NCBI GenBank assembly: GCA_950097015.1
Contig: CATNEN010000025.1
Coordinates: 6,076,001 to 6,140,000, forward strand
Length of the DNA: 64,000 bases
Reading direction: 5' to 3'
Source: Macrostomum hystrix
Lineage: Eukaryota; Animalia; Platyhelminthes
Shown: piece by piece, positions 1 through 64,000 of the stretch
Position numbering within the stretch: position 1 is the stretch's first letter
How the letters are laid out: each line of letters starts with the position of its first letter
The notes under the pieces: model-generated
Told to the model about the DNA's origin: nothing
Seen by the model: the letters and a program-made list of their open reading frames with translations, nothing else
Databases searched by the model: none
Program-made: the position numbers and the translations under genes

Positions 1-1337
1 ATGGGAAGGTGAGGGTTGCAGATGCCTACCTGCCTACAACTGCCAAAGAATCGGCGGCTTGAGCAGTTAAAAAAGCTTCTCCAGCCAGCCAGCCATGTAA
101 TTAGACCCCTGAGCACAGAAAGCCAGAACTCAAGTAGTTGGGCTTTGTTAATTCCTTACGGTATTTCGCACTTGGGCAATAAAAGAGTTGCAGACTGTTG
201 CAGTTAAACAGTTGAATTCAGCTGAGTTCAGGCTGGATAGGTGCTTTTCGTCAGCTGAGGTGTCAGCTTGGCGGTAAAATGCTCTCTGACAGTATAGAAG
301 CTTTAATTAATATAGAGAACAATGGCCCACAGGTAGAAGGCAATAAAATATCAGTGGATTAGGCCACAAGCCTGAAAAACTTGGTGCATTGTGCTAAATT
401 GTTTGCGTGCTACAATCTTAGCTTAAATTTTAGTTTTTTTCATCGCCATTTCTCGCTAACTGGATATTTTACAAGCGCATACAATGACCGGCACTGACTC
501 GCCTTTCACACCTCTAACTGACTTACCCGAGCTAAAAATGGCCAACAATGTCATCATTTCACATTTTCCATTTCCCGTTAAATTTTTTTTCCAAAACGGC
601 CATTAAAATTTGATGTCTTATACCATTAATAGTCGTGTTGCACTACTCATTGAACAGCAATACAAGTAGCATGTCCAGGTTATTAGAATTGAATTCAATC
701 GGAGGTAGTTGCTGTTAATCAGCAAGAGTTTAATCGCACATTTCAAATGCATAATATTAATAATATGTAAAGATATATATTTAGAAATATCAATAAAAAT
801 GGCAGGCTTCAACCCCTGCTTGCGGTCTCTCTTTCTTTAGAGAAACTCGCACAGGGCACAAACTTAATATTTATATAATTAGAACAAACTTATATGCGAG
901 AAAAATGAATGTGCATTACAAACACATTGATTTGACAATTTCCAGATTCTTCTACAAACTGATCTCGAAACCTTGCAAAATGGGCATAACAAAATTGTAG
1001 AGATCTGTACAGGGCAAAGACAAAATAACCCGCGCGCAAACGCAACAATGGCCAAGGCGAAAAAAACTGAAACAAACTTGTAGCCTAACTTCTGCAGTTT
1101 TTGGTGAGCAAAAATGCGCGTCCATTTACAATGAGAGTTATTTGCTTCTTCCTAAATAAAAACCTTTTTATAAGGAGCCAGATTGACTTGAAAATTGAAA
1201 ACTTACCAGCGCGTGTAAGATAGTTTGAGAACGAATTGAGCATTCTGGGAGAGCGGGGAACAGAGAAAGCAGACATGGGAGACCGACTGAGGAAGAAAGA
1301 AAGAGGAGAAAGGGAAACTGTAAAATCTGTGCCGTGA

Positions 1338-2280
1338 GATGGAGAAACAAGTAGGGAAGTGGAAAACGATGGGGAAACACGTAGGGAAGTGGAAAAGGAT
1401 GGGGAAATGAGTAGGGAAGTGAAAAATGATGGGGAAACACGTAGGGAAGTGGAAAATGATGGGGAAACAAGTAGGGAAGTGGAAAAGGATGGGAAAACAC
1501 GTAGGGAAGTGGAAAATGATGGGGAAACACGTAGGGAAGTGGAAAATGATGGGGAAACAAGTAGGGAAGTGGAAAAGGATGGGAAAACACGAAGGGAAGT
1601 GGAAAATGATGGGGAAACACGTAGGGAAGTGGAAAATGATGGGGAAACAAGTAGGGAAGTGGAAAATGATGGGGAAACAAGTAGGGAAGTGGAAAATGAT
1701 GGTGAAACACGTAGGGAAGTGGAAAACGATGGGGAAACACGTAGGGAAGTGGAAAACGATGGGGAAACACGTAGGGAAGTGGAAAATGATGGGGAAATGA
1801 GTAGGGAAGTGGAAAATGATGGGAAACACGTAGGGAAGTGGAAAATGATGGTGAAACACGTAGGGAAGTGGAAAATGATGGGGAAACACGTAGGGAAGTG
1901 GAAAATGATGGGGAAACACGTAGGGAAGTGGAAAATGATGGGGAAACACGTAGGGAAGTGGAAAATGATGGGGAAACACGTAGGGAAGTAGAAAATGATG
2001 ATGAAACACGTAGGGAAGTGGAAAATGATGGTGAAACACGTAGGGAAGTGGAAAAGGATGGGGAAACACGTAGGGAAGTGGAAAATGATGGGGAAATACG
2101 TAGGGAAGTGGAAAATGATGGTGAAACACGTAGGGAAGTGGAAAAGGATGGGGAAACACGTAGGGAAGTGGAAAATGATGGGGAAATACGTAGGGAAGTG
2201 GAAAATGATGGGGAAACAAGTAGGGAAGTGGAAAAGGATGGGTAAACACGTAGGGAAGTGGAAAAGGATGGGGAAACACG
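1338..2280. repeat. 30-bp minisatellite (GTAGGGAAGTGGAAAATGATGGGGAAACAC)n, about 31 copies
   Basis: Unit is directly visible, with a 1-bp deletion near 1822 that shifts the register. It explains the repetitive ORFs on both strands at 1085-2458. Confidence 0.97.
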
Positions 2281-2882
2281 TTGTGAGGATGGAGAACAAT
2301 GGAAGGGAGTAAATGAGTAAACACGGGAGGGAAGTGGAAGAAGCCTTCAAAACATGGGAAGTAAAATTCTGTACTTCAGACACAATGATCGAGTTAAAAA
2401 GCGCGAATACTAAAACTCTAAAAAACTGCTGCTGCTGATAAAAATAACAATGACGCAACAGAAAAAAGCATTACCAAAATTGATTTATAAAAAAAATTCG
2501 CGAAATTTGAGGACGTAGCTAGCCAGACAGGCCAATAAAAGTCGGTACACAAGGTTCTCAGCCTTTGCACTTTTAAGTTTTTCGTTTTATGCGAGTGTAA
2601 GTGGGAAAAAATGAAATACGAGCTACATCCGCTTTGGTCGCTTCGCCAAACACACAGATAATAGTAAAATAGTTCAGAGAAGCTATAGTTGAAAAAGGCA
2701 TAGAGACAGCAAGTCTCACTTAAATGAGGGAGTAATTCAACTAGAATCGGACATTGTATCGAAGAAATTGTTCTATAGATATATATACAGGTCACACATG
2801 CACGCACGGAGCTGTTAAGCTAAATGTAGGGAGAGAAAACAGTTTAAAGACACAGATGACACAGCAGAAGCAAGGTCTAGGA

Positions 2883-3749
2883 CAGGGGTCGGCAAACTCC
2901 GGCCCCCGGGCCAGATGCGGCCCTCGAAGCTCCCAAATCCGGCCCGTTGCCCCTTCTGACATCTACAGTGTCCTGTTTCATCTCTCTCGTGTCTCATCTC
3001 TCCCGTGTCTCATCTCTCCCGTGTCTTATCTCACCCGTGTCTCATCTCTCCCGTGTCTTATCTCACCCGTGTCTTATCTCTCCCGTGTCTTATCTCACCC
3101 GTGTCTCATCTCTCCCGTGTCTCATCTCTCCCGTGTCTTATCTCTCCCGTGTCTAATCTCTCCCGTGTCTCATCTTTCCCGTGTCTTATCTATCCCATGT
3201 ATTATCTCTCCCGTGTCTTATCTATCCCGTGTATAATCTCTCCAGTGTCTCATCTCTCCCGTGTCTTATCTCACCCGTGTCTCATCTCTCCCGTGTCTTA
3301 TCTCTCCCGTGTCTAATCTCACCTGTGTCTAATCTCTCCCGTGTCTAATCTCTCCCGTGTCTCATCTTTCCCGTGTCTTATCTATCCCATGTATTATCTC
3401 TCCCGTGTCTTATCTATCCCGTGTATTATCTCTCCCGTGTCTTATCTCTCCCGTGTCTTATCTCTCCCGTGTATTATCTATCCCGTGTATTATCTCTCCC
3501 GTGTCTTATCTCACCCGTGTCTTATCTCTCCCGTGTCTCATCTCTCCCGTGTCTTATCTCTCCCGTGTCTAATCTCTCCCGTGTCTCATCTCTCCCGTGT
3601 CTAATCTCTCCCGTGTCTCATCTCTCCCGTGTCTTATCTATCCCGTGTCTCATCTCTCCCCTATCTCATATTAATACAGTCAATGCGGCCCGCTGTCGTC
3701 TTTTAGGTTCTCTCTTTGGCCCGCCAGCAGATAATTTTGCCTACCCCTG
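2883..3749 (+). mobile_element. Non-autonomous hAT MITE with internal 17-bp minisatellite (copy 1)
   Basis: TIRs are CAGGGGTCGGCAAA and TTTGCCTACCCCTG. An exact 8-bp TSD GTCTAGGA sits at 2875-2882 and 3750-3757. The interior (~2980-3660) is an array of ~TCTCTCCCGTGTCTTA/CTCA units. A second, inverted copy lies at 59989-60470. Confidence 0.93.
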
Positions 3750-4270
3750 GTCTAGGAGAACGGGCCTGACTAAACGGGTAAAGCAGAATTGAACACACGC
3801 ACAGGTGTGCAGGCAGAACAATACGCAGTTAATATAGAAGAAACCTACAGCTACAACAACAAAAAAGCAGCAAGATTTAGAATCCGCAGGCATGTGTCTT
3901 GTGGCGCTATTTATATTTTATTTATAATTTATTATTCAAAGCTGATAGAGTAGTCTTGACGGACCCGATATGTATCGAAAACAGACATGAGCCTTGATTA
4001 ATTATGTTGCAAATAAGCAACTATTACAATATTACTTTTTAAATACTAAAACAGAAATTAACACTACTAACTATGAGAGTAGTACATCGCGAGTAACCCA
4101 CCCTAGATTTACTTAGACTTGTTGAACAGCCAGAAAAACGAAAAAACCAAAAAAACAGCCCACATGCAGTGCATTGAAGGTATAGACAGAACAAAAGCAA
4201 GATTATTGCTAATTGAAAAATAGAGGGCTAGTCAAACAAACCTAATTATGTGTGTCAGTATCTATGCGAG

Positions 4271-4646
4271 TCACATGGCCTGATGATAAGGTGACGGTGG
4301 CGGCAGTCCAGTAGCCGGGTGGGTATGATGCATGGCAACTGGTTGATGATGATGATGATGATGATGGTTGTGATACTGCTGATGGTAGGCGACGCCACCG
4401 CCGCTAGCAGATCCGTATGAGGCGTACTCATAGTGCATTCTGTACTCTGCATCAATCTGCTGCTGCTGCTGCTGAGGGTGCTGTGGATACTGGTGCTGCA
4501 TCAGGTGCTGCTGCTGATGCTGCTGGTAACTAGACTGCTGATAGCTGCCACTATAGTAATCCTTGCCGTCTGTCTCCACGTATTGGCTGTGCTGATGCAG
4601 CTGTTGATGCTGCACTGGATAGTTGTATTGGTGATGAAGCGTCTGT

Positions 4647-4681
<35 letters not shown>

Positions 4682-7600
4682 AACATTTTTCGCTGACGAA
4701 GCCGCAGCTGCTGATGCCGCGGCTGCTGCAGCGGCTGAAGCTGCTAATGAGTCTTGCTGCTGCTGCTGAGGAGTGGAAAGCTGGCTGCTGGGCTTGTACT
4801 GAATGGTGTTGGCGCTCTTAGCAGAGATTTGCACCCCTGTACTGGTCTGCGGTTGCTGCGCCTGCTGTTGTTGTTGCTGATGTGCGTGCGGCTGCTGCTG
4901 CTGCGGCTGCGGCTGCTGATGCTGCTGCATCGGAACAGCTGGATAGGCCATTGCCTGCTGTTGCACCTGTTGGTTGCCGGGTAGAAGGATGCCAGGGTAT
5001 TGCGTGTATTTAAACTTTCTATTAACTCAAACTGAGGATCTGGGAGAGTGACAGCTCAACCTGAAGATATGGGAGTAACAACTCAACCTGAGCATGTGGA
5101 AGAGTGACAGCTCAACCTGAGCATGTGGGAGGGTGACAGCTCAACCTGAGGAATGGGAGAGTGACAGCTCAACCTGAGCATGTGGGAGGGTGACAGCTCA
5201 ACCTGAGGAATGGGAGAGTGACAGCTCAACCTGAGCATGTGGGAGGGTGACAGCTCAACCTGAGGATATGGGAGAGTGACAGCTCAACCTGAGCATGTGG
5301 GAGAGTGACAGCTCAACCTGAGGAATGGGAGAGTGACAGCTCAACCTGAGGAATGGGAGAGTGACAGCTCAACCTGAGCATGTGGGAGGGTGACAGCTCA
5401 ACCTGAGGATACAGGAGAGTGACAGCTCAACCTGAGGATATAGGAGAGTGACAGCTCAACCTGAAGATATGGGAGTAACAACTCAACCTGAGCATGTGGA
5501 AGAGTGACAGCTCAACCTGAGGAATGGGAGAGTGACAGCTCAACCTGAGGAATGGGAGAGTGACAGCTCAACCTGAGCATGTGGGAGGTGACAGCTCAAC
5601 CTGAGGATATGGGAGAGTGACAGCTCAACCTGAGCATGTGGGAGAGTGACAGCTCAACCTGAGGAATGGGAGAGTGACAGCTCAACCTGAGGAATGGGAG
5701 AGTGACAGCTCAACCTGAGCATGTGGGAGGGTGACAGCTCAACCTGAGGATACAGGAGAGTGACAGCTCAACCTGAGGATATAGGAGAGTGACAGCTCAA
5801 CCTGAGGATATGGGAGAGTGACAGCTCAACCTGAGGATATGGGAGAGTGACAGCTCAACCTGAGGATATGGGAGAGTGGCAGCTCAACCTGAGGATATGG
5901 GAGAGTGACAGCTCAACCTGAGGATATGGGAGAGTGACAGCTCAACCTGAGGATATGGGAGAGTGACAGCTCAACCTGAGGATATGGGAGAGTGGCAGCT
6001 CAACCTGAGGATATGGGAGAGTGACAGCTCAACCTGAGGATATGGGAGAGTGACAGGATAACCTGAGCATCTGAGAGATCCAAAGCATAGTACTAACCTG
6101 CATGTGCCCGTGCGCGCCCACACCATTGACTGCCTGATAGTTGATCTGCTGCACGTTGAGCTGGGCATTTACAAATGTATTGTTAACCACCATAGGCTGC
6201 TGCTGTTGCTGTTGCATTGGGGGTTGGGACGGTGGTGGTGGCTGGGGCTGCTGCTGCTGCTGCGATTGCTGATGCTGAGGGTGTCTCATACCGATGGACT
6301 GAAACGGAACTCCCATTACGGGCACATCTTTGCTCAGCTTGTCCAGACTAGCTAAACTGGCGCTGGTGATGTTTCTGCTAGTAGATGCACTACTGCTAGT
6401 AGTAGTATTAACAATAGGCGGCGGTTCTAATCCAACAGGAAACGTTGGCTTAATGTCGACGATAGCAGTATTTTGTACTACAGAGTTCTGCTGTTGTTGT
6501 TGCTGCTGCTGCTGTTGCTGCTTCTGCTGATCCTTTTTTCGTCGCTTACTAGCCCCAGAGGACGACGATTTTGGCGTTGCTGCTGCTGTTGCAGCATTAC
6601 CAGCTGCTGTCGAAGTCGGCGCCGTAGAAGTTGTTAAAGAGGCCTGTGGAAGCTGAGGATGGGCATAGTACTGAGACGGATCATTCATCTTCATCATTGG
6701 CATGGGAGGCGCCGGCTGCAGTGGATAGTTGCATTGCTGCTGAGGTCGCTGCGGCTGATACGGCGGACCTGGTATTCCGACTGCCGGATTAGGCGTCGAT
6801 GCGGATGCCGCAGCGGCGGCGGCTGCTGCAGCTGCAGCGGCGGCGGCGGCGTTCGGATGCGGGCGCTTGCTCCCAGCGGTTGGGCCGACAAGTGGCTGCA
6901 TTGGAGACGGACCGGCGGGATAAGCGCCTTGGAAGTGCTGGTGGGGATGCAGATGCGGATTGGGCATCATTTGCACATGCTGATAGTGCTGCTGATGGGG
7001 ATCGCCGTGGGGATAGCGCCGCATCATGCTGTCCCATTCCTGTTGAGCTTGGGGATTTTCGCTGCTTCCAGTGTCCATGGGATGCGGAGGATGCGCTTGT
7101 AAGGCTGGTGGCGGAGGAGGCGGCAGCGGCGGCGGCGGCTGCATCTGCTGAGGTGCCAGGCCGGCCGACTGGCCAATCTGCATGATGCGCTGCAGTTTCT
7201 CTTCCCGCTTCCGACGCTGTTCAACTGAAATGCCAGCGCTGCCAGCTGCGGCCGCCGCCGCCGCTGCCGCCGCCGCTGCAGCCGCCGCCGATGGGGGATG
7301 CTGATGCTGCTGCGGCTGCTGCTGAGAAGGCATGACAGGCAGGTGAGGAGGTTGTTGAGCTCGTTCAAGCCAGGTCTGATGCCACTGATCCGGGCGCACA
7401 CTATGACCGCTGGCCGCGCACTGACGGCTGCACTCGTTGGCCAGCCGGCTGTGGAAGACGCGCACAGGCGGCTGCGAGTACTGCCCGTAGGCGCAGTGGC
7501 TCGCGCCATTGGACAACTGGGCTGGCGGCATGATTGGCTGCTGCTGCTGCTGCTGCCAGGGTGGCGATGCCGAGAGGTAGTGCTGATGCGGCTGCTGAAA

Positions 7601-10290
7601 AGTTGGACAATGCGAGTGTTTAGAACAGACTCAAACAGTGACATCTGGGCAATAATTATGAACTCTCACCATTGATTCCGACTGACAATAGGCTGCCGCA
7701 GGTGATTTGACAAATTGCTGCTGCTGCTGCTGCGGCTGCTGTTGCTGAAAATGTTGATGATGCTCCACTGGTCCACAATAGTCTGTCACTGGTGCAGCAT
7801 AAGGAGACTGTGGATACTGCTGCGAATGTAGGTGATAAGTAGGTAAAATGTATTCAACAGTCAAACTTCAATCACACTCTTCGACTTGACTTTGCTGAGT
7901 TGCATAATGCACGAACTGTCAAATAATGATGTGCCAGTGCCCACTGCCCAGCTGCATATAGTGCTATTATTATTGCACGAACTGTCAAATAATGATTTGC
8001 CAGTGCCCACTGCCCAGCTGCATATAGTGCTATTATTATTGCACGAACTGTCAAATAATGATGTGCCAGTGCCCACTGCCCAGCTGCATATAGTGCTATT
8101 ATTATTGCACGAACTGTCAAATAATGATGTGCCAGTGCCCACTGCCCAGCTGCATATAGTGCTATTATTATTGCACGAACTGTCAAATAATGATTTGCCA
8201 GTGCCCACTACCCAGCTGCATATAGTGCTATTATTATTGCACGAACTGTCAAATAATGATTTGCCAGTGCCCACTGCCCAGCTGCATATAGTGCTATTAT
8301 TATTGCACGAACTGTCAAATAATGATTTGCCAGTGCCCACTACCCAGCTGCATATAGTGCTATTATTATTGCACGAACTGTCAAATAATGATTTGCCAGT
8401 GCCCACTACCCAGCTGCATATAGTGCTATTATTATTGCACGAACTGTCAAATAATGATTTGCCAGTGCCCACTGCCCAGCTGCATATAGTGCTATTATTA
8501 TTGCACGAACTGTCAAATAATGATTTGCCAGTGCCCACTGCCCAGCTGCATATAGTGCTATTATTAATGCACGAACTGCAGACGACAACACAGACGCAGC
8601 CATTGCGTGGCGCATCTGAAGGCTGTTCAGTCCATGGACTGGGGGGACGCCACACCCACCCTCAATTACCCTAGCTAATGCTGGTACCAATTTAACAGAA
8701 GCAATGTAGAGTCAAGTGTCTCGCTAAAGGACACTTTTTTGCAATCGAATCAGGACTCGAACTCCCGACACTCAATTCGACGCTCTAACCACTAGGCTAC
8801 AACTAGGCAAACTATACTACTTTAGACGATATAGTCAGTAGAAAGTTAGGGTCGACATACACAATAAGCTTTTTTATTAAATTTCTTTGAATGCTCCTTA
8901 CCCTTGGATCGCGTGGTGGTACTGGACGATAAGCAGCGGTGCTTGCCACAGAATTATTAGGCATTGATGCTATGGAAGTCGGAGCTACAAACTGCTGCTG
9001 TTGCTGTGGGGGCAGCTGCTGCTGCTGATGAAAAGTTGTGGGACTGCTATTCGATCCGGGATTCGAACCCCCACCGCCCTGCTGATGCGGCTGCACCAAC
9101 GCGGAAGGCGTGTGAGGCATGGAACCTGGCGTGCAAGGATGCTGCTGCTGCTGCTGAGTGAGCTGAGACGGCAGCGGCAGCGGTGGGGTAGATCGTTCAG
9201 CTTCCTCCTCTTCGTCAGCTGGCACGGGCTCATTGCGGGCCCGCCGAAGCTCCCGACAGTGCAGACGCTCCATGCGGAGTAGGCGGGATGGGTGCAGCTC
9301 GTCATTGCCCTGCAGGTGGCAGCCCTGCTTCATCTCATCGATGACGAGTTCCAGAAGGCAGGACTGCAAAAATAGGCCCATTTCGCGCTCGTTCTCGTTC
9401 CTAGAGGCTGTCATGTTGGCCGTGAAGCGCTCCCAGTCTTCCGCCGAGGGGCCGACAACCATTTCAAAGGCCTGCTGAGACGCGTGTTGCTGGCCGCCAG
9501 CAGTTCCGTTGCCAACGGCACCGACGCTGCCGACTCCGCCGTTGACGACGCCTCCACCGTTAACACCGCCGCCGGATCGATCTTCGCCTAGGCGCTGCCG
9601 ATAGAGCCGATGATCGTCCAGGTAATAGTGGCGACGATTTCGGGAATCCGTGCCGCAGTTGATGGCCACCTGGTTAGTGTCGTCCTGTGCTGAATTCTGC
9701 GCTTCGTACTTCATGTCCTGCATCTCCCAGCCAGGTATGACGTCATCGTTCAGGTAGTCGATTACCTGGATCGAGTTTTCAAGGGTGAGGGAGAAGCTGA
9801 TCATCGCATGAACCAAAGAGCTTCCTATTGATAATATTGTGTCATCACAAACCTTCTTGAGCAGCCTGGCTTTGGATTCAAAGCTGAGTTCGTCCAGTTT
9901 ATTAGCGGCCATCATTTTGGCAATGTGCGGCCGCTTCTCTTGAAAATAAGCCGCCAATTGGTGCTCGGCGTTGGCCATGTTCACATTGGGATCGCCGCCA
10001 CGGACCACGCGCAGCATTCTGGCCAGGATGTCTCGCACAGCGCTAGTATCGCTGCTATCTAGGACGCGTTCCAGGTCAACTAGGCGCACCTTGGCGAAAC
10101 GAAACCGACGCTTGTGATAGACTAGGAAGTACAGCACAGTGGGCAGCTGCCAGTCCTCCAGTTTGCGGACAGTTGAACGGCTGGAACCGCTGTCAGAGTG
10201 ATGAGCAGACAGGTTGGACAGTGGTCCATTCGACAGTGGCCCGTTGGACAGTGGTCCATTGGACAGGGGACCGCCGCTGCTGTGGTCCAT
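4271..10290 (-). CDS. Predicted 4-exon ~1243-aa nuclear protein: N-terminal DDT/WHIM (CECR2/RSF1/dikar-like) module plus Q/P/A-rich C-terminal half with BCL9/Legless-like motifs
   Basis: Exons are 10290-8902 (AGG|GTAAGG), 7819-7670 (TTCGCAG|, ATG|GTGAGA), 7594-6098 (TTTTCAG|, CAG|GTTAGT) and 4966-4271 (CAACAG|, TGA). All junctions are phase 0 and open. By recall, DWQLPTVLYF, LSFESKARLLKKVCD, GTDSRNRRHYYLDDHRLYR and EDWERFTANM..EREMGLFL match the CECR2/RSF1 DDT and WHIM1-3 segments. GISVEQRRKREEKLQRIMQI resembles BCL9 HD2. Confidence 0.72.
5025..6070. repeat. 28-30-bp intronic minisatellite (CTCAACCTGAGGATATGGGAGAGTGACAG)n, about 36 copies
   Basis: Direct tandem array filling almost all of intron 4967-6097. 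Confidence 0.97.
7908..8577. repeat. 66-bp intronic tandem repeat, about 10 copies
   Basis: Period is 66 (TGCACGAACTG at 7908, 7974 and onward). It lies within intron 7820-8901 and abuts a SINE. Confidence 0.97.
8580..8801 (-). mobile_element. tRNA-derived SINE, family 1 (degenerate copy)
   Basis: The minus-strand head TGTAGCCTAGTGGTTAGAGCG...GAGTTCGAGTCC carries Pol III A and B boxes. The body (GGTACCAGCATTAGCT, CAGTCCATGGACTGAAC) is shared with 32622-32818 and 40770-41032. Confidence 0.78.
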
Positions 10291-13200
10291 TGTCAATGGA
10301 CGCCGACTGTTCGATACAGGAGTAAGAAGAGATGCAGCTAGCTTGGTTGGTGGAGACACAGCTTCAGGGGCGCTTCAGGGGCGCTTCAGGGGCGCTTCAG
10401 GTCACAGCGGCGCCACTGGGACGCATTAAGAATTAGTGGAATTATCCCCAGCTGAGCGGTGCTCTGTCGTACTGGGCAGGGCACTGGCTGCAATCGATGA
10501 ACATATTTTTACCCTTAGTTATTTGATTAACATTAAAAATGAACTCGTATCTTGTGTATCATCAATGGCATGCAGACTGCTAACGACATCGCTATCTGTT
10601 GGCCTAAACAACCAAAATTTTTAATTTAATCACTGAATTGACAAAACGTGGAGAAAGGCCCTGACAATAGCGTATAATTAAAATGCAACACCACGCAGTC
10701 TAGACTAGTGGAAATCAATTATTCTGTGCCAAGGTAGACTTTAAAGCATAAATGCTGACAGCAGGGAAGCATGCAATTTTATTACATTCTTGCTTAAATA
10801 TAATGTCCAGTACACAAATGACATTGTTGAATTTATTTCTATATATTTTAATAAGACAAATGTTACTTAGATAAGGAAATGGTAGAACTCTATGTGCTGA
10901 GTGTAGCATTCCTACTAGGCAAAAGCATTATAACGGGCCATAATAACACCGAGCTCAGTTAAATTAGGAAGCTATAGGCAGAGAAATGGAAAGAAGTGGA
11001 GCACACACACACACAGACACCTACCGCACTGCTTCTTAACCCACTTGCGACCAACTTGTGGCAAACTGCCTTACTAATGCCTAGCAGAAGGCAGGACAGA
11101 GTGACAGAGAACGACTAGGAGAGCGACTGAGACAGTCCTCTCTGACAGCTTATATTTCTGCATCTGCATGCGAGGTATCCACCTTGCTTACATCTCTAGC
11201 AAGATAGTTTTATATAGAAAAATAATAAGTCCGCCGCATTTCTGTTTTCACCTCGTCTCACCTCTCACTTAATCTGCATTTAAATACGGCTCGATTGTAA
11301 AGCTGCGCATGGCGCCCCACCCCACTTGCAGTCCAGCCTAGAAAACGACAATATTATATTTCCTTTTGCATCAGCAACATTTCTAACTTTTATTTCACCA
11401 GCACAGATATGTCCGAAATAGAAAATGTGCGCCTCCTTGGGGAAGGCATTGGGCTAGGGTGCGAACTCTCTTTCTGTGCTACTTTAGTTCAGTCTGCATG
11501 GTGCATTTTTACACAACTATTGTGCACCACAACCGACGGAACGCTGAACGAAAGACACGGGAATTTCGGAAAGAACTGTATATATATTTTATATAGGAGA
11601 AAGAAGAGACGCTAAAAAGTTGAACAGGAAAATATTCGCCACCAGAAGATATCCAGCGGAAAGCGAAGAATAATATAAGAAGAAGCCCGAGAAATATAGC
11701 GCCAAGTGTGCAATCGCCTATATCCCAGCCTGAAGCATTTCCTATTACCGTCAGCATATCCACATGTATTTTAACTTAGAGATTCACTGCCCGTTTATAA
11801 ACCGCATAGACTGAAAATCCCTTGGCGTCGTCTGTGCGGAGACAGATTTTTACACAAGCAGCAGCAACAGCAAGGCGCCCTAGGGCTCCTTGCCTCTCCC
11901 AAGGTAGCAGAGGCATAGAGCAGTAACAACAACATAACCAGAAGCCCAAGTAAGAAAGGCACGGAGAATTTGGAGTGGGACAGATCGCTCGGAAAAAGAT
12001 ATGGATGAGGGAAAAATAGATGGAGAGAGGGAAAGGAGAAGACAAACACAGCAGAGGGCCACAACTGCCACGCGACGCTGACGTGTACCTGTCCCTATTT
12101 GAACCATCAAAGTGGCCCATGATAACTAACCTGTGGTAGAGCCAACAAATTTGGCACGACTAAACAGTCAGAGAAAAAGACGAACTGAGGCCGAACCAAA
12201 AATTTCCCAATGGAAAGAAATCAGGACACACAAACCGAGTCTTGTTAGACAAATATCAAGGAAAAAGTCAAACTGCAATTTTACCATCATGTTTTTCTAC
12301 TGGTTAGTTAAAGACATGGAAAACATGGGATCTGAGACGTCTACAGCTTTAAAATGAGAATCTGGGAATTTCGTGTGCAATTTTTAGGATTTGGGAGGTT
12401 GGTGTGTGAGTCTGAGTGTCTGAGAAGTTGGTGATCAAGCTTGAGGATTTGGGATATTAGTGGAAGAGTCTGAGCATCTGGGACATCGGTGTCCGAATTT
12501 GAGGATCTGGGAGCTTGGCGCCGAAGTCTTGGAATCTGAGAGTTTCGTGGCTTTTTGTCAGATAAAATGGAAGATCATGAACTGACAGCTTAATTTTTAA
12601 GTAGCAACTTTGTTATCAGCCATTCTGTCAACGCATAAAAGACAATCAGTTAAACCAAAATTTTACGCACCGCAACACTGGCACGAAGACGAATTACAGC
12701 AGACAATAGAACATAGCCTAAAAAAGAAGCGAGTGGAAAGCAGAAAGCGATTCAAATAGAACCCAGAATGGACTTGTCGGACTAAAACAGCAAGAATAGA
12801 AAAGTTCGGTAAAGGCGTGCGTTGAGTGCGACTTGTCTGCACTCTGTAGTGTAGGCCGAGAAAAGCAGCCCCGGAAAAGCTGTTCTCAACCGGTTCCGCG
12901 GGCAATTATTCCGATTGTTAAATTCTCAGCAGCAGCAGCAGCAGCAGCAGCAAAAACAGGGATGCCATTACAGAGGGAGTATGCGTGAACACGGGTAATT
13001 AAGAAAATATTTCTGCGAGATTTTCGTTGTCGATCAGTCTCTAAGGGTCGTTTGTGGACACTGAGCAAGCCAGTAGTGTACCTCCTCAGGACGGAGAAGC
13101 TTAAGTCTTAAGAGGGAAGATGAAGGGAGAAAAAGAAGGAATATCGGAGAAACTCATAAATGTTTGCCTGCTTGCGAAAGTCCGCTCTCGACAGCCTAAT

Positions 13201-16200
13201 GAAGCTTAATCCAGGGCATTGTGGTTAAGCACTAATCCATGCCCGTTCTCTGCACTCCCTGACTGTGAATGCCTTGCAAATTATTGAGACTTCTCTCTGC
13301 CCGCTCTTTGTTCCTCGCCACCCGATATACACCCGAAGCGTATACAATGGGCGGGCTGGGACAATTCACACATTGGACAGTTTATATAGTTTTTTTAATA
13401 AATCCTTACAATGACGTCACTATGAATAGTATTGTGTCGTAAAAAAGACAGGGAGTTATAAATTTAGAAAGCTATGTCAACACAACAATCTCAACAATTC
13501 TGTTTTAAATGGACAAAGGTTGTAACTGCTGTAATGTAATTGTAATTAAACACGAAGTGGACAAGTTTTTACCATTTGTATCGCTATTTCTAATTCACTA
13601 GCACGCATTGCTGCAGACTGAAAGGGAGAAAGGGAAGAACGGGCTGGCTTGGGATTAGGAATTAAGGAAGGAAAAAGAGGCATTTCAGAGTCCAGTGCGA
13701 CAGGTTACTACCGATATTGAGCAGGGCCGGGGGAAAAGGCGGATCTAGAGAGAAGAGCAACGAAAAGAAAATACATTGGGATAATATGCATGCATGTGTA
13801 TGCGCTCCCTTTCCTCTTCCCATCGAAGCGGTGCTAGCGAGCGAGCGGGTGAAGTGAATGAGTGAATGAGTGAGTTGAGTGCCGCCCAACTCCCAGCAAC
13901 TCTGCCCCTGGACCCCACGCCAGGCCGACACTAAAATAAGCAGCATAATAAGGGGATTTGTGACCGCCTCCGGTGCAGGGGAACAGAGACGAGTGGGGCG
14001 GGAGTGTAAGGGGAGAAAAAGAGAAAGAAATCATGCCCCCGATCAATACTATCGGGACAGGGGCTGGCTGAGGCAGGGGAGAGGGCTTTAAGAAAAGACT
14101 CCCATCCAACTCTAAACCGCCCCTCTTCTTCAGCCAACACGAAAAGACCGGCAAGTTTTAAGTCGTCTCTCTAATCCTTCATCCTCACCTCCCCACTCTG
14201 GAAAAAGGAGAGCAGCAATAATCTGCCGGGTCCGGCTCTTCCATATAGTTTATTCTTCCAGTTCTCGCCCAGCTGCCTCATCCGAAAACTCCCACTCCCT
14301 ATCCCCAATACCTCTATCCCCCTCTTTTTCGGTCTCGACCTACCCACAACTCGCAAAACAGAGACTGGCTCGTTTGGCATATAGACGGTAAGGGGGAGAA
14401 AGATGAGAGCGGATGGTCTATTGGAGGGGGTAAAGGATGGGAGAGCAAGAGCGGAAAGGCAGCGAGATGGGGTTGAAGGAACGAAATTGCGAAGCAAGAG
14501 AGAGCTGGCGGCGGCAATGTTGAGTCCGAGGCGGGTGGAGCGGACGAAAGAATAAAGAGGGGGCAAGAGAGGGAGAAAAAGTGGAGAGTCGGTCACAAAT
14601 CTGACACAGACATGGAAGAGAGGCGAAACTAGAGTAATGGGAAGCGTATGGGGGATAAGTCCTATCCTTTTGCCCATTCCTACTCAACTACAGTCGACCA
14701 AGCAGTAAAAAGAGGGCAGAGAGAGATGAGAGAATGGCTTTTTTAGGCCGCGGGCAGTGTGTGCAATGGAATTAAGAGGAAGAAAGGGGAATTATTCCCA
14801 TAATTCAGTGCCTGGAAGACGGGATTGGCCAGGGAGCGCAGACAGACAGAAGTGAGAGGAAGCAGGCTGGAGACTGGAGGGCAAGTTTAGGAACAGATGA
14901 GATGGAATCTAAGCAGTGCAAACTAAACTCTGCGAAATGAGACCCAAACGCCGCGGCAAGAGGAAGAGTAGGAAGATAAGCGTTGATGTTGGATAAAACA
15001 GTACTGGCCAAATGACGAAAAAACGTATTAGAAATAGCAAATAAAAACTCAAACAAGGCTTCGTTCAGTTCGCATTTTCTGCAACTTTTGATCAACTGTT
15101 CAAGATTATTTTAGATGTTTTTTATAAAGCTTCAAAAGAGAAGGGACTGTCAGATGTGGCTCCCGGAAAGAAGAGCTCGAAGAGTTGCCTGATAAAACCT
15201 ATGGGCAGGGGTGCAAGCTGCAAGCCATTGCAGGAGTCGGAGAGAGAGAAAGTGCGAAGAAAGAATTAGAATTTTTAGAAGAACACTAAAGGCAGAAAAG
15301 CCACTGGGATAATCCTAGCCTGGTTCGAGATAATCCCACCAGGCACACAGAAGCAACTCTTTTTTTTTCTCGTTTCTGTGACTGGGCTAACTAAAACCCT
15401 GCCCCGCAGTCCAGGTGCGCTCAGGTAAGTCACGGAATCTGAGACGCTCAAAGATCAGAATGATGGATCGAAATTAGGAATCAGAAAAGAAATAATAGGG
15501 CCAAGAGATGACAGGAGAAGGACACTTGTGTGAATGTAAAAATATTAAATCACTTCTAAATTAGCTTATTAATTTTTGTTTGCGATTTGAACGCCATCTA
15601 TACGCCATGCCTTTAATACTGACACCAAGGCCTACCACAGATGTCTAAAAAAATGCCTCAGATTTCCACTTATTAGAGCTTGTGGAAGGAAAGCATTTAT
15701 CAACTAGCTGCGGAATAAAACTCTACTTACTCAAAAGTCAAATAAGGAGGGATAACTTTTTACTCTAGCTAGTACCAGTTTGCCACAAAACGCTTAACTG
15801 TCAGTAACAAATTAAATTGAAATGGTAGCGATTAACAAAAATTTTAATAGCATTGTTTTTGCATAGCAACAACTCCGTAGTTAATAAATTCAGGAATGTA
15901 GGAACGATTACAATTCAATTTTAAAGCATTATTTATCTTTTTTACGAAGGAGATTGTTAGAATTAATATTTAACTATCCGCGGCGCCACCACTAGATTTG
16001 CTTTTGTAAAAATGAACAGGCCACAGACCGACTCGCTTGCACAAAATACTGCTATAATAATTATGAAAAGAAAGTAGGCAAGCGATGAGAGAGGGAGAGG
16101 GAGACAGACACTTTGTAGACAGTAGAGGCAACTAAGCGAACATGAATTTATGGGAACACGCATATGCGGCCAGCCGCCACTGCTGCTGCAGCTGTAACTC

Positions 16201-17128
16201 TCTCTCTTGCGCTCGTTTTGTCTGTCTGCATGTCTGTCCCGCTTTTTCTTCACCTTCCCCAATTGAAGCCCACCTCAGCGAGCCCTCAAACGGCACAGCA
16301 CTCCAGCTTTCGCGCGCACTTCCAACTCTGGACTCTCATTTTCTCATTCTCTCTCTCTCTCGTGTTTCATAGCAGGTGAAGAAAAGAAAAATCTTGATTG
16401 TGTTTGCCTAGTTTCGAAAAAATAGGTGTATTTATTACTATTATGTTTTTATCAAGTGTGCGTGCCTATTACTTTAATGTGCTGCATGAATATGTATAAC
16501 AAAAATCTAAGCTAGCACACCAACCTCTACCTTACCCCAGCCCGCAAAATTCAAGTGTCTAAAAGCAGCCCGCACTAACCTCATTCTCGCTCCGTAATAA
16601 GCCGCGCAGCTTTATTTCCCTTCCATGTTGCAGAGAAAATCGTGGCAGAATAGCGACGCCGGAAAGAGAGAACCGGCTTTAAATGAAGACAGAGTGAGTG
16701 AGGGAGAGAGCAAGAGGATAGAGAAAATGCAGATTGAGAGGCGGGGAGTACACGGGCCACCCATATAGTGTCTGATGCTCCCTTCATTCCATAATAATAC
16801 ACGCATACTTTCTTCTCTACTTCCATTCAATCGGTTTCTTAACAGTCGACAAAAATGGGGAGGGCAGGTAGGAGGGGTGGTTCATAGAGACAGAGAATGA
16901 GCTAGCGAGTGTTTTCTTAGTTCAACCAGCGGTCAGTAAGTCTTTAAGCAGTCTATACCGCTCACAATTAGAAAAGCTGCAAGGAAAGCGTACTCTAGAG
17001 TCTCTTGCAATCACCAGTGCAAGTCAGTAGTAATTTGTAGAATTCTCTAAAAAATGATTATCCACTCTACAATGGACTTTTATGGATATGACAAATTGCG
17101 CATCGGAGATTAGTGAGCAACTCACAAG

Positions 17129-17464
17129 TAGGGATTGCGATTTACTGACTCTTATCAATCCCGGGAATGCGAATTACATTCTACACTTAAACAAGGAATA
17201 CGAATTAAACAATTAAATATGTGCAAAATGTACGGAAGCATTTATTCATTAGGAAAATAACGAATGCCGTTATGTCGTATAAGTTTGAACAAAATATTTC
17301 TTGATGGGATTTATGTACAATTTTTATAGAGAAAGTCAGGACCATTCCCAAAATTATGGGACAAAATCCTGAAATCCTCAATCTCGAGTAGAACAGCAAC
17401 CCGGGAAATTCTGATCACTTTTAAAATCCTGGAAATTCCACGGGAATCCGACATTGCAATGCCT
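17129..17464. mobile_element. Degenerate MITE-like element (AGGGATTGC...GCAATGCCT) with CCCGGGA sub-terminal motifs; shorter relative at 17985-18069
   Basis: Imperfect inverted ends and a similar head at 17985. No TSD was found. Confidence 0.4.
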
Positions 17465-20400
17465 CAGAAGGCAGCACTCAGAAGTGCTTTAAAATTAGTC
17501 CGGGTCCAACTTCCCTTACAAAATCAAAGGGTTAGACAGACGGAGCACTAGAGCAGTAGGTAAGCCCCGGTGCCTTTCATTGTCCTATGACTATCTGAGT
17601 ACCTTCCGTTCCAGAAGGCAGAAGACATACACAACAACACACACACGCACACACAGTAATCTAGATTAATCGACAAAGAAATTTTGGTAGAACAATGTGC
17701 ATTACATGTTGCATTATGAATCAAGCAATACACGAGCAAACGGAATTGTGCCAGCAAAACTAGTCGTAATGAAATGTGCTTTGTTTTGGAAACCCAAGTT
17801 AAGTAGGATAGAAAAAAGTAGGCATTCTAAAATACATTATTTTCATTCATTATGAGAACTCGTTAAGAGCTATGTTAAAAATCCTGAAATGGGAAATTCT
17901 GCTATTTAAATCCCGGATTGAGGATAATTGACATTTAAACCCTCTGGTAAGGCAAAATTCAATGGTTAATTAAAAGCCTGCATCTAGGGATTCCGATTTC
18001 CTGACCCCTATCAATCCCGGGAGATCCCAATCCCTATTCTTTATCCCGAGAATCCGGGATTGCTTTCCTTTTTGTTCCCTTTGAAGTTTGAATCCCTTTG
18101 GCTAAAAAATTAATGGCCCCAATTCTGCGTAGCGCACTCTTTTATGCATGATAATGAAGTACAATAACAGTGCGAGCTAAAACTTGGATAAATGTTGATT
18201 TGTACATACAATGATACAAAGCAAAATATCACCTTTTAAAAAGCTAAAAAAGAAGCACTAAAAATCGAATAATAAACGAGCGGAAAAGAGCAAAGAAAGA
18301 GAGAGAGAGAGATGGAAGACTGGAGCCAAATGGAAGGCGCGCCGGGGCAAGGCCGGAGCGGCGGCAGCGGCATCATCAAAGAATCTTTAGCCAACCCCAA
18401 ACACCCTCCGACTCTGCCCTCTTCCAGTCTGCAAAGTAACTAACTCCATATAGCCAGCGATCAGGCTGTACTATAGGAAGTCGTAATATAATAAAGAGCA
18501 TTTTTGCCAATGGGGGCGAAACATTTTTCGTCGATATAAAAACAGGAAAGAAAGTACCGTCTGGGAAAGAATAGTACAGTAAATATATTTATAGTTTTGT
18601 GAGCTTTGGTCATATAAAAAATCGCACCATTGCACCGATTATCATTTCTCAGTGCAATTAGGCTTTCCAGCCAAGGTAAAAAAGACCTACGTTGAGTGTC
18701 GGTCAACGGACATGAAAGCCAGCTTTTGCCCCTCACCGCAACACACACTTAGCCTCCAGTAGACCAAATACTGCGAGAGAGTGAGAGCGGATTAGAAACC
18801 AAGCTAGATAGAAACGAGGCGGATGAGCGGAGAGAATCAGTGTGGGTAGAGACGGGGAAAGAGAAGTAAAGAAAAGGCAAGGTCAGACTTAAAGTAGCCC
18901 ATAAGCAAAGGCAAGCATGACTAGCCACTCCAATATACACACAATACACACATGCCGGCGTCATGTGTGTAAGAGAGCGGAGATGGCCAGCGGAGCGACA
19001 GACAGTGAGGAGGAGGGAAGAAGTCGAGGATAGGGAGAGAAAAGGGGAAGAGGTGCGCCCAGACCAGACAGGGGACAGTTGCGCGGTGATCTGGCGAGAG
19101 TTGCGAAATCCTAAAGAGAGGAGGTATAGAAAGATTTAGAGAGAAAGAGAGACGAAAATTGGGAAGTAAAGGCAGACGGGGAATTTGGAGGGGAGGAGAG
19201 GATTTCAGCAGAGAGACGAGGAATGGAAAGAAATGAATGAAACACAAACTGCCGGGCCGTTTTATAACAAAACTGCACCAAATCTGCCACAGTTGGCCGC
19301 TGGTAGGAGCGGGAGTTGTTTAGAGAGCAAGAGAGAGGAGGGAACGGATAGGAAAGGCGGAGAGACGCCTAAGAGGAGGAATGGGATAAAAAAATCCGCG
19401 CGACTCCAACCCTACCTTCCGTCGCTCTCCTATCTGGCAATAGCTCCCAGACGCTTTACACCCCTAACCCGGGCCGGCACGCCTGTATCAGAGCCCGCCG
19501 ACCGTCCCTCTGGACCTCCCAGCACCCTTGCCTAACAGAGGCACCATCTCGTCCCCAAATGCGAGATGTTCATCCGGGGCCGTGTAGTAGCGTATTTGTG
19601 TATGTGGTCTGGCTTTGGGCGCATAATTGATTTCCCTAACCCCCAACTCCCGGATCCGAGCCTCCTCACTCCTCCCTCAATCCCCACCCCAGGCGGCTAA
19701 CATTCTCCTCAACTAACTGGCGCGAATGCCAACTTCCCCATCATCTATCTCATAGCTGTGTTATAGTGCTCACTTTAACATGCATCCAGACATTTGCTAT
19801 CAATGCCAGAGAAAATGTGAAAGTTTGTTATAAGGAAACATGACTATGCAGAGTTTTCATTACCCGCACTAACTAAAATGTGATTTGAAACAAAGACAAA
19901 GAAGAGTAACTAAAAAACAAATCTAAAAATACAATCTAAAATATGCCTTTCAACCCAGCTCCACAAAGCATGTTATGAATTAGTGAAAGCTCGAGAACAA
20001 TACTGGTAGAATCAGCAGTGAACCAAACCACTGCGCCAATTGTACAATGCAGATTTGCTGATTTACTCTGCAACTAGAAACCAACTCAAAGAGATACAAT
20101 GGAAACAAAAAATGCAATTCAAGTAGTATACTGTATCCTCAGAATGGCAAATTATTTTTTGACAAAGTGGCCTGCCTAAACAATAACACTATTTAAAAGC
20201 TTAAAAAACTGGATGCATTCAGAAGTGAAAATGAAATCCCACAGTTTTTGAAACTGCATAGCCCACATTGTTTGTGCAAAAGATGATAACCAAAACAAGA
20301 AAAAAGTTTCTTGCCAAGCTAATAACTTAACAAAGAAACTAAGTTTTTAATCTGAGTTTGAAGCTTTCAGCTCTTTGATTGGTCAATAAGCCATTAGTAG

Positions 20401-23221
20401 ATTTGATAGAAAGTGAGAAACTTAGAAAGTGATAGACTTTGTAATAGTAATTAGACATTAAACTTATTAACAAAATCGATGTACATAGGCTAATATTTTT
20501 TGTTGATTTGTCTTGCAAGACAATAAAAGCCATGATTATTGTGTAAATATTTATATATATTCTATTCACTTCACTCATTCTAAGAATTAAAAATATAAGG
20601 ACCTTTTTATATTGCACAACACAAACATTTAATAACTAATAAAAGCTCAAATTAAATATATCTGGTAAATAATGCTGTTTCACAAAAATATTAACAATAC
20701 TACCAAAGATCCAACAAAGCCATTAGACAAACTAGTGGCAATAAACATGATAAAAAAAGTCAAGGTACTAAGCAATGTTAATAAGATAAAGACTACTTAA
20801 ATTTGGATCAGCATTAATTTGCATACAATGCAGTCTGACAATTAGTCTTTACATGCTATACCCAAAATACACTCTGACTTTGAATCAACAATGCTTGAGA
20901 TGTCAAGACATCAAGACATACAATTTCTAGCAAGCCTTGCAATGTGTATAGTTAGTAACATTTTACATACTCACTATGTAAAATTAAATTTAAGATCTAA
21001 CTTTATTAAAGAGCAAATAACTTGAATGACACTATGCTGACCATTAAATACTGATACTGTATAGTCTAAGATAGCCAGCTGGTGCTTCTAAATTGAAATT
21101 TTTTAAGCCTAAAAGCCAATATATAAGTTCTCTAAAGAAATAAATATAAATATATGTGCTTTAGAATTGAAAATTATTAAGTAAGGTACAGTTTAGCCTA
21201 CTGCTTAGAAGATTGAACTCAAAACATTATATTGAACTGTTTGAGCTGAATTTAGGTGTAGTCCATGCCATTCCAGGCTGCCCATGAGTGTTTTATTTTG
21301 AGCAGCAATTAAGTAGGAAAAGTACATACATAGGCATAGTGACTCTGAGCATGTTACACATCAGGAAAACTCTAGGTGACCAGAAGTTGATCATAGATTG
21401 TCAAACCTTTCCTAAAGGGTATAAGCAAAAAGCCAATAAATATAAGGGTTATAAAACAGGCAAACTCTAGTCTAAAATATCACTAATTTTAATAATAAAT
21501 AAATTTAAGAACAGTATAGTATTAAAAAATAATAATGTGAATTATAATAAAACAGTTTGTGTTCTACAGCTAAATTATTATAGTTCTTTAAAAAACACAT
21601 ATGCTACTCGCACTGATGAAAAGATACAGTCAAAAATGTATACAAATAGATACTAATAAAAAGGCAGATCTTGTCATAAATAGCCACAGAAGCAGTATTC
21701 CAATAAAACATGGTATTTAAAAGCATATATCTTTATATTGCAGCTAAAAAATTGCAGTAAAACTTATTCTTTAGAACTTACGCAAGTTGGTTGACTTAAA
21801 AGGTAGCTAATAAACACATCTAATGAAAAATTCGAATAAAGAAATTAAGATACTAAAGTCTAGGTCAATAAAATTTAAAATCAATATCAGCTTGTGTCCC
21901 AAACTTGAAAAATGTTAGGCCTACTTTAATCAGTAACAATCAAAAATATTTAAATAAATTTATACAAGCCAGTCACGCCTAAAGCAAAACCTAGTATTTT
22001 GTACATTAAAATTAAATATCTATTGTATCCATTGCATAAAAAGTACTGTAGAGTAGTAACTACAAGTAGGATTTATGACTAGCAAAAAATCTAAACTAAA
22101 AACTCCTAGATCTATCTGTAATGACATAAGTAATTTTATAAGTAACATTTTATGAACGGAATAATTATCTCTCAAACTGAAAACATGTTGTTAGTGAACT
22201 TACGCGAAAGCGTGACATACACTAGATAATCCCATATAGATACTCAATAGTTCGACACGGGCCACATTGTACAATTTAAATTTTAGCAGAAAACGGAAGT
22301 TCTAAGAACCTGCTTAGGTAAAATAAGTGCATATATATTCAAAAACATTGTAAACAAAGCAAAGAAAAAAATTATGTATATATAATTTACTTCCCTATTG
22401 TCTTATCTATCTAAGTACCCATGCTTGTTTAAACGCTCTGTCTGCTCTTGTTTTTTGACCATTTTACGTTACTTCGAGTTGAAATGCTTCTCAGAAACCT
22501 TTTTTGCACGCTGGTTTTCTCCTTTTATTGCATAGGTCTCTACTTGTATGCTTGAAATCTGAAGTTGCTTAATTGTTTGTAATAAAGTCGCTACTATTGA
22601 CAAGCATTATTTTTTTATGTAATTTCTTCTCCTGGACACATTTGCTGAATAGGTTAATATTTGTAGGTTGTTTCTTTTATAAAATACTATGTACTATGTG
22701 TAGTTAACTATTTATAGCTAAATTTGAAAACTCAAATATTCTTTTTTTCTATTGCTGTTTTTTTACATTTTTAGTAGGTTCTTCAATTAAAAAAATATAA
22801 ATTAAATTTATTTATTCTAATAAGCATGTAGTTTTATTAAAATATAAAGGACCATTATTTAACATTTTGTTAAAGTTGAATATTTACCAAGTAATCTTGT
22901 TCAATATTTACAAATCCTTATTATCATTGATCAAATTTAAGGACTGGTTGAGCGATGTGGCCTCTTAAATAGCAACAAATATTTTTTTGTATCAGAATTT
23001 AAACTTAAGAATCCTAATGCTAAATTATTTGTAATCCTTAAATGAGTTGATAATAAGTTTTAGATAAATTTCACAACATAAATTCAATGAATCATTATGT
23101 AATTTAAAGCCTAAATTATAATGCCTTTTTTCTATTAAAAAATGTAACAACCTGGAATCTAGGCTAAGAAAATACTTGTAAAAACTAATCATTTTGAAAA
23201 TTATGTTTTTGTCTTTAGGAA

Positions 23222-23856
23222 GTGCTTATTCCCATGGTCCCATGCCGATCATTTTCTGCTTATCCACACGGCAGCTTGTATGAATAGGTTTACTTTCAAG
23301 TCCCTACCTATTCTTCTCTGAGCATAAGGCTTTTGCTTCAGAGTATAGTGTATACTGTACACTATCAATGCATAGTGTAAAAGAATAACAATGATTTATA
23401 ATATGTGTGACGAGTTTGGTGCTGACTAGAATTTTGCTGGTTGACTCATATGATTTTCTTTGATAGACTTCTTACTTTGTTGTAAGTCAATACAATTCGA
23501 ATGAAAACATGTAATGATGACAAAAGATTTAGTAATTTGTTGTTACAATAATTAAAAAGGATGACATTTATGTCGGTTAATGAATGTGTAGGTTGAAATG
23601 TAGAACACTATCTAACACACTGGCAACTTTGTCAATCTATTGGCTCAAGGGTTTAACAAAATGTTCAAACCCGAAAGGGCCTTGTTTCATAGAACAGAAC
23701 TGTGTGGATAAAATTGAAATTAATGGCACGGCATATTTATATAAAGAGTTTTAGACCTATTCATACAAGCTGCTATGTGGATAAGCAGAAAATTAGTGGC
23801 ATGGATCTGTGTGGATAAAATTGAAATTATTGACACGGGACCGTGGGAATAAGCCC
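23222..23856. mobile_element. MITE with long TIRs (copy 1)
   Basis: The ends G(T/G)GCTTATTCCCA..GTCCC and GGGACCGTGGGAATAAGCCC are inverted. Extended inverted sub-termini are present (TTTTCTGCTTATCCACA..GCAGCTTGTATGAATAGGT). A clearly homologous copy lies at 25244-25876. Confidence 0.8.
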
Positions 23857-24014
23857 TGCCTTGTCTTTATCATTTATCATGATAGTGATTGTATAAAAAT
23901 GTTGGCATAGCATGTTCTTTACCTAGAAAGTAAGCAGCCTTATTTGTTGCTTAAAAGAATTAGACAAGTTATGGTCATAGTTTGCAAACAAACAAATGTT
24001 CAAGCTGCATAGAG

Positions 24015-25172
<1,158 letters not shown>

Positions 25173-25243
25173 GCATAGAGAATTTATTCTAGCATATCAT
25201 TAAATATAATTAATATAATATATCATTCATATAAATAAAGGAA

Positions 25244-25876
25244 GTGCTAATAATTTCCCGTGCCATGCAGATAAGTTCAATTTTATCCACACGGATCCAT
25301 GCTGATAATTTTCTGCTTATCCACATGGCAGCTTGTATGAATAGGTCTACTTTCAAGTCTCTACCTATTCTTCTCTGAGCATAAGGCTTTTGCTTCAGAG
25401 TATAGTGTATAGTGTACACTATCAATACATAGTATAAAATAAAAACAATGATGTATAATATGTGTGACAAGTTTGGTGCTGACTAGAATTCTGCTGGTTG
25501 ACTTGTATTTTCTTTGATAGACTTCTTACTTTTTAAGTCAATACAATTAGAATGAAAACACATAACAATGACAAAATATTTAGTAAGTTGTTATTACAAT
25601 AATTAAAAAGGATGACAATAATGTCGGTTAATAAATGTGTAGGTTGAAATGTAGAACTCTGTTGTAAGGCACTGGCAACTTTGTCAATCTATTGGCTTGA
25701 CTGTTCAACAAAACGTTCAAACCTGTAAGGGTCTCATTTCAAAGAACAGAACCGTGTGGATATAAAGAGTTATAGACATATTCATACAAGCTGCCATGTG
25801 TATAAGCAGAAAAAATTATTGCATGGATCCATGTGGATAAAATTGAAATTATCGGCACAGGACTGTGGGAATAAAC
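25244..25876. mobile_element. MITE with long TIRs (copy 2, same orientation as 23222-23856)
   Basis: Colinear similarity to copy 1 over ~630 bp. The left end is more degenerate. Confidence 0.78.
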
Positions 25877-27034
25877 TTAGCCATAAATGAAAGGCTGAGA
25901 AGAAAAACTAGAATATATAGGGTGTTGCTAACAGACAAGACAGGGAAATAATTTTGGTAAAGTGCAACAATGCTAGCTTTAGCTAATAGCAACTAGTCTT
26001 CAAAGGGTCATAGTTCACTCATGAGGGACCCTCAAGAGAATTAGTACCTGGCAAAGTAGCTGTGACAAGTTGGGGTCATAGAGAAAAGATGGATATTTCC
26101 TATTTTAGTTTTGATATTGAGGCTGTTGCACTCTCCCAAGACCTTTAAGCAAAGATCCATGTGTGTTGAAAGCTTTTGCTTTGTTGCAATGCTGCAAAAC
26201 CTGAAACAGATTGTACAATAGACCAAGATAGCAATGGCCTCCACTTAAAATTGTCAGGGGGATTTCCTTTCCATTGCCTGACAGTTCTATTTATTTTGTT
26301 TATTTTGAGATGTTAAGCAATACTGAAGAATCTCCTATATTATCTCTAGTTAATATGTATACATAGATTAAGACTTCTGTTGATATGGTAATGATTTAAG
26401 ATGACATTTTTTATTATATCTTTCTACATAAACCTTATCTTTTCAGTGTACCTCTTTCAACTGCATCTACACTACTCTACAATCTGACATAATGACCTAA
26501 ATATATACTCTGATTTAAGCATGGAGTTATGATGATTTTATAATAAAATTAATTTTAATTATTTGACTGCCACAACACCTAAAAAGTTTTGATCATTTAA
26601 ATAGTTGTCACTGCCAACAAAATTAGCTTGTCTTCTAGTATTAAGCCTTATTATTTGTATTTGTTAATTTTAGGTACTAAAGCATTTGTTTGCTCTTTAC
26701 TTTAGTAATGATGCACTGCAAACATTGGTCAATATAACAATGATTAACTTAATCATTATACCAATTGGCAGGTTTAGACCAAATATTGTACTTAAAGCAC
26801 AGCATATAGTCTATTCTTGTCTAAGCAAGGAAATAAACATTAATTTATATGCAGGACATTTGTGTTTTTTAACTCAATAAATGTGTACAGATGCATTCAC
26901 AATGAAAATTAGGAAAATCGAGACAATTGTTTAGCTGTTAAAATATGTTTCTAGTCGAGTTCTTAATTAGGCTCCCATTTTTACTGTTGCATTGCAGTGA
27001 GACATTGAAAAAAAAATTTATAATTACAGAAGCA

Positions 27035-28433
27035 ATGGCATATAACGACAGCCAAAGTGAGACTACACAGCTGCGCAAACTATTTGTTGGCGGCCTATCT
27101 GCCAACATAAGCGATGCTGAGCTGCGAGAGCACTTTAGCAAATACGGTGAACTAGCCGATGTTGTGGTGATGAAAGACCGCGGCACTGGCCGGCCACGCG
27201 GCTTCGGCTTTGTCACCTATTCAGACGAGTCCGGCGTTGACGCTGCTCAGGCTGCCAGGCCGCACATTCTGGACGGTCGCGAAGTGGAAACAAAGCGTGC
27301 TATGCCTCGTACCGAAGCACCTCGAGATGTTAATAACACTCGCGCCGACAAAATGTTTCTCGGTGGCCTAGGCCCAGAGACAACCGAGGAGCATCTGCGC
27401 GAATACTTCAGCCAATTTGGCGAGGTGCAATCTGTTGAAATTGTCATCACTAGGGAAACTGGGAAGCCACGTGGCTTTGGCTTTGTCACTTACCGCGATC
27501 CCGACTCCGTAGACAAGGCCATTCTGCACAAACCGCATACCATCACTGGCAGCCAGCGGGTTGATTGCAAGAAAGCCGTTTCTCGCGAACAGATGGCCAT
27601 TATTCGGTCCAGGAATCAGGGTTCTAGTGGCTATGGAGGCGGCTACGGCGGTAGCTACGGAGGCGGCTATGGCGGCGGCGGATATGGTTATGGAGATGGC
27701 TATGGCAACGGCGGCGGCTACGATGGCTATGGTGGCTATCATCAAAATGGCGATGGCTTTGGCTCCTACGGTGGCCAAGGCTACGGCGGCGGACCTTCAA
27801 AGCCGGGTGGCGGCTTTGGCGGCGGTCCGCAGCGATTTCAACCATATGGCGGCGGCCCCGTTGGCGGCCCCGGACGTGGCGGCTATCCCAGTGGTGTTTA
27901 CCGCGGCGGCAGAGGTAATTCCTTTGCTTTATCGGTGTTGCGGGGTTGTGGCATTTTCTATGTTTCCACAATCTTATATCAATCAAAAGAGATACCGGGG
28001 ACTCTTAGATTGGAATTCAGTTGTTGGTTGCGAAAGCCCAACTGATATTTGTTGAATAGAATGAGAGTGGCTTTTTATAGAATCCTGTGTCAGGTGTCTG
28101 AGTAATCCTACAGGCTATTTGGGGAATCCTAAAGCGGTTATTTATAGAATCCTGTGGGGTTTTTTAGAATCTAGGGAATCCTGAAGAGCCACGACATTAT
28201 CGTAGTTGAGTATCTAAATGAAATCCTCAGGGTCTTGAGTCAAGGGGGACTTTTAATGGGGTAGCTGTGGGATCTTTCGAGTGTAATGTCAAACGGGAAA
28301 TTTTTATTGAAATTTTAAGGAAAATCTTAAATGTATATTGTGACTGGCCTTGATAAAATCATTATTTCATCGTCGAAGGAACGTTAGTAAATGTGTCCTG
28401 TTGTAAATTTCAGGTGGCCGTGACGGATACTAA
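27035..28433 (+). CDS. hnRNP A/B family RNA-binding protein (hnRNP A1/A2-B1/A3, Hrb87F/Hrb98DE-like), 299 aa
   Basis: Exons are 27035-27914 (AGAG|GTAATT) and 28414-28433 (TTTCAG|, ending ...RGGRGGRDGY*). Two RRMs are present (LRKLFVGGLS/RPRGFGFVTY and KMFLGGLG/KPRGFGFVTY), followed by a G/Y-rich low-complexity tail with RGG. An acceptor TTACAG| lies 5 nt before the ATG. Confidence 0.93.
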
Positions 28434-30164
28434 GAAAGTCTCATCTGCCCTGGCAGCAGATTTTACATTGGCATCAATTAATTATATTCTATTTCAATCG
28501 GCTCTTATCTTGCAGTCGCAGTAAATTTCTTAAAAACCCCATTTGCCCAGGCTAGCCGCATACTATGTTGTGTGTAAAATAACTCGTAGCAGTGTTCTCC
28601 TTTGTTACTGTCTGTCTATTTGCGAACTTCATCTACATGTTCTCTTTTAAACTGCTTGCATGTCTACAACAACTGTCAAAGTGAGTGCTGCCGTTCGCTG
28701 CTCACTTTTGTTTGTTGCGCAGCAATTATTAATTAGTTTTTTCTGTTACACGTTTCACTACCCAGCAAGTAAATAATCATTAGTTTATATAATGTTATAT
28801 AGATTAGGCTGGAAAACTACATAAGGTCGAGTTCCAAATCATTCACCCGCATTAAAGACTGAAATTTCGCAGCACTAAAAAAACAATTTAGACCGCAAAG
28901 CTCTATAAAGTATGACTTCATTTCGGTCTATTGTAAAATTTCAGTCTTACGATGCGACCCTACAACAACAACACATTTATCTTAAGCCATTACAAGCATT
29001 AACCCATGTTTTGTTGTTGTTTTGCTGGCTAACTTATTAGCGAATATGTTATTTCTACTTTGTCAATTATGGAAGCACGGGTCGACCCTCAGTCCCTATA
29101 CTTTTGCGAATTAATCCTAAATCCTAAACTATCTTGATTTTGAAATCCCAATGTTACATAAGTTTATTGTCGGCCTCACTTTGTTTTTCACCGCATTAAT
29201 TCGTTTAATTAATTAAATGGAAGCAATTAGATTATGCCCTCCAGTTCAGTTCTTCTGCATTTCCCCACCCGCACGTTGAAACAACAACTTTGGTTTAACA
29301 AGTGTAGTCACATGTTTTGATTGAGCGCGTTTGTCCAGCTTTTATCCTAACCGCGTTTCGTTTATATCTACCTTTTTTACTAGGAATTTCGGGATTTTAG
29401 TAGTGCTTTTCTGCGCGCTGTTAGACATGCTTGAAAGTTGAGCAAAATTGCGCATAATTCGGTGAAAGACGTCTGTTACTACTGAATTGTGAGTATAAAT
29501 AAACTGAATTGATGGGCTATACGCACGCATCATGAATGAACTTAAATCTGCTACCGATATCTATTTATATCGATCTTGTATGTCTCGTAATTGGCACTAC
29601 AACAGACTGGCAGTTTATTGAACGTTAACGGAGTCCCTTAGTCTTCTCGTACTGGGTGTTGCGAAAGTAACAACTTTTTATTCGAGCTGTAGGCTAACAA
29701 TAAATCAATGGCCTGCTCAAGCTATAGTCTTAAAATGTTTATTTTAGCATTTTTGATTTAGCCCACGTTAACAGTGTATGTTAACAGTAGAACTACCTAG
29801 GAGGGATTCCCCCCAGACAATAGTGCTGCACCTACAAATACTATAATAAGTGTTTTATTATCTGTGGCTGCACCCGAACAAAACAACGCAAGTACACGAA
29901 ACTCAAGAACACGGGCCAACTTTTTGTTGCGCATCTTATAAAAAAGATCAAGTCGCCTGCTCTTCAGACCGTCGATATATTCGGATTTTCCCCATAAGCA
30001 CTAGTGTATTTCATAAACCTTATGAAATTCATACATTTACACAAATTAGCACTGCGCCAGACATTTGCTCGGACATGAGTATGAGGCTTAATCGGTGCGT
30101 GAAAAAAACTCGGAACCAAACTAACGGCCCAGCAGGATAGGTAAACAGTAGAGCCTAAAGTGTT

Positions 30165-33100
30165 TCATTTACTTGATGACAGGCTGTTCATAAAATTTCC
30201 GACATCCATGCCTTTTAAATCACTGAGCACGCGCCGTTTGAGCTCTTCCTTAGGCTTTTTAGAAGCTGAGCTGCCAGTTCTAGATTTGAGCGCAGCGGCG
30301 CTGGCAGCAATCACTTTAATCTGCTGGTGCACAGACAAGTGCCGATTTAGTCGGTGCTTTTGCGAGAACGAATGGCCACAGTAGTGGCAGACGAAGCCCA
30401 ATTTTTGCGTCTTTTTCACTAACGTCACTCGCTTGCGACTTGTCGAATCCGATTCACCAACGTCGTCAGGCGACGCTTTTGACGATGGCGACGGAGAACT
30501 GTCGTTGCTGGTTGAACCGACCGTCGTATATTGAGTTGTCGGCGTCGACGCTGTTGTTGAATCCACTGAGTTGGACTTACGCCGCTGTCGAGTATGAGAC
30601 GAAGGCGTCGCCGACGGCATCGGCAGGCGGTGACAGCGGCGCGCAGTCCGACCAGAGTAAGTATCCAGAATACAAGCTTCTGGAGATGTAGGCCGCGGCG
30701 GTGGCGGAGAAGGCGGCAACGCAGGAGGCGGCTGCGGCGCTGATGTTTCCGGAGTCTCACCCTCTGAGCAGCAGCTCTCGTCGAGATCGCAGCTAGTGGT
30801 CATATAGCTGGGGTTGCTGCTCAATCGTTGTTGCAGCTGTTGCTGCTGCTGTTGCTGCTCATGCTGTTGCTGCTGCTTCTCAAGTTGTAGCAGCAGCTGC
30901 TGCTGCTGCTCATGCTGCTGCTGTTGCTGTTCATGCTGCTGCTGCTCATGCCGCTGTAGCTGCTGCTGTTGCTGCTCAAACCATTGCTGTTGCTGTTGCT
31001 TTTTCTCGGTCTGTATGATTAGCGAAGATAAAAAGATGAACTTGATTTTCTAAGTAGTGCACTATGAGTTTACAATGGAATCCCACCAAATCCTCATGAT
31101 GGCCCCTAGTACAAATTGAACTCACCATAGTATCAACGAAACGCATATTGCTGCTATTATTACTAGTAAGCCGTGCAGCTGCGGCAGCCGAGGCTACAAT
31201 GTGCGCCGGCAGTGGCTTTTGGTGTCGTGATTGCTGTGGCTGCTGTTGTAGCGGATTAGCATGCAGAGACGGCAGACAAGTTCTCCAAGTGTCGATAGTC
31301 TGAGCAGTGCTCTGCTGGTTGCCACTATCCAATGTAGTAGGCTCGGCTAATGCGCTCAGAGTTGATGAAGCAGCTGAGGTAACTGCAGCAGAACTAACAA
31401 CCGGTAGCTCATTGTTCTGCTTTTTAGGCGTCTGAAACGGACTGCTAGTTAGTTCAGTCAGAATGGACTCGATATGCTCCGAGTCGCACACTATGTTGGC
31501 CTCTTCAATTTCGCTATCGTTCAGGGAACGATCGCGCTGACAAGCCAATGAAGCGAGCGCCTGACTGGACAGGCCCGGAGCTGGGGTAGACACGGGGGCA
31601 GCAGTCTGGATCAGAAGATCTGGCGCCGTCGACTCGGGTGGTAGAATAGCATCGAATAGTCGATCATCGTCTAGGAAGGTGGACAGAAAGATATCCGCCA
31701 GTTCGTCTCGCTGCTCCGTTTGATCCTGCGAAATGCGAAGCGGAAACTGTATTCTTGATGAAGTACCACGGGCAGTTCCCGACTGCTGTGAAGCACTAGG
31801 GCCTAGAGGCAGTTCTGAACCCATTGAAGCTCTAGGGGCAGTTCTGAGCCCATTGAAGCTCTAGGGGCAGTTCTGAGCCCATTGAAGCTCTAGGGGCAGT
31901 TCTGAGCCCACTGAAGCTCTAGGGGCAGTTCTGAGCCCATTGAAGCTCTAGGGGCAGTTCTGAGCCCATTGAAGCTCTAGGGGCAGTTTTGAGCCCATTG
32001 AAGCACTAGGGGCAGTTCTGAACCCACTGAAGCTCTAGGGGCAGTTCTGAACCCACTTAAGCACCAGGGCAGTTCTGAGGCAGAAATAAAGTTATGGACA
32101 CATAAGGATGGTTGCAGCCACTTAAAATTTATAAAAAAAGCTAGGATGACAAGTTCACGCTTGCAAAAATTTAAATACGAAAATTCATTTGAGAATACTG
32201 GCTTACACTATCGAGTAGCTGCTTAAGCTTCTCAATGTCCGTGTCCAGTTTTTTACTCATCACAGCCTGCTCCCACGAATTAGCAAACTTGTCAGGCGAA
32301 GATATTATGCGGTCGATGAGTTTCTGTAATTTCAATTGTGTAGTAAAAACTTGTGAAAAAATCATCAGCAAAAATATCTTCAGGCCGCTACTGTCAGTAG
32401 GACAGTGGTATTTTGCGGTTTTTTAATTAAGAAAAAAATCAGCAAAAACAATTGCCGAATCTTTACCCGCTGCTGCACATGAACTGGATTATTAAGAATC
32501 GGATTTGTCGCTGGTACAATCTTTCTTGGTTGACTGAAACAGTAACGAAGTAAGAATAGGCATGTTAGCATACAGATCGGATTATTGTGAGTCTTATCAT
32601 AAATAATAATAATAATATAAAAGGGCAGGTTCCAGCCCAGTGGTTAGAGCTTCTGCTTCAGTAATGCATCACGCGAGCTAGCATTAAAATGGGTACCAGC
32701 ATCAAGCTGGGGCAGAAATTTGGGTGGGTGCGTTGGCCCTTTCAGTCCATGGACTGAACTGCAGCTGTACGCAGCCGTTATCTGCGCCGCAGCAACGGCT
32801 GTAAGATCTGGCCCAACACGAATTTCATACTAAGAGAATCTCACCTTTTCTTTTTATGAGTGGTTGAAGCCTGCAAAGCGTTGCGAGCTTCATTGGTCTC
32901 AGCATCAGCTGGTTCAGAGTGAGGCTGCTGCTGCTGCTGTTGCTGATCGGCCACTGCCGGGACAGCTGGCGCGGGCACATTGTCTGCCGACGTGCCCGAT
33001 TCGATGCTAGAAGATGGGCGAGCATTTAAGACGATCTGAGCCTGTTCGCCACTGTCACCGTTCGCAATGGAGCCGCTGGGATTTGGTAAAAACAGCACAG

Positions 33101-35899
33101 GCTGACGCGAAAGATCAATGCTGTTGGGTTGTTGCTGTTGAAAATTGAAAGACAACGGCGGCTGATGCAGCTGGGCTGAAGATAATTGTAGTGCAACAGT
33201 TGCAACACTGCTGAACAGATCAGCTGCCTGAGTAACTGGCTGCTGCTGCTGCTGATACCGCTGTGTGTGCAAAGCCTGAATCTGCTCGCGAGCCAGCGAT
33301 AAACGACTCTGAACGCTGCGTTTAACTAATTTCCTAGGGCGACGCCGTTCAACAAAAAAGTCGGTGAGTATGTCCAATAGAGACATGCCCTCACAGGTGG
33401 TGGTCGGACAGACTAGGCCCCTCTGTTTCAGCGTGGCATATTCTACTAGGAATGGCGAATCTTGCAGCAGCGATTCTGAGGCTCTGTTGTACTTGGAGTC
33501 AATCAGGTAGCCTAATTAAGCATAAATAACATTGGTTTAGGCATAATTGACAGATCTTGTATTTCCAAGCATTACCCTTTTTTAAAAAAACAAGGCTAAA
33601 ATTGCCACAATTATACCTTTTGCAGATAAAACAATACCAATTTTCTAATTACCTAAGCATTTTTGATGCCCATTAAAAACATTGGGACATTATAATTAGC
33701 AATTTAGCATAGAACTAATAGCTAAATTGCTAGTCATTTTGATGTTAAGACTTTTAATGAACAGACATTCTGGTGATATGTCAAGTAATTCTAATGATAT
33801 AGTCATTGGCCTAGTAGTAATTTCGGTGATATGCAAGGTTGTTTTTGCACCAAAAAGCAAATTTAAAAATGTCAATTTATCATTAAAAATTCTTTACTTG
33901 ACTAATTAAGGAGAAGAAAAATCAGAGTAGAAGAAAAAAAGAAAAATAAGAAACAGAGAGAAAAATCAGAGAGTAGAAAAAAGAAGAGATAGGAAAAAAC
34001 ATTGTAAAAAAGAAAGAGAAGAAAATCAGCATAGAGTAAGTAGAAAAGAAAGAAAAAACCTGTGAAAACTGTGAAAATCAGACAAAGAGAAGTAATAAAA
34101 TGTAAGTTGTAATTAAACCCCATAAAATGAATTAAAATTTAAATAAAATTAAAAAATTAATTTAATTAATTAAACCCCTAAAAACTCTGACTTTGTTTTC
34201 TTACATCTGCACCTTAATTTCCCTCTTCTGCAACTTCATTTCCCCTTTACTTTGTTTTTGCTAATCTACTACTTAGATTTCTTTCAACTGTGACTTTGTT
34301 TTTGCTTATCTGCAACTTATTATCTGCCTAGAGTAAATGTTGCTTATGTATTATACCCTACTGGAATAAGTTGACAAATTGCGTCTGACATCCCTGTCAC
34401 ATTTTCTGACTTTTATGGTGTCACGTCAGGTTGCAGTGATGCAACTGCATTGACGCCATTGAGACAGTGTTGTAAAGCGAGAAGGTGCAATGTGGCAAGC
34501 CAAGCCATGACGCAAGGCACAATAAGCTGTGTCGCGGCACAGCAATATGTCATGTCACATTGCAGTTCCAAGCCATATTTTTTACACCTGTGTTGCACAT
34601 GTGCAGGTTTTTGACACTTATTCCAATAGGATATTTAACGTTTCAGAATAGAAACTTTATAGCAATAAAGTCTCATAGTAAGACTATTCACTCTTTTAAG
34701 TTAAAAATGTGTTAAAGAAAGGCTTTTAGAAATCTAGCAAGGCTAGGCCCTAAGGCCATCTCACTTTAAGGGCATTCTTTTCAAATCATCAGCTGCTAAA
34801 CATTCCAATAGGATATTTAACGTTTCAGAATAGAAACTTTATAGCAATAAAGTCTCATAGTAAGGCTATTCACTCTTTTAAGTTAAAAATGTGTTAAAGA
34901 AAGGCTTTTAGAAATCTAGCAAGGCTAGGCCCTAAGGCCATCTCACTTTAAGGGCATTCTTTTCAAATCATCAGCTGCTAAACAGTTTTTCTGAAGTTTC
35001 CTTTCAAATTGATGAATTGATTTGGAATTTAGTTTGCTAACTAAGGTTGCTTTTTGGACTTAATGAACTGGGGCTGCTTTTGACCTACAGAATGTGTCTG
35101 TTGCAAATGAGCATGAGCTGGTTAGTGGGAAGCATAGGCCTACATGCGCAACACCCAGCTGACCCGGCCGAATTGGCCGGGTGAAACGAGGGCCAAGCAA
35201 GGTAAGTCGCATAAACCAATCAACCAAGAGCAAAAAAATCAAAGGGGGACCAAAGGACAAAAAAGGAAGGCGTGAAGAAAAGAAAAAAGGGAGAGAAAAA
35301 GAGAACAATGAGAGCAAACTAAGTCGTAAATAGGCATAGAGCAAAAACTAAGTCGCACAGCCAGCTAAGATTTGGGAGTTTGCGCATGTATGGTGGGAAG
35401 GGAAGTATTAGTATATCTTCTGCACTCTGCTAACATGCTCTACTAATTTTCTACTGTTAACACCACATTTGACACCCATCATAGGCCCTATCATTGTTTC
35501 CCATTATTTCAAAATGATTTCCCAATGTTTTTGCATCAATTTGAAATAAAACAGAAAAACTGTTTAACGAACGATTCGAAAAGAATGGCGAATGCCAACT
35601 TTTAGTGATGTTGCAGAGTGCAGACCCTACTACAATATAGCAGGTCAATCGACTATATGGACTTTTTGCATTACACAATAAATAGTGTAAAGATCACAGA
35701 AATGGTTACAGTTACATAGTTTTTTATTTTTCATTTTTTAATACTTATCCGTTCCATAATAATAGAATACAGAGATAGCATATGACAGATTTTTATTACA
35801 AAATTAAGAATGAAACGTCTTAGGTTAAAATTAATTACCTAAAATTAGTCTATCGATATCTGACGGAAGAAAGGGAACTTCGATTACAGAAGACATCAT
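30165..35899 (-). CDS. NPAT: NPAT/Mxc-like histone locus body scaffold (~805 aa) with a C2H2 zinc finger
   Basis: Exons are 35899-35839, 33511-32845, 32533-32467, 32323-32207, ~31785-31126 (acceptor uncertain) and 31010-30165, with compatible phases. The spliced N-terminus FLPSDIDRLILG|YLIDSKYNRASESLLQDSPFLVEY..MSLLDILTDF matches the NPAT LisH start (LLPSDVARLVLGYL). The C-terminus GMDVGNFMNSL matches the NPAT end (GMDVDKFLLSL). Both matches are by recall. Confidence 0.75.
31790..32078. repeat. 29-bp minisatellite (CTAGGGGCAGTTCTGAGCCCATTGAAGCT)n, about 9-10 copies
   Basis: Direct array at the 3' end of NPAT-like intron 4, grading into exon 5. Confidence 0.95.
32622..32818 (+). mobile_element. 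tRNA-derived SINE, family 1 (head partly deleted)
   Basis: Contains AGCCCAGTGGTTAGAGC (A box), AAATGGGTACCAGCAT, CAGTCCATGGACTGAAC and ATCTGGCCCAA, all shared with the other copies. Confidence 0.72.
34620..34983. repeat. Near-perfect 182-bp direct tandem duplication
   Basis: 34620-34801 matches 34802-34983. One substitution was seen (AAGACT vs AAGGCT). Confidence 0.93.
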
Positions 35900-37393
35900 G
35901 GGTAATTTTCTCTGATTTTCAGTTAATAATTGTCAGTTTTTTTTCGATTAGAATATTGTACTGTACATTTTCCTGCGATAGTTACTATACGATAGTTACT
36001 AACTTACTGCGATAAGTTACTATAAGTAAAAAAGGCTAGAAACGGATTTGAAAAACAGTGTTTGTTAAAACAAAAACGCTACATCTTTGCTTTAATTAAA
36101 CAATAAAAGTGTCATTAAAAAATGAAATATTGTATATTTAAAATGTAGAGCTTCTTTTCGTACGTAAATGTAAATATTAAATGAAAGCCTCTAAACTTTT
36201 GAAAATGTTACTCGTTATTTACACAGGACCCTATAGAAATTTTCACAATCTTTACACGGTTTTCGCAAACCATGAAATTTCGCACGAAATTGTGAATATT
36301 ATAATTCTGTAAGTTAGTGCAAGTTTGTTAATTAACAACAAACTTTATAAAACTTTATAAACTTTACTTGTAACGTCTTAAGGCCTTAATGGCTTAACCA
36401 GTGTGCTTAGCGTTAGTATTTCATCTAAGCAGCTTAAAATAAATTTATTATAATCAACACGTCGACCTCACTAGTAGAACCCAAAAGGCTTAATAGTTGC
36501 AGCAGCTAGTTGACGCGTAGACGCGTAGAGATCTAGTGACGTGACGATGATTGAATAACCTTTATGCTGATGATACTAACAAAACATTATTTATTATACA
36601 CTTTAACACAGCTCTGCGCAAATAATGCGAAAATGTTTACATGAGCCCTTGCAAATAACGAGTACCTTTGAAAATATCAATTGCATGTCATCATAGCTTG
36701 CAGGTTATTTATTTTAAATGACTATGTAGCACTATAGAATATTGTAAATTATTGTGCATTCATCATTCTACTTTCTTTACACAATTAAAAAATATCCATT
36801 CCTATTCTATTATAATTCGCACATTGTAGAAGCGTGATGAAGTTCTCGTAAATGGAAAAAGCCAAATATCAACCATCTCCGATTAATGTCTAATCAGAAC
36901 GACTTAATATGGATCTTGCGGTACTGCTGGCTATAATGAGTTCAATATACAATTTACTTATAATTGTTTACGGCGACTAATAACACAACTGGATTTCTCG
37001 ACACGATCAGAGGCACGTTCATAAATCCAAATCCCCACGTCCCTGGTGGGAAGTTCACTGATTAAATTAAAATAAATAAAAAAACAAAGAAGATTATTGC
37101 ATTGTACGTATTGAACTTTTGGAATCGGTTTGTTAAGTACATAATCTCGCATGTAATTGTGATGCAGAAGTACGTATAGGCAAGTATACACGCAAGCTAC
37201 AATATTTTCAGAAGTTCAATTTCATTTTAGGAAACTTCAATACGAAATCAAAGGAAGAGATCAGCCTCTTAATCTCTGCGGAGCGGTAAAAATGAGAAAA
37301 AAACTATCGAAGTCAAAGTCCTTCGCTTTGACTAGCCGATTGTTTTTCAAAAGTTGATAATCTTTCTGAGGCAGCCGGGATCAGGAGCGGAAA

Positions 37394-40300
37394 TCAGCGC
37401 AGAGACTCGCACACGTCGGCAATGCACTCGGCCATGCGGCCAAGAAGGCAGTAGGTGTTGGCATAGATGCCGTCTGTGCACCTTCGCTCGGCTAGCAGCT
37501 CCGGTGTGAGCAGCTCGGACTCTTCGGCTTCCTCTTCGATGGCTTGTTCGACGGCTGCTGCCTGCTGGTCGACTCCGGTCGCACCGCGGCCGCCGTCCAC
37601 AGAGGCCTTCCGGGCGCCGCCACTGCTGACGCCGCCGGAGCTCATGCGTTTCGGCGACTTTGTGCGCTCCTTGGTCAGCTGGATCTGCCGGATTTTTTTC
37701 GGTCAAGTGTTCAGGGTCGCCAGGTCAAGTGTTCAGGGTTGCCAGGTCATGTTTTCAGGGTTGCCAGGTCATGTGCTCATAGTTGCTGGATCATTGAGTC
37801 AGAATTTTCAGTTCACTGATGTGGGCTTCGGCTGGTCATGGGTTCAGGATCTCACAGGTCATGGGTTCAGGATCTCACAGGTCATTGGTTCAGGATCTCA
37901 CAGGTCATTGGTTCAGGATCTCACAGGTCATTGGTTCAGGATCTCACAGGTCATGGGTTCAGGATCTCACAGGTCATGGGTTCAGGATCTCACAGGTCAT
38001 TGGTTCAGGATCTCACAGGTCATGGGTTCAGGATCTCACAGGTCATTGGTTCAGGATCTCACAGGTCATTGGTTCAGGATCTCACACGCAAAAGAAATGG
38101 GAATTTACCAGATGACCACCCCTTACCGATCCGCGAGTCTGCTCAGTTTTGAGACTAGTCGGCTTGCCGCTCTCCTTAGACACCGTGGACTTCTGCTTGT
38201 CAGCCTTTGTCCGTTTAGTGGTGCCCGCTGTGAAATTAGCGCGATGGACGTGCAATATTTGGATAGAACTGTACGAATAATATAATCAACTGATATAATT
38301 GACCTATGCGGTGAAAATGAACATACTGTTCACTCGTACTATAGATTGCAATGGCTATTGTTACTTTTTGAGATTAGTCTGACACGGCATTAGACGTAGT
38401 TTTTAAAAAAGCTACAATTTTTAGGCGGAAAAGCTCAATCGGGTGTTAGACATACTAGCTTCCTTTTAATTGGACTGCTCTGTCTATCGATTCTTCGTTT
38501 GTTGGTCTCACCTAACTTTAATGGCCCTCACCCAGACTGCCTTTTTGATTGGCCGTCACCCAGACTGCCTTTTTGATTAGCCCTCACCCAGACTGCCCTT
38601 TTTATTGGCCGTCACCCAGACTGCCCTTTGATTAGCCCTCACCCAGACTGCCTTTTGATTGGCCGTCACCCAGACTGCCTTTTTGATTGGCCCTCACCCA
38701 GACTGCCCTTTGATTAGCCCTCACCCAGACTGCCTTTTGATTAGCCCTCACCCAGACTGCCTTTTGATTAGCCCTCACCCAGACTGCCTTTTTGATTGGC
38801 CCTCACCCAGACTGCCCTTTGATTAGCCCTCACCCAGACTGCCTTTTGATTGGCCTTCACCCAGACTGCCCTTTGATTAGCCCTCACCCAGACTGCCTTT
38901 TGATTAGCCCTCACCCAGACTGCCTTTTGATTAGCCCTCACCCAGACTGCCTTTTGATTAGCCCTCACCCAGACTGCCTTTTGATTGGCCCTCACCCAGA
39001 CTGCCTTTTGATTAGCCCTCACCCAGACTGCCTTTTGATTGGCCCTCACCCAGACTGCCTTTTGATTGGCCTTCACCCAGACTGCCCTTTGATTAGCCCT
39101 CACCCAGACTGCCTTTTTATTGGCCCTCACCCAGACTGCCTTTTGATTAGCCCTCACCCAGACTGCCTTTTGATTGGCCCTCGCCCAGACTACATTTTTA
39201 TTGGCCCTCACCCAGACTGCCTTTTTGATTAGCCCTCACCCAGACTGCCTTTTTGATTGGCCGTCACCCAGACTGCCTTTTTGATTAGCCCTCACCCAGA
39301 CTGCCCTTTTTATTGGCCGTCACCCAGACTGCCCTTTGATTAGCCCTCACCCAGACTGCCTTTTGATTGGCCGTCACCCAGACTGCCTTTTTGATTGGCC
39401 CTCACCCAGACTGCCCTTTGATTAGCCCTCACCCAGACTGCCTTTTTGATTAGCCCTCGCCCAGACTGCCTTTTGATTAGCCCTCACCCAGACTGCCTTT
39501 TGATTGGCCCTCACCCAGACTGCCTTTTTGATTAGCCCTCACCCAGACTGCCCTTTGATTGGCCCTCACCCAGACTGCCTTTTGATTAGCCCTCACCCAG
39601 ACTGCCTTTTGATTGGCCCTCACCCAGACTGCCTTTTGATTGGCCCTCACCCAGACTGCCTTTTGATTGGCCCTCACCCAGACTGCCTTTTGATTAGCCC
39701 TCACCCAGACTGCCTTTTTGATTAGCCCTCGCCCAGACTGCCTTTTGATTGGCCCTCACCCAGACTGCCTTTTTGATTAGCCCTCACCCAGACTGCCTTT
39801 TTGATTAGCCCTCACCCAGACTGCCCTTTGATTGGCCCTCACCCAGACTGCCTTTTGATTAGCCCTCACCCAGACTGCCTTTTGATTGGCCCTCACCCAG
39901 ACTGCCTTTTGATTGGCCCTCACCCAGACTGCCTTTTGATTGGCCCTCACCCAGACTGCCTTTTGATTGGCCCTCACCCAGACTGCCTTTTGATTAGCCC
40001 TCACCCAGACTGCCTTTTGATTGGCCCTCACCCAGACTGCCTTTTGATTACCCTCCACCCAGACTGCCTTTTGATTGGCCCTCACCCAGACTGCCTTTTG
40101 ATTGGCCCTCACCCAGACTGCCTTTTGATTGACCATTTTTAAGACTACTTTTGCAGCTGCGAAATGCGCCTGGCTACTGAAAGTAGTTAAACTGTATTTG
40201 CTTTATTGGTGTTAAGAAAACTGCTAGCTGCGTGCTGCTGATACCTTTGCCATCCCGAGCTGCGGTGCCTGTTAAATGATGCTTATTTGTCTTTTTTTAA

Positions 40301-43300
40301 AGTGCTAAGTTATCTACATGTACGTGTTGCATTATTAAAGTCACACTTCTTATCTAAAGCGGATGGTGTTAATAGTGACAGGTAAAGTTTGAACTCTTGT
40401 TTTCTGAAACTTCTAAAAATTTTACTCTCGAGATTTTTTCTCAAGTAATAGATTTCAAATAAACATGAAGAATTTTTCTCTTTGCAAGTTTTTTAATTCG
40501 CGCCAAAGTTTGTTAGAACTTTTGCGCCGTGATGTTGACTTTACAGATGCAGATGAAAGTTGTCCTCGACGACAAGACAAATTACGATAGCGTATGTGAA
40601 TTCAATATAGACAGAAGTGCAATTGCTAATGATGTAAATAAAATTTACAATTGTCCACTCATGGACAACCAGTATTAGAAGAATGTTGCATTCACGGTCT
40701 GTGGGAAATTCAATACATATACTTTAAACCCAAGATAAGAGCATTGGCTTTTTTTAACCAAAATTAATAATAATTAATAACTGATTACACCTGCCCCAAT
40801 TGGGCCAGATGTGCAGCCGACAGCACAGCCGCAGCCATTGCGCGGCGCATCTGAAGACTGCGTACAGCTGTTCAGTCCATGGACTGGGGGGACCCACACC
40901 CACCTTCAATTATCCCAGCTAATGCTGGTACCCATTCAACAGCTGGGTGACACAAACTGTTTCAGTGGAGTCGGGAATCGAACCCCCGATCTTCAAGTCG
41001 TGAGTCCGACGCCCTAACCACTAGGCTACACCCTCTTTAACCAAGGATTCAGTAAAATTGCATTGGATGAGATGCGAGAGCAATTGTAATTTTAAGTATC
41101 AGGCCCCCCACTGAAAAAAACTTTAACCCAAAATTACTTTCTTGCTTACACACGTCCTTCTATTACTGGTGGTCCAATTTGAGTGCATAGCTAGTGACCT
41201 CAAGAGTGACTCCAAGCATTGTGACAGGATAAATATGACAGAATTGACACTTAGCGTCGGGTGCTTTGGCAGTTGTAAATGCTAGAAATCTGTCATAAAG
41301 GTTTTGTAATAGAAGCCGGCCTAATCGCTGAGAATCGGATACCAAGTGAGGCTGGTTCAGAAGTGCTCTCTCGGCTGCTATCGATAGACGCCGCTTCATC
41401 GCTGAAGTCTTTCAGTGAAGCAAGCGCACCGACATCTGACTGACTGCCGTCGGACAAGTCTGCACTGCACCCAACTGTTGGATCTTTGGGTGCGTTTTTG
41501 ATCCAGAAGTTACAGTCTCAGAGCTACTACAGAGTCCTAGCCGACTAGTTCTGAATCACCAGGTGTAAATTCCACTCACTTCGGCATTTTTTATTGATAA
41601 ATAAGCCCGCAACCCATTGTTTAAGATTACGATGAAAAGGGTTACAGAAAGCAAGCACTTCTATATTTGATGGAATGCTAAGATATAAAACAGGTTTAGT
41701 TCCCGCATCCGCTAGAAATCACTCGCAAACTACCAATATACTACTGCAAGCAGTCTATAATGCAGTGCCAAAAACAAGCAAACAAAAAGTAATTAATTGC
41801 TATTAATTAAGCCATGCAAAACAATGCATTTGAGCTAAAGATATAGGAAAAAATCATATAATACTAATGCTAGGAAACGACTCAGGAAAAAGTAACGTGA
41901 TTCTCGAGTGACTCATCAGGAGGTAATCAACTTTTACTAAACTGCACATCTAGTATTTAAAGAGAAGAGAACTTCGTTAGTAATTTTGGCGCCAGTTTAA
42001 ATACTCATTTTCAGGCTAGAGAAAGCGATAAGAACTCACTTGGATCAGGGAAGTCCATGTCCATCTCTGGCAGCCTGCGAATCATCCGCTGGTGGTACCA
42101 GTCGTTGTAGATCTTGTCCATCGTTTCCATGACAACTCCGTAACTAATATGAATGATTGGGAGTGCAAGTAATTCGTTTTAAGCTTTTATATACGCTTGC
42201 ATATATGCTTGCATAAGGAAGGACAGTGTTAGTTAATCCAGTGACTACTAACTCAGAGGGGCGCAATGCGCTTGATTCGGGGAAAACAGTTGAAAAACGC
42301 TAACAGTACATTTGCGCTAAAAGTACTCGAGAAGTACAAAAGCACAAGTCTGTTTTCTAACAGTAGTAAGACCACGCGAAAATTTCAAATGCCTGCATTT
42401 TATTTTTTCCGTATCTCCTAAAATATTCAACCAATCGCAATGAATATCTCGACGATGTTGACTCTGAAATTCCCAGTGGGAAAAACAGCATGGTCTTCCT
42501 ACTGTTCTACTGTTCATCCATTGTATCATTTTGAAGGGCCTTTTGTGGTATACCAAAAAATGGCGGATTGTTGCATGCATTGAATACGCTTGAGGTCATT
42601 GACTGGCTACAGTGGCATGGCGGTAGTTGCCTCACCACATCAAGTGTTGCCTGGCCCTCAGCTCCGCTCTGGGCAGGTCAACGCCAAACGACACTCGATT
42701 CACCGCGGCAAACAACCGGCCGCTGAAATCCTCCCGCTTCGCCTGCCGATCCTCTTCCAGGCTGAGGATTCTGTCGCGTAGGCTGGACACACTCAGATCC
42801 CACTCGGGCGTTGGCTCAGCCGCGGCACCAGCGGCCGCAGCCTCGACATCCTTGTGCAGCCGTTTCAACAGATTCAGCGTGTCGAGGGTGCAGCTGAGGC
42901 GGGGATTTCTACGAAGGAAGATCTCCTGCTCGGTGATGTAGGCGTCTATGGGAGTCATCGGCCGCTCGGGCGCCTGCAAACGGTTACGACAGGTAGGTGG
43001 TTCAGGGAAACCAATGTTTTAAAGGACCAAGCTACCAAGGACCAAGCCACCAAGGCCCAAGCCACCAAGGCCCAAGCCACCAAGGCCCAAGCCACCAAGG
43101 ACCAAGCCACCAAGGCCCAAGCTACCAAGGCCCAAGCTACCAAGGACCAAGCTATCAAGGACCAAGCCACCAAGGCCCAAGCTACCAAGGCCCAAGCTAC
43201 CAAGGACCAAGCCACCAAGGACCAAGCCACCAAGGCCCAAGCTACCAAGGCCCAAGCTACCAAGGACCAAGCTATCAAGGACCAAGCCACCAAGGACCAA

Positions 43301-46300
43301 GCCACCAAGGAACAAGCAACCAAGGCCCAAGCCACCAAGACCCAAGCCAACCAAAGGACCAAGCTACCAAGGACAAAGCTACCAAGGACCAAGCTATCAA
43401 GGACCAAGCCACCAAGGACCAAGTCACCAAGGCCCAAGCTACCAAGGCCCAAGCTACCAAGGACCAAGCTACCAAGGACCAAGCCACTAAGGAACAAAAA
43501 ATCCATACGATGTTAGCCGTGTGAAACAATGATGCCTGTATGCAGCTCCAGCATTACACACGAACTAGTGAAATATTTTAGCTTTTAATGACAATTTAAA
43601 GGTCGGAGAGTACCCGATGTTGAGAGGGTTAGAAAATAGTCGAGGATTGCTATCCCTAAGACAGGGAAAAGCGAAAAATCACAGTCCTTCGTAAATCCCC
43701 AACGTCTTATATTCCCAAACGTCTTGGAATCCCCAAGGTCTTGGAATCCCCAAGGTCTTGGAATCCCCAAGGTCTTGGAATCCCCAAGGTCTTGGAATCC
43801 CCAAGGTCTTGGAATCCCCAAGGTCTTGGAATCCCCAAGGTCTTGGAATCCCCAAGGTCTTGGAATCCCCAAGGTCTTGGAATCCCCAAGGTCTTGGAAT
43901 CCCCAAGGTCTTGGAATCCCCAAGGTCTTGGAATCCCCAAGGTCTTGGAATCCCCAAGGTCTTGGAATCCCTAACGTCTTGGAATTCCTAAGGTCTTGGA
44001 ACCCCCGACGTTTTATAATCCAGATGTTGAAGCGAAGCCACCAAGGACCAAGCTACCAAGGACCAAGCTATCAAGGACCAAGCCACCAAGGCCCAAGCTA
44101 CCAAGGCCCAAGCTACCAAAGACCAAGCTACCAAGGACCAAGCTACCAAGGCCCAAGCTACCAAGGACCAAGCCACCAAGGCCCAAGCTACCAAGGCCCA
44201 AGCTACCAAGGACCAATTAAGCCACCAAGGCCCAAGCCACCAAGGACCAAGCCACCAAGGACTAAGCCACCAAGGACCAAGCCACCAAGGACTAAGCCAC
44301 CAAGGCCCAAGCCACCAAGGACCAAGCCACCAAGGACCAAGCCACCAAGGCCCAAGCCACCAAGGCCCAAGCTACCAAGTACCAAGCTATCAAGGACCAA
44401 GCCACCAAGGCCCAAGCTACCAAGGCCCAAGCTACCAAGGACCAAGCCACCAAGGACCAAGCCACCAAGGCCCAAGCTACCAAGGCCCAAGCTACCAAGG
44501 ACCAAGCTATCAAGGACCAAGCCACCAAGGCCCAAGCTACCAAGGCCCAAGCTACCAAGGACCAAGCTACCAAGGACCAAGCCACTAAGGAACAAAAAAA
44601 TCCATACGATGTTAGCCCACGGACTACTCAAGTAGATGTTAGCCCACGGACTATCTACTAGTGGTCCTTGTGTTAGCCGTGTGAAACAATGATGCCTGTA
44701 TGCAGCCCCAGCGTTACACACGAACTAGTGAAATATTTTAGTTTTTAATGACAATTTTAAGCACTGTAATCTAGAAAACGTCCTCCAAACTTGCCTGCAT
44801 TCCGTCTAGGATCTCGTCCAATAGCGCGGCGACAATCCTCGCCGCCGTCTGCCGCCGCAGCCGGGCCTCCAGCTCGGTCCGCTTGCCGGCCGTGGCGTCC
44901 TCCTGCACGGCGATGCCCCGCAGGGTGACAACCAGGCGTGCGCCGCCGCACACCACAGGCGTTGTCTCCAGCTGCCATTGCTCTGCAAACAAGCCCGGCT
45001 TGTCCGACTTGAAAATGAAGGGAAAGTGAAGCGACTCGCCAGGTAGGAGGGCGCCGCTGCCTGTGTCGAAGTAGAACCGGCGCGGATTCTCCTGGACTAG
45101 GCCAAAAGGATTCGCTTTTGGTAGCTTCTGCAAGCAAATGGGTTAGTTGCCGTGGCGCTGATGTAGTGTAAGCTGACAGTGTTTATTTAGAAGCCTATCG
45201 TCCTAAAACTCTTTTAACAAACCTTTCACCGCAAGCACCAAGCCAACAAGGACCAAGCCAACAAGGACCAAGCAACTACGGACCAAGCTACCTCGGACCA
45301 ATCCACTAAAGGAACAAGCTAGCAAGGAACAAGCTACCAACGAACAAGCTACCAAGGAACAAGCTACCAAGGAACAAGCTACCAAGGAACAAGCTACCAA
45401 GGAACAAGCTACCAAGGAACAAGCTACCAAGGAACAAGCTACCTCGGACCAATCCACTAAAGGAACAAGCTAGCAAGGAACAAGCTACCAAGGAACAAGC
45501 TACCAAGGAACAAGCTACCTCGGACCAATCCACTAAAGGAACAAGCTAGCAAGGAACAAGCTACCAAGGAACAAGCTACCAAGGAATAAGCTACACCAAG
45601 GACCAATCCACTAAGTAGCAAGTTACTAAGGACCAAGCTACCAAGGACCAAGCTACCAAGCACCAAGTCTTCAAAGATCTTAAAATTCTTTAAACAAACC
45701 TTCCACCGATAAAATAGTACAGTGGACCCGTCATTTTCAATGTTAAGACATTGCGAGGTCGGCTTGCCGGCTGGCGTCTCCAGGATGACGCGGGCCTCGA
45801 TGCCGACGGTGTCCTGGTAGGAGGTCGGGTCACCGAGCCAGCGGGCGGGCTGGCCGCCGAACAGCAGGGATGGTCCGACCACCAGTGTACCGTCGGGCGC
45901 TTGCCTGCGCATGGTCGGAATTAGAATGGGATTGGGAATTAGAAGAGATCGGTTGCCACCGGTGGTTGGAGAGTACCCGATGTTGAGAGGGTTAGAAAAT
46001 AGTCGAGGATTGCTATCCCTAAGACAGGGAAAAGCGAAAAATCACAGTCCTTCGTAAATCCCCAACGTCTTATATTCCCAAACGTCTTGGAATCCCCGAC
46101 GTCTTATATTCCCAAACGTCTTGGAATCCCCGACGTCTTATATTCCCAAACGTCTTGGAATCCCCGACGTCTTATATTCCCAAACGTCTTGGAATCCCCG
46201 ACGTCTTGGAATCCCCAACGTTTTGGAATCCCAAGGTCTTGGAATCCCCAAGGTCTTGGAATCCCTAAGCTCTTGGAATCCCCAAGGTCTTGCAATCCCT

Positions 46301-49300
46301 AAGCTCTTGGAATCCCTAAGGTCTTGGAATCCCCAAGGTCTTGGAATCCCCAAGGTCTTGGAATCCCCAAGGTCTTGGAATCCCCAAGGTCTTGGAATCC
46401 CCAAGGTCTTGGAATCCCCAAGGTCTTGGAATCCCCAAGGTCTTGGAATCCCCAAGGTCTTGGAATCCCCAAGGTCTTGGAATCCCCAAGGTCTTGGAAT
46501 CCCCAAGGTCTTGGAATCCCCAAGGTCTTGGAATCCCCAAGGTCTTGGAATCCCTAAGGTCTTGGAATCCCCAAGGTCTTGGAATCCCTAAGGTCTCGGA
46601 ATCCCCAAGGTCTTGGAATCCCCAAGGTCTTGGAATCCCCAAGGTCTTGGAATCCCCAAGGTCTTGGAATCCCCAAGGTCTTGGAATCCCCAAGGTCTTG
46701 GAATCCCCAAGGTCTTGGAATCCCCAAGGTCTTGGAATCCCCAAGGTCTTGGAATCCCTAAGGTCTTGGAATCCCCAAGGTCTTGGAATCCCTAAGGTCT
46801 TGGAATCCCCAAGGTCTTGGAATCCCTAAGGTCTCGGAATCCCCGACGTTTTATAATCCCGATGTCGAAGCGATCTTTTAATTTGAGTCATTAAATGGGA
46901 ACTTCGGATGATGGCAAAAACTACTATGAGGTGTAATATTTTAGCATTTTCAATGACAAAAGCAGTTACAATAATTAATAAATGTTTTTCTGCTGCTGTC
47001 CAAGTAAATTTTAGCAGCTGAAATACTAACTACAAGCTACCAAATAGCTTTGCAGAACTGACAACAGAGAGAACCGCTGCATAGAATGAGCTGGAGTGTG
47101 CTCAGATAGTGAACTCGGTACTATTAACTGGCTAAACGAAAAACACTTTAATCACAACACTTTGAGCATAGCAGTCAACAGTGCAGATATCGCTCGTAGC
47201 TTACTCACTATCATCCTGCTTCATGCTGGAAAGGGGTTGTAGGGTGCAATGTGGATAGGAAAAAAGAAAAAAATACTGATATTTTTTGGATTGAGCAAGC
47301 AAGTTTACTAAAAAAACTGTGCTTGAAAGAAATGTCTATAGAATTTTCCTCACTGTCGCTGAGTCGACTCACTCTGTCCTTGTGCTCCTCTCTATAACCT
47401 AATTCCCAATCATCCTCTCATCGTTCACCTGTCATCCCTAGACGCAGACTCTGGTCCACGACGCTCTCCGCCGGCAGCCGACGATAACGATGTTGAGGAC
47501 CGGCTAGGCCGGGTTGTCACCGACGGCGTCACAGCGGTGGTCGGCCTGGAACGGACCGTGGCGTGTCCCGCCCCGCCTGCCGCGGCAGATCTGCCAATCA
47601 CCTCCAAGCGGTCAAAGTCCGGCAGGTGCGGATCCAGCTCCTCCATGACCTGCCGCAGCTCGGTTGTGCGCCTCTCATAGAACGGACCTTTCCAAGGATA
47701 GCGACGGGTGGCCGCGCCGCCGCGGGTCGGCGTTGTTGGCACCCAGTAAAGGCCGCGCTCGGATCGAGCCAGGCGGGAGTGGCCAACGTGCTCCATGGGA
47801 GGCGGGTAGCCCTTCTCAGTTTGGGTCAGGGTGGCGCTGTGGGGAAGGTTGACAGATTTAATGAGAAGCATTGTGACAAGCATATAAAAATTTAACCGCC
47901 TTTTTTAAATAAAATCAACGTTTTTTACATGCCATTACTAACAGTAGCAATAGTGAAAAATTTTGTCCGAAAAATAAACATTTTAACTTCATAACTGTTT
48001 AAGTTTGACATACGCTCCAGAATGTGAGAAAACATAATTTAAACACGAATATTCACTAAAATACAACGAGTTTAACCAAAGTAGGCTGGATGCTATGATT
48101 TGAAATCTTACAGCAAACCAGAGGATGAACTCTCTGGCATCTTTAAATTCAAGCGCGCCTTCCTGTATGTTTGATTTAGATTGGATTAAAATGCTGACGT
48201 GAAAGCAATTTTTGACTCTATGATCATCTGAAGCAAGTCTTGCTTCAGGCTTGCTACGACTTTCAGCAATCAGCAAGTCTACTCACTGTATTCCGCTATC
48301 TTCATCGCCGATTCGTCCGGCTTGTTTCCAGAATTCGCTGCCGGCGCGATCTTGAATGAGTTGTTGAATAGACGGGGTGGTTTGTTATAAGTACACGCGG
48401 TGCTTGCATGACTTAGTAGATTGGGATTGGATGCTTCAATAACCACGCGATGCTTGCATGATTTAGTAGATTGGGATTGGATGCTTCAATGACCACGCGA
48501 TGCTTGCGTGATTTAGTAGAATGGGATTGGATGCTTCAATGACCACGCGGTGCTTGTGTGATTACGTAGAATGGGATTGGATGCTTCAATAACCACGCTG
48601 TGCTTGCGTGATTTAGTAGATTGGGATTGGATGCTTCAATAACCACGCGATGCTTGCGTGATTTAGTAGATTGGGATTGGATGTTTTAACAATCACGCGA
48701 TGCTCGCATGATCAAGTGGCTCAGAATAGCCAGTGTGGTTTTTAAGAACTCGAAACTTTTTGCGATCGAGCTAGGATTGATGGTCGTGGTTCGTGACCAT
48801 AAGAACGTTTCAGCCAATAAGAGCAATGGAGCGTGCTGCAGTTTAGTTAAAATTAGGTTTCCTAACAGACATTAAATAACTCCTTTTTATTTTTTTGATA
48901 AGTTATAATCATTAGACCATGAAAGGCACAAACTCACATCCTTTTCCGTAGTCGTAGAACGGTATGGCCCTATCAATTAGATGCTTCTCTTCGTGCAAAG
49001 TTCGCTCCTGCTCACCGGCGTTCATCACTAACTCGTTGGGTGGCCTATGCAGCAGCTCTGGGTGACGATGGTTGCAATAACTGGATTTGCGCTTTAAGAA
49101 CAACTTACAATCACGTACAAAAGTCATATAGGGCATCAAAAGCTTACTGGAAATGTATCCCTGCTGTCGCTTCCTCTCGGCCATCTGCCGCTCCCAGTTG
49201 CGCAGCGCGGCGCTCTCTTCAGCAGCCAAATCTTCCACGGGAAACGGAAATCCTGCCGTTGCCGGCTTTTTTGCGTACTTCACCGACAGCCGGCCGGTTG

Positions 49301-52300
49301 TGTCGCCGCCACCGCCGCCGCGGCCACCACCGCCGCTTCCGGCAAGTTGACGCGGCGTCTTGAAAGCCTCCGGCACTTCCGCCTGGTTGAGCTGGCCTTT
49401 GAGCACAGCCAGTCGATAAAACTCTTCCGGACTGCCGAGGATGCTGTGCGGAATCACTCGTCCCTGCTCGTCGAAGCGCGGCCCCATGTGGGTGGCGGCA
49501 TCGGCGTTCTTCAACGGAGCATCTGGCGGCGCCCGGCGTAACAGGCCGATGCGCTTCAGCGGTGGGCGGCGCTCGGCCTCCGGGATCTCGCGTCGAACAG
49601 CCACCTTCTGGTAGGCGGCTGCGGCGGCGGCAGCATCCGCTTCGGCTCGCTTTGCAATCTGGCGCAATAGGAATCGACAATACTTTTTTCAGTAACTAGG
49701 TAAGACATATCAATACTAGGCCTTCAATTAGATAAAAATTCTGTTGGACAACAGACCCATAGATTCAGTTGGACAACCAACCCATAGATTCAGTTGGACA
49801 ACCGACCCATAGATTCAGTTGGACAACCGACCCATAGATTCAGTTGGACAACCGACCCATAGATTCAGTTGGACAACCGACCCATAGATTCAGTTGGACA
49901 ACCGACCCATAGATTCAGTTGGACAACCGACCCATAGATTCAGTTGGACAATCGACCCATAGATTCAGTTGGACAACCGACCCATAGATTCAGTTGGACA
50001 ACCGACCCATAGATTCAGTTGGACAACCGACCCATAGATTCAGTTGGACAACCGACCCATAGATTCAGTTGGACAACCGACCCATAGATTCAGTTGGACA
50101 ACCGACCCATAGATTTTAAACTACTAGTGTAAGTAGCCGGACAGTTACTCACATTGACCAGATCCTCCTCCTTGATCTGAAGCTTAGCGATCTCCTCATT
50201 AAAGAGTACATTTCGCCGCTGCGTCTCGGACGTAGAGTTCGCGTCCTCCTCTTTGTCAGGCGAAATGCCGTCTCTTTTCTGTTTTTGCTTCTTGTCTGGA
50301 CGAAGCGAGTTTAGTTTGATACATTTAAATTTTATTAAGAGTAGATCAAAATAAGTAAATTTTGTGAGCAAGAGCCAAACTAGCTACTGACAAAAGTGAT
50401 ACAAGTAAGCATGGACGCATATCATTTCAGGAAAAACGAATAATAAAATTCTTCCCCCAATACAAAAGATAAAATGGACAATTTTAAGCTAGCATTTACC
50501 CGTTCAAATTCAACTCAAACAAGTAGTGAAACTTTTAATTTTAGTGATCTCAAACAAAAATTTCTCCTTATGCAGCTAATTTACCATTCCCTATTTCATC
50601 TTCCGACTCTTCGAGGATTCCTGCAACAGTTTCGGTGTTGGAAAAAAACATTCAGTTCCCAAAATCAATTGAAATCAGAGAGAAATGATATTAATCTACC
50701 TGAGTTGAGTGGCAGAGTGGTCTAACGCGTTTGCCTTTCGCACTGAGGTCCCTAAGCTCGATTCCTCTGCGAGGCTACATTTATTTGGGGCGCAGCCGCG
50801 GAGAGAAGGCTTGGGGGCAGGTCGTGCAATTTACGCCCTTCAGGGCCAACCTCCAAGGCACAGTGAGAGTGTATAAAGTGCCTGACGATGAGAAAGTCAG
50901 GGCAGATGTACACCAGTGTGAGTGTGTGCCTGTGTACAGTATCCGCTTGTGCTTGTGTGCCCAGTGACCATGGCCCTCGTGCAAGTAGTATTAATAATAA
51001 TTATAATTCTTTTTATTACTTGCAGGTATTGGACACCCCTTAGGTAGATGACAGCCTCTAACTCACATGTAATTGGCTAACATTCAGGTAGATTAAACAA
51101 TCTACGACTAATTTGACTGGTAGAATTAAGTCATCAGGTGATAGTTCATGTAGGCCATGCTCAGTTTATCAAATATAATATAGTGAGCATTGTCTGCTGA
51201 GAGACACACAGAGAAGCAAAACTAAAAAAATTATTTCATAAAAAGTCAGTGAAAACTCTAGGAAATAAATATGGATATGCATAGCCACACGCGACTGAGG
51301 TAGTGTTCCGGCTGTGAGAATGGATGAAAGAATCGCCGATAAGAAATGAAGTCTGAGTCGCAGCTCAACAATACAATGTCGTTCCGGAAGCGAGCCCGAT
51401 GAGAGTGAAAGTGTCACAGAATAGCAAACAGCAAAAAAGTACATTCAGGATGCAGCAACCGATGAGAGAAGGAAATTTCTCAAATTGTGAAGGAAAATAA
51501 ACTTGTCAAACATTTGTATACCATCGGGAATTTCTGCTTCCTTAGCAACCAGTTTCTCTGGAAGAAAGAACAAAAAAGCTTTTTGGGAAAAAATATTGTA
51601 AACGCGCTCAAATTCATAAAATTTAAATTCATTCTCTAAAACACTATATAACCTCCAATTTACAAAGACAAAGAATCAGAAGCACCGAATTAGTTAAAGA
51701 AATAAAGCAAGCAACTCACTTGGAGCCACAGAAACACGTCTACTGCTGCTACCTTGCTTAGACATGCCAATCAGTTCGATTGAAAAAAATATGTGCACAA
51801 TTTGAAAAGGCTTCACCTCGTTTAGAGAAAGACAAAAATGTGCAGAAATATTTAAATTTAAACTGGCGCCAAGAGCCCAGAAACTTGCTCACTGGTTGCT
51901 ACTACGGCAACGAGGGAGGGGTAGGACGCGAGAGTGAAAGAAGTGGTCACTAAATGGACATACGTGGGTCACTAGGCTAATTATGACCAGTTTTATTATA
52001 TTAGACTAGCCAAAAACCCCCCACCTGGCATTCAGCTTGAATCGCACACAGGTGCTTTCTCTTCGTATTAAGAGAATGCTGCAGTTTTTAGTACCTATTA
52101 TAATTTGCGTCGAATTTATTCTCTAAATTGCTCACATTATGAGACACTGCTCGTGCGCGAAAAAGTAGAAAGGAAAATCGACGGACTCTCGCTAAATCTC
52201 TCTTTCTCTCCAAGAGTCGTGCACCTGCGTAAGACAGGAAGCCTTACTGTCCTTATTGAAGCCTTGATAGTGATAAAGATCTATACATTAAGGAAAAAAA

Positions 52301-55300
52301 TTAGCCATGTACGAGCCTCGTATATGCCAATCTCAAGCTGTGTCAACCTCAGCAGTGCTTAAATATATATTTAATTATTCACTTCACGACTATCTATCGA
52401 ATATTCAATTCGATATAAATTATAAGTATGCTCGTTTTTTCTAGCAACTCATAGATTTGCTAAAACCATTACATGCATATGTAGCTTTTTGCGTTCTACC
52501 CGTAGTTGAGAAAATCTCAATGTCTAGTAAATCTATCAGCAAATCACGGTGAACAAGTATAGCAGTCTCGTTGAAAAGCACTGTTCTATGGCCACGGTTG
52601 AAGCACATTATACCATAACCTTTTTGCCCGGTGGGCAGAAAGTCTTGCCCGTTAATAGCCATAGACTAATTAATGCCCCGGCAATGCCCGGAAAAAAGGC
52701 TTCGACCAATAGGAATGGCTTACTGAGGCAAAAAAATGTCTATGGCACAATAGTATATAATACCCATGCTTTTAGGGCGTTAATGGCGTTTTAGGGCGTT
52801 AATAGGGCGTTAATCAGAGGTCCAGTCGAAAAATACCATAGACAATAAACGTTTTCAACTTGTCATTGGGAAAGGCAGGGAAAGAAAAGCCATAGACAAT
52901 TAAAAGAATGTGTACGAGGATTACTGTTATATCATATTTCCCGATACTAAGCACAAATAATTGAGTCAATCAATCGTACTCAAAACCGAAGACCTTCGAC
53001 CGCCTGGCGCCTGCTGCATAATAATGGAGCTCTTTCTGGCGAACGACATGCTTGAAACTGACTTCTTTCGCGACAGACCTAACGTTGCCTCGCTCGTGGA
53101 CATTGTGCAACAGTTAGGAAGAGTTGAACCGCGTCCCCAGTTGAAATTTAATCGCTCCAATAAAAGTCGCTGCTATAGGAGGCTAATATTGGACGATGGG
53201 GGCCTCTGTGGATTCCATACAGTTATTTATATTGTCAGCTGTGTTTCTTTAATCTACTTCCCCATGCATCCTTCCTCCTCTCTCCTCGTCCTGTCGCTCC
53301 TCTCTCCTTTCTCCCGTCCGTTGCCATGGTTACAAAGCTAGGCAGCGGATCCCAGACCTCAGTATAGAGCGGCAGCCGACAGTAGAGAAAGGGAGTCATC
53401 CGCAAGGGTTTAATTGGATCTTTGCCCCTACTCACCTGCACAACTGCTCCCCGCGTCCCTCCACTCTCAGCTAACAGATGAGAAAACTCAAACTCATTTG
53501 AAACTTCTCAAATCTCTTCCCAATTGTATACTAAATCACAAAATCTAGTCGCCTACTCAAATCCCCACCAAATGCGGCATCGCATCAGGGGGTCCGGATT
53601 AAAGAAAATATTTAGCCGCTAATCCAAGCAAGGTGAGCTGCTTTCTTTGGATCAATAATTTAATATTGGCACTTACAATTTCAGTTTTTCTATTTACGCA
53701 CACATTCCACAGACTGCAGTGGGAAAATTCACTGTCACAATATTTTAAGTAATTAGTGAATTAGTAATTAGCAACGGCTTGTTTTAATAGAAACTTTACT
53801 GTAATACTGCTGGGTTATGACCAAGCTCATGGCTGTATTGGGTTTATGGACATGACCTCATACAAGCGGGGTGTCTGTTTTCTGCAGCTAAAAGTACTTC
53901 TATACCTTTAAACAGCTGATACATCCTCACATACATGTCGTCCGTGTTTTCCCTGGCACAGTGTAACGGAGCAAGCGTTTCTGCATTTACTTGAATATTA
54001 AAAGCTATCAACTTAACACTGCATTCCACTACTTTGATAAGTTTATCCTTCATTCCTCATTTGGCTTCCGATTTGCATCAATTTAGCTCTCATTCATGCT
54101 TAGCAACAAAAGTACATATGAAATTTTTTATCTCCCACAGCCGATCAGAAGTATACATTTTCTAAACTAGCTATCAGTTTATGAAACCATATTTTTGTAA
54201 TTCCAATACCAATTCGAATCCTTAATCCAATTTGCAACGATCTCTATTGATACTGAATATTAATCCCAATCCCAATCTGATCCCAATCCTAATCTCGATC
54301 CCAATCCCGACCCCAATCCCGATCCCGATCCCGATCCCGATATCAATCACAATCCAAATCCCAATCCCGATCGCGATCCCAATCCCGATCCCAATCCCAA
54401 TCCTGATCCCAATCCCGATCCCGCGATCAATCCTAATCCCAATCCCGATCCCGAGCCCTTCTCAAATCGCAATTTTAACGATTCCAATCCAATCAAGATT
54501 TTAATCCTGATTGTAACTTCTATTTAGATTTAGAAACAAATTTTAACCCGAATTTTAATCCTAATGCTTAAAATTTGATCCCAATCTCAAACTGAATGTT
54601 GATCCCCAAATGGAACTTATCTGACTGGGTTTCTTCTTAACACGAGTTAAGAATCAGATTTCCGAATCCATTAGGGGCTTGTTGACTGGTGGTTTGAGGT
54701 CCAACTCAAGACTCAGACGTCGGGGGTTAGACTCCAAACTTCCCTGCAACAATTTGTGTCCGCAAGCAAGACGATGAGGAGTTGGCTGTTCAGCAGAACG
54801 TCATAAATTATTTTCATGAGATTCGAACTCCGGACCTCTTGTTTAAAGAATCCCGGGTTTCGGCCCCAATATGCTACAGTTTGTTCAACTTAAAAATGTC
54901 CCAAAATAGTCGCTTTGATCCCAAATAAATTTAGGCCTCAATTCAGGATTCGAACTCGCGGCCATCTTCCCACTTTTGTCTTACCTCGCCTAGTCGAAGT
55001 CTGGGTAGAGGAACGGGATCTGAAGCCGCCTTTCGCAGGTCCCAGGGTCTGCGAGACCAGAAACCAGCCGCCCGAGCGACCGCGACGATCTCTATGGGCG
55101 GCGTCTCTTGTTGCCATGGAGACTAAGAGTCTATACTCGTATTCTCGTAACTTGCTACAGTGACTTCTTCTTTCGAAAAGAATATTAAATAGTTGAAAAG
55201 TTGGCCCGAAACCCGCCTAAAACCGCTGCTCACTTAGACCCTTATCTTATCCAAACAACATAGTACTCATGTTTGCCCAGCTGGGAAACAAATACATGTA

Positions 55301-57376
55301 AAGAGTTCTTTCAAACAACTTAAACACCAGTTTAGATATCTAACTGCTAGCTATGGATGCAATCTGGACTGAATTTTTATTTCTAGATTTGCATTTCCCG
55401 GTTTTCAGACGCCCAGGTCCTTATTTATCACCCGATCGGCGATTTCCCTATTTGTTGATTTCCCCATTCCTCTCCATTTCCCGATTCATTCATTTCCCTT
55501 TTTCGTCTATGCCCTATTCGACGATTTCACTTTTTCGTGCATTTCCGCTAAATTGTCTATTTCGCTATTAATCGATTTCCCAATTCGTCGATTTCCATAT
55601 GCATTGATTTTCCTTTTTTTCGTTGATTTCCCCTTATTCGTCGATTTCCCCTTATTCGTCGATTTCCCCTTATTCGTCGATTTCCCCTTATTCGTCGATT
55701 TCCCCTTATTCGTCGATTTCCCCTTATTCGTCGATTTCCTAATTATTAGATTTCCCAATTCCTATATTTACCTATTCGTCTATTTCCCTTTATTCGTCGA
55801 TATCCCTATTCGTCGATTTCCCAATTCGCCGATTTCCCTTTTTTCATCGATTTTCCTATTAGTCGATATCCCTGTTCATCCATATCCTTATTCGTCGATT
55901 TCCCCTTATTCGTCGATTTCCCCTTATTCGTCGATTTCCCTTATTCGTTGATTTCCCCTTATTCGTCGATTTCCCCTTATTCGTCGATTTCCCCTTATTC
56001 GTCGATTTCCCCTTATTCGTCGATTTCCCCTTATTCGTCGATTTCCCCTTATTCGTCGATTTCCCCTTATTCGTCGATTTCCCCTTATTCGTCGATTTCC
56101 CCTTATTCGTCGATTTCCCCTTATTCGTCGATTTCCCCTTATTCGTCGATTTCCCCTTATTCGTCGATTTCCCCTTATTCGTCGATGTCCCTTATTCGTC
56201 GATATCCCCTTATTCGTCGATTTCCCCTTATTCGTCGATTTCCCCTTATTCGTCGATTTCCCCTTATTCGTCGATTTCCCCTTATTCGTCGATGTCCCTT
56301 ATTCGTCGATTTCTCCCTTATTCGTCGATTTCCCCTTATTCGTCGATTTCCCCTTATTCGTCGATTTCCCCTTATTCGTCGATGTCCCTTATTCGTCGAT
56401 ATCCCCTTATTCGTCGATTTCCCCTTATTCGTCGATTTCCCCTTATTCGTCGATTTCCCCTTATTCGTCGATTTCCCCTTATTCGTCGATTTCCCCTTAT
56501 TCGTCGATTTCCCCTTATTCGTCGATTTCCCCTTATTCGTCGATTTCCCCTTATTCGTCGATTTCCCCTTATTCGTCGATTTCCCCTTATTCGTCGATTT
56601 CCCCTTATTCGTCGATTTCCCCTTATTCGTCGATTTCCCCTTATTCGTCGATTTCCCCTTATTCGTCGATTTCCCCTTATTCGTCGATTTCCCCTTATTC
56701 GTCGATTTCCCCTTATTCATCGATTTCCTAATTATTCGATTTCCCAATTCCTATATTTACCTATTCGTCTATTTCCCTTTATTCGTCGATATCCCTATTC
56801 GTCGATTTCCCAATTCGCCGATTTCCCTTTTTTCATCGATTTTCCTATTAGTCGATATCCCTGTTCGTCCATATCCTTATTCGTTGATTTCCCAATTCTT
56901 CGATTTCCCAATTCTTCGATTTCCTAATTCTTCGATTTCCCAATTCCTATATTTACCTATTCGTCTATTTCCCTATTCGTCGATATCCCTATTCGTCGAT
57001 ATCCCTATTCGTCGATATCCCTATTCGTCGATTTCCCAATTCGTCGATTTCCCTTTTTTCATCGATTTCCCTATTAGTCGATATCCCTGTTCATCCATAT
57101 CCTTATTCGTTGATTTTCTAATCCTGTAATTAATTTTCTAATTCGTCAATTTCCCTAAAATATGTCTTACGTTTGTCATTAGTGATTACCTGCCACTTTG
57201 ACTTGTCGACGCATTCGAATTGCGGACACCAGGCCGGTGGAAACTCGACTAAAGTTGCCGCTGCTGCCGCCGCTGCCCGCACTTTTAATAGGGCCGACGG
57301 CTGCGCCGGCGCTTCTAGGATGCGCTGACTTCCGCGACTGCTGATTTTGCTGCTGCTTTTGGTTCGGCTTGGGCAT
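37394..57376 (-). CDS. MYCBPAP: MYCBP-associated protein (MYCBPAP/AMAP-1), motile-cilium central-apparatus protein, multi-exon
   Basis: Phase-consistent exons are 57376-57190 (one of four candidate first exons), 50295-50153, 49658-49148, 49057-48938, 48350-48287, 47836-47429, 45904-45700, 45127-44795, 42973-42636, 42143-42040, 41459-41343 (tentative), 40268-40245 (tentative), 38227-38127 and 37684-37394. Motifs recognised by recall: VIPHSILGSPEEF, ALRNWERQMAERKRQQ, RPPNELVMNAGE, GSEFW, LEVIGR, GPSLLFGGQPARW, RFYFDTGSGALLPGE..FIFKSDKPGLFAEQWQLETTP. Confidence 0.88.
37830..38087. repeat. 23-bp intronic minisatellite (GGTTCAGGATCTCACAGGTCAT[G/T])n
   Basis: Direct array of about 11 copies, with degenerate units extending to ~37700. 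Confidence 0.95.
38522..40135. repeat. 27-28-bp intronic minisatellite (CCCTCACCCAGACTGCCTTTTGATT[G/A]G)n, about 58 copies
   Basis: Direct array. It is the source of the HPDCLLI/WVRANQKA pseudo-ORFs. Confidence 0.97.
40770..41032 (-). mobile_element. tRNA-derived SINE, family 1 (most complete copy)
   Basis: The minus-strand head is TGTAGCCTAGTGGTTAGGGCGTCGGACTCACGACTTGAAGATCGGGGGTTCGATTCC (A box and B box). The core is CACCCAGCTGTTGAATGGGTACCAGC, and the tail is AT-rich. Confidence 0.85.
43024..43497. repeat. 15-bp minisatellite (CCAAGG[A/C]CCAAGC[T/C]A)n, array 1
   Basis: Direct array. Sister arrays lie at 44036-44590 and 45236-45665. Confidence 0.95.
43605..44036. mobile_element. Dispersed repeat: unique head + 17-bp minisatellite (GTCTTGGAATCCCCAAG)n + tail, copy 1
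   Basis: The ~125-bp head (GGAGAGTACCCGATG...CCCAAACGTCTTGG) and the tail (CCCGACGTTTTATAATCC.GATGT.GAAGCGA) recur at 45968-46872. No TIR or TSD was recognised. Confidence 0.7.
44036..44590. repeat. 15-bp minisatellite, array 2
   Basis: Same unit as 43024-43497, followed by a duplicate of the flank at 43490-43597. Confidence 0.95.
45236..45665. repeat. 15-bp minisatellite variant (ACCAAGGAACAAGCT)n with higher-order ~60-bp blocks
   Basis: Direct array inside intron 45128-45699. Confidence 0.92.
45968..46872. mobile_element. Dispersed repeat: unique head + 17-bp minisatellite + tail, copy 2 (longer array)
   Basis: Same head and tail as 43605-44036. The internal array is roughly 2-3 times longer. 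Confidence 0.7.
48405..48710. repeat. 50-bp intronic tandem repeat, about 6 copies
   Basis: TTGGGATTGGATGCTTCAAT recurs at period 50. Confidence 0.93.
49753..50112. repeat. 25-bp intronic minisatellite (GACCCATAGATTCAGTTGGACAACC)n, about 14 copies
   Basis: Direct, nearly homogeneous array. Confidence 0.96.
50705..51010 (+). mobile_element. tRNA-derived SINE-like element, family 2
   Basis: GAGTGGCAGAGTGGTCTAACGCG (A box) and GCTCGATTCC (degenerate B box), followed by a non-tRNA body and a (TAA)n-like tail. Only one copy is present in the window. Confidence 0.6.
51895..51911. promoter_or_regulatory. X-box-like RFX site with long spacer (GTTGCTACTACGGCAAC)
   Basis: Inverted GTTGC/GCAAC half-sites lie 130 nt upstream of candidate first exon 51765-51720. 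Confidence 0.4.
53320..53333. promoter_or_regulatory. RFX X-box (GTTGCCATGGTTAC)
   Basis: Matches the palindromic GTTGCCATGGCAAC consensus at 12/14. It lies 217 nt upstream of candidate first-exon ATG 53103. Confidence 0.65.
54255..54455. repeat. Degenerate hexamer microsatellite (ATCCC[A/G])n
   Basis: Directly visible. It gives the IPIPIP pseudo-ORF. Confidence 0.9.
55110..55123. promoter_or_regulatory. RFX X-box (GTTGCCATGGAGAC)
   Basis: Matches the consensus at 12/14 and overlaps the ATG (55117) of a candidate first exon. Confidence 0.62.
55590..57120. repeat. 18-bp minisatellite (TTATTCGTCGATTTCCCC)n with duplicated degenerate blocks
   Basis: A homogeneous core spans ~55900-56720. A ~160-bp diverged block repeats at ~55737-55895, ~56725-56885 and ~56935-57115. 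Confidence 0.97.
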
Positions 57377-57694
57377 TCCGATATTTAAACTGATTCAGTC
57401 CTATGGATTTCGCTAATGGCAATCCTAATTTTCTGGTTCTGTCTTGTTGCAACAAAAAACTTTTATAGCTAATTGTCAGTGAGCCAAGGGCAAGAAATAT
57501 GAAAGCAAGGAAAAATTTGAGTCGCTGCTATTGTAGAATTGAGACAATGAATTTCCCCCCTTAGAGGGATCTGGGAACAGAACGATGGCTATCCCCGAAT
57601 CCTTTCAACTGCATTCATTCATATCACTCGCTCTTTCCTATTTCCAAATTTTTCTCTCCCTCTTACACAACCCTATTGACTTCGCGGGCAATTC

Positions 57695-57708
57695 GTTGTC
57701 ATGGCAAC
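57695..57708. promoter_or_regulatory. RFX X-box (GTTGTCATGGCAAC) at the distal MYCBPAP promoter
   Basis: Matches the consensus at 13/14 and lies 319 nt upstream of ATG 57376 of a ciliary gene. Confidence 0.72.
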
Positions 57709-59988
57709 CAAAGATCTGAAGCAGTTTCCACACGCGGGATGGGATGCGGGGAAATGAAAGTTGGCGCTTAACAGAAATGCTTTTCACCCAGCTGTGGTTG
57801 AGTGTTTTGCAGCTGTTTGTCCTTTTATCCTGACTGCATCAATCGGATCCCATTTCGCTTTCGCTTATGGAGAAAGACCGAGCGATACCATTTTCTTGTC
57901 AAAGAGTCTCAACAGAAATCTACCCGAAAAGTTTTACAAGAAACATACCAGAGACTCAGAAAATCCGATAAAGTAACAATGTTCAACTCCAACAAGAAAT
58001 CGTTTTCGAAGTGAATTTTTTGTTACTAGCCCGTAGATATTATTATTATAGCCAAATACTATTATATCTACTGCAAGTAGTTTGTGGCAAGTACTTGGCA
58101 CCCAAAGTTGCAATATTAAGCAGAGCTACAGAACTGCACCAGCGTTGTGCTGGAGGTGCAGAAATCAGAGGCGTATAGGCAGGGGGTTCAATGTGTCATC
58201 AGCTCCCCCAGACGGCAGATTTTTTGGCCTGATGCTGCTGCAGGTTTTTTGCATTGGCTTGCATGTAAATTATCACCTGTTGCATGCTTATGGTCGACTA
58301 GTGGCTAAGTTGACTTAATCCTCCCAAATAATCCTGACCACGCCACAGGCAGACATATTTTTCTTGCTTAGAATTTTAAAATTTAGCTAGCCTTAGGGTA
58401 TTTAGTATATTGTGATATACTTTTCGGAATTCGCAATTTTATCCAAAAACAGCTGGTTTACAAAAGAACGAAAAACTCATTTTAAAGTTTATCAGAAGAG
58501 TGAATTGAAACATTAGCCTATGAGTGCATACTTTAAACTTTAGGAGAACTGAAAAGCTACCAGAACGCGCTAAGAATTCATATAGTTATCATGGTAAGTG
58601 AAGCACGACGAGATATGAGACATTGAGATATGTCTCTTATCTATTGTGCGCTAAAATCAATAATCTTCTTGTAGTTTAAGACATATTTAAAACTCATATG
58701 GACATGCACTTATATACTAGGCCTACTTTGGCTTGCAAGGAAGATGGATAACAATTAGACTTTGGGATCTAATTAATTACATTATGAAAGCTACGAGTAA
58801 ATATTTTACTTTCCGCATAAAAAACACGAACAGTTTATTGATGTCAGAAGCATTCATTCATTTTAATATTAGGATTAAAAAGAATAATATGAACCTAAAA
58901 TTAAAAAAATGTAGCCTTAATTAAGAAAAAATATCCATTTCTACGTCCGCTACATATCTTGCACAGCATATCTGACCACTACTCTACTCTACTCCTTGTG
59001 GTCCTTGATTATACCATCACCGTCACCATGATGGACTCGGAAGTGATAATTGATAAGTGGCAGGCCACGATCAAAAAGTATTAAAAATGAAATCTTACTT
59101 TTGTCCGGCATTTTCGAAGCTTAATTAACTTTGCGTATAATAACCAGAGTACAACTCCGCAACTATGTCTCACTGTTGATTTATTAAATTGTCTCTTTGC
59201 GAATGCAGTAGAATTTATTCCTTAAGAAATGTGTATTTTAAAATTTCGTGGTTTCTATTGAAGCTCGCAATAGCTATTACAAATAAAAAAAGTAAATATT
59301 AAAGTGTATTTTCTGAGTTATTCGAAATAATTATTTTAGCAATACACGTTAAAACTAGATTAAACAAAACGTTTTTGTTTTAAATATTAGTATTTAACTC
59401 CGGGGAACTTGAGTGACGCGATGCGTTTTGATAAATTGTATTTATTGCGCTATCGAGATGTGCGGATAAAGTTTTTTTTGTTTACTTAATTCAATAAAAG
59501 TTGTGCAGTATTTTTAGGACATCTTAATTAATGTCCGTGAATTATAGCATTGCAGCATTTATATATAATTGTTTCTATGTATCGTTTTACATATCCTCCT
59601 TTTAGTTTTGGCAGCGATTACTGCCTCTACTCGATCGGAAGGTTAAAGTTTTCCTAGATATATCACCCTATATCGGCTATATGTCGGGACTCCAATGTCG
59701 GGTAAAACGTCACGATAGGCGTAGCTAGCTACCTAAAAAATTATCGTTTTTTTGGTAGGCCAGGACTACAGATAGAGTACAGTACAAGTATTACTAGTAT
59801 TGCGCCTGTGTGTTCTGGGTCTACCCAAATTATATTATACACAGAGTTTAGTAGCTAATTAGCTATATCAGTTTAGAACATATTCTGGCTACCAAACTTT
59901 TACTATTATTAGTTAGCTAATGGGCCTAGTAGCTTGACAGACATTATTATTTTATAGTTTCTAATTTTAGTTACTTGTCCATTTAAGC

Positions 59989-60470
59989 CAGGGGTAGGCA
60001 AACTTATTTGCTGGCGGGCCAAAGAAAGAACCTAAAAGACGACAGCGGGCCGCATTGACTGTATAAATATGAGATAGGGGAGAGATAAGACATGGGAGAG
60101 ATTAGACACGGGAGAGATAAGACAGGGAGAGATTAGACACGGGAGAGATAAGACAGGGGAGAGATTAGACACGGGAGAGATAAGACAGGGGAGAGATTGG
60201 ACATGGGAGAGATAAGACAGGGGAGAGATTAGACACGGGAGAGATATAACAGGGGAGAGATTAGACACAGGAGAGATTCGACACGGGAGAGATAAGACAC
60301 GAGAGCGATGAGACATGGGAGAGATTCAACACGAGAGCGATGAGACACAGGAGAGATTAGACACGGGAGAGATTAAACAGGACACTGTAGATGTCAGAAG
60401 GGGCAATGGGCCGGATTTGGGAGCTTCAAGGGCCGCATCTGGCTCGCGGGCCGGAGTTTGCCGACCCCTG
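59989..60470 (-). mobile_element. Non-autonomous hAT MITE with internal 17-bp minisatellite (copy 2, inverted)
   Basis: TIRs are CAGGGGTAGGCAAAC and GTTTGCCGACCCCTG. An exact 8-bp TSD ATTTAAGC sits at 59981-59988 and 60471-60478. Both unique arms match 2883-3749. Confidence 0.93.
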
Positions 60471-61525
60471 ATTTAAGCCAATGTCGAAAATAAAAATGGC
60501 CTAGCTTAAATGACAAATATTCAACTCAGCAGGTTTGTTGACCTTTGATATCTGTTGGTACCAGACTAGTATCTGAAATGCTTTAATTACTTTTGTGCTT
60601 ATATATATTTCACTTGACTTAGCTAGGTCTACTATGGAAATCTGTCATTAGGCCTAACTACTAAATAGGCCTTACACAGGCATAGAGTATAGACTATAAA
60701 TAGATTTTATACTATACATGATGTAAAAAACAAATGTTTTTATATTGCTATCTAATATATCTTGCATAAAAAATAATCCAAGAAAATCATGAAACTTTTT
60801 TGACAAAAAATGGAATTTAATTATTCTAGGGCCTAGCTCTAAAATAAATGCTCCTTTTATATCGTTTTAGCAGAAGCATTGAAGCTATGCAAACTCCAAA
60901 AGTTTATTCTATCTAAATTCAATATTTGTTTTAATGCAAACAAAATATATTAATTATTAAAATATTTACTATAGCTAAGGTCTAATTCCTAGGTTTTTAT
61001 TGAGTATATTTGTGAGATATAGTTTTATAGTCTCCAGGTTGATTTTTAATGAGTTCCTCTGTAGCTTTAGTTAACTATAGCCTGCTACACTGGAAGGTAG
61101 ATATGGGTTTATTAATTTACTACAGAAAAAAACAGTAGAAATAGGTTTCATGATTGAAAGTCTTCTATGTCCCTATAGTTTTATTTGTTCAATTGATTTT
61201 GATAATTGATAGCAGTTGGAATTGGATTTTTTGCAGATCTATACATTTTAAAGACTAGTGAGTTGGTACTAGATAAGTTTTACTTATGTGTTTAGCAGCC
61301 AAAAAGGCATATGTTTCACATTCAAATGTACATGTTTCACTGGTTGATCTATGTACTAAAAGGCACAACTTGTGCTGAAATTTCTTTCCTAGTTAGAAGC
61401 AAGGCAGTAGAAAGCTTGTTCTAACTCTAAAGGTTTGGATTTTTTAACTTCTAGCCTTGAATTTTACAATTTCTTGTTCATGCTTTGTTTTATTTCAGTC
61501 AGCAGTCAGGCAGTGCAGTGGCATT

Positions 61526-62257
61526 ATGGCTGGCGCTAAGATCAGAGCCTGTTCCCCCTTATCTAACAACTGCTTATCCTATACTCAATGCCAGCCAGCC
61601 ATGCCTAATCTTGCATCGTCTGTGTGCCAGGAGTCCTGGCCAGCACCAATCGTGGCCCAGCCTGTGACGTTTCGGCACCATGGCGTCAATGGCGACACCA
61701 TTGAAACTTCTGCTGCGCGTCGCCGAACACTCTGCGGCGGCGAGCTGTGCCGTCTGCTGCCGGCTATTGACGAAATTTCTTCGCCATCATCAACCACTTC
61801 TATGGCTTCCTCCTCAACTGTTGTTGCTGCTACAGCCCCGCAGTCTTCTGCTTCTGCGCCATCCACTTTGCAGCAGCGTCGGCGACGTCAGCGCCAACCG
61901 CCCGAGGAGCTGCTGCAGCAGCAGCGTCAGCATCGCAGGCTGAGCCTACCCGCCCTCGGCCTACTGGACAGTGTTCCCGAACTGCCCGAAGTGATCCAAC
62001 CGGAATCGGCTGCTCCTACTCAGCTGCCATTGGAGAAGCATTTCCAGCAGCAGTTGCTTTTAATGCAAAAGAGAACAGCCAGGACGCCGCCAGCGCAGCG
62101 TAGGTTAACTCCGCCTAGCGACAGGAATGGTCGGCGTTTGTTGATTCTCTGTCCTATTCCCGAGGCGGAAGCCGCCGCCGCTGCTGCCGCCGCCGCAGCC
62201 GCCGCCGCTGCTGCCGCCTCTCCTACATGTTTGTCGCCCGAGTCGGGTCACTTTTAG
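61526..62257 (+). CDS. Uncharacterised low-complexity ORF/exon (243 aa; S/Q/A-rich, RRLSLP motif, poly-Ala)
   Basis: A GC-rich open frame sits in AT-rich flanks, with a strong acceptor TTTGTTTTATTTCAG| at 61498 in frame 27 nt before the ATG. No domain was recognised, and it may be one exon of a larger gene. Confidence 0.55.
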   Translation: MAGAKIRACSPLSNNCLSYTQCQPAMPNLASSVCQESWPAPIVAQPVTFRHHGVNGDTIETSAARRRTLCGGELCRLLPAIDEISSPSSTTSMASSSTVVAATAPQSSASAPSTLQQRRRRQRQPPEELLQQQRQHRRLSLPALGLLDSVPELPEVIQPESAAPTQLPLEKHFQQQLLLMQKRTARTPPAQRRLTPPSDRNGRRLLILCPIPEAEAAAAAAAAAAAAAAAASPTCLSPESGHF

Positions 62258-63446
62258 ACAAAGGAAGCACTTGACAGTTTAAATCGGCATCGAATCTTAT
62301 TTTTTTAAATGGTCTAGTAAATGGCGATAGTACTTTTCTTTCAGTCAATTATAGCTGTTGGCTATTTTACTAAACTTTATATGAGTGCTGAATTTATTAT
62401 TAATTCATAACTCAATATGCACTGCACCCTGACATGTTTGCTTATTTGTTTCTATCTAGATAAACGCTTTATTATTACTATCAGTAGGGATATTGCACGC
62501 AGCTAATTTTTCACCTGGGACCTATTTCACCCCAAATTTCAATATTTATTACCTAATTTCAACATGCAAAATGCTTAAAGTCTGATCACAATACTAGTAG
62601 TATTAGACTATATATGCTGTTGCATGATTATAAGCATATTTGAATTGTTTTGAAGTGCTTGAAATCTCTATTTTTAAGCGTGTTATTTAATAACTAAATA
62701 TTATTTTGTTCATTCCATTGACTTTCTTTCAGAATTCAATTTTTCATGCAGAAACTATTTAGATTTTTGTTTCACTACTAAAAATATTAAATCTTTGTAT
62801 TTCCACTCTTGTTCTGCTCTGAGCACTGTTTATTGTGATGTTTTAAAGCTAAACGATAGCTTTGAAGATCGAGATAGATGAGGCACTGTTTAGGAATGAT
62901 GCCTTGCTATCTGAATTCTTTGTTAAGCTTTTATTTAGAAATGCTTTAATGTCATCGGCTATATGTGTATATATAGTCTTTCTGTATAGTCTAAAAGTTA
63001 TTTGCTTCCGCGTTTTATATTTGCGAAGTGTGAAAATTAGTCACGTATAGTATGTTGTATAGTTGTATTTGTATTACCACAAGCCTCAAAGGCTTGACAG
63101 GTAAAGTTGGTTTATCATTTTGATGTCTGTTAACTACTGAATAAACTATTTTATATGTATTTTTGCAGTAAAGTTTTGTAGTCGCATCTGCAAACAACAT
63201 CTCACTCTCTCTCTCTCTGAAAGCACTTTTTACCTTTCTCGTTTTTCCTGCTTTCGCTTTATATCCTTGCGCATAATCGGATGTTGCTACTTTGAGTAGC
63301 ATTACATTTTTTCGTAATAAATTAGTCGAATTCACGAAAAACTCGCATTAATATTACTAATGTGCTAACAACTACATTTTACCAATCCATATTTATCGCA
63401 AAGCATTCAAATTGACTAATTACTAAATAAAATTTCCTCTAAGTGT

Positions 63447-63735
63447 AAATGTCGAACAACACCCCTCCAAATGTACACTTGCCAAACAGCACCCCCTCCA
63501 AATGTACACTTGCCGAACAACACCCCTCCAAATGTATATTAGCCAAACAGCACCCCGCTCCAAATGTACATTTGCCGAACAACACCCCTCCAAATGTATA
63601 TTAGCCAAACACCACCCCGCTCCAAATGTACACTTGCGGAACATCATCCCCCTCCAAATGTACACTTGCCGAACAACATCCCCCTCCATATGTACACTTG
63701 CCGAACATCATTCCCCTCCAAATGTACACTCACAG
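63447..63735. repeat. Degenerate ~30-bp tandem repeat (AACACCCCTCCAAATGTACACTTGCCG-like)
   Basis: CCCCTCCAAATGTACA recurs about 9 times. Confidence 0.88.
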
Positions 63736-64000
63736 ACCAGCATCACCCATCTCGTTTACGCTAAGGGAACAAAACCCCGTATCAATGTATACTTACGGGC
63801 AACACCCCATCCCAATGTTAACTCATTTATTTATGTACACCCCTCCCAAGGACAATGCTTTACAGCTTTAAATTAAATACGTTGTAGTATTTATCTATGC
63901 GTCTTGTTTCTTTCCTCTGCCTTGCAATAAAGGTTGCAATTACAGAATTTCTGTAATAAACAGTGCTTCGCAGTATTGCTTCGCCAGCCAGTGTGTTTAA

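What the first reader, a model, noticed from the sequence alone, without database searches (positions are those of the whole stretch)
4271..10290. Candidate fusion of a CECR2-like DDT-WHIM module with a BCL9/Legless-like beta-catenin adaptor
Seen: four exons join in phase 0 into one open frame. Exon 1 (~9330-10165) has four segments in the order and pattern of the DDT, WHIM1, WHIM2/WSD and WHIM3 elements of CECR2/RSF1. Exon 3 carries GISVEQRRKREEKLQRIMQI (7169-7234) and then AQQEWDSMMRRY (~7016-7051). Established: DDT-WHIM modules dock ISWI ATPases. BCL9 HD2 (human GLSQEQLEHRERSLQTLRDIQ; fly LTPQQRQHREEQLAKIKKM) binds beta-catenin and is followed by the Trp-containing HD3. Inference: one protein could bring ISWI remodelling directly to beta-catenin/TCF targets. 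I know of no described protein with this architecture.
Basis: partly seen in the sequence, partly recalled or inferred. Interest (0 to 1): 0.85.

Follow-up and report, generated by a model that had tools for sequence, protein, structure and literature searches.

The report
Flatworm BCL9/Legless with DDT-WHIM head
This is a real, spliced flatworm gene for the Wnt co-activator BCL9/Legless, and its N-terminus carries a folded module of the kind that docks ISWI chromatin remodellers; the same combination occurs in other flatworms, a ribbon worm, chelicerates and dragonflies but not in fruit-fly Legless, and I found no paper describing it.

Summary
The minus-strand gene 4271-10290 is real and spliced. 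Transcript-like contigs of two public runs carry every junction, including 8902/7819.

The N-terminal module (aa 39-315) is a conserved folded domain.
- AlphaFold models are confident: pLDDT 85 and pTM 0.80 for the horseshoe-crab orthologue.
- The only solved structure covering the whole module is Ioc3 of yeast ISW1a (Z 10.8, 210 residues).
- Predicted-structure neighbours are DDT/WHIM1/WSD proteins (TM about 0.7).
- Two orthologues just reach Pfam's DDT or WHIM1 cut-off. The window's own sequence gives no Pfam hit.

The C-terminal half carries HD1-, HD2- and HD3-like islands in BCL9 order. In the window each is too diverged to score on its own.

The same N-module heads proteins with a bona fide Pfam BCL9 domain in a nemertean, horseshoe crabs, spiders, ticks, a sea spider and Odonata. 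It is absent from D. melanogaster Legless. So this is the Macrostomum BCL9/Legless orthologue with an old protostome architecture, not a lineage-specific fusion. ISWI docking is inferred, not shown. No paper in the searched library links BCL9 to DDT or WHIM.

The parts
9853..10290 (-). Coding exon 1a (aa 1-146), ATG at 10290-10288
   Evidence: An in-frame stop lies upstream. The N-terminus matches M. lignano P0002. The exon is covered by spliced contigs that extend 90 nt beyond 10300.
9766..9852 (-).
   Evidence: The joint 9763/9851 (cut +2) is present in X4, X5 and X2 contigs. All 22 homologues have a gap here.
8902..9765 (-). Coding exon 1b (aa 147-434)
7820..8901 (-). Intron 2 (1082 nt), with a 66-bp x 10 tandem array at 7908-8578
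   Evidence: The joint 7819/8902 skips 1082 nt in X4 and X5. Tandem array.
7670..7819 (-). Coding exon 2 (aa 435-484), Q-rich
7595..7669 (-). Intron 3 (75 nt)
   Evidence: The joint 7594/7670 is present in X4 and X5.
6098..7594 (-). Coding exon 3 (aa 485-983), holds the HD1-, HD2- and HD3-like islands
4967..6097 (-). Intron 4 (1131 nt), almost filled by a 29-bp x 37 tandem array (5026-6078)
   Evidence: The joint 4964/6096 (cut +2) is present in X4 and X5. Tandem array.
4271..4966 (-). Coding exon 4 (aa 984-1214 plus stop), Q/H-rich tail
9259..10176 (-). N-terminal DDT-WHIM-like module (aa 39-315, interrupted by intron 1)
   Evidence: Local family HMM, E 5e-96. AF2 model: pLDDT 72.7, pTM 0.65. 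Ioc3 2y9z_B: Z 8.6 over 224 residues. Atlas neighbours are DDT/WHIM1 clusters.
10000..10158 (-). DDT-like helices (aa 45-97)
   Evidence: The aligned block in orthologue P0041 scores 22.6 bits on Pfam DDT, cut-off 22. Eight of 24 family members give sub-threshold DDT hits.
9736..9891 (-). WHIM1-like helix (aa 134-156, spans intron 1)
   Evidence: P0036 scores 19.2 bits on Pfam WHIM1, cut-off 19.1. Nine of 24 members hit WHIM1. The window has a weak KIAA2026_hel hit here.
9304..9672 (-). WSD-like part: a small sheet around the G.D...YY.DD.RLYR motif, a Gly-rich loop, then W...E..L helices (aa 178-300)
   Evidence: Invariant columns G, D, Y, D, R, L, Y, W, E, L. Strands and helices appear in the model. 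There is only a weak Pfam WSD hit, in P0044 (E 0.38).
7367..7465 (-). HD1-like island (aa 528-560)
   Evidence: Conserved among the Macrostomum proteins. It is the best HD1-HMM position in the protein, but weak: -1.8 bits, reached by 21 of 200 shuffles.
7157..7234 (-). HD2-like island (aa 605-630)
   Evidence: Conserved among the Macrostomum proteins. It is the best HD2-HMM position but not significant (-4.3 bits). The paralogue P0002 scores 9.3 bits, reached by 0 of 200 shuffles. No Pfam BCL9 hit.
7013..7048 (-). HD3-like island (aa 667-678): a Trp with an aromatic residue 7 positions on
   Evidence: Sequence. Schistosoma has a similar island that scores above nearly all shuffles. Not retained in the M. 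lignano model P0001.

Best explanation
The locus encodes the BCL9/Legless orthologue of a Macrostomum flatworm: 1214 aa from five exons, transcribed and spliced as one mRNA. The protein is a long, Q/P/A-rich disordered scaffold with four conserved elements in fixed order. First is an N-terminal folded module of about 230 structured residues with the DDT-WHIM fold of ISWI accessory subunits such as Ioc3, Acf1/BAZ, CECR2 and RSF1. It is followed by short HD1-like (Pygo-binding), HD2-like (beta-catenin-binding) and HD3-like (ChiLS-binding) helices. This architecture is not a local fusion. It is shared with BCL9 homologues of trematodes, cestodes, a nemertean, chelicerates and palaeopteran insects, and is missing from D. 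melanogaster Legless. It is therefore at least as old as the protostome ancestor and was later lost in some lineages. Shown here: the gene model and its splicing, family-wide conservation of the module, its fold, and its co-occurrence with a bona fide BCL9 domain. Inferred (about 0.4): the module binds ISWI's HAND-SANT-SLIDE region and/or linker DNA, so that in these animals the Wnt enhanceosome scaffold brings an ISWI remodeller to TCF/beta-catenin targets.
For: Splicing: contigs of X4 and X5 join 10300-9853 | 9765-8902 | 7819-7670 | 7594-7331, and 6098 | 4966, all at GT..AG introns.

Taxon and orthologues: the closest proteins are M. lignano fragments with the same N-module plus HD1- and HD2-like islands. 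An all-library phmmer search finds the module at the N-terminus of 1000-2270-aa proteins of trematodes, cestodes, a monogenean and Tubulanus polymorphus.

Link to BCL9: the Tubulanus protein has Pfam BCL9 with E 1.4e-12. Tachypleus and Nymphon 'Protein BCL9' share the module. A local HMM finds it in 43 of 156 collected proteins, including spider, tick and odonate 'protein BCL9 homolog' entries. All but the Nymphon entry (P0036, '-') have Pfam BCL9 on record. D. melanogaster legless has no hit even at E 100.

Fold: AF2 gives pLDDT 85.2 and pTM 0.80 for Tachypleus and 72.7 and 0.65 for the window. The exhaustive PDB comparison puts Ioc3 (2y9z_B) first for Tachypleus (Z 10.8, 210 residues, model 17-238). 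For the window model it is the only hit spanning both halves (Z 8.6, 224 residues). ESM-Atlas shape neighbours are DDT, WHIM1, WSD, RSF1, Acf1-like and KIAA2026 clusters, with TM 0.68-0.71 over about 225 residues.

Sequence profiles: Pfam DDT scores 22.6 bits (cut-off 22) in P0041 and WHIM1 scores 19.2 bits (cut-off 19.1) in P0036. Sub-threshold hits in the right order occur in 8-9 of 24 members.

HD2 residues: four of the five beta-catenin hot-spot positions (H358, R359, L366, I369, L373; PMC9698307) are conservatively kept in the window (K, R, I, I; the fifth is Ala), using the alignment.
Against: The window's own sequence gives no Pfam DDT, WHIM1, WSD or BCL9 hit. It gives no PDB sequence hit for the N-module or for HD1/HD2.

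Against arthropod-trained HMMs its HD1, HD2 and HD3 are not better than shuffles: 21, 89 and 34 of 200 shuffles reach the observed score. For HD3 the best HMM position is not even the candidate island (aa 1139-1143 instead of 667-678). Membership therefore rests on orthology by the N-module and on collinearity.

Foldseek against PDB found nothing. VIA Z-scores of 8.6-10.8 lie in the range the tool calls middling for helical proteins. For the window model, CH-domain chains score slightly higher over the first 115 residues.

There is no PHD finger or bromodomain, which most DDT-WHIM proteins carry. No ISWI or beta-catenin interaction was tested. The RNA evidence comes from one study, and the kind of run is not on record.
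Confidence: 0.72

Rival explanations
1. The gene is a BCL9/Legless orthologue, but its N-terminal module no longer has anything to do with ISWI. It would be a diverged DDT-WHIM-fold domain used for another partner or for DNA or nucleosome contact, much as the vertebrate KIAA2026 helical domain is not known as an ISWI partner.
For: Sequence similarity to Pfam DDT, WHIM1 and WSD is only at or below threshold. KIAA2026_hel scores comparably (best E 3.7e-4), with an Atlas TM of 0.58. There is no reader domain. No binding data exist.
Against: From general knowledge of the families, every characterised DDT-WHIM protein (Ioc3, Itc1, Acf1/BAZ, BPTF, CECR2, RSF1, plant DDT proteins) is an ISWI partner. 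The best solved match is Ioc3 taken from an ISW1a complex.
Confidence: 0.3
2. The HD1, HD2 and HD3 resemblances in the window are chance matches in a Q/R/E-rich disordered protein. The gene would be a DDT-WHIM protein unrelated in function to BCL9 that shares only the N-module with BCL9 homologues.
For: There is no Pfam BCL9 hit in the window or in any flatworm member. The window's motif scores are within the shuffle range. The ungapped PSSM test was uninformative.
Against: The best-scoring HD1 and HD2 positions are exactly the islands conserved among Macrostomum paralogues. P0002's HD1 and HD2 beat all 200 shuffles, as do cestode HD1 (11 bits) and most trematode HD3. The order N-module, HD1, HD2, HD3 is the same as in Tubulanus and Tachypleus. 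No other family shares the N-module.
Confidence: 0.12
3. Two neighbouring genes, an N-module gene and a BCL9-like gene, are joined only by read-through or mis-assembled contigs.
For: The run kind is not on record, the contigs are de Bruijn assemblies, and both runs come from one study.
Against: One contig in each of two runs carries three precise GT..AG joints in phase 0, from the N-module into the HD1 island. The same two-part architecture occurs in independent gene sets of four animal groups.
Confidence: 0.03

Closest known systems
Legless (D. melanogaster) / human BCL9 and BCL9L
   Same: A long disordered scaffold with short helices HD1, HD2 and HD3 in that order. HD2 carries the basic pair and the hydrophobic heptad. 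The window's protein shares an orthology-grade N-module with arthropod proteins that align to fly legless over HD1-HD2.
   Different: Fly Legless has no trace of the N-terminal DDT-WHIM module. Human BCL9 was not tested here; from memory its N-terminus is disordered. The flatworm HD motifs are far more diverged: no Pfam BCL9 hit, and HD3 has one aromatic residue instead of the F/Y doublet described in PMC5352222.
'Protein BCL9 homolog' of chelicerates and Odonata, and Tubulanus polymorphus XP_074659835.1
   Same: The same full architecture: N-terminal module, then HD1, HD2 and HD3. These are the true counterparts of the window's gene.
   Different: They keep canonical HD1 and HD2, and all but the Nymphon protein (P0036) have Pfam BCL9 on record. 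They are 1700-2050 aa long and lack the Gly-rich loop inside the module.
Ioc3 (yeast ISW1a), CECR2, RSF1, Acf1/BAZ, BPTF: DDT-WHIM accessory subunits of ISWI
   Same: The same fold over about 210-225 residues and the same order of DDT, WHIM1 and WSD-like blocks, including the G.D...YW..D.RLY.E motif.
   Different: There is no PHD finger, bromodomain, WAC or MBD domain. Sequence similarity is only at Pfam threshold in the best orthologues and below it in the window. The partner protein is unknown.
KIAA2026 (BRD10) helical domain, Pfam PF23450
   Same: Weak profile hits over the DDT-like and WHIM1-like parts. Atlas shape match with TM 0.58.
   Different: KIAA2026 carries a bromodomain and no BCL9 motifs. 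The scores are below the Pfam cut-off (best 21.3 bits against 27.8).

Membership tests
BCL9/Legless | HD2, the beta-catenin-binding helix (Pfam PF11502) | tested here: inconclusive
   There is no Pfam hit in the window at E up to 10. The local HD2 HMM picks aa 609-626 as its best position but scores only -4.3 bits, reached by 89 of 200 shuffles. Four of five hot-spot positions are kept. The orthologous island of M. lignano P0002 scores 9.3 bits (0 of 200 shuffles). Orthologues in Tubulanus and arthropods pass Pfam.
BCL9/Legless | HD1, the Pygo PHD-binding element, upstream of HD2 | tested here: inconclusive
   An island with VF...LAN sits at aa 528-560, 75 residues before HD2. The HMM scores it -1.8 bits, reached by 21 of 200 shuffles. 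P0002 and the cestodes score 3.8-11.5 bits (0 of 200 shuffles). There is no PDB HD1 hit.
BCL9/Legless | HD3: an invariant Trp with an F/Y doublet downstream (PMC5352222) | tested here: inconclusive
   A Trp is present with a single Tyr at +7, followed by Pro. A Schistosoma island of the same form beats nearly all shuffles. The island is absent from the M. lignano model P0001.
BCL9/Legless | Orthology to proteins with a bona fide BCL9 domain | tested here: met
   The N-module matches Tubulanus P0013 with E 1.2e-6 by phmmer over the whole library. The family HMM scores the window at E 5e-96 and chelicerate and odonate BCL9 homologues at 1e-64 to 1e-93. The motif order is the same.
DDT-WHIM module of ISWI accessory subunits | DDT domain (Pfam PF02791) | tested here: inconclusive
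   The window gives no hit. Orthologue P0041 scores 22.6 bits against a cut-off of 22. Eight of 24 members hit with E up to 1, always on the first helices.
DDT-WHIM module of ISWI accessory subunits | WHIM1 motif (PF15612) after DDT | tested here: inconclusive
   The window gives no WHIM1 hit, only KIAA2026_hel at E 0.04 in that place. P0036 scores 19.2 bits against a cut-off of 19.1. Nine of 24 members hit.
DDT-WHIM module of ISWI accessory subunits | WSD / WHIM2-3 motifs (PF15613) | tested here: not met
   There is only one weak hit (P0044, E 0.38) at the expected place. The motif pattern is visible by eye in alignment A1, but no profile supports it.
DDT-WHIM module of ISWI accessory subunits | Three-dimensional fold as in Ioc3 (PDB 2Y9Z chain B) | tested here: met
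   Tachypleus model: Z 10.8, rmsd 3.8 A, 210 residues, rank 1 of 48,161 chains. Window model: Z 8.6, 224 residues, the only full-span hit. Atlas gives TM 0.68-0.71 to DDT, WHIM1 and WSD clusters.
DDT-WHIM module of ISWI accessory subunits | Physical binding to ISWI (HAND-SANT-SLIDE) | not testable with these tools
   No multimer prediction or experiment is available here.
DDT-WHIM module of ISWI accessory subunits | An accompanying chromatin-reader domain (PHD or bromodomain), as in BAZ, BPTF, CECR2 and RSF1 | tested here: not met
   No such Pfam domain is found in any exon product.

The most novel reading that the evidence does not exclude
The ancestral protostome, and perhaps bilaterian, BCL9/Legless was itself an ISWI accessory subunit. 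Its N-terminal DDT-WHIM module would dock ISWI while HD1, HD2 and HD3 hold Pygo, beta-catenin and ChiLS, so that Wnt-dependent nucleosome sliding was hard-wired into the enhanceosome scaffold. Flies, and by memory vertebrates, would then have lost that link.
Probability: 0.35. Interest if true: 0.8.

Novelty: new variant of a known kind. Interest (0 to 1): 0.62.

Why it matters
BCL9/Legless has been treated as a string of short docking helices in a disordered chain, a picture built on flies and mammals. This locus and its relatives show that in many protostomes the same scaffold starts with a large folded domain of the type that defines ISWI remodelling complexes. If the domain binds ISWI, it provides a direct and testable physical route from beta-catenin/Pygo to nucleosome remodelling at Wnt targets. 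It would also be a case where the two main model systems lost an ancestral part of the pathway. Macrostomum lignano is open to RNAi and transgenesis, and spiders and horseshoe crabs keep canonical HD1 and HD2 next to the module. The question can therefore be tested directly. At the least, an unannotated conserved domain of about 230 residues in BCL9 homologues now has a structural assignment.

Tried and rejected
- Pfam on the raw ORFs and on exon pieces gave no DDT, WHIM or BCL9 hit, only a weak KIAA2026_hel.
- Sequence searches of PDB found nothing relevant. I tried the N-module, the HD2/HD3 piece, the HD1 piece and the family profile.
- Foldseek against PDB found nothing for either model. 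Only the exhaustive VIA comparison and the Atlas shape search were informative.
- An ordered three-motif test with ungapped PSSMs first timed out. It then proved uninformative because Q-rich flanking columns attract the poly-Q tracts, so I do not use its p-values.
- Language-model feature searches gave DDT/WHIM clusters, but at scores under 0.9, so they are leads only.
- Literature searches for BCL9 with WHIM, with 'DDT domain', with planarian and with Nematostella found nothing on this architecture.
- The scan's earlier notes hold nothing under BCL9 or DDT.
- A tRNA-like stretch in intron 2 is not called by ARAGORN.
I could not run HH-type profile-profile comparison with DDT/WHIM families, because no such sequences were at hand.
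Full report
**Gene model and transcription**

On the minus strand four long open frames lie between 4271 and 10359. By sequence they join in phase 0 at GT..AG introns.

I laid contigs of four public runs on 4900-10300. Two runs, X4 and X5, are from one study. Each has about 48 million letters in about 180,000 contigs, which looks like transcriptome assemblies, though the kind of run is not on record.
- Each holds a contig of about 1866 nt that covers 10300-9853, 9765-8902, 7819-7670 and 7594-7331. It skips exactly 87, 1082 and 75 nt, with CT..AC ends on the plus strand.
- Each also holds a 498-nt contig that joins 6098 to 4966.

The 29 residues it would encode are matched by no homologue.

The mRNA has five coding exons and encodes 1214 aa rich in Q (16%), A (11%) and P (11%). 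The ATG at 10290 follows an in-frame stop, and the N-terminus matches a Macrostomum lignano protein. Contigs break at the Ala/Gln-coding repeats inside exon 3. HD1 and HD2 are therefore linked by the open frame of one exon, not by a single contig.

**Organism**

The nearest proteins (58-65% identity by BLASTP; up to 79% over matched stretches by phmmer) are M. lignano gene-model fragments. The window is therefore from a Macrostomum flatworm whose species I did not determine. Earlier notes of the scan on start codons supplied by a spliced leader (s1-402511, s1-408126) fit that, but I did not test them.

**The N-terminal module**

*Distribution.* A phmmer search of 1.84 billion representatives with aa 31-338 found 14 proteins. 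They are:
- M. lignano fragments;
- long uncharacterised proteins of trematodes (Paragonimus, Clonorchis/Opisthorchis, Schistosoma, Echinostoma, Calicophoron), cestodes (Hymenolepis, Hydatigera) and a monogenean;
- a 1927-aa protein of the nemertean Tubulanus polymorphus;
- one weak hit (P0016, E 5.7e-4), which carries CBM_4_9 and PKD domains and looks unrelated.

In the long proteins, apart from P0016, the match is at the N-terminus.

Searching with the Tubulanus module found Tachypleus and Nymphon 'Protein BCL9'. Searching with the Tachypleus HD1-HD2 region collected 148 arthropod BCL9 homologues, of which 120 were listed, including D. melanogaster legless.

A local HMM of the module then hit 43 of the 156 proteins in hand:
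- Present: all the flatworm and nemertean proteins, horseshoe crabs, spiders, ticks, the sea spider, two Odonata and, in part, a mayfly.
- Absent: 102 other arthropod homologues that do have HD1, mostly neopteran insects. For fly legless there is no hit even at E 100 with filters off.

Where the module is present, HD1 sits at a median position of 479. Where it is absent, HD1 sits at 183.

*Conservation and fold.* The 23-sequence alignment has 11 invariant columns in the pattern expected of DDT, WHIM1 and WSD blocks.

| Test | Tachypleus module | Window module |
|---|---|---|
| AlphaFold2 | pLDDT 85.2, pTM 0.80 | pLDDT 72.7, pTM 0.65 |
| Ioc3 (2y9z_B), all 48,161 PDB representatives | rank 1, Z 10.8, rmsd 3.8 A, 210 residues, model 17-238; next best covers only about 110 residues | rank 5, Z 8.6, 224 residues; the only chain spanning both halves; CH-domain chains reach Z 9.6-9.9 on the first 115 residues |
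| ESM-Atlas shape search | TM 0.68-0.71 over about 225 residues | TM 0.48-0.50 over about 235 residues |

- The low-confidence parts of the window model are the intron-coded stretch and a Gly-rich loop.
- Foldseek against PDB was blank for both models.
- The Atlas neighbours for Tachypleus are clusters named or annotated DDT, WHIM1, WSD, RSF1 and WAC-DDT-WSD, with a KIAA2026 cluster at TM 0.58. The window model finds DDT, WHIM1 and WSD clusters.

*Pfam.* The profiles agree at the margin. DDT scores 22.6 bits (cut-off 22) in the Parasteatoda protein and WHIM1 scores 19.2 bits (cut-off 19.1) in Nymphon. Sub-threshold DDT and WHIM1 hits fall in the correct order in 8-9 of 24 members. WSD gives a single weak hit. 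The window's own sequence gives none of these.

I conclude that the module is a diverged DDT-WHIM domain. The fold evidence is good, and the sequence-homology evidence is moderate.

**The BCL9 half**

The Tubulanus protein has Pfam BCL9 at 553-588 (E 1.4e-12). All the arthropod proteins have it on record. These proteins also have canonical HD1 and HD3 in order.

In the window the corresponding islands are aa 528-560, 605-630 and 667-678. HD1 and HD2 are the only blocks outside the module that are conserved among the three Macrostomum proteins.

I scored HMMs trained on the Pfam-positive homologues against the flatworm proteins and 200 shuffles of each. The figure in brackets is the number of shuffles out of 200 that reach the observed score.

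| Protein | HD1 | HD2 | HD3 |
|---|---|---|---|
| Window | -1.8 bits (21), at the HD1 island | -4.3 bits (89), at the HD2 island | -3.5 bits (34), not at the island |
| M. lignano P0002 | 3.8 bits (0) | 9.3 bits (0) | no hit |
| Cestodes | 11.2-11.5 bits (0) | -3.3 bits (29) | not significant |
| Trematodes | no hit | -1.2 to -2.8 bits (4-17) | 0.5-5.7 bits (0-2) |

By the HMM alignment, the window keeps four of the five BCL9 positions that contact beta-catenin (H358, R359, L366, I369, L373; PMC9698307) as K, R, I and I. The fifth is Ala.

HD3 should have an invariant Trp and an F/Y doublet (PMC5352222). The window has the Trp and one Tyr.

Membership in the BCL9/Legless family therefore rests on orthology through the N-module and on collinearity, not on the window's motifs alone.

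**Mechanism**

Shown: one mRNA, one protein, a folded DDT-WHIM-type head, and BCL9-type docking islands behind it.

Inferred from what is established for Legless/BCL9 (PMC5352222): the islands tether Pygo, beta-catenin and ChiLS.

Inferred from what is established for DDT-WHIM proteins (general knowledge of Ioc3, Acf1, CECR2 and RSF1): the head contacts ISWI and/or linker DNA.

I put the ISWI step at about 0.4. The main alternative is that the head has another partner.

**Novelty**

The architecture already exists in public protein sets, several named 'protein BCL9 homolog'. The window is not unique, and 'fusion' is the wrong word for it. I found no paper linking BCL9 to DDT or WHIM, and Pfam does not annotate the domain. 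The structural assignment, and the point that fly Legless lacks an old part of the protein, appear to be new. Deuterostomes and cnidarians were not sampled.

Noticed in passing
window 9766-9852: An 87-nt in-frame GT..AG intron lies inside what reads as one open exon. Read-through would insert 29 residues into a conserved helix.
   Followed up: yes
window 5026-6078 and 7908-8578: Two introns of this gene are largely tandem arrays: 29 bp x 37 copies (90% matches) fills intron 4, and 66 bp x 10 copies (98% matches) lies in intron 2.
   Followed up: partly
window 8621-8698 (intron 2), with a tRNA-like stretch at about 8740-8812: A short element has very high summed contig depth (about 930-1170) and many variant contigs in X4 and X5. 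It is also seen in X1 and X2, so it is probably a dispersed, expressed repeat. ARAGORN calls no tRNA here.
   Followed up: partly
P0007, P0008, P0010 and related trematode orthologues: Trematode orthologues keep the N-module and the HD2- and HD3-like islands but give no HD1 hit at all. Cestodes and Macrostomum keep HD1. The Pygo-binding element may have been lost in trematodes.
   Followed up: partly
P0001-P0006 (M. lignano, UniRef): The M. lignano counterparts are fragmentary or frame-shifted gene models. They carry unrelated automatic names (osa, histone acetyltransferase, DEK_C, SAP, Clr5, bHLH) and no Pfam domain on record.
   Followed up: no
window 26945-28045 (+): An ORF with what look by eye like two RRM domains and a Gly/Tyr-rich tail, in the style of hnRNP A/B (read from the translation, no profile run).
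   Followed up: no
window 38768-39232, 42854-46829, 55948-57129: Long tandem-repeat tracts give open frames on both strands. They are probably satellites and not genes.
   Followed up: no

What the first reader, a model, noticed from the sequence alone, without database searches (positions are those of the whole stretch)
51720..57708. MYCBPAP has four candidate first exons, each paired with an RFX X-box-like motif
Seen: four ATG-initiated exons all end in phase 1, matching the common acceptor at 50295. They are 57376-57190 (MPKPNQKQ..; G|GTAATC), 55117-54985 (MATRDAAH..; G|GTAAGA), 53103-52980 (MSTSEATL..RKKSVSS..; A|GTACGA) and 51765-51720 (MSKQGSSSRRVSVAP; A|GTGAGT). X-box-like motifs lie at 57695, 55110, 53320 and 51895. 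Established: RFX factors drive ciliary genes through X-boxes, and MYCBPAP is a central-apparatus component. Inference: a promoter array could give cell-type-specific N-termini (epidermal, protonephridial, sensory, germline). The termini are rich in RRxS-type kinase motifs.
Basis: partly seen in the sequence, partly recalled or inferred. Interest (0 to 1): 0.7.

Follow-up and report, generated by a model that had tools for sequence, protein, structure and literature searches.

The report
Four-promoter array on a flatworm cilia gene
A flatworm gene for a core part of the beating cilium can start at four different first exons, each next to a binding motif for the cilia regulator RFX; the layout is kept in a second flatworm species, so it looks like a working way to make four versions of the protein's front end.

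Summary
The minus-strand gene is MYCBPAP (Pfam PF14646). The four ATG exons and four motifs lie at the stated coordinates.

- **Motif excess:** three motifs are canonical X-boxes, against 0.01 expected in these 8 kb. The fourth has one perfect half-site.
- **RNA in this species:** spliced contigs from three runs of one study show E4 (51765-51720) joined to the acceptor at 50295. E3 skips E4, so the two exclude each other in these contigs.
- **Conservation:** the Macrostomum lignano orthologous locus has all four exons in the same order. ATGs, reading frames and phase-1 donors are kept, and pN is below pS in each.
- **Promoter footprints there:** a perfect X-box lies upstream of E1, an X-box upstream of E3, and the same half-site upstream of E4. 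ATGGCAAC forms the E2 start codon.
- **Gene models:** an M. lignano gene model starts with the E2-type exon joined directly to exon 2.

RFX dependence, transcription start sites and cell-type use are untested. E1 rests on conservation alone. This scan has noted X-boxes at other genes of this genome, but not this array.

The parts
57695..57708 (-). X-box P1, GTTGCCATGACAAC, 318 nt upstream of the E1 ATG
   Evidence: It is the best conserved block of the E1 upstream region against M. lignano, where L012:3723-3737 reads GTTGCCAATGGCAAC with its 5' flank GCTTCA..TTGG (z 3.2, 3 of 200 shuffles). The same perfect site is in the second M. lignano copy at L018:6054-6068.
57190..57376 (-). E1, candidate first exon: 62 codons plus 1 base, donor G|GTAATC
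   Evidence: Sequence. The homologue at L012:4182-4359 keeps the ATG, the frame and the phase-1 donor. The last 20 residues, NFSRVSTGLVSAIRMRRQ(V/I)K, are 95% identical. pN 0.28 against pS 0.56.
55515..57087 (.). 18-nt minisatellite, about 91 copies, in the intron between E1 and E2
   Evidence: M. lignano has an unrelated array with a unit of about 60 nt in the same intron, L012:4370-5460. This array is the reason E1 was left out of the read laying stretch.
55110..55123 (-). X-box P2, GTCTCCATGGCAAC; its ATG (55117-55115) is the E2 start codon
   Evidence: In M. lignano only CATGGCAAC(A/G)AGAG is kept, so conservation of the motif cannot be separated from conservation of the codons Met-Ala-Thr-Arg.
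54985..55117 (-). E2, candidate first exon: 44 codons plus 1 base, donor G|GTAAGA
   Evidence: The homologue at L012:5816-5900 has 28 codons plus 1 base. The start MATR(D/E), the end FRSRSSTQTS..R and the donor are kept, and the length difference is an exact 16 codons. M. lignano model P0161 (PAA92712.1) starts MATREF..YWR and runs straight into exon 2. In this species there was zero contig depth over 54926-55440 in three RNA runs.
53320..53333 (-). X-box P3, GTAACCATGGCAAC, 216 nt upstream of the E3 ATG and 70 nt upstream of the furthest contig end
   Evidence: The M. lignano counterpart is GCTACCTGGGCAAC at L012:8000-8013, 195 nt upstream of its ATG.
53284..53297 (-). Conserved promoter block GCGACAGGACGAGG just downstream of X-box P3
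   Evidence: It is the best local match of the E3 upstream regions between the two species (L012:8024-8037; z 2.3, 6 of 200 shuffles). Weak on its own.
52980..53103 (-). E3, first exon: 41 codons plus 1 base, donor A|GTACGA; transcribed from at least 53250
   Evidence: The joint 52980|51557 has GT..AG ends in runs X3 and X5. One contig is colinear with the genome over 52980-53250, and X4 has a contig over 52988-53186. The homologue L012:8209-8317 has 28 of 35 aligned residues identical, with pN 0.09 against pS 0.71. An E3-type exon is also present in paralogue B of both species.
51895..51911 (-). X-box-like P4, GTTGCCGTAGTAGCAAC: one perfect half-site; 132 nt upstream of the E4 ATG when read as GTTGCCGTAGTAGC
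   Evidence: M. lignano has GTTGCCATTGGAGC at L012:9859-9872, 128 nt upstream of its ATG. Paralogue B has GTTGCCATGGTGAT at L011:8412-8425.
51854..51872 (-). Conserved core-promoter block TTGGCGCCAGTTTAAATTT, 22-25 nt downstream of X-box P4 (22 from 51895, 25 from 51898)
   Evidence: 18 of 19 bases are identical to L012:9897-9915, at almost the same spacing (z 7.2, 0 of 200 shuffles). The E4 contig of run X3 reaches 51847.
51720..51765 (-). E4, the major first exon: MSKQGSSSRRVSVAP plus 1 base, donor A|GTGAGT; transcribed from at least 51847
   Evidence: The joint 51720|50295 has contig depth 39-46 in X3 and X4, including one 2381-nt contig. The same N-terminus is in transcript contigs of a close relative, L009 and L010, and in M. 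lignano P0093, P0162 and P0163. 14 of 15 residues are identical to M. lignano.
51522..51557 (-). Microexon m1, 36 nt, encoding (K)KLVAKEAEIPD; the acceptor used by E3
   Evidence: Joint 52980|51557. It is conserved at L012:10191-10226 with 10 of 11 residues identical. It is also in paralogue B, and in model P0164.
50585..50620 (-). Microexon m2, 36 nt, encoding (G)ILEESEDEIGN; conserved, but not seen in RNA here
   Evidence: Splice sites and frame. The homologues read ILEESEDETGD in L012 and ILEESEDELED in paralogue B. Contig depth was zero.
50153..50295 (-). Common exon 2, with a phase-1 acceptor at 50295
   Evidence: Long contigs of runs X3, X4 and X5 cover it. It is 87% identical to M. lignano.
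37397..49613 (-). Remaining MYCBPAP coding exons
   Evidence: Pfam PF14646 hits, best E = 1e-29. Exon map from tblastn of P0001 against the window.

Best explanation
The 5' end of this macrostomid flatworm's MYCBPAP gene is an array of four alternative first exons (E1-E4) spread over 5.7 kb. MYCBPAP is the orthologue of FAP147, a protein of the C2a projection of the ciliary central apparatus.

Each first exon has its own start codon and ends in phase 1. Any one of them can therefore be spliced in frame to common exon 2. Splicing is either direct or through one or both of two optional 36-nt microexons. The result is one conserved protein body carrying one of four short, basic, serine-rich front ends.

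Each first exon has an RFX X-box or a strong X-box half-site beside it. The most likely mechanism is that RFX factors license all four promoters in ciliated cells, while other promoter-specific elements decide which one fires where and how strongly.

**Shown:**
- The exons and motifs, and their excess over chance.
- Use of E4 (major) and E3 (minor, via m1) as mutually exclusive 5' exons in this species.
- An E2-type gene model in M. lignano.
- Conservation of all four exon-plus-motif modules, with purifying selection.

**Inferred:**
- RFX binding.
- Separate transcription start sites.
- Transcription of E1.
- Any cell-type specificity, and any role of the R-R/K-x-S motifs as kinase sites.
For: **Gene identity.** PF14646 hits in five exons.

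**Motif excess.** 3 sites within 2 mismatches of the palindrome in 8 kb, against 0.01 expected. All consensus hits in the 64 kb lie in this gene. The genome holds 4.3 times more matches to the X-box pattern than to its reversed control, and has four RFX DNA-binding-domain loci.

**RNA.** Contigs of X3-X5 are spliced with GT..AG ends. The E4|exon 2 joint has contig depth 39-46. The E3|m1 joint has depth 3-4 and skips E4. Both 5' exons are colinear with the genome for 82 and 147 nt upstream of their ATGs, with the X-boxes 48 and 70 nt further up.

**Close relative.** Its transcripts carry the E4-type start.

**M. lignano orthologue locus L012.** E1h, E2h, E3h, E4h, m1h, m2h and exon 2 lie in the same order. 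All ATGs, frames and phase-1 donors are kept, and length differences are whole codons. pN/pS is 0.28/0.56, 0.24/0.68, 0.09/0.71 and 0.04/0.42 for E1 to E4.

**Promoter footprints.** Flanking DNA is otherwise unalignable. For P1 the best conserved block is the X-box. For P4 it is a block at fixed spacing from the X-box half-site.

**Gene models.** M. lignano model P0161 starts with the E2-type exon joined to exon 2. P0093 starts with the E4 type.

**Not repeats.** The four modules share no sequence beyond the motif, and each is single-copy in the genome. They are neither recent duplicates nor transposon copies.
Against: - E1 has no transcript support in any species examined. Two look-ups were blank, though both tools could easily miss it.
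- E2 had zero contig coverage in three RNA runs of this species. The tool warns that a hole proves nothing.
- The E2 start codon lies inside its X-box, so that motif must be transcribed. Its conservation is confounded with coding constraint.
- The P4 motif, at the most used promoter, is only a half-site.
- Contigs cannot show transcription start sites.
- All RNA evidence in this species comes from one study.
- No strict X-box lies beside the alternative first exons of the oyster gene.
- No RFX binding or knock-down data were found for any flatworm.
Confidence: 0.68

Rival explanations
1. Only the two proximal promoters, E3 and E4, are real. E1 and E2 are conserved for another reason, for example as small separate ORFs, as upstream non-coding transcripts, or as enhancer sequence that happens to be open. 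In that case the M. lignano E2-type model is an annotation artefact.
For: In this species only E3 and E4 have RNA support, and E2 has zero depth. E1 has no transcript or protein record. The N-terminal two thirds of E1 and the middle of E2 are poorly conserved.
Against: Both exons keep an ATG, an open frame and a phase-1 GT donor in two species whose synonymous sites are near saturation, and their indels are whole codons. The DNA match for E2 spans the donor site. Model P0161 joins E2h precisely to exon 2 in frame. An ATGGCAAC-initiated first exon is also modelled for paralogue B (P0164).
Confidence: 0.17
2. The X-boxes do not belong one to each promoter. They form a homotypic cluster of RFX sites that acts as one distributed enhancer, or partly as a repressor, for the whole gene. 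This would resemble C. elegans F25B4.2, where the proximal X-box drives expression and the distal one represses it.
For: Genes with several X-boxes that interact non-additively are documented (PMC3245922). Other tight X-box clusters exist in this genome, for example four within 150 bp at C1:3247328-3247476. The most active promoter, P4, has the weakest motif.
Against: In both species each motif stays close to one particular first exon, at similar distances: 216 against 195 nt for P3, and 132 against 128 nt for P4. The DNA between them is unalignable. This reading also does not exclude promoter-proximal action, so the two can both hold.
Confidence: 0.1
3. The exons are internal cassettes spliced consecutively from one upstream promoter.
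For: No start-site data exist. All exons share phase 1.
Against: The E3 contig skips E4 and joins m1. The E4 contig joins exon 2. Neither shows an upstream splice within 82-147 nt of its ATG. None of the ATG-to-donor units is a multiple of 3 long, so including any of them whole after another phase-1 exon would break the frame. The M. lignano models start at E2h or E4h and skip the other first exons.
Confidence: 0.03

Closest known systems
RFX/DAF-19 target genes with promoter-proximal X-boxes (C. elegans, Drosophila and mammalian ciliary genes)
   Same: A 14-bp imperfect palindrome matches GTHNYYATRRNAAC. It lies within a few hundred bp of the start of a ciliary structural gene and is conserved between species. 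The genome encodes RFX DNA-binding domains.
   Different: There are four motifs, each beside a different coding first exon of one gene. One of them contains the start codon. Nothing is known experimentally about RFX in this animal.
C. elegans genes with multiple X-boxes, such as F25B4.2 (Chu et al. 2011, PMC3245922)
   Same: More than one conserved X-box in a single ciliary gene, with the suggestion that they tune where and how strongly it is expressed.
   Different: In F25B4.2 the two motifs sit upstream of one promoter; one activates and one represses. Here each motif accompanies its own first exon, so the protein's N-terminus changes as well.
Alternative-promoter cilia and flagella genes, such as mammalian SPAG16 L and S (PMC5282894)
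   Same: A central-apparatus gene that uses alternative promoters to make isoforms.
   Different: SPAG16S is a truncated protein made from an internal promoter, and SOX5 was the factor studied. Here four short alternative N-termini are fused to the same full-length body.
Predicted MYCBPAP isoforms of bivalve molluscs (NCBI models for Crassostrea virginica, Magallana gigas and Mytilus)
   Same: Several unrelated N-terminal exons are each joined to the common exon that starts K(L/I)K..GTPEK. Some carry RRMSV-type motifs like RRVSVAP of E4. In the oyster locus three such exons lie at L020:15402, 22751 and 25566, upstream of the common exon at 27266.
   Different: No X-box within 2 half-site mismatches lies beside the oyster exons. 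The exons are not alignable with the flatworm ones. These are automatic models, not studied isoforms.

Membership tests
MYCBPAP / FAP147 (Pfam PF14646) | Sequence match to the family profile above the curated cut-off | tested here: met
   Five exon ORFs hit PF14646 at 28.6-104.3 bits against a cut-off of 24.5, together covering profile positions 26-439. The gene is colinear with an 893-aa orthologue.
MYCBPAP / FAP147 (Pfam PF14646) | Location in the C2a projection of the central apparatus | not testable with these tools
   Known for Chlamydomonas FAP147 and mouse MYCBPAP (PMC13345628, PMC11759756). Inferred here from orthology only.
RFX-regulated (X-box) ciliary promoter | Match to the X-box consensus | tested here: met
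   P1, P2 and P3 match GTHNYYATRRNAAC. P4 matches only the looser Drosophila-type GYTRYY-N2-RRHRAC pattern, with one perfect half-site.
RFX-regulated (X-box) ciliary promoter | Motif lies close to and upstream of the transcription start | tested here: inconclusive
   The X-boxes lie 48 nt (P4) and 70 nt (P3) beyond the furthest 5' contig ends, but contigs do not define start sites. P1 has no RNA data. The P2 motif contains the start codon, so it must be transcribed.
RFX-regulated (X-box) ciliary promoter | Motif conserved in orthologous promoters of another species | tested here: met
   P1 is a perfect palindrome in both M. lignano copies. P3 and the P4 half-site are kept at similar distances from their ATGs. 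P2 conservation is confounded with coding.
RFX-regulated (X-box) ciliary promoter | An RFX factor is present in the organism | tested here: met
   Four loci match PF02257 (RFX_DNA_binding) at 70-97 bits.
RFX-regulated (X-box) ciliary promoter | RFX binds the site and expression depends on it | not testable with these tools
   This needs ChIP or CUT&RUN, RNAi and reporter mutation. No flatworm data were found.
Alternative first exons (alternative promoters) | Each exon has its own start codon and a donor phase compatible with a shared downstream exon | tested here: met
   All four are ATG-initiated and end in phase 1, in this species and in M. lignano.
Alternative first exons (alternative promoters) | Mutually exclusive use in mature RNA | tested here: inconclusive
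   Met for E3 against E4 in this species. Met for E2 and E4 as separate M. lignano models. Not tested for E1.
Alternative first exons (alternative promoters) | Independent transcription start sites | not testable with these tools
   Only assembled contigs were available. They cannot show RNA 5' ends.

The most novel reading that the evidence does not exclude
The array is an old device: it predates the MYCBPAP duplication in macrostomids, and its logic may be shared with molluscs. In it, RFX-licensed promoters each attach a different phosphorylatable N-terminal peptide to the C2a projection protein. Different ciliated cell types, such as epidermis, protonephridia, sensory cells and sperm, would then build central apparatuses with different regulatory inputs. 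In one module the RFX site and the translation start are the same 14 bases.
Probability: 0.2. Interest if true: 0.65.

Novelty: new variant of a known kind. Interest (0 to 1): 0.55.

Why it matters
X-box/RFX control of cilia genes and alternative promoters are each well known. A conserved array in which every alternative coding first exon of one axonemal gene has its own X-box has not, as far as my searches reached, been described.

If the four promoters are used in different ciliated cell types, this locus would be a compact natural system for asking how one pan-ciliary factor is combined with cell-type inputs. It could also show whether the N-terminus of a C2a projection protein tunes ciliary beating. 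Macrostomum lignano is transgenic-capable, which I state from my own knowledge and did not check here. If so, reporters for each module are feasible.

The finding also corrects the gene models. Two conserved 36-nt microexons and up to three extra protein starts are missing from single-isoform annotations.

Tried and rejected
1. **Duplicated promoter modules.** Pairwise local alignment found nothing beyond the X-box. One shared 12-mer, ATAGCAGCGACT, between P1 and P3 occurs at chance frequency in the genome: 30 against 14 for the control, with about 26 expected.
2. **Transposon-borne X-boxes.** Each module is single-copy in the 220-Mb genome.
3. **The fifth consensus hit at 42123-42136 as an internal promoter.** It lies inside a coding exon, 42148-42038, so I treat it as a coding coincidence.
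4. **Word searches with the E1 and E3 peptides.** Both were blank, which is uninformative given the tool's length window.
5. **Exact-product look-ups of the E1 and E2 ORFs.** Both were blank.
6. **tRNA genes in the introns.** None were found, despite B-box-like sequences.
7. **L011 as the M. lignano orthologue.** I first took it for the orthologue. It is a 40%-identical paralogue, so the comparison was redone on the true orthologue L012.
8. **X-boxes beside the oyster alternative exons.** None were found at the strict threshold.
9. **Steps not run.** The single read-laying run was limited to 6,000 letters, and a stretch reaching E1 would have included the 1.6-kb tandem array, which the tool says it turns away.

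Full report
**What is there.**

On the minus strand the window carries a MYCBPAP gene. Five exon ORFs between 49.7 and 42.6 kb hit Pfam PF14646 at up to 104 bits. An 893-aa orthologue maps colinearly from 50305 to 37397.

MYCBPAP is the orthologue of Chlamydomonas FAP147, a component of the C2a projection of the central apparatus (PMC13345628, PMC11759756).

The four candidate exons are exactly as described:
- E1 57376-57190, 187 nt.
- E2 55117-54985, 133 nt.
- E3 53103-52980, 124 nt.
- E4 51765-51720, 46 nt.

Each starts with ATG, is open to a GT donor, and ends in phase 1.

**The motifs.**

Three are canonical X-boxes: GTTGCCATGACAAC at 57708-57695, GTCTCCATGGCAAC at 55123-55110, and GTAACCATGGCAAC at 53333-53320.

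The fourth, at 51911-51895, has one perfect half-site (GTTGCC). Its partner is either imperfect (AGTAGC) at the usual spacing, or perfect (AGCAAC) at an unusual 5-nt spacing.

- The consensus GTHNYYATRRNAAC hits four places in the 64 kb, all in this gene. The fourth hit, at 42123, is inside a coding exon and is probably a coincidence of codons.
- The 8-kb 5' region has three sites within two mismatches of the ideal palindrome, against 0.01 in shuffles.
- Across the 220-Mb genome the pattern is 4.3 times more frequent than its reversed control.
- The genome has four RFX DNA-binding-domain loci.

The motif is therefore likely to be in use in this animal.

**RNA in this species.**

The run search returned four runs of one study that hold 23-29% of the sampled words of the 44.7-53.2 kb query. 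By my rough estimate that is about its exon share. I laid three of them, plus run X1 from a second study, on 50120-55440. The three runs (X3-X5) give spliced contigs with GT..AG intron ends, so they are RNA.

- **E4:** E4 is joined directly to the acceptor at 50295. Contig depth is 39-46, and one 2381-nt contig runs from 51822 through the joint. The E4 contig of X3 reaches 51847, which is 82 nt upstream of the ATG and 48 nt short of the X-box.
- **E3:** E3 is joined to an acceptor at 51557, not to 50295. Depth is 3-4, in two runs. One contig is colinear with the genome from 52980 to 53250, which is 70 nt short of the X-box. That joint skips E4, so E3 and E4 exclude each other in these contigs.
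- **Microexons:** the acceptor at 51557 opens a 36-nt microexon, m1 (51557-51522). A second 36-nt unit with good splice sites, m2 (50620-50585), keeps the frame too but had no depth.
- **E2:** depth was zero. The tool warns that a hole proves nothing.
- **E1:** it could not be included. The call was limited to 6,000 letters, and the 1.6-kb 18-mer array between E1 and E2 is the kind of repeat the tool turns away.

**Relatives.**

A profile-free search with the 251-aa N-proximal exon found one close protein, P0001. It is encoded on a transcript contig of a related flatworm. The 5' end of that contig reads MSKQGGSSRRVSVAP|NKKQKQ, which is the E4-type start joined to exon 2.

A word search with P0001 then found two kinds of Macrostomum lignano proteins:
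- the true orthologue P0093, 82% identical;
- a 40%-identical paralogue, P0004.

The paralogue also exists in this genome, on contig C3.

The orthologue's genomic locus, L012, contains homologues of all four first exons, both microexons and exon 2, in the same order:
- E1h 4182-4359
- E2h 5816-5900
- E3h 8209-8317
- E4h 10001-10046
- m1h 10191-10226
- m2h near 11090
- exon 2 near 11426

In every case the ATG, the open frame and the phase-1 donor are kept, and length differences are whole codons. For E2 the lengths are 133 against 85 nt.

Synonymous sites are close to saturation (pS 0.42-0.71). Non-synonymous change is much lower: pN is 0.28, 0.24, 0.09 and 0.04 for E1 to E4. The surrounding DNA does not align. 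I read this as purifying selection on four coding exons.

**The motifs in the relative.**

- **P1:** M. lignano has a perfect palindrome, GTTGCC-AAT-GGCAAC. Together with its 5' flank it is the best conserved block of the whole E1 upstream region. It recurs in the second M. lignano copy.
- **P3:** GCTACCTGGGCAAC lies 195 nt before the ATG, against 216 nt here. It is followed by a shared block, GCGACAGGAMGAGG.
- **P4:** the GTTGCC half-site lies 128 nt before the ATG, against 132 nt here. About 25 nt downstream lies TTGGCGCSAGTTTAAATTT, the strongest footprint found (z 7.2).
- **P2:** only CATGGCAACRAGAG is shared. These bases are also the codons Met-Ala-Thr-Arg, so RFX constraint and coding constraint cannot be separated.

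**Gene models.**

M. lignano proteins P0093, P0162 and P0163 start with the E4-type exon. P0161 (PAA92712.1) starts MATREFSYKNRTSGAFRSRSSTQTSYWR and continues straight into exon 2. Its model begins at the ATG inside CATGGCATGGCAAC. I could not check what evidence those models rest on.

Paralogue B keeps an E3-type exon, an E4-type exon, m1, m2 and exon 2. One of its models, P0164, starts with another ATGGCAAC-initiated exon joined to m1. At least part of the layout therefore predates the duplication.

**Reading.**

The simplest account is an array of four alternative promoters and first exons. E4 is the main one in the RNA samples at hand.

- More than one 5' exon is transcribed.
- E3 skips E4.
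- None of the four ATG-to-donor units is a multiple of 3 long, so whole-unit inclusion after another phase-1 exon would break the frame.

What is not shown:
- That RFX binds here.
- That each exon has its own start site.
- That E1 is transcribed at all.
- That E2 is used in this species.
- Any cell-type assignment.

The basic R-R/K-x-S motifs are real and conserved: RRVS in E4; RKKS, RKSS and RR(S/A)S in E3; RSRSS in E2. Similar motifs (RRMSV) sit in mollusc N-termini. Their role as kinase sites is a guess.

**Comparison with what is known.**

X-box control of cilia genes is textbook. Genes with several X-boxes are described in C. elegans (PMC3245922), and central-apparatus genes with alternative promoters exist (SPAG16, PMC5282894).

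NCBI's automatic models for oysters and mussels also show several unrelated N-terminal exons joined to the common MYCBPAP exon. In the Crassostrea virginica locus three such exons lie within 12 kb upstream of it, but with no strict X-box beside them.

I found no paper on MYCBPAP promoters, or on RFX sites in flatworms. I rate this a new variant of a known kind. It is a solid, conserved and testable locus rather than a new principle.

All searches used single exons by reference or stored database proteins.
- Other notes of this scan report X-boxes at other genes of this genome. One of them prompted me to look for a second flatworm genome. I did not test those claims.

Noticed in passing
window 51522-51557 and 50585-50620 (minus strand): Two 36-nt frame-preserving microexons lie between the first exons and exon 2. 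Both are conserved in M. lignano and in the paralogue. m1 is used with E3 but skipped by E4 transcripts, which hints that splicing depends on the promoter used. m2 has no RNA support yet.
   Followed up: partly
window 55515-57087; L012:4370-5460: The intron between E1 and E2 holds a large minisatellite in both species: an 18-mer with about 91 copies here, and a unit of about 60 nt in M. lignano. The repeat units are unrelated.
   Followed up: no
window 50654-51009: An intronic element draws very high summed contig depth (2000-3300) from many contigs that are 90-95% alike, with many loose ends. It looks like an abundant, expressed interspersed repeat. ARAGORN finds no tRNA there.
   Followed up: partly
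window 42123-42136: A full X-box consensus match, GTTTCCATGACAAC, lies inside a MYCBPAP coding exon. The M. lignano paralogue likewise has GTTACCATGGTAAC inside coding sequence (residues VTMVT). These are probably codon coincidences.
   Followed up: partly
G000:C3:8683836-8692524 (L013-L017): A second, divergent MYCBPAP paralogue exists in this genome and in M. lignano, about 40% identical to the window gene's family. It has its own E3-like first exon and microexon m1, and an X-box-like site just after exon 2.
   Followed up: partly
G000:C1:3247328-3247476 and C1:3674706-3674741: Tight clusters of X-boxes occur elsewhere in the genome, for example four within 150 bp and two within 36 bp. Genome-wide, the X-box pattern is 4.3 times more frequent than its reversed control.
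   Followed up: no
L009 and L010 (proteins P0001 and P0092): The close relative's two transcript contigs differ by GYISKLLHRPP against GYISTHFPELLHRPP. This points to alternative splice-site use at the intron that interrupts the 49.6-48.9 kb exon region.
   Followed up: no
L020:15402-27430 (Crassostrea virginica): The oyster MYCBPAP gene has at least three alternative coding first exons joined to one common exon. A partial copy of the end of the first one lies directly upstream of the common exon.
   Followed up: partly
window 61527-62257 (plus strand): A long open frame rich in Ala, Ser and Gln starts at an ATG at 61527, about 3.8 kb beyond X-box P1 on the opposite strand. It may be a neighbouring gene. 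I did not examine it.
   Followed up: no
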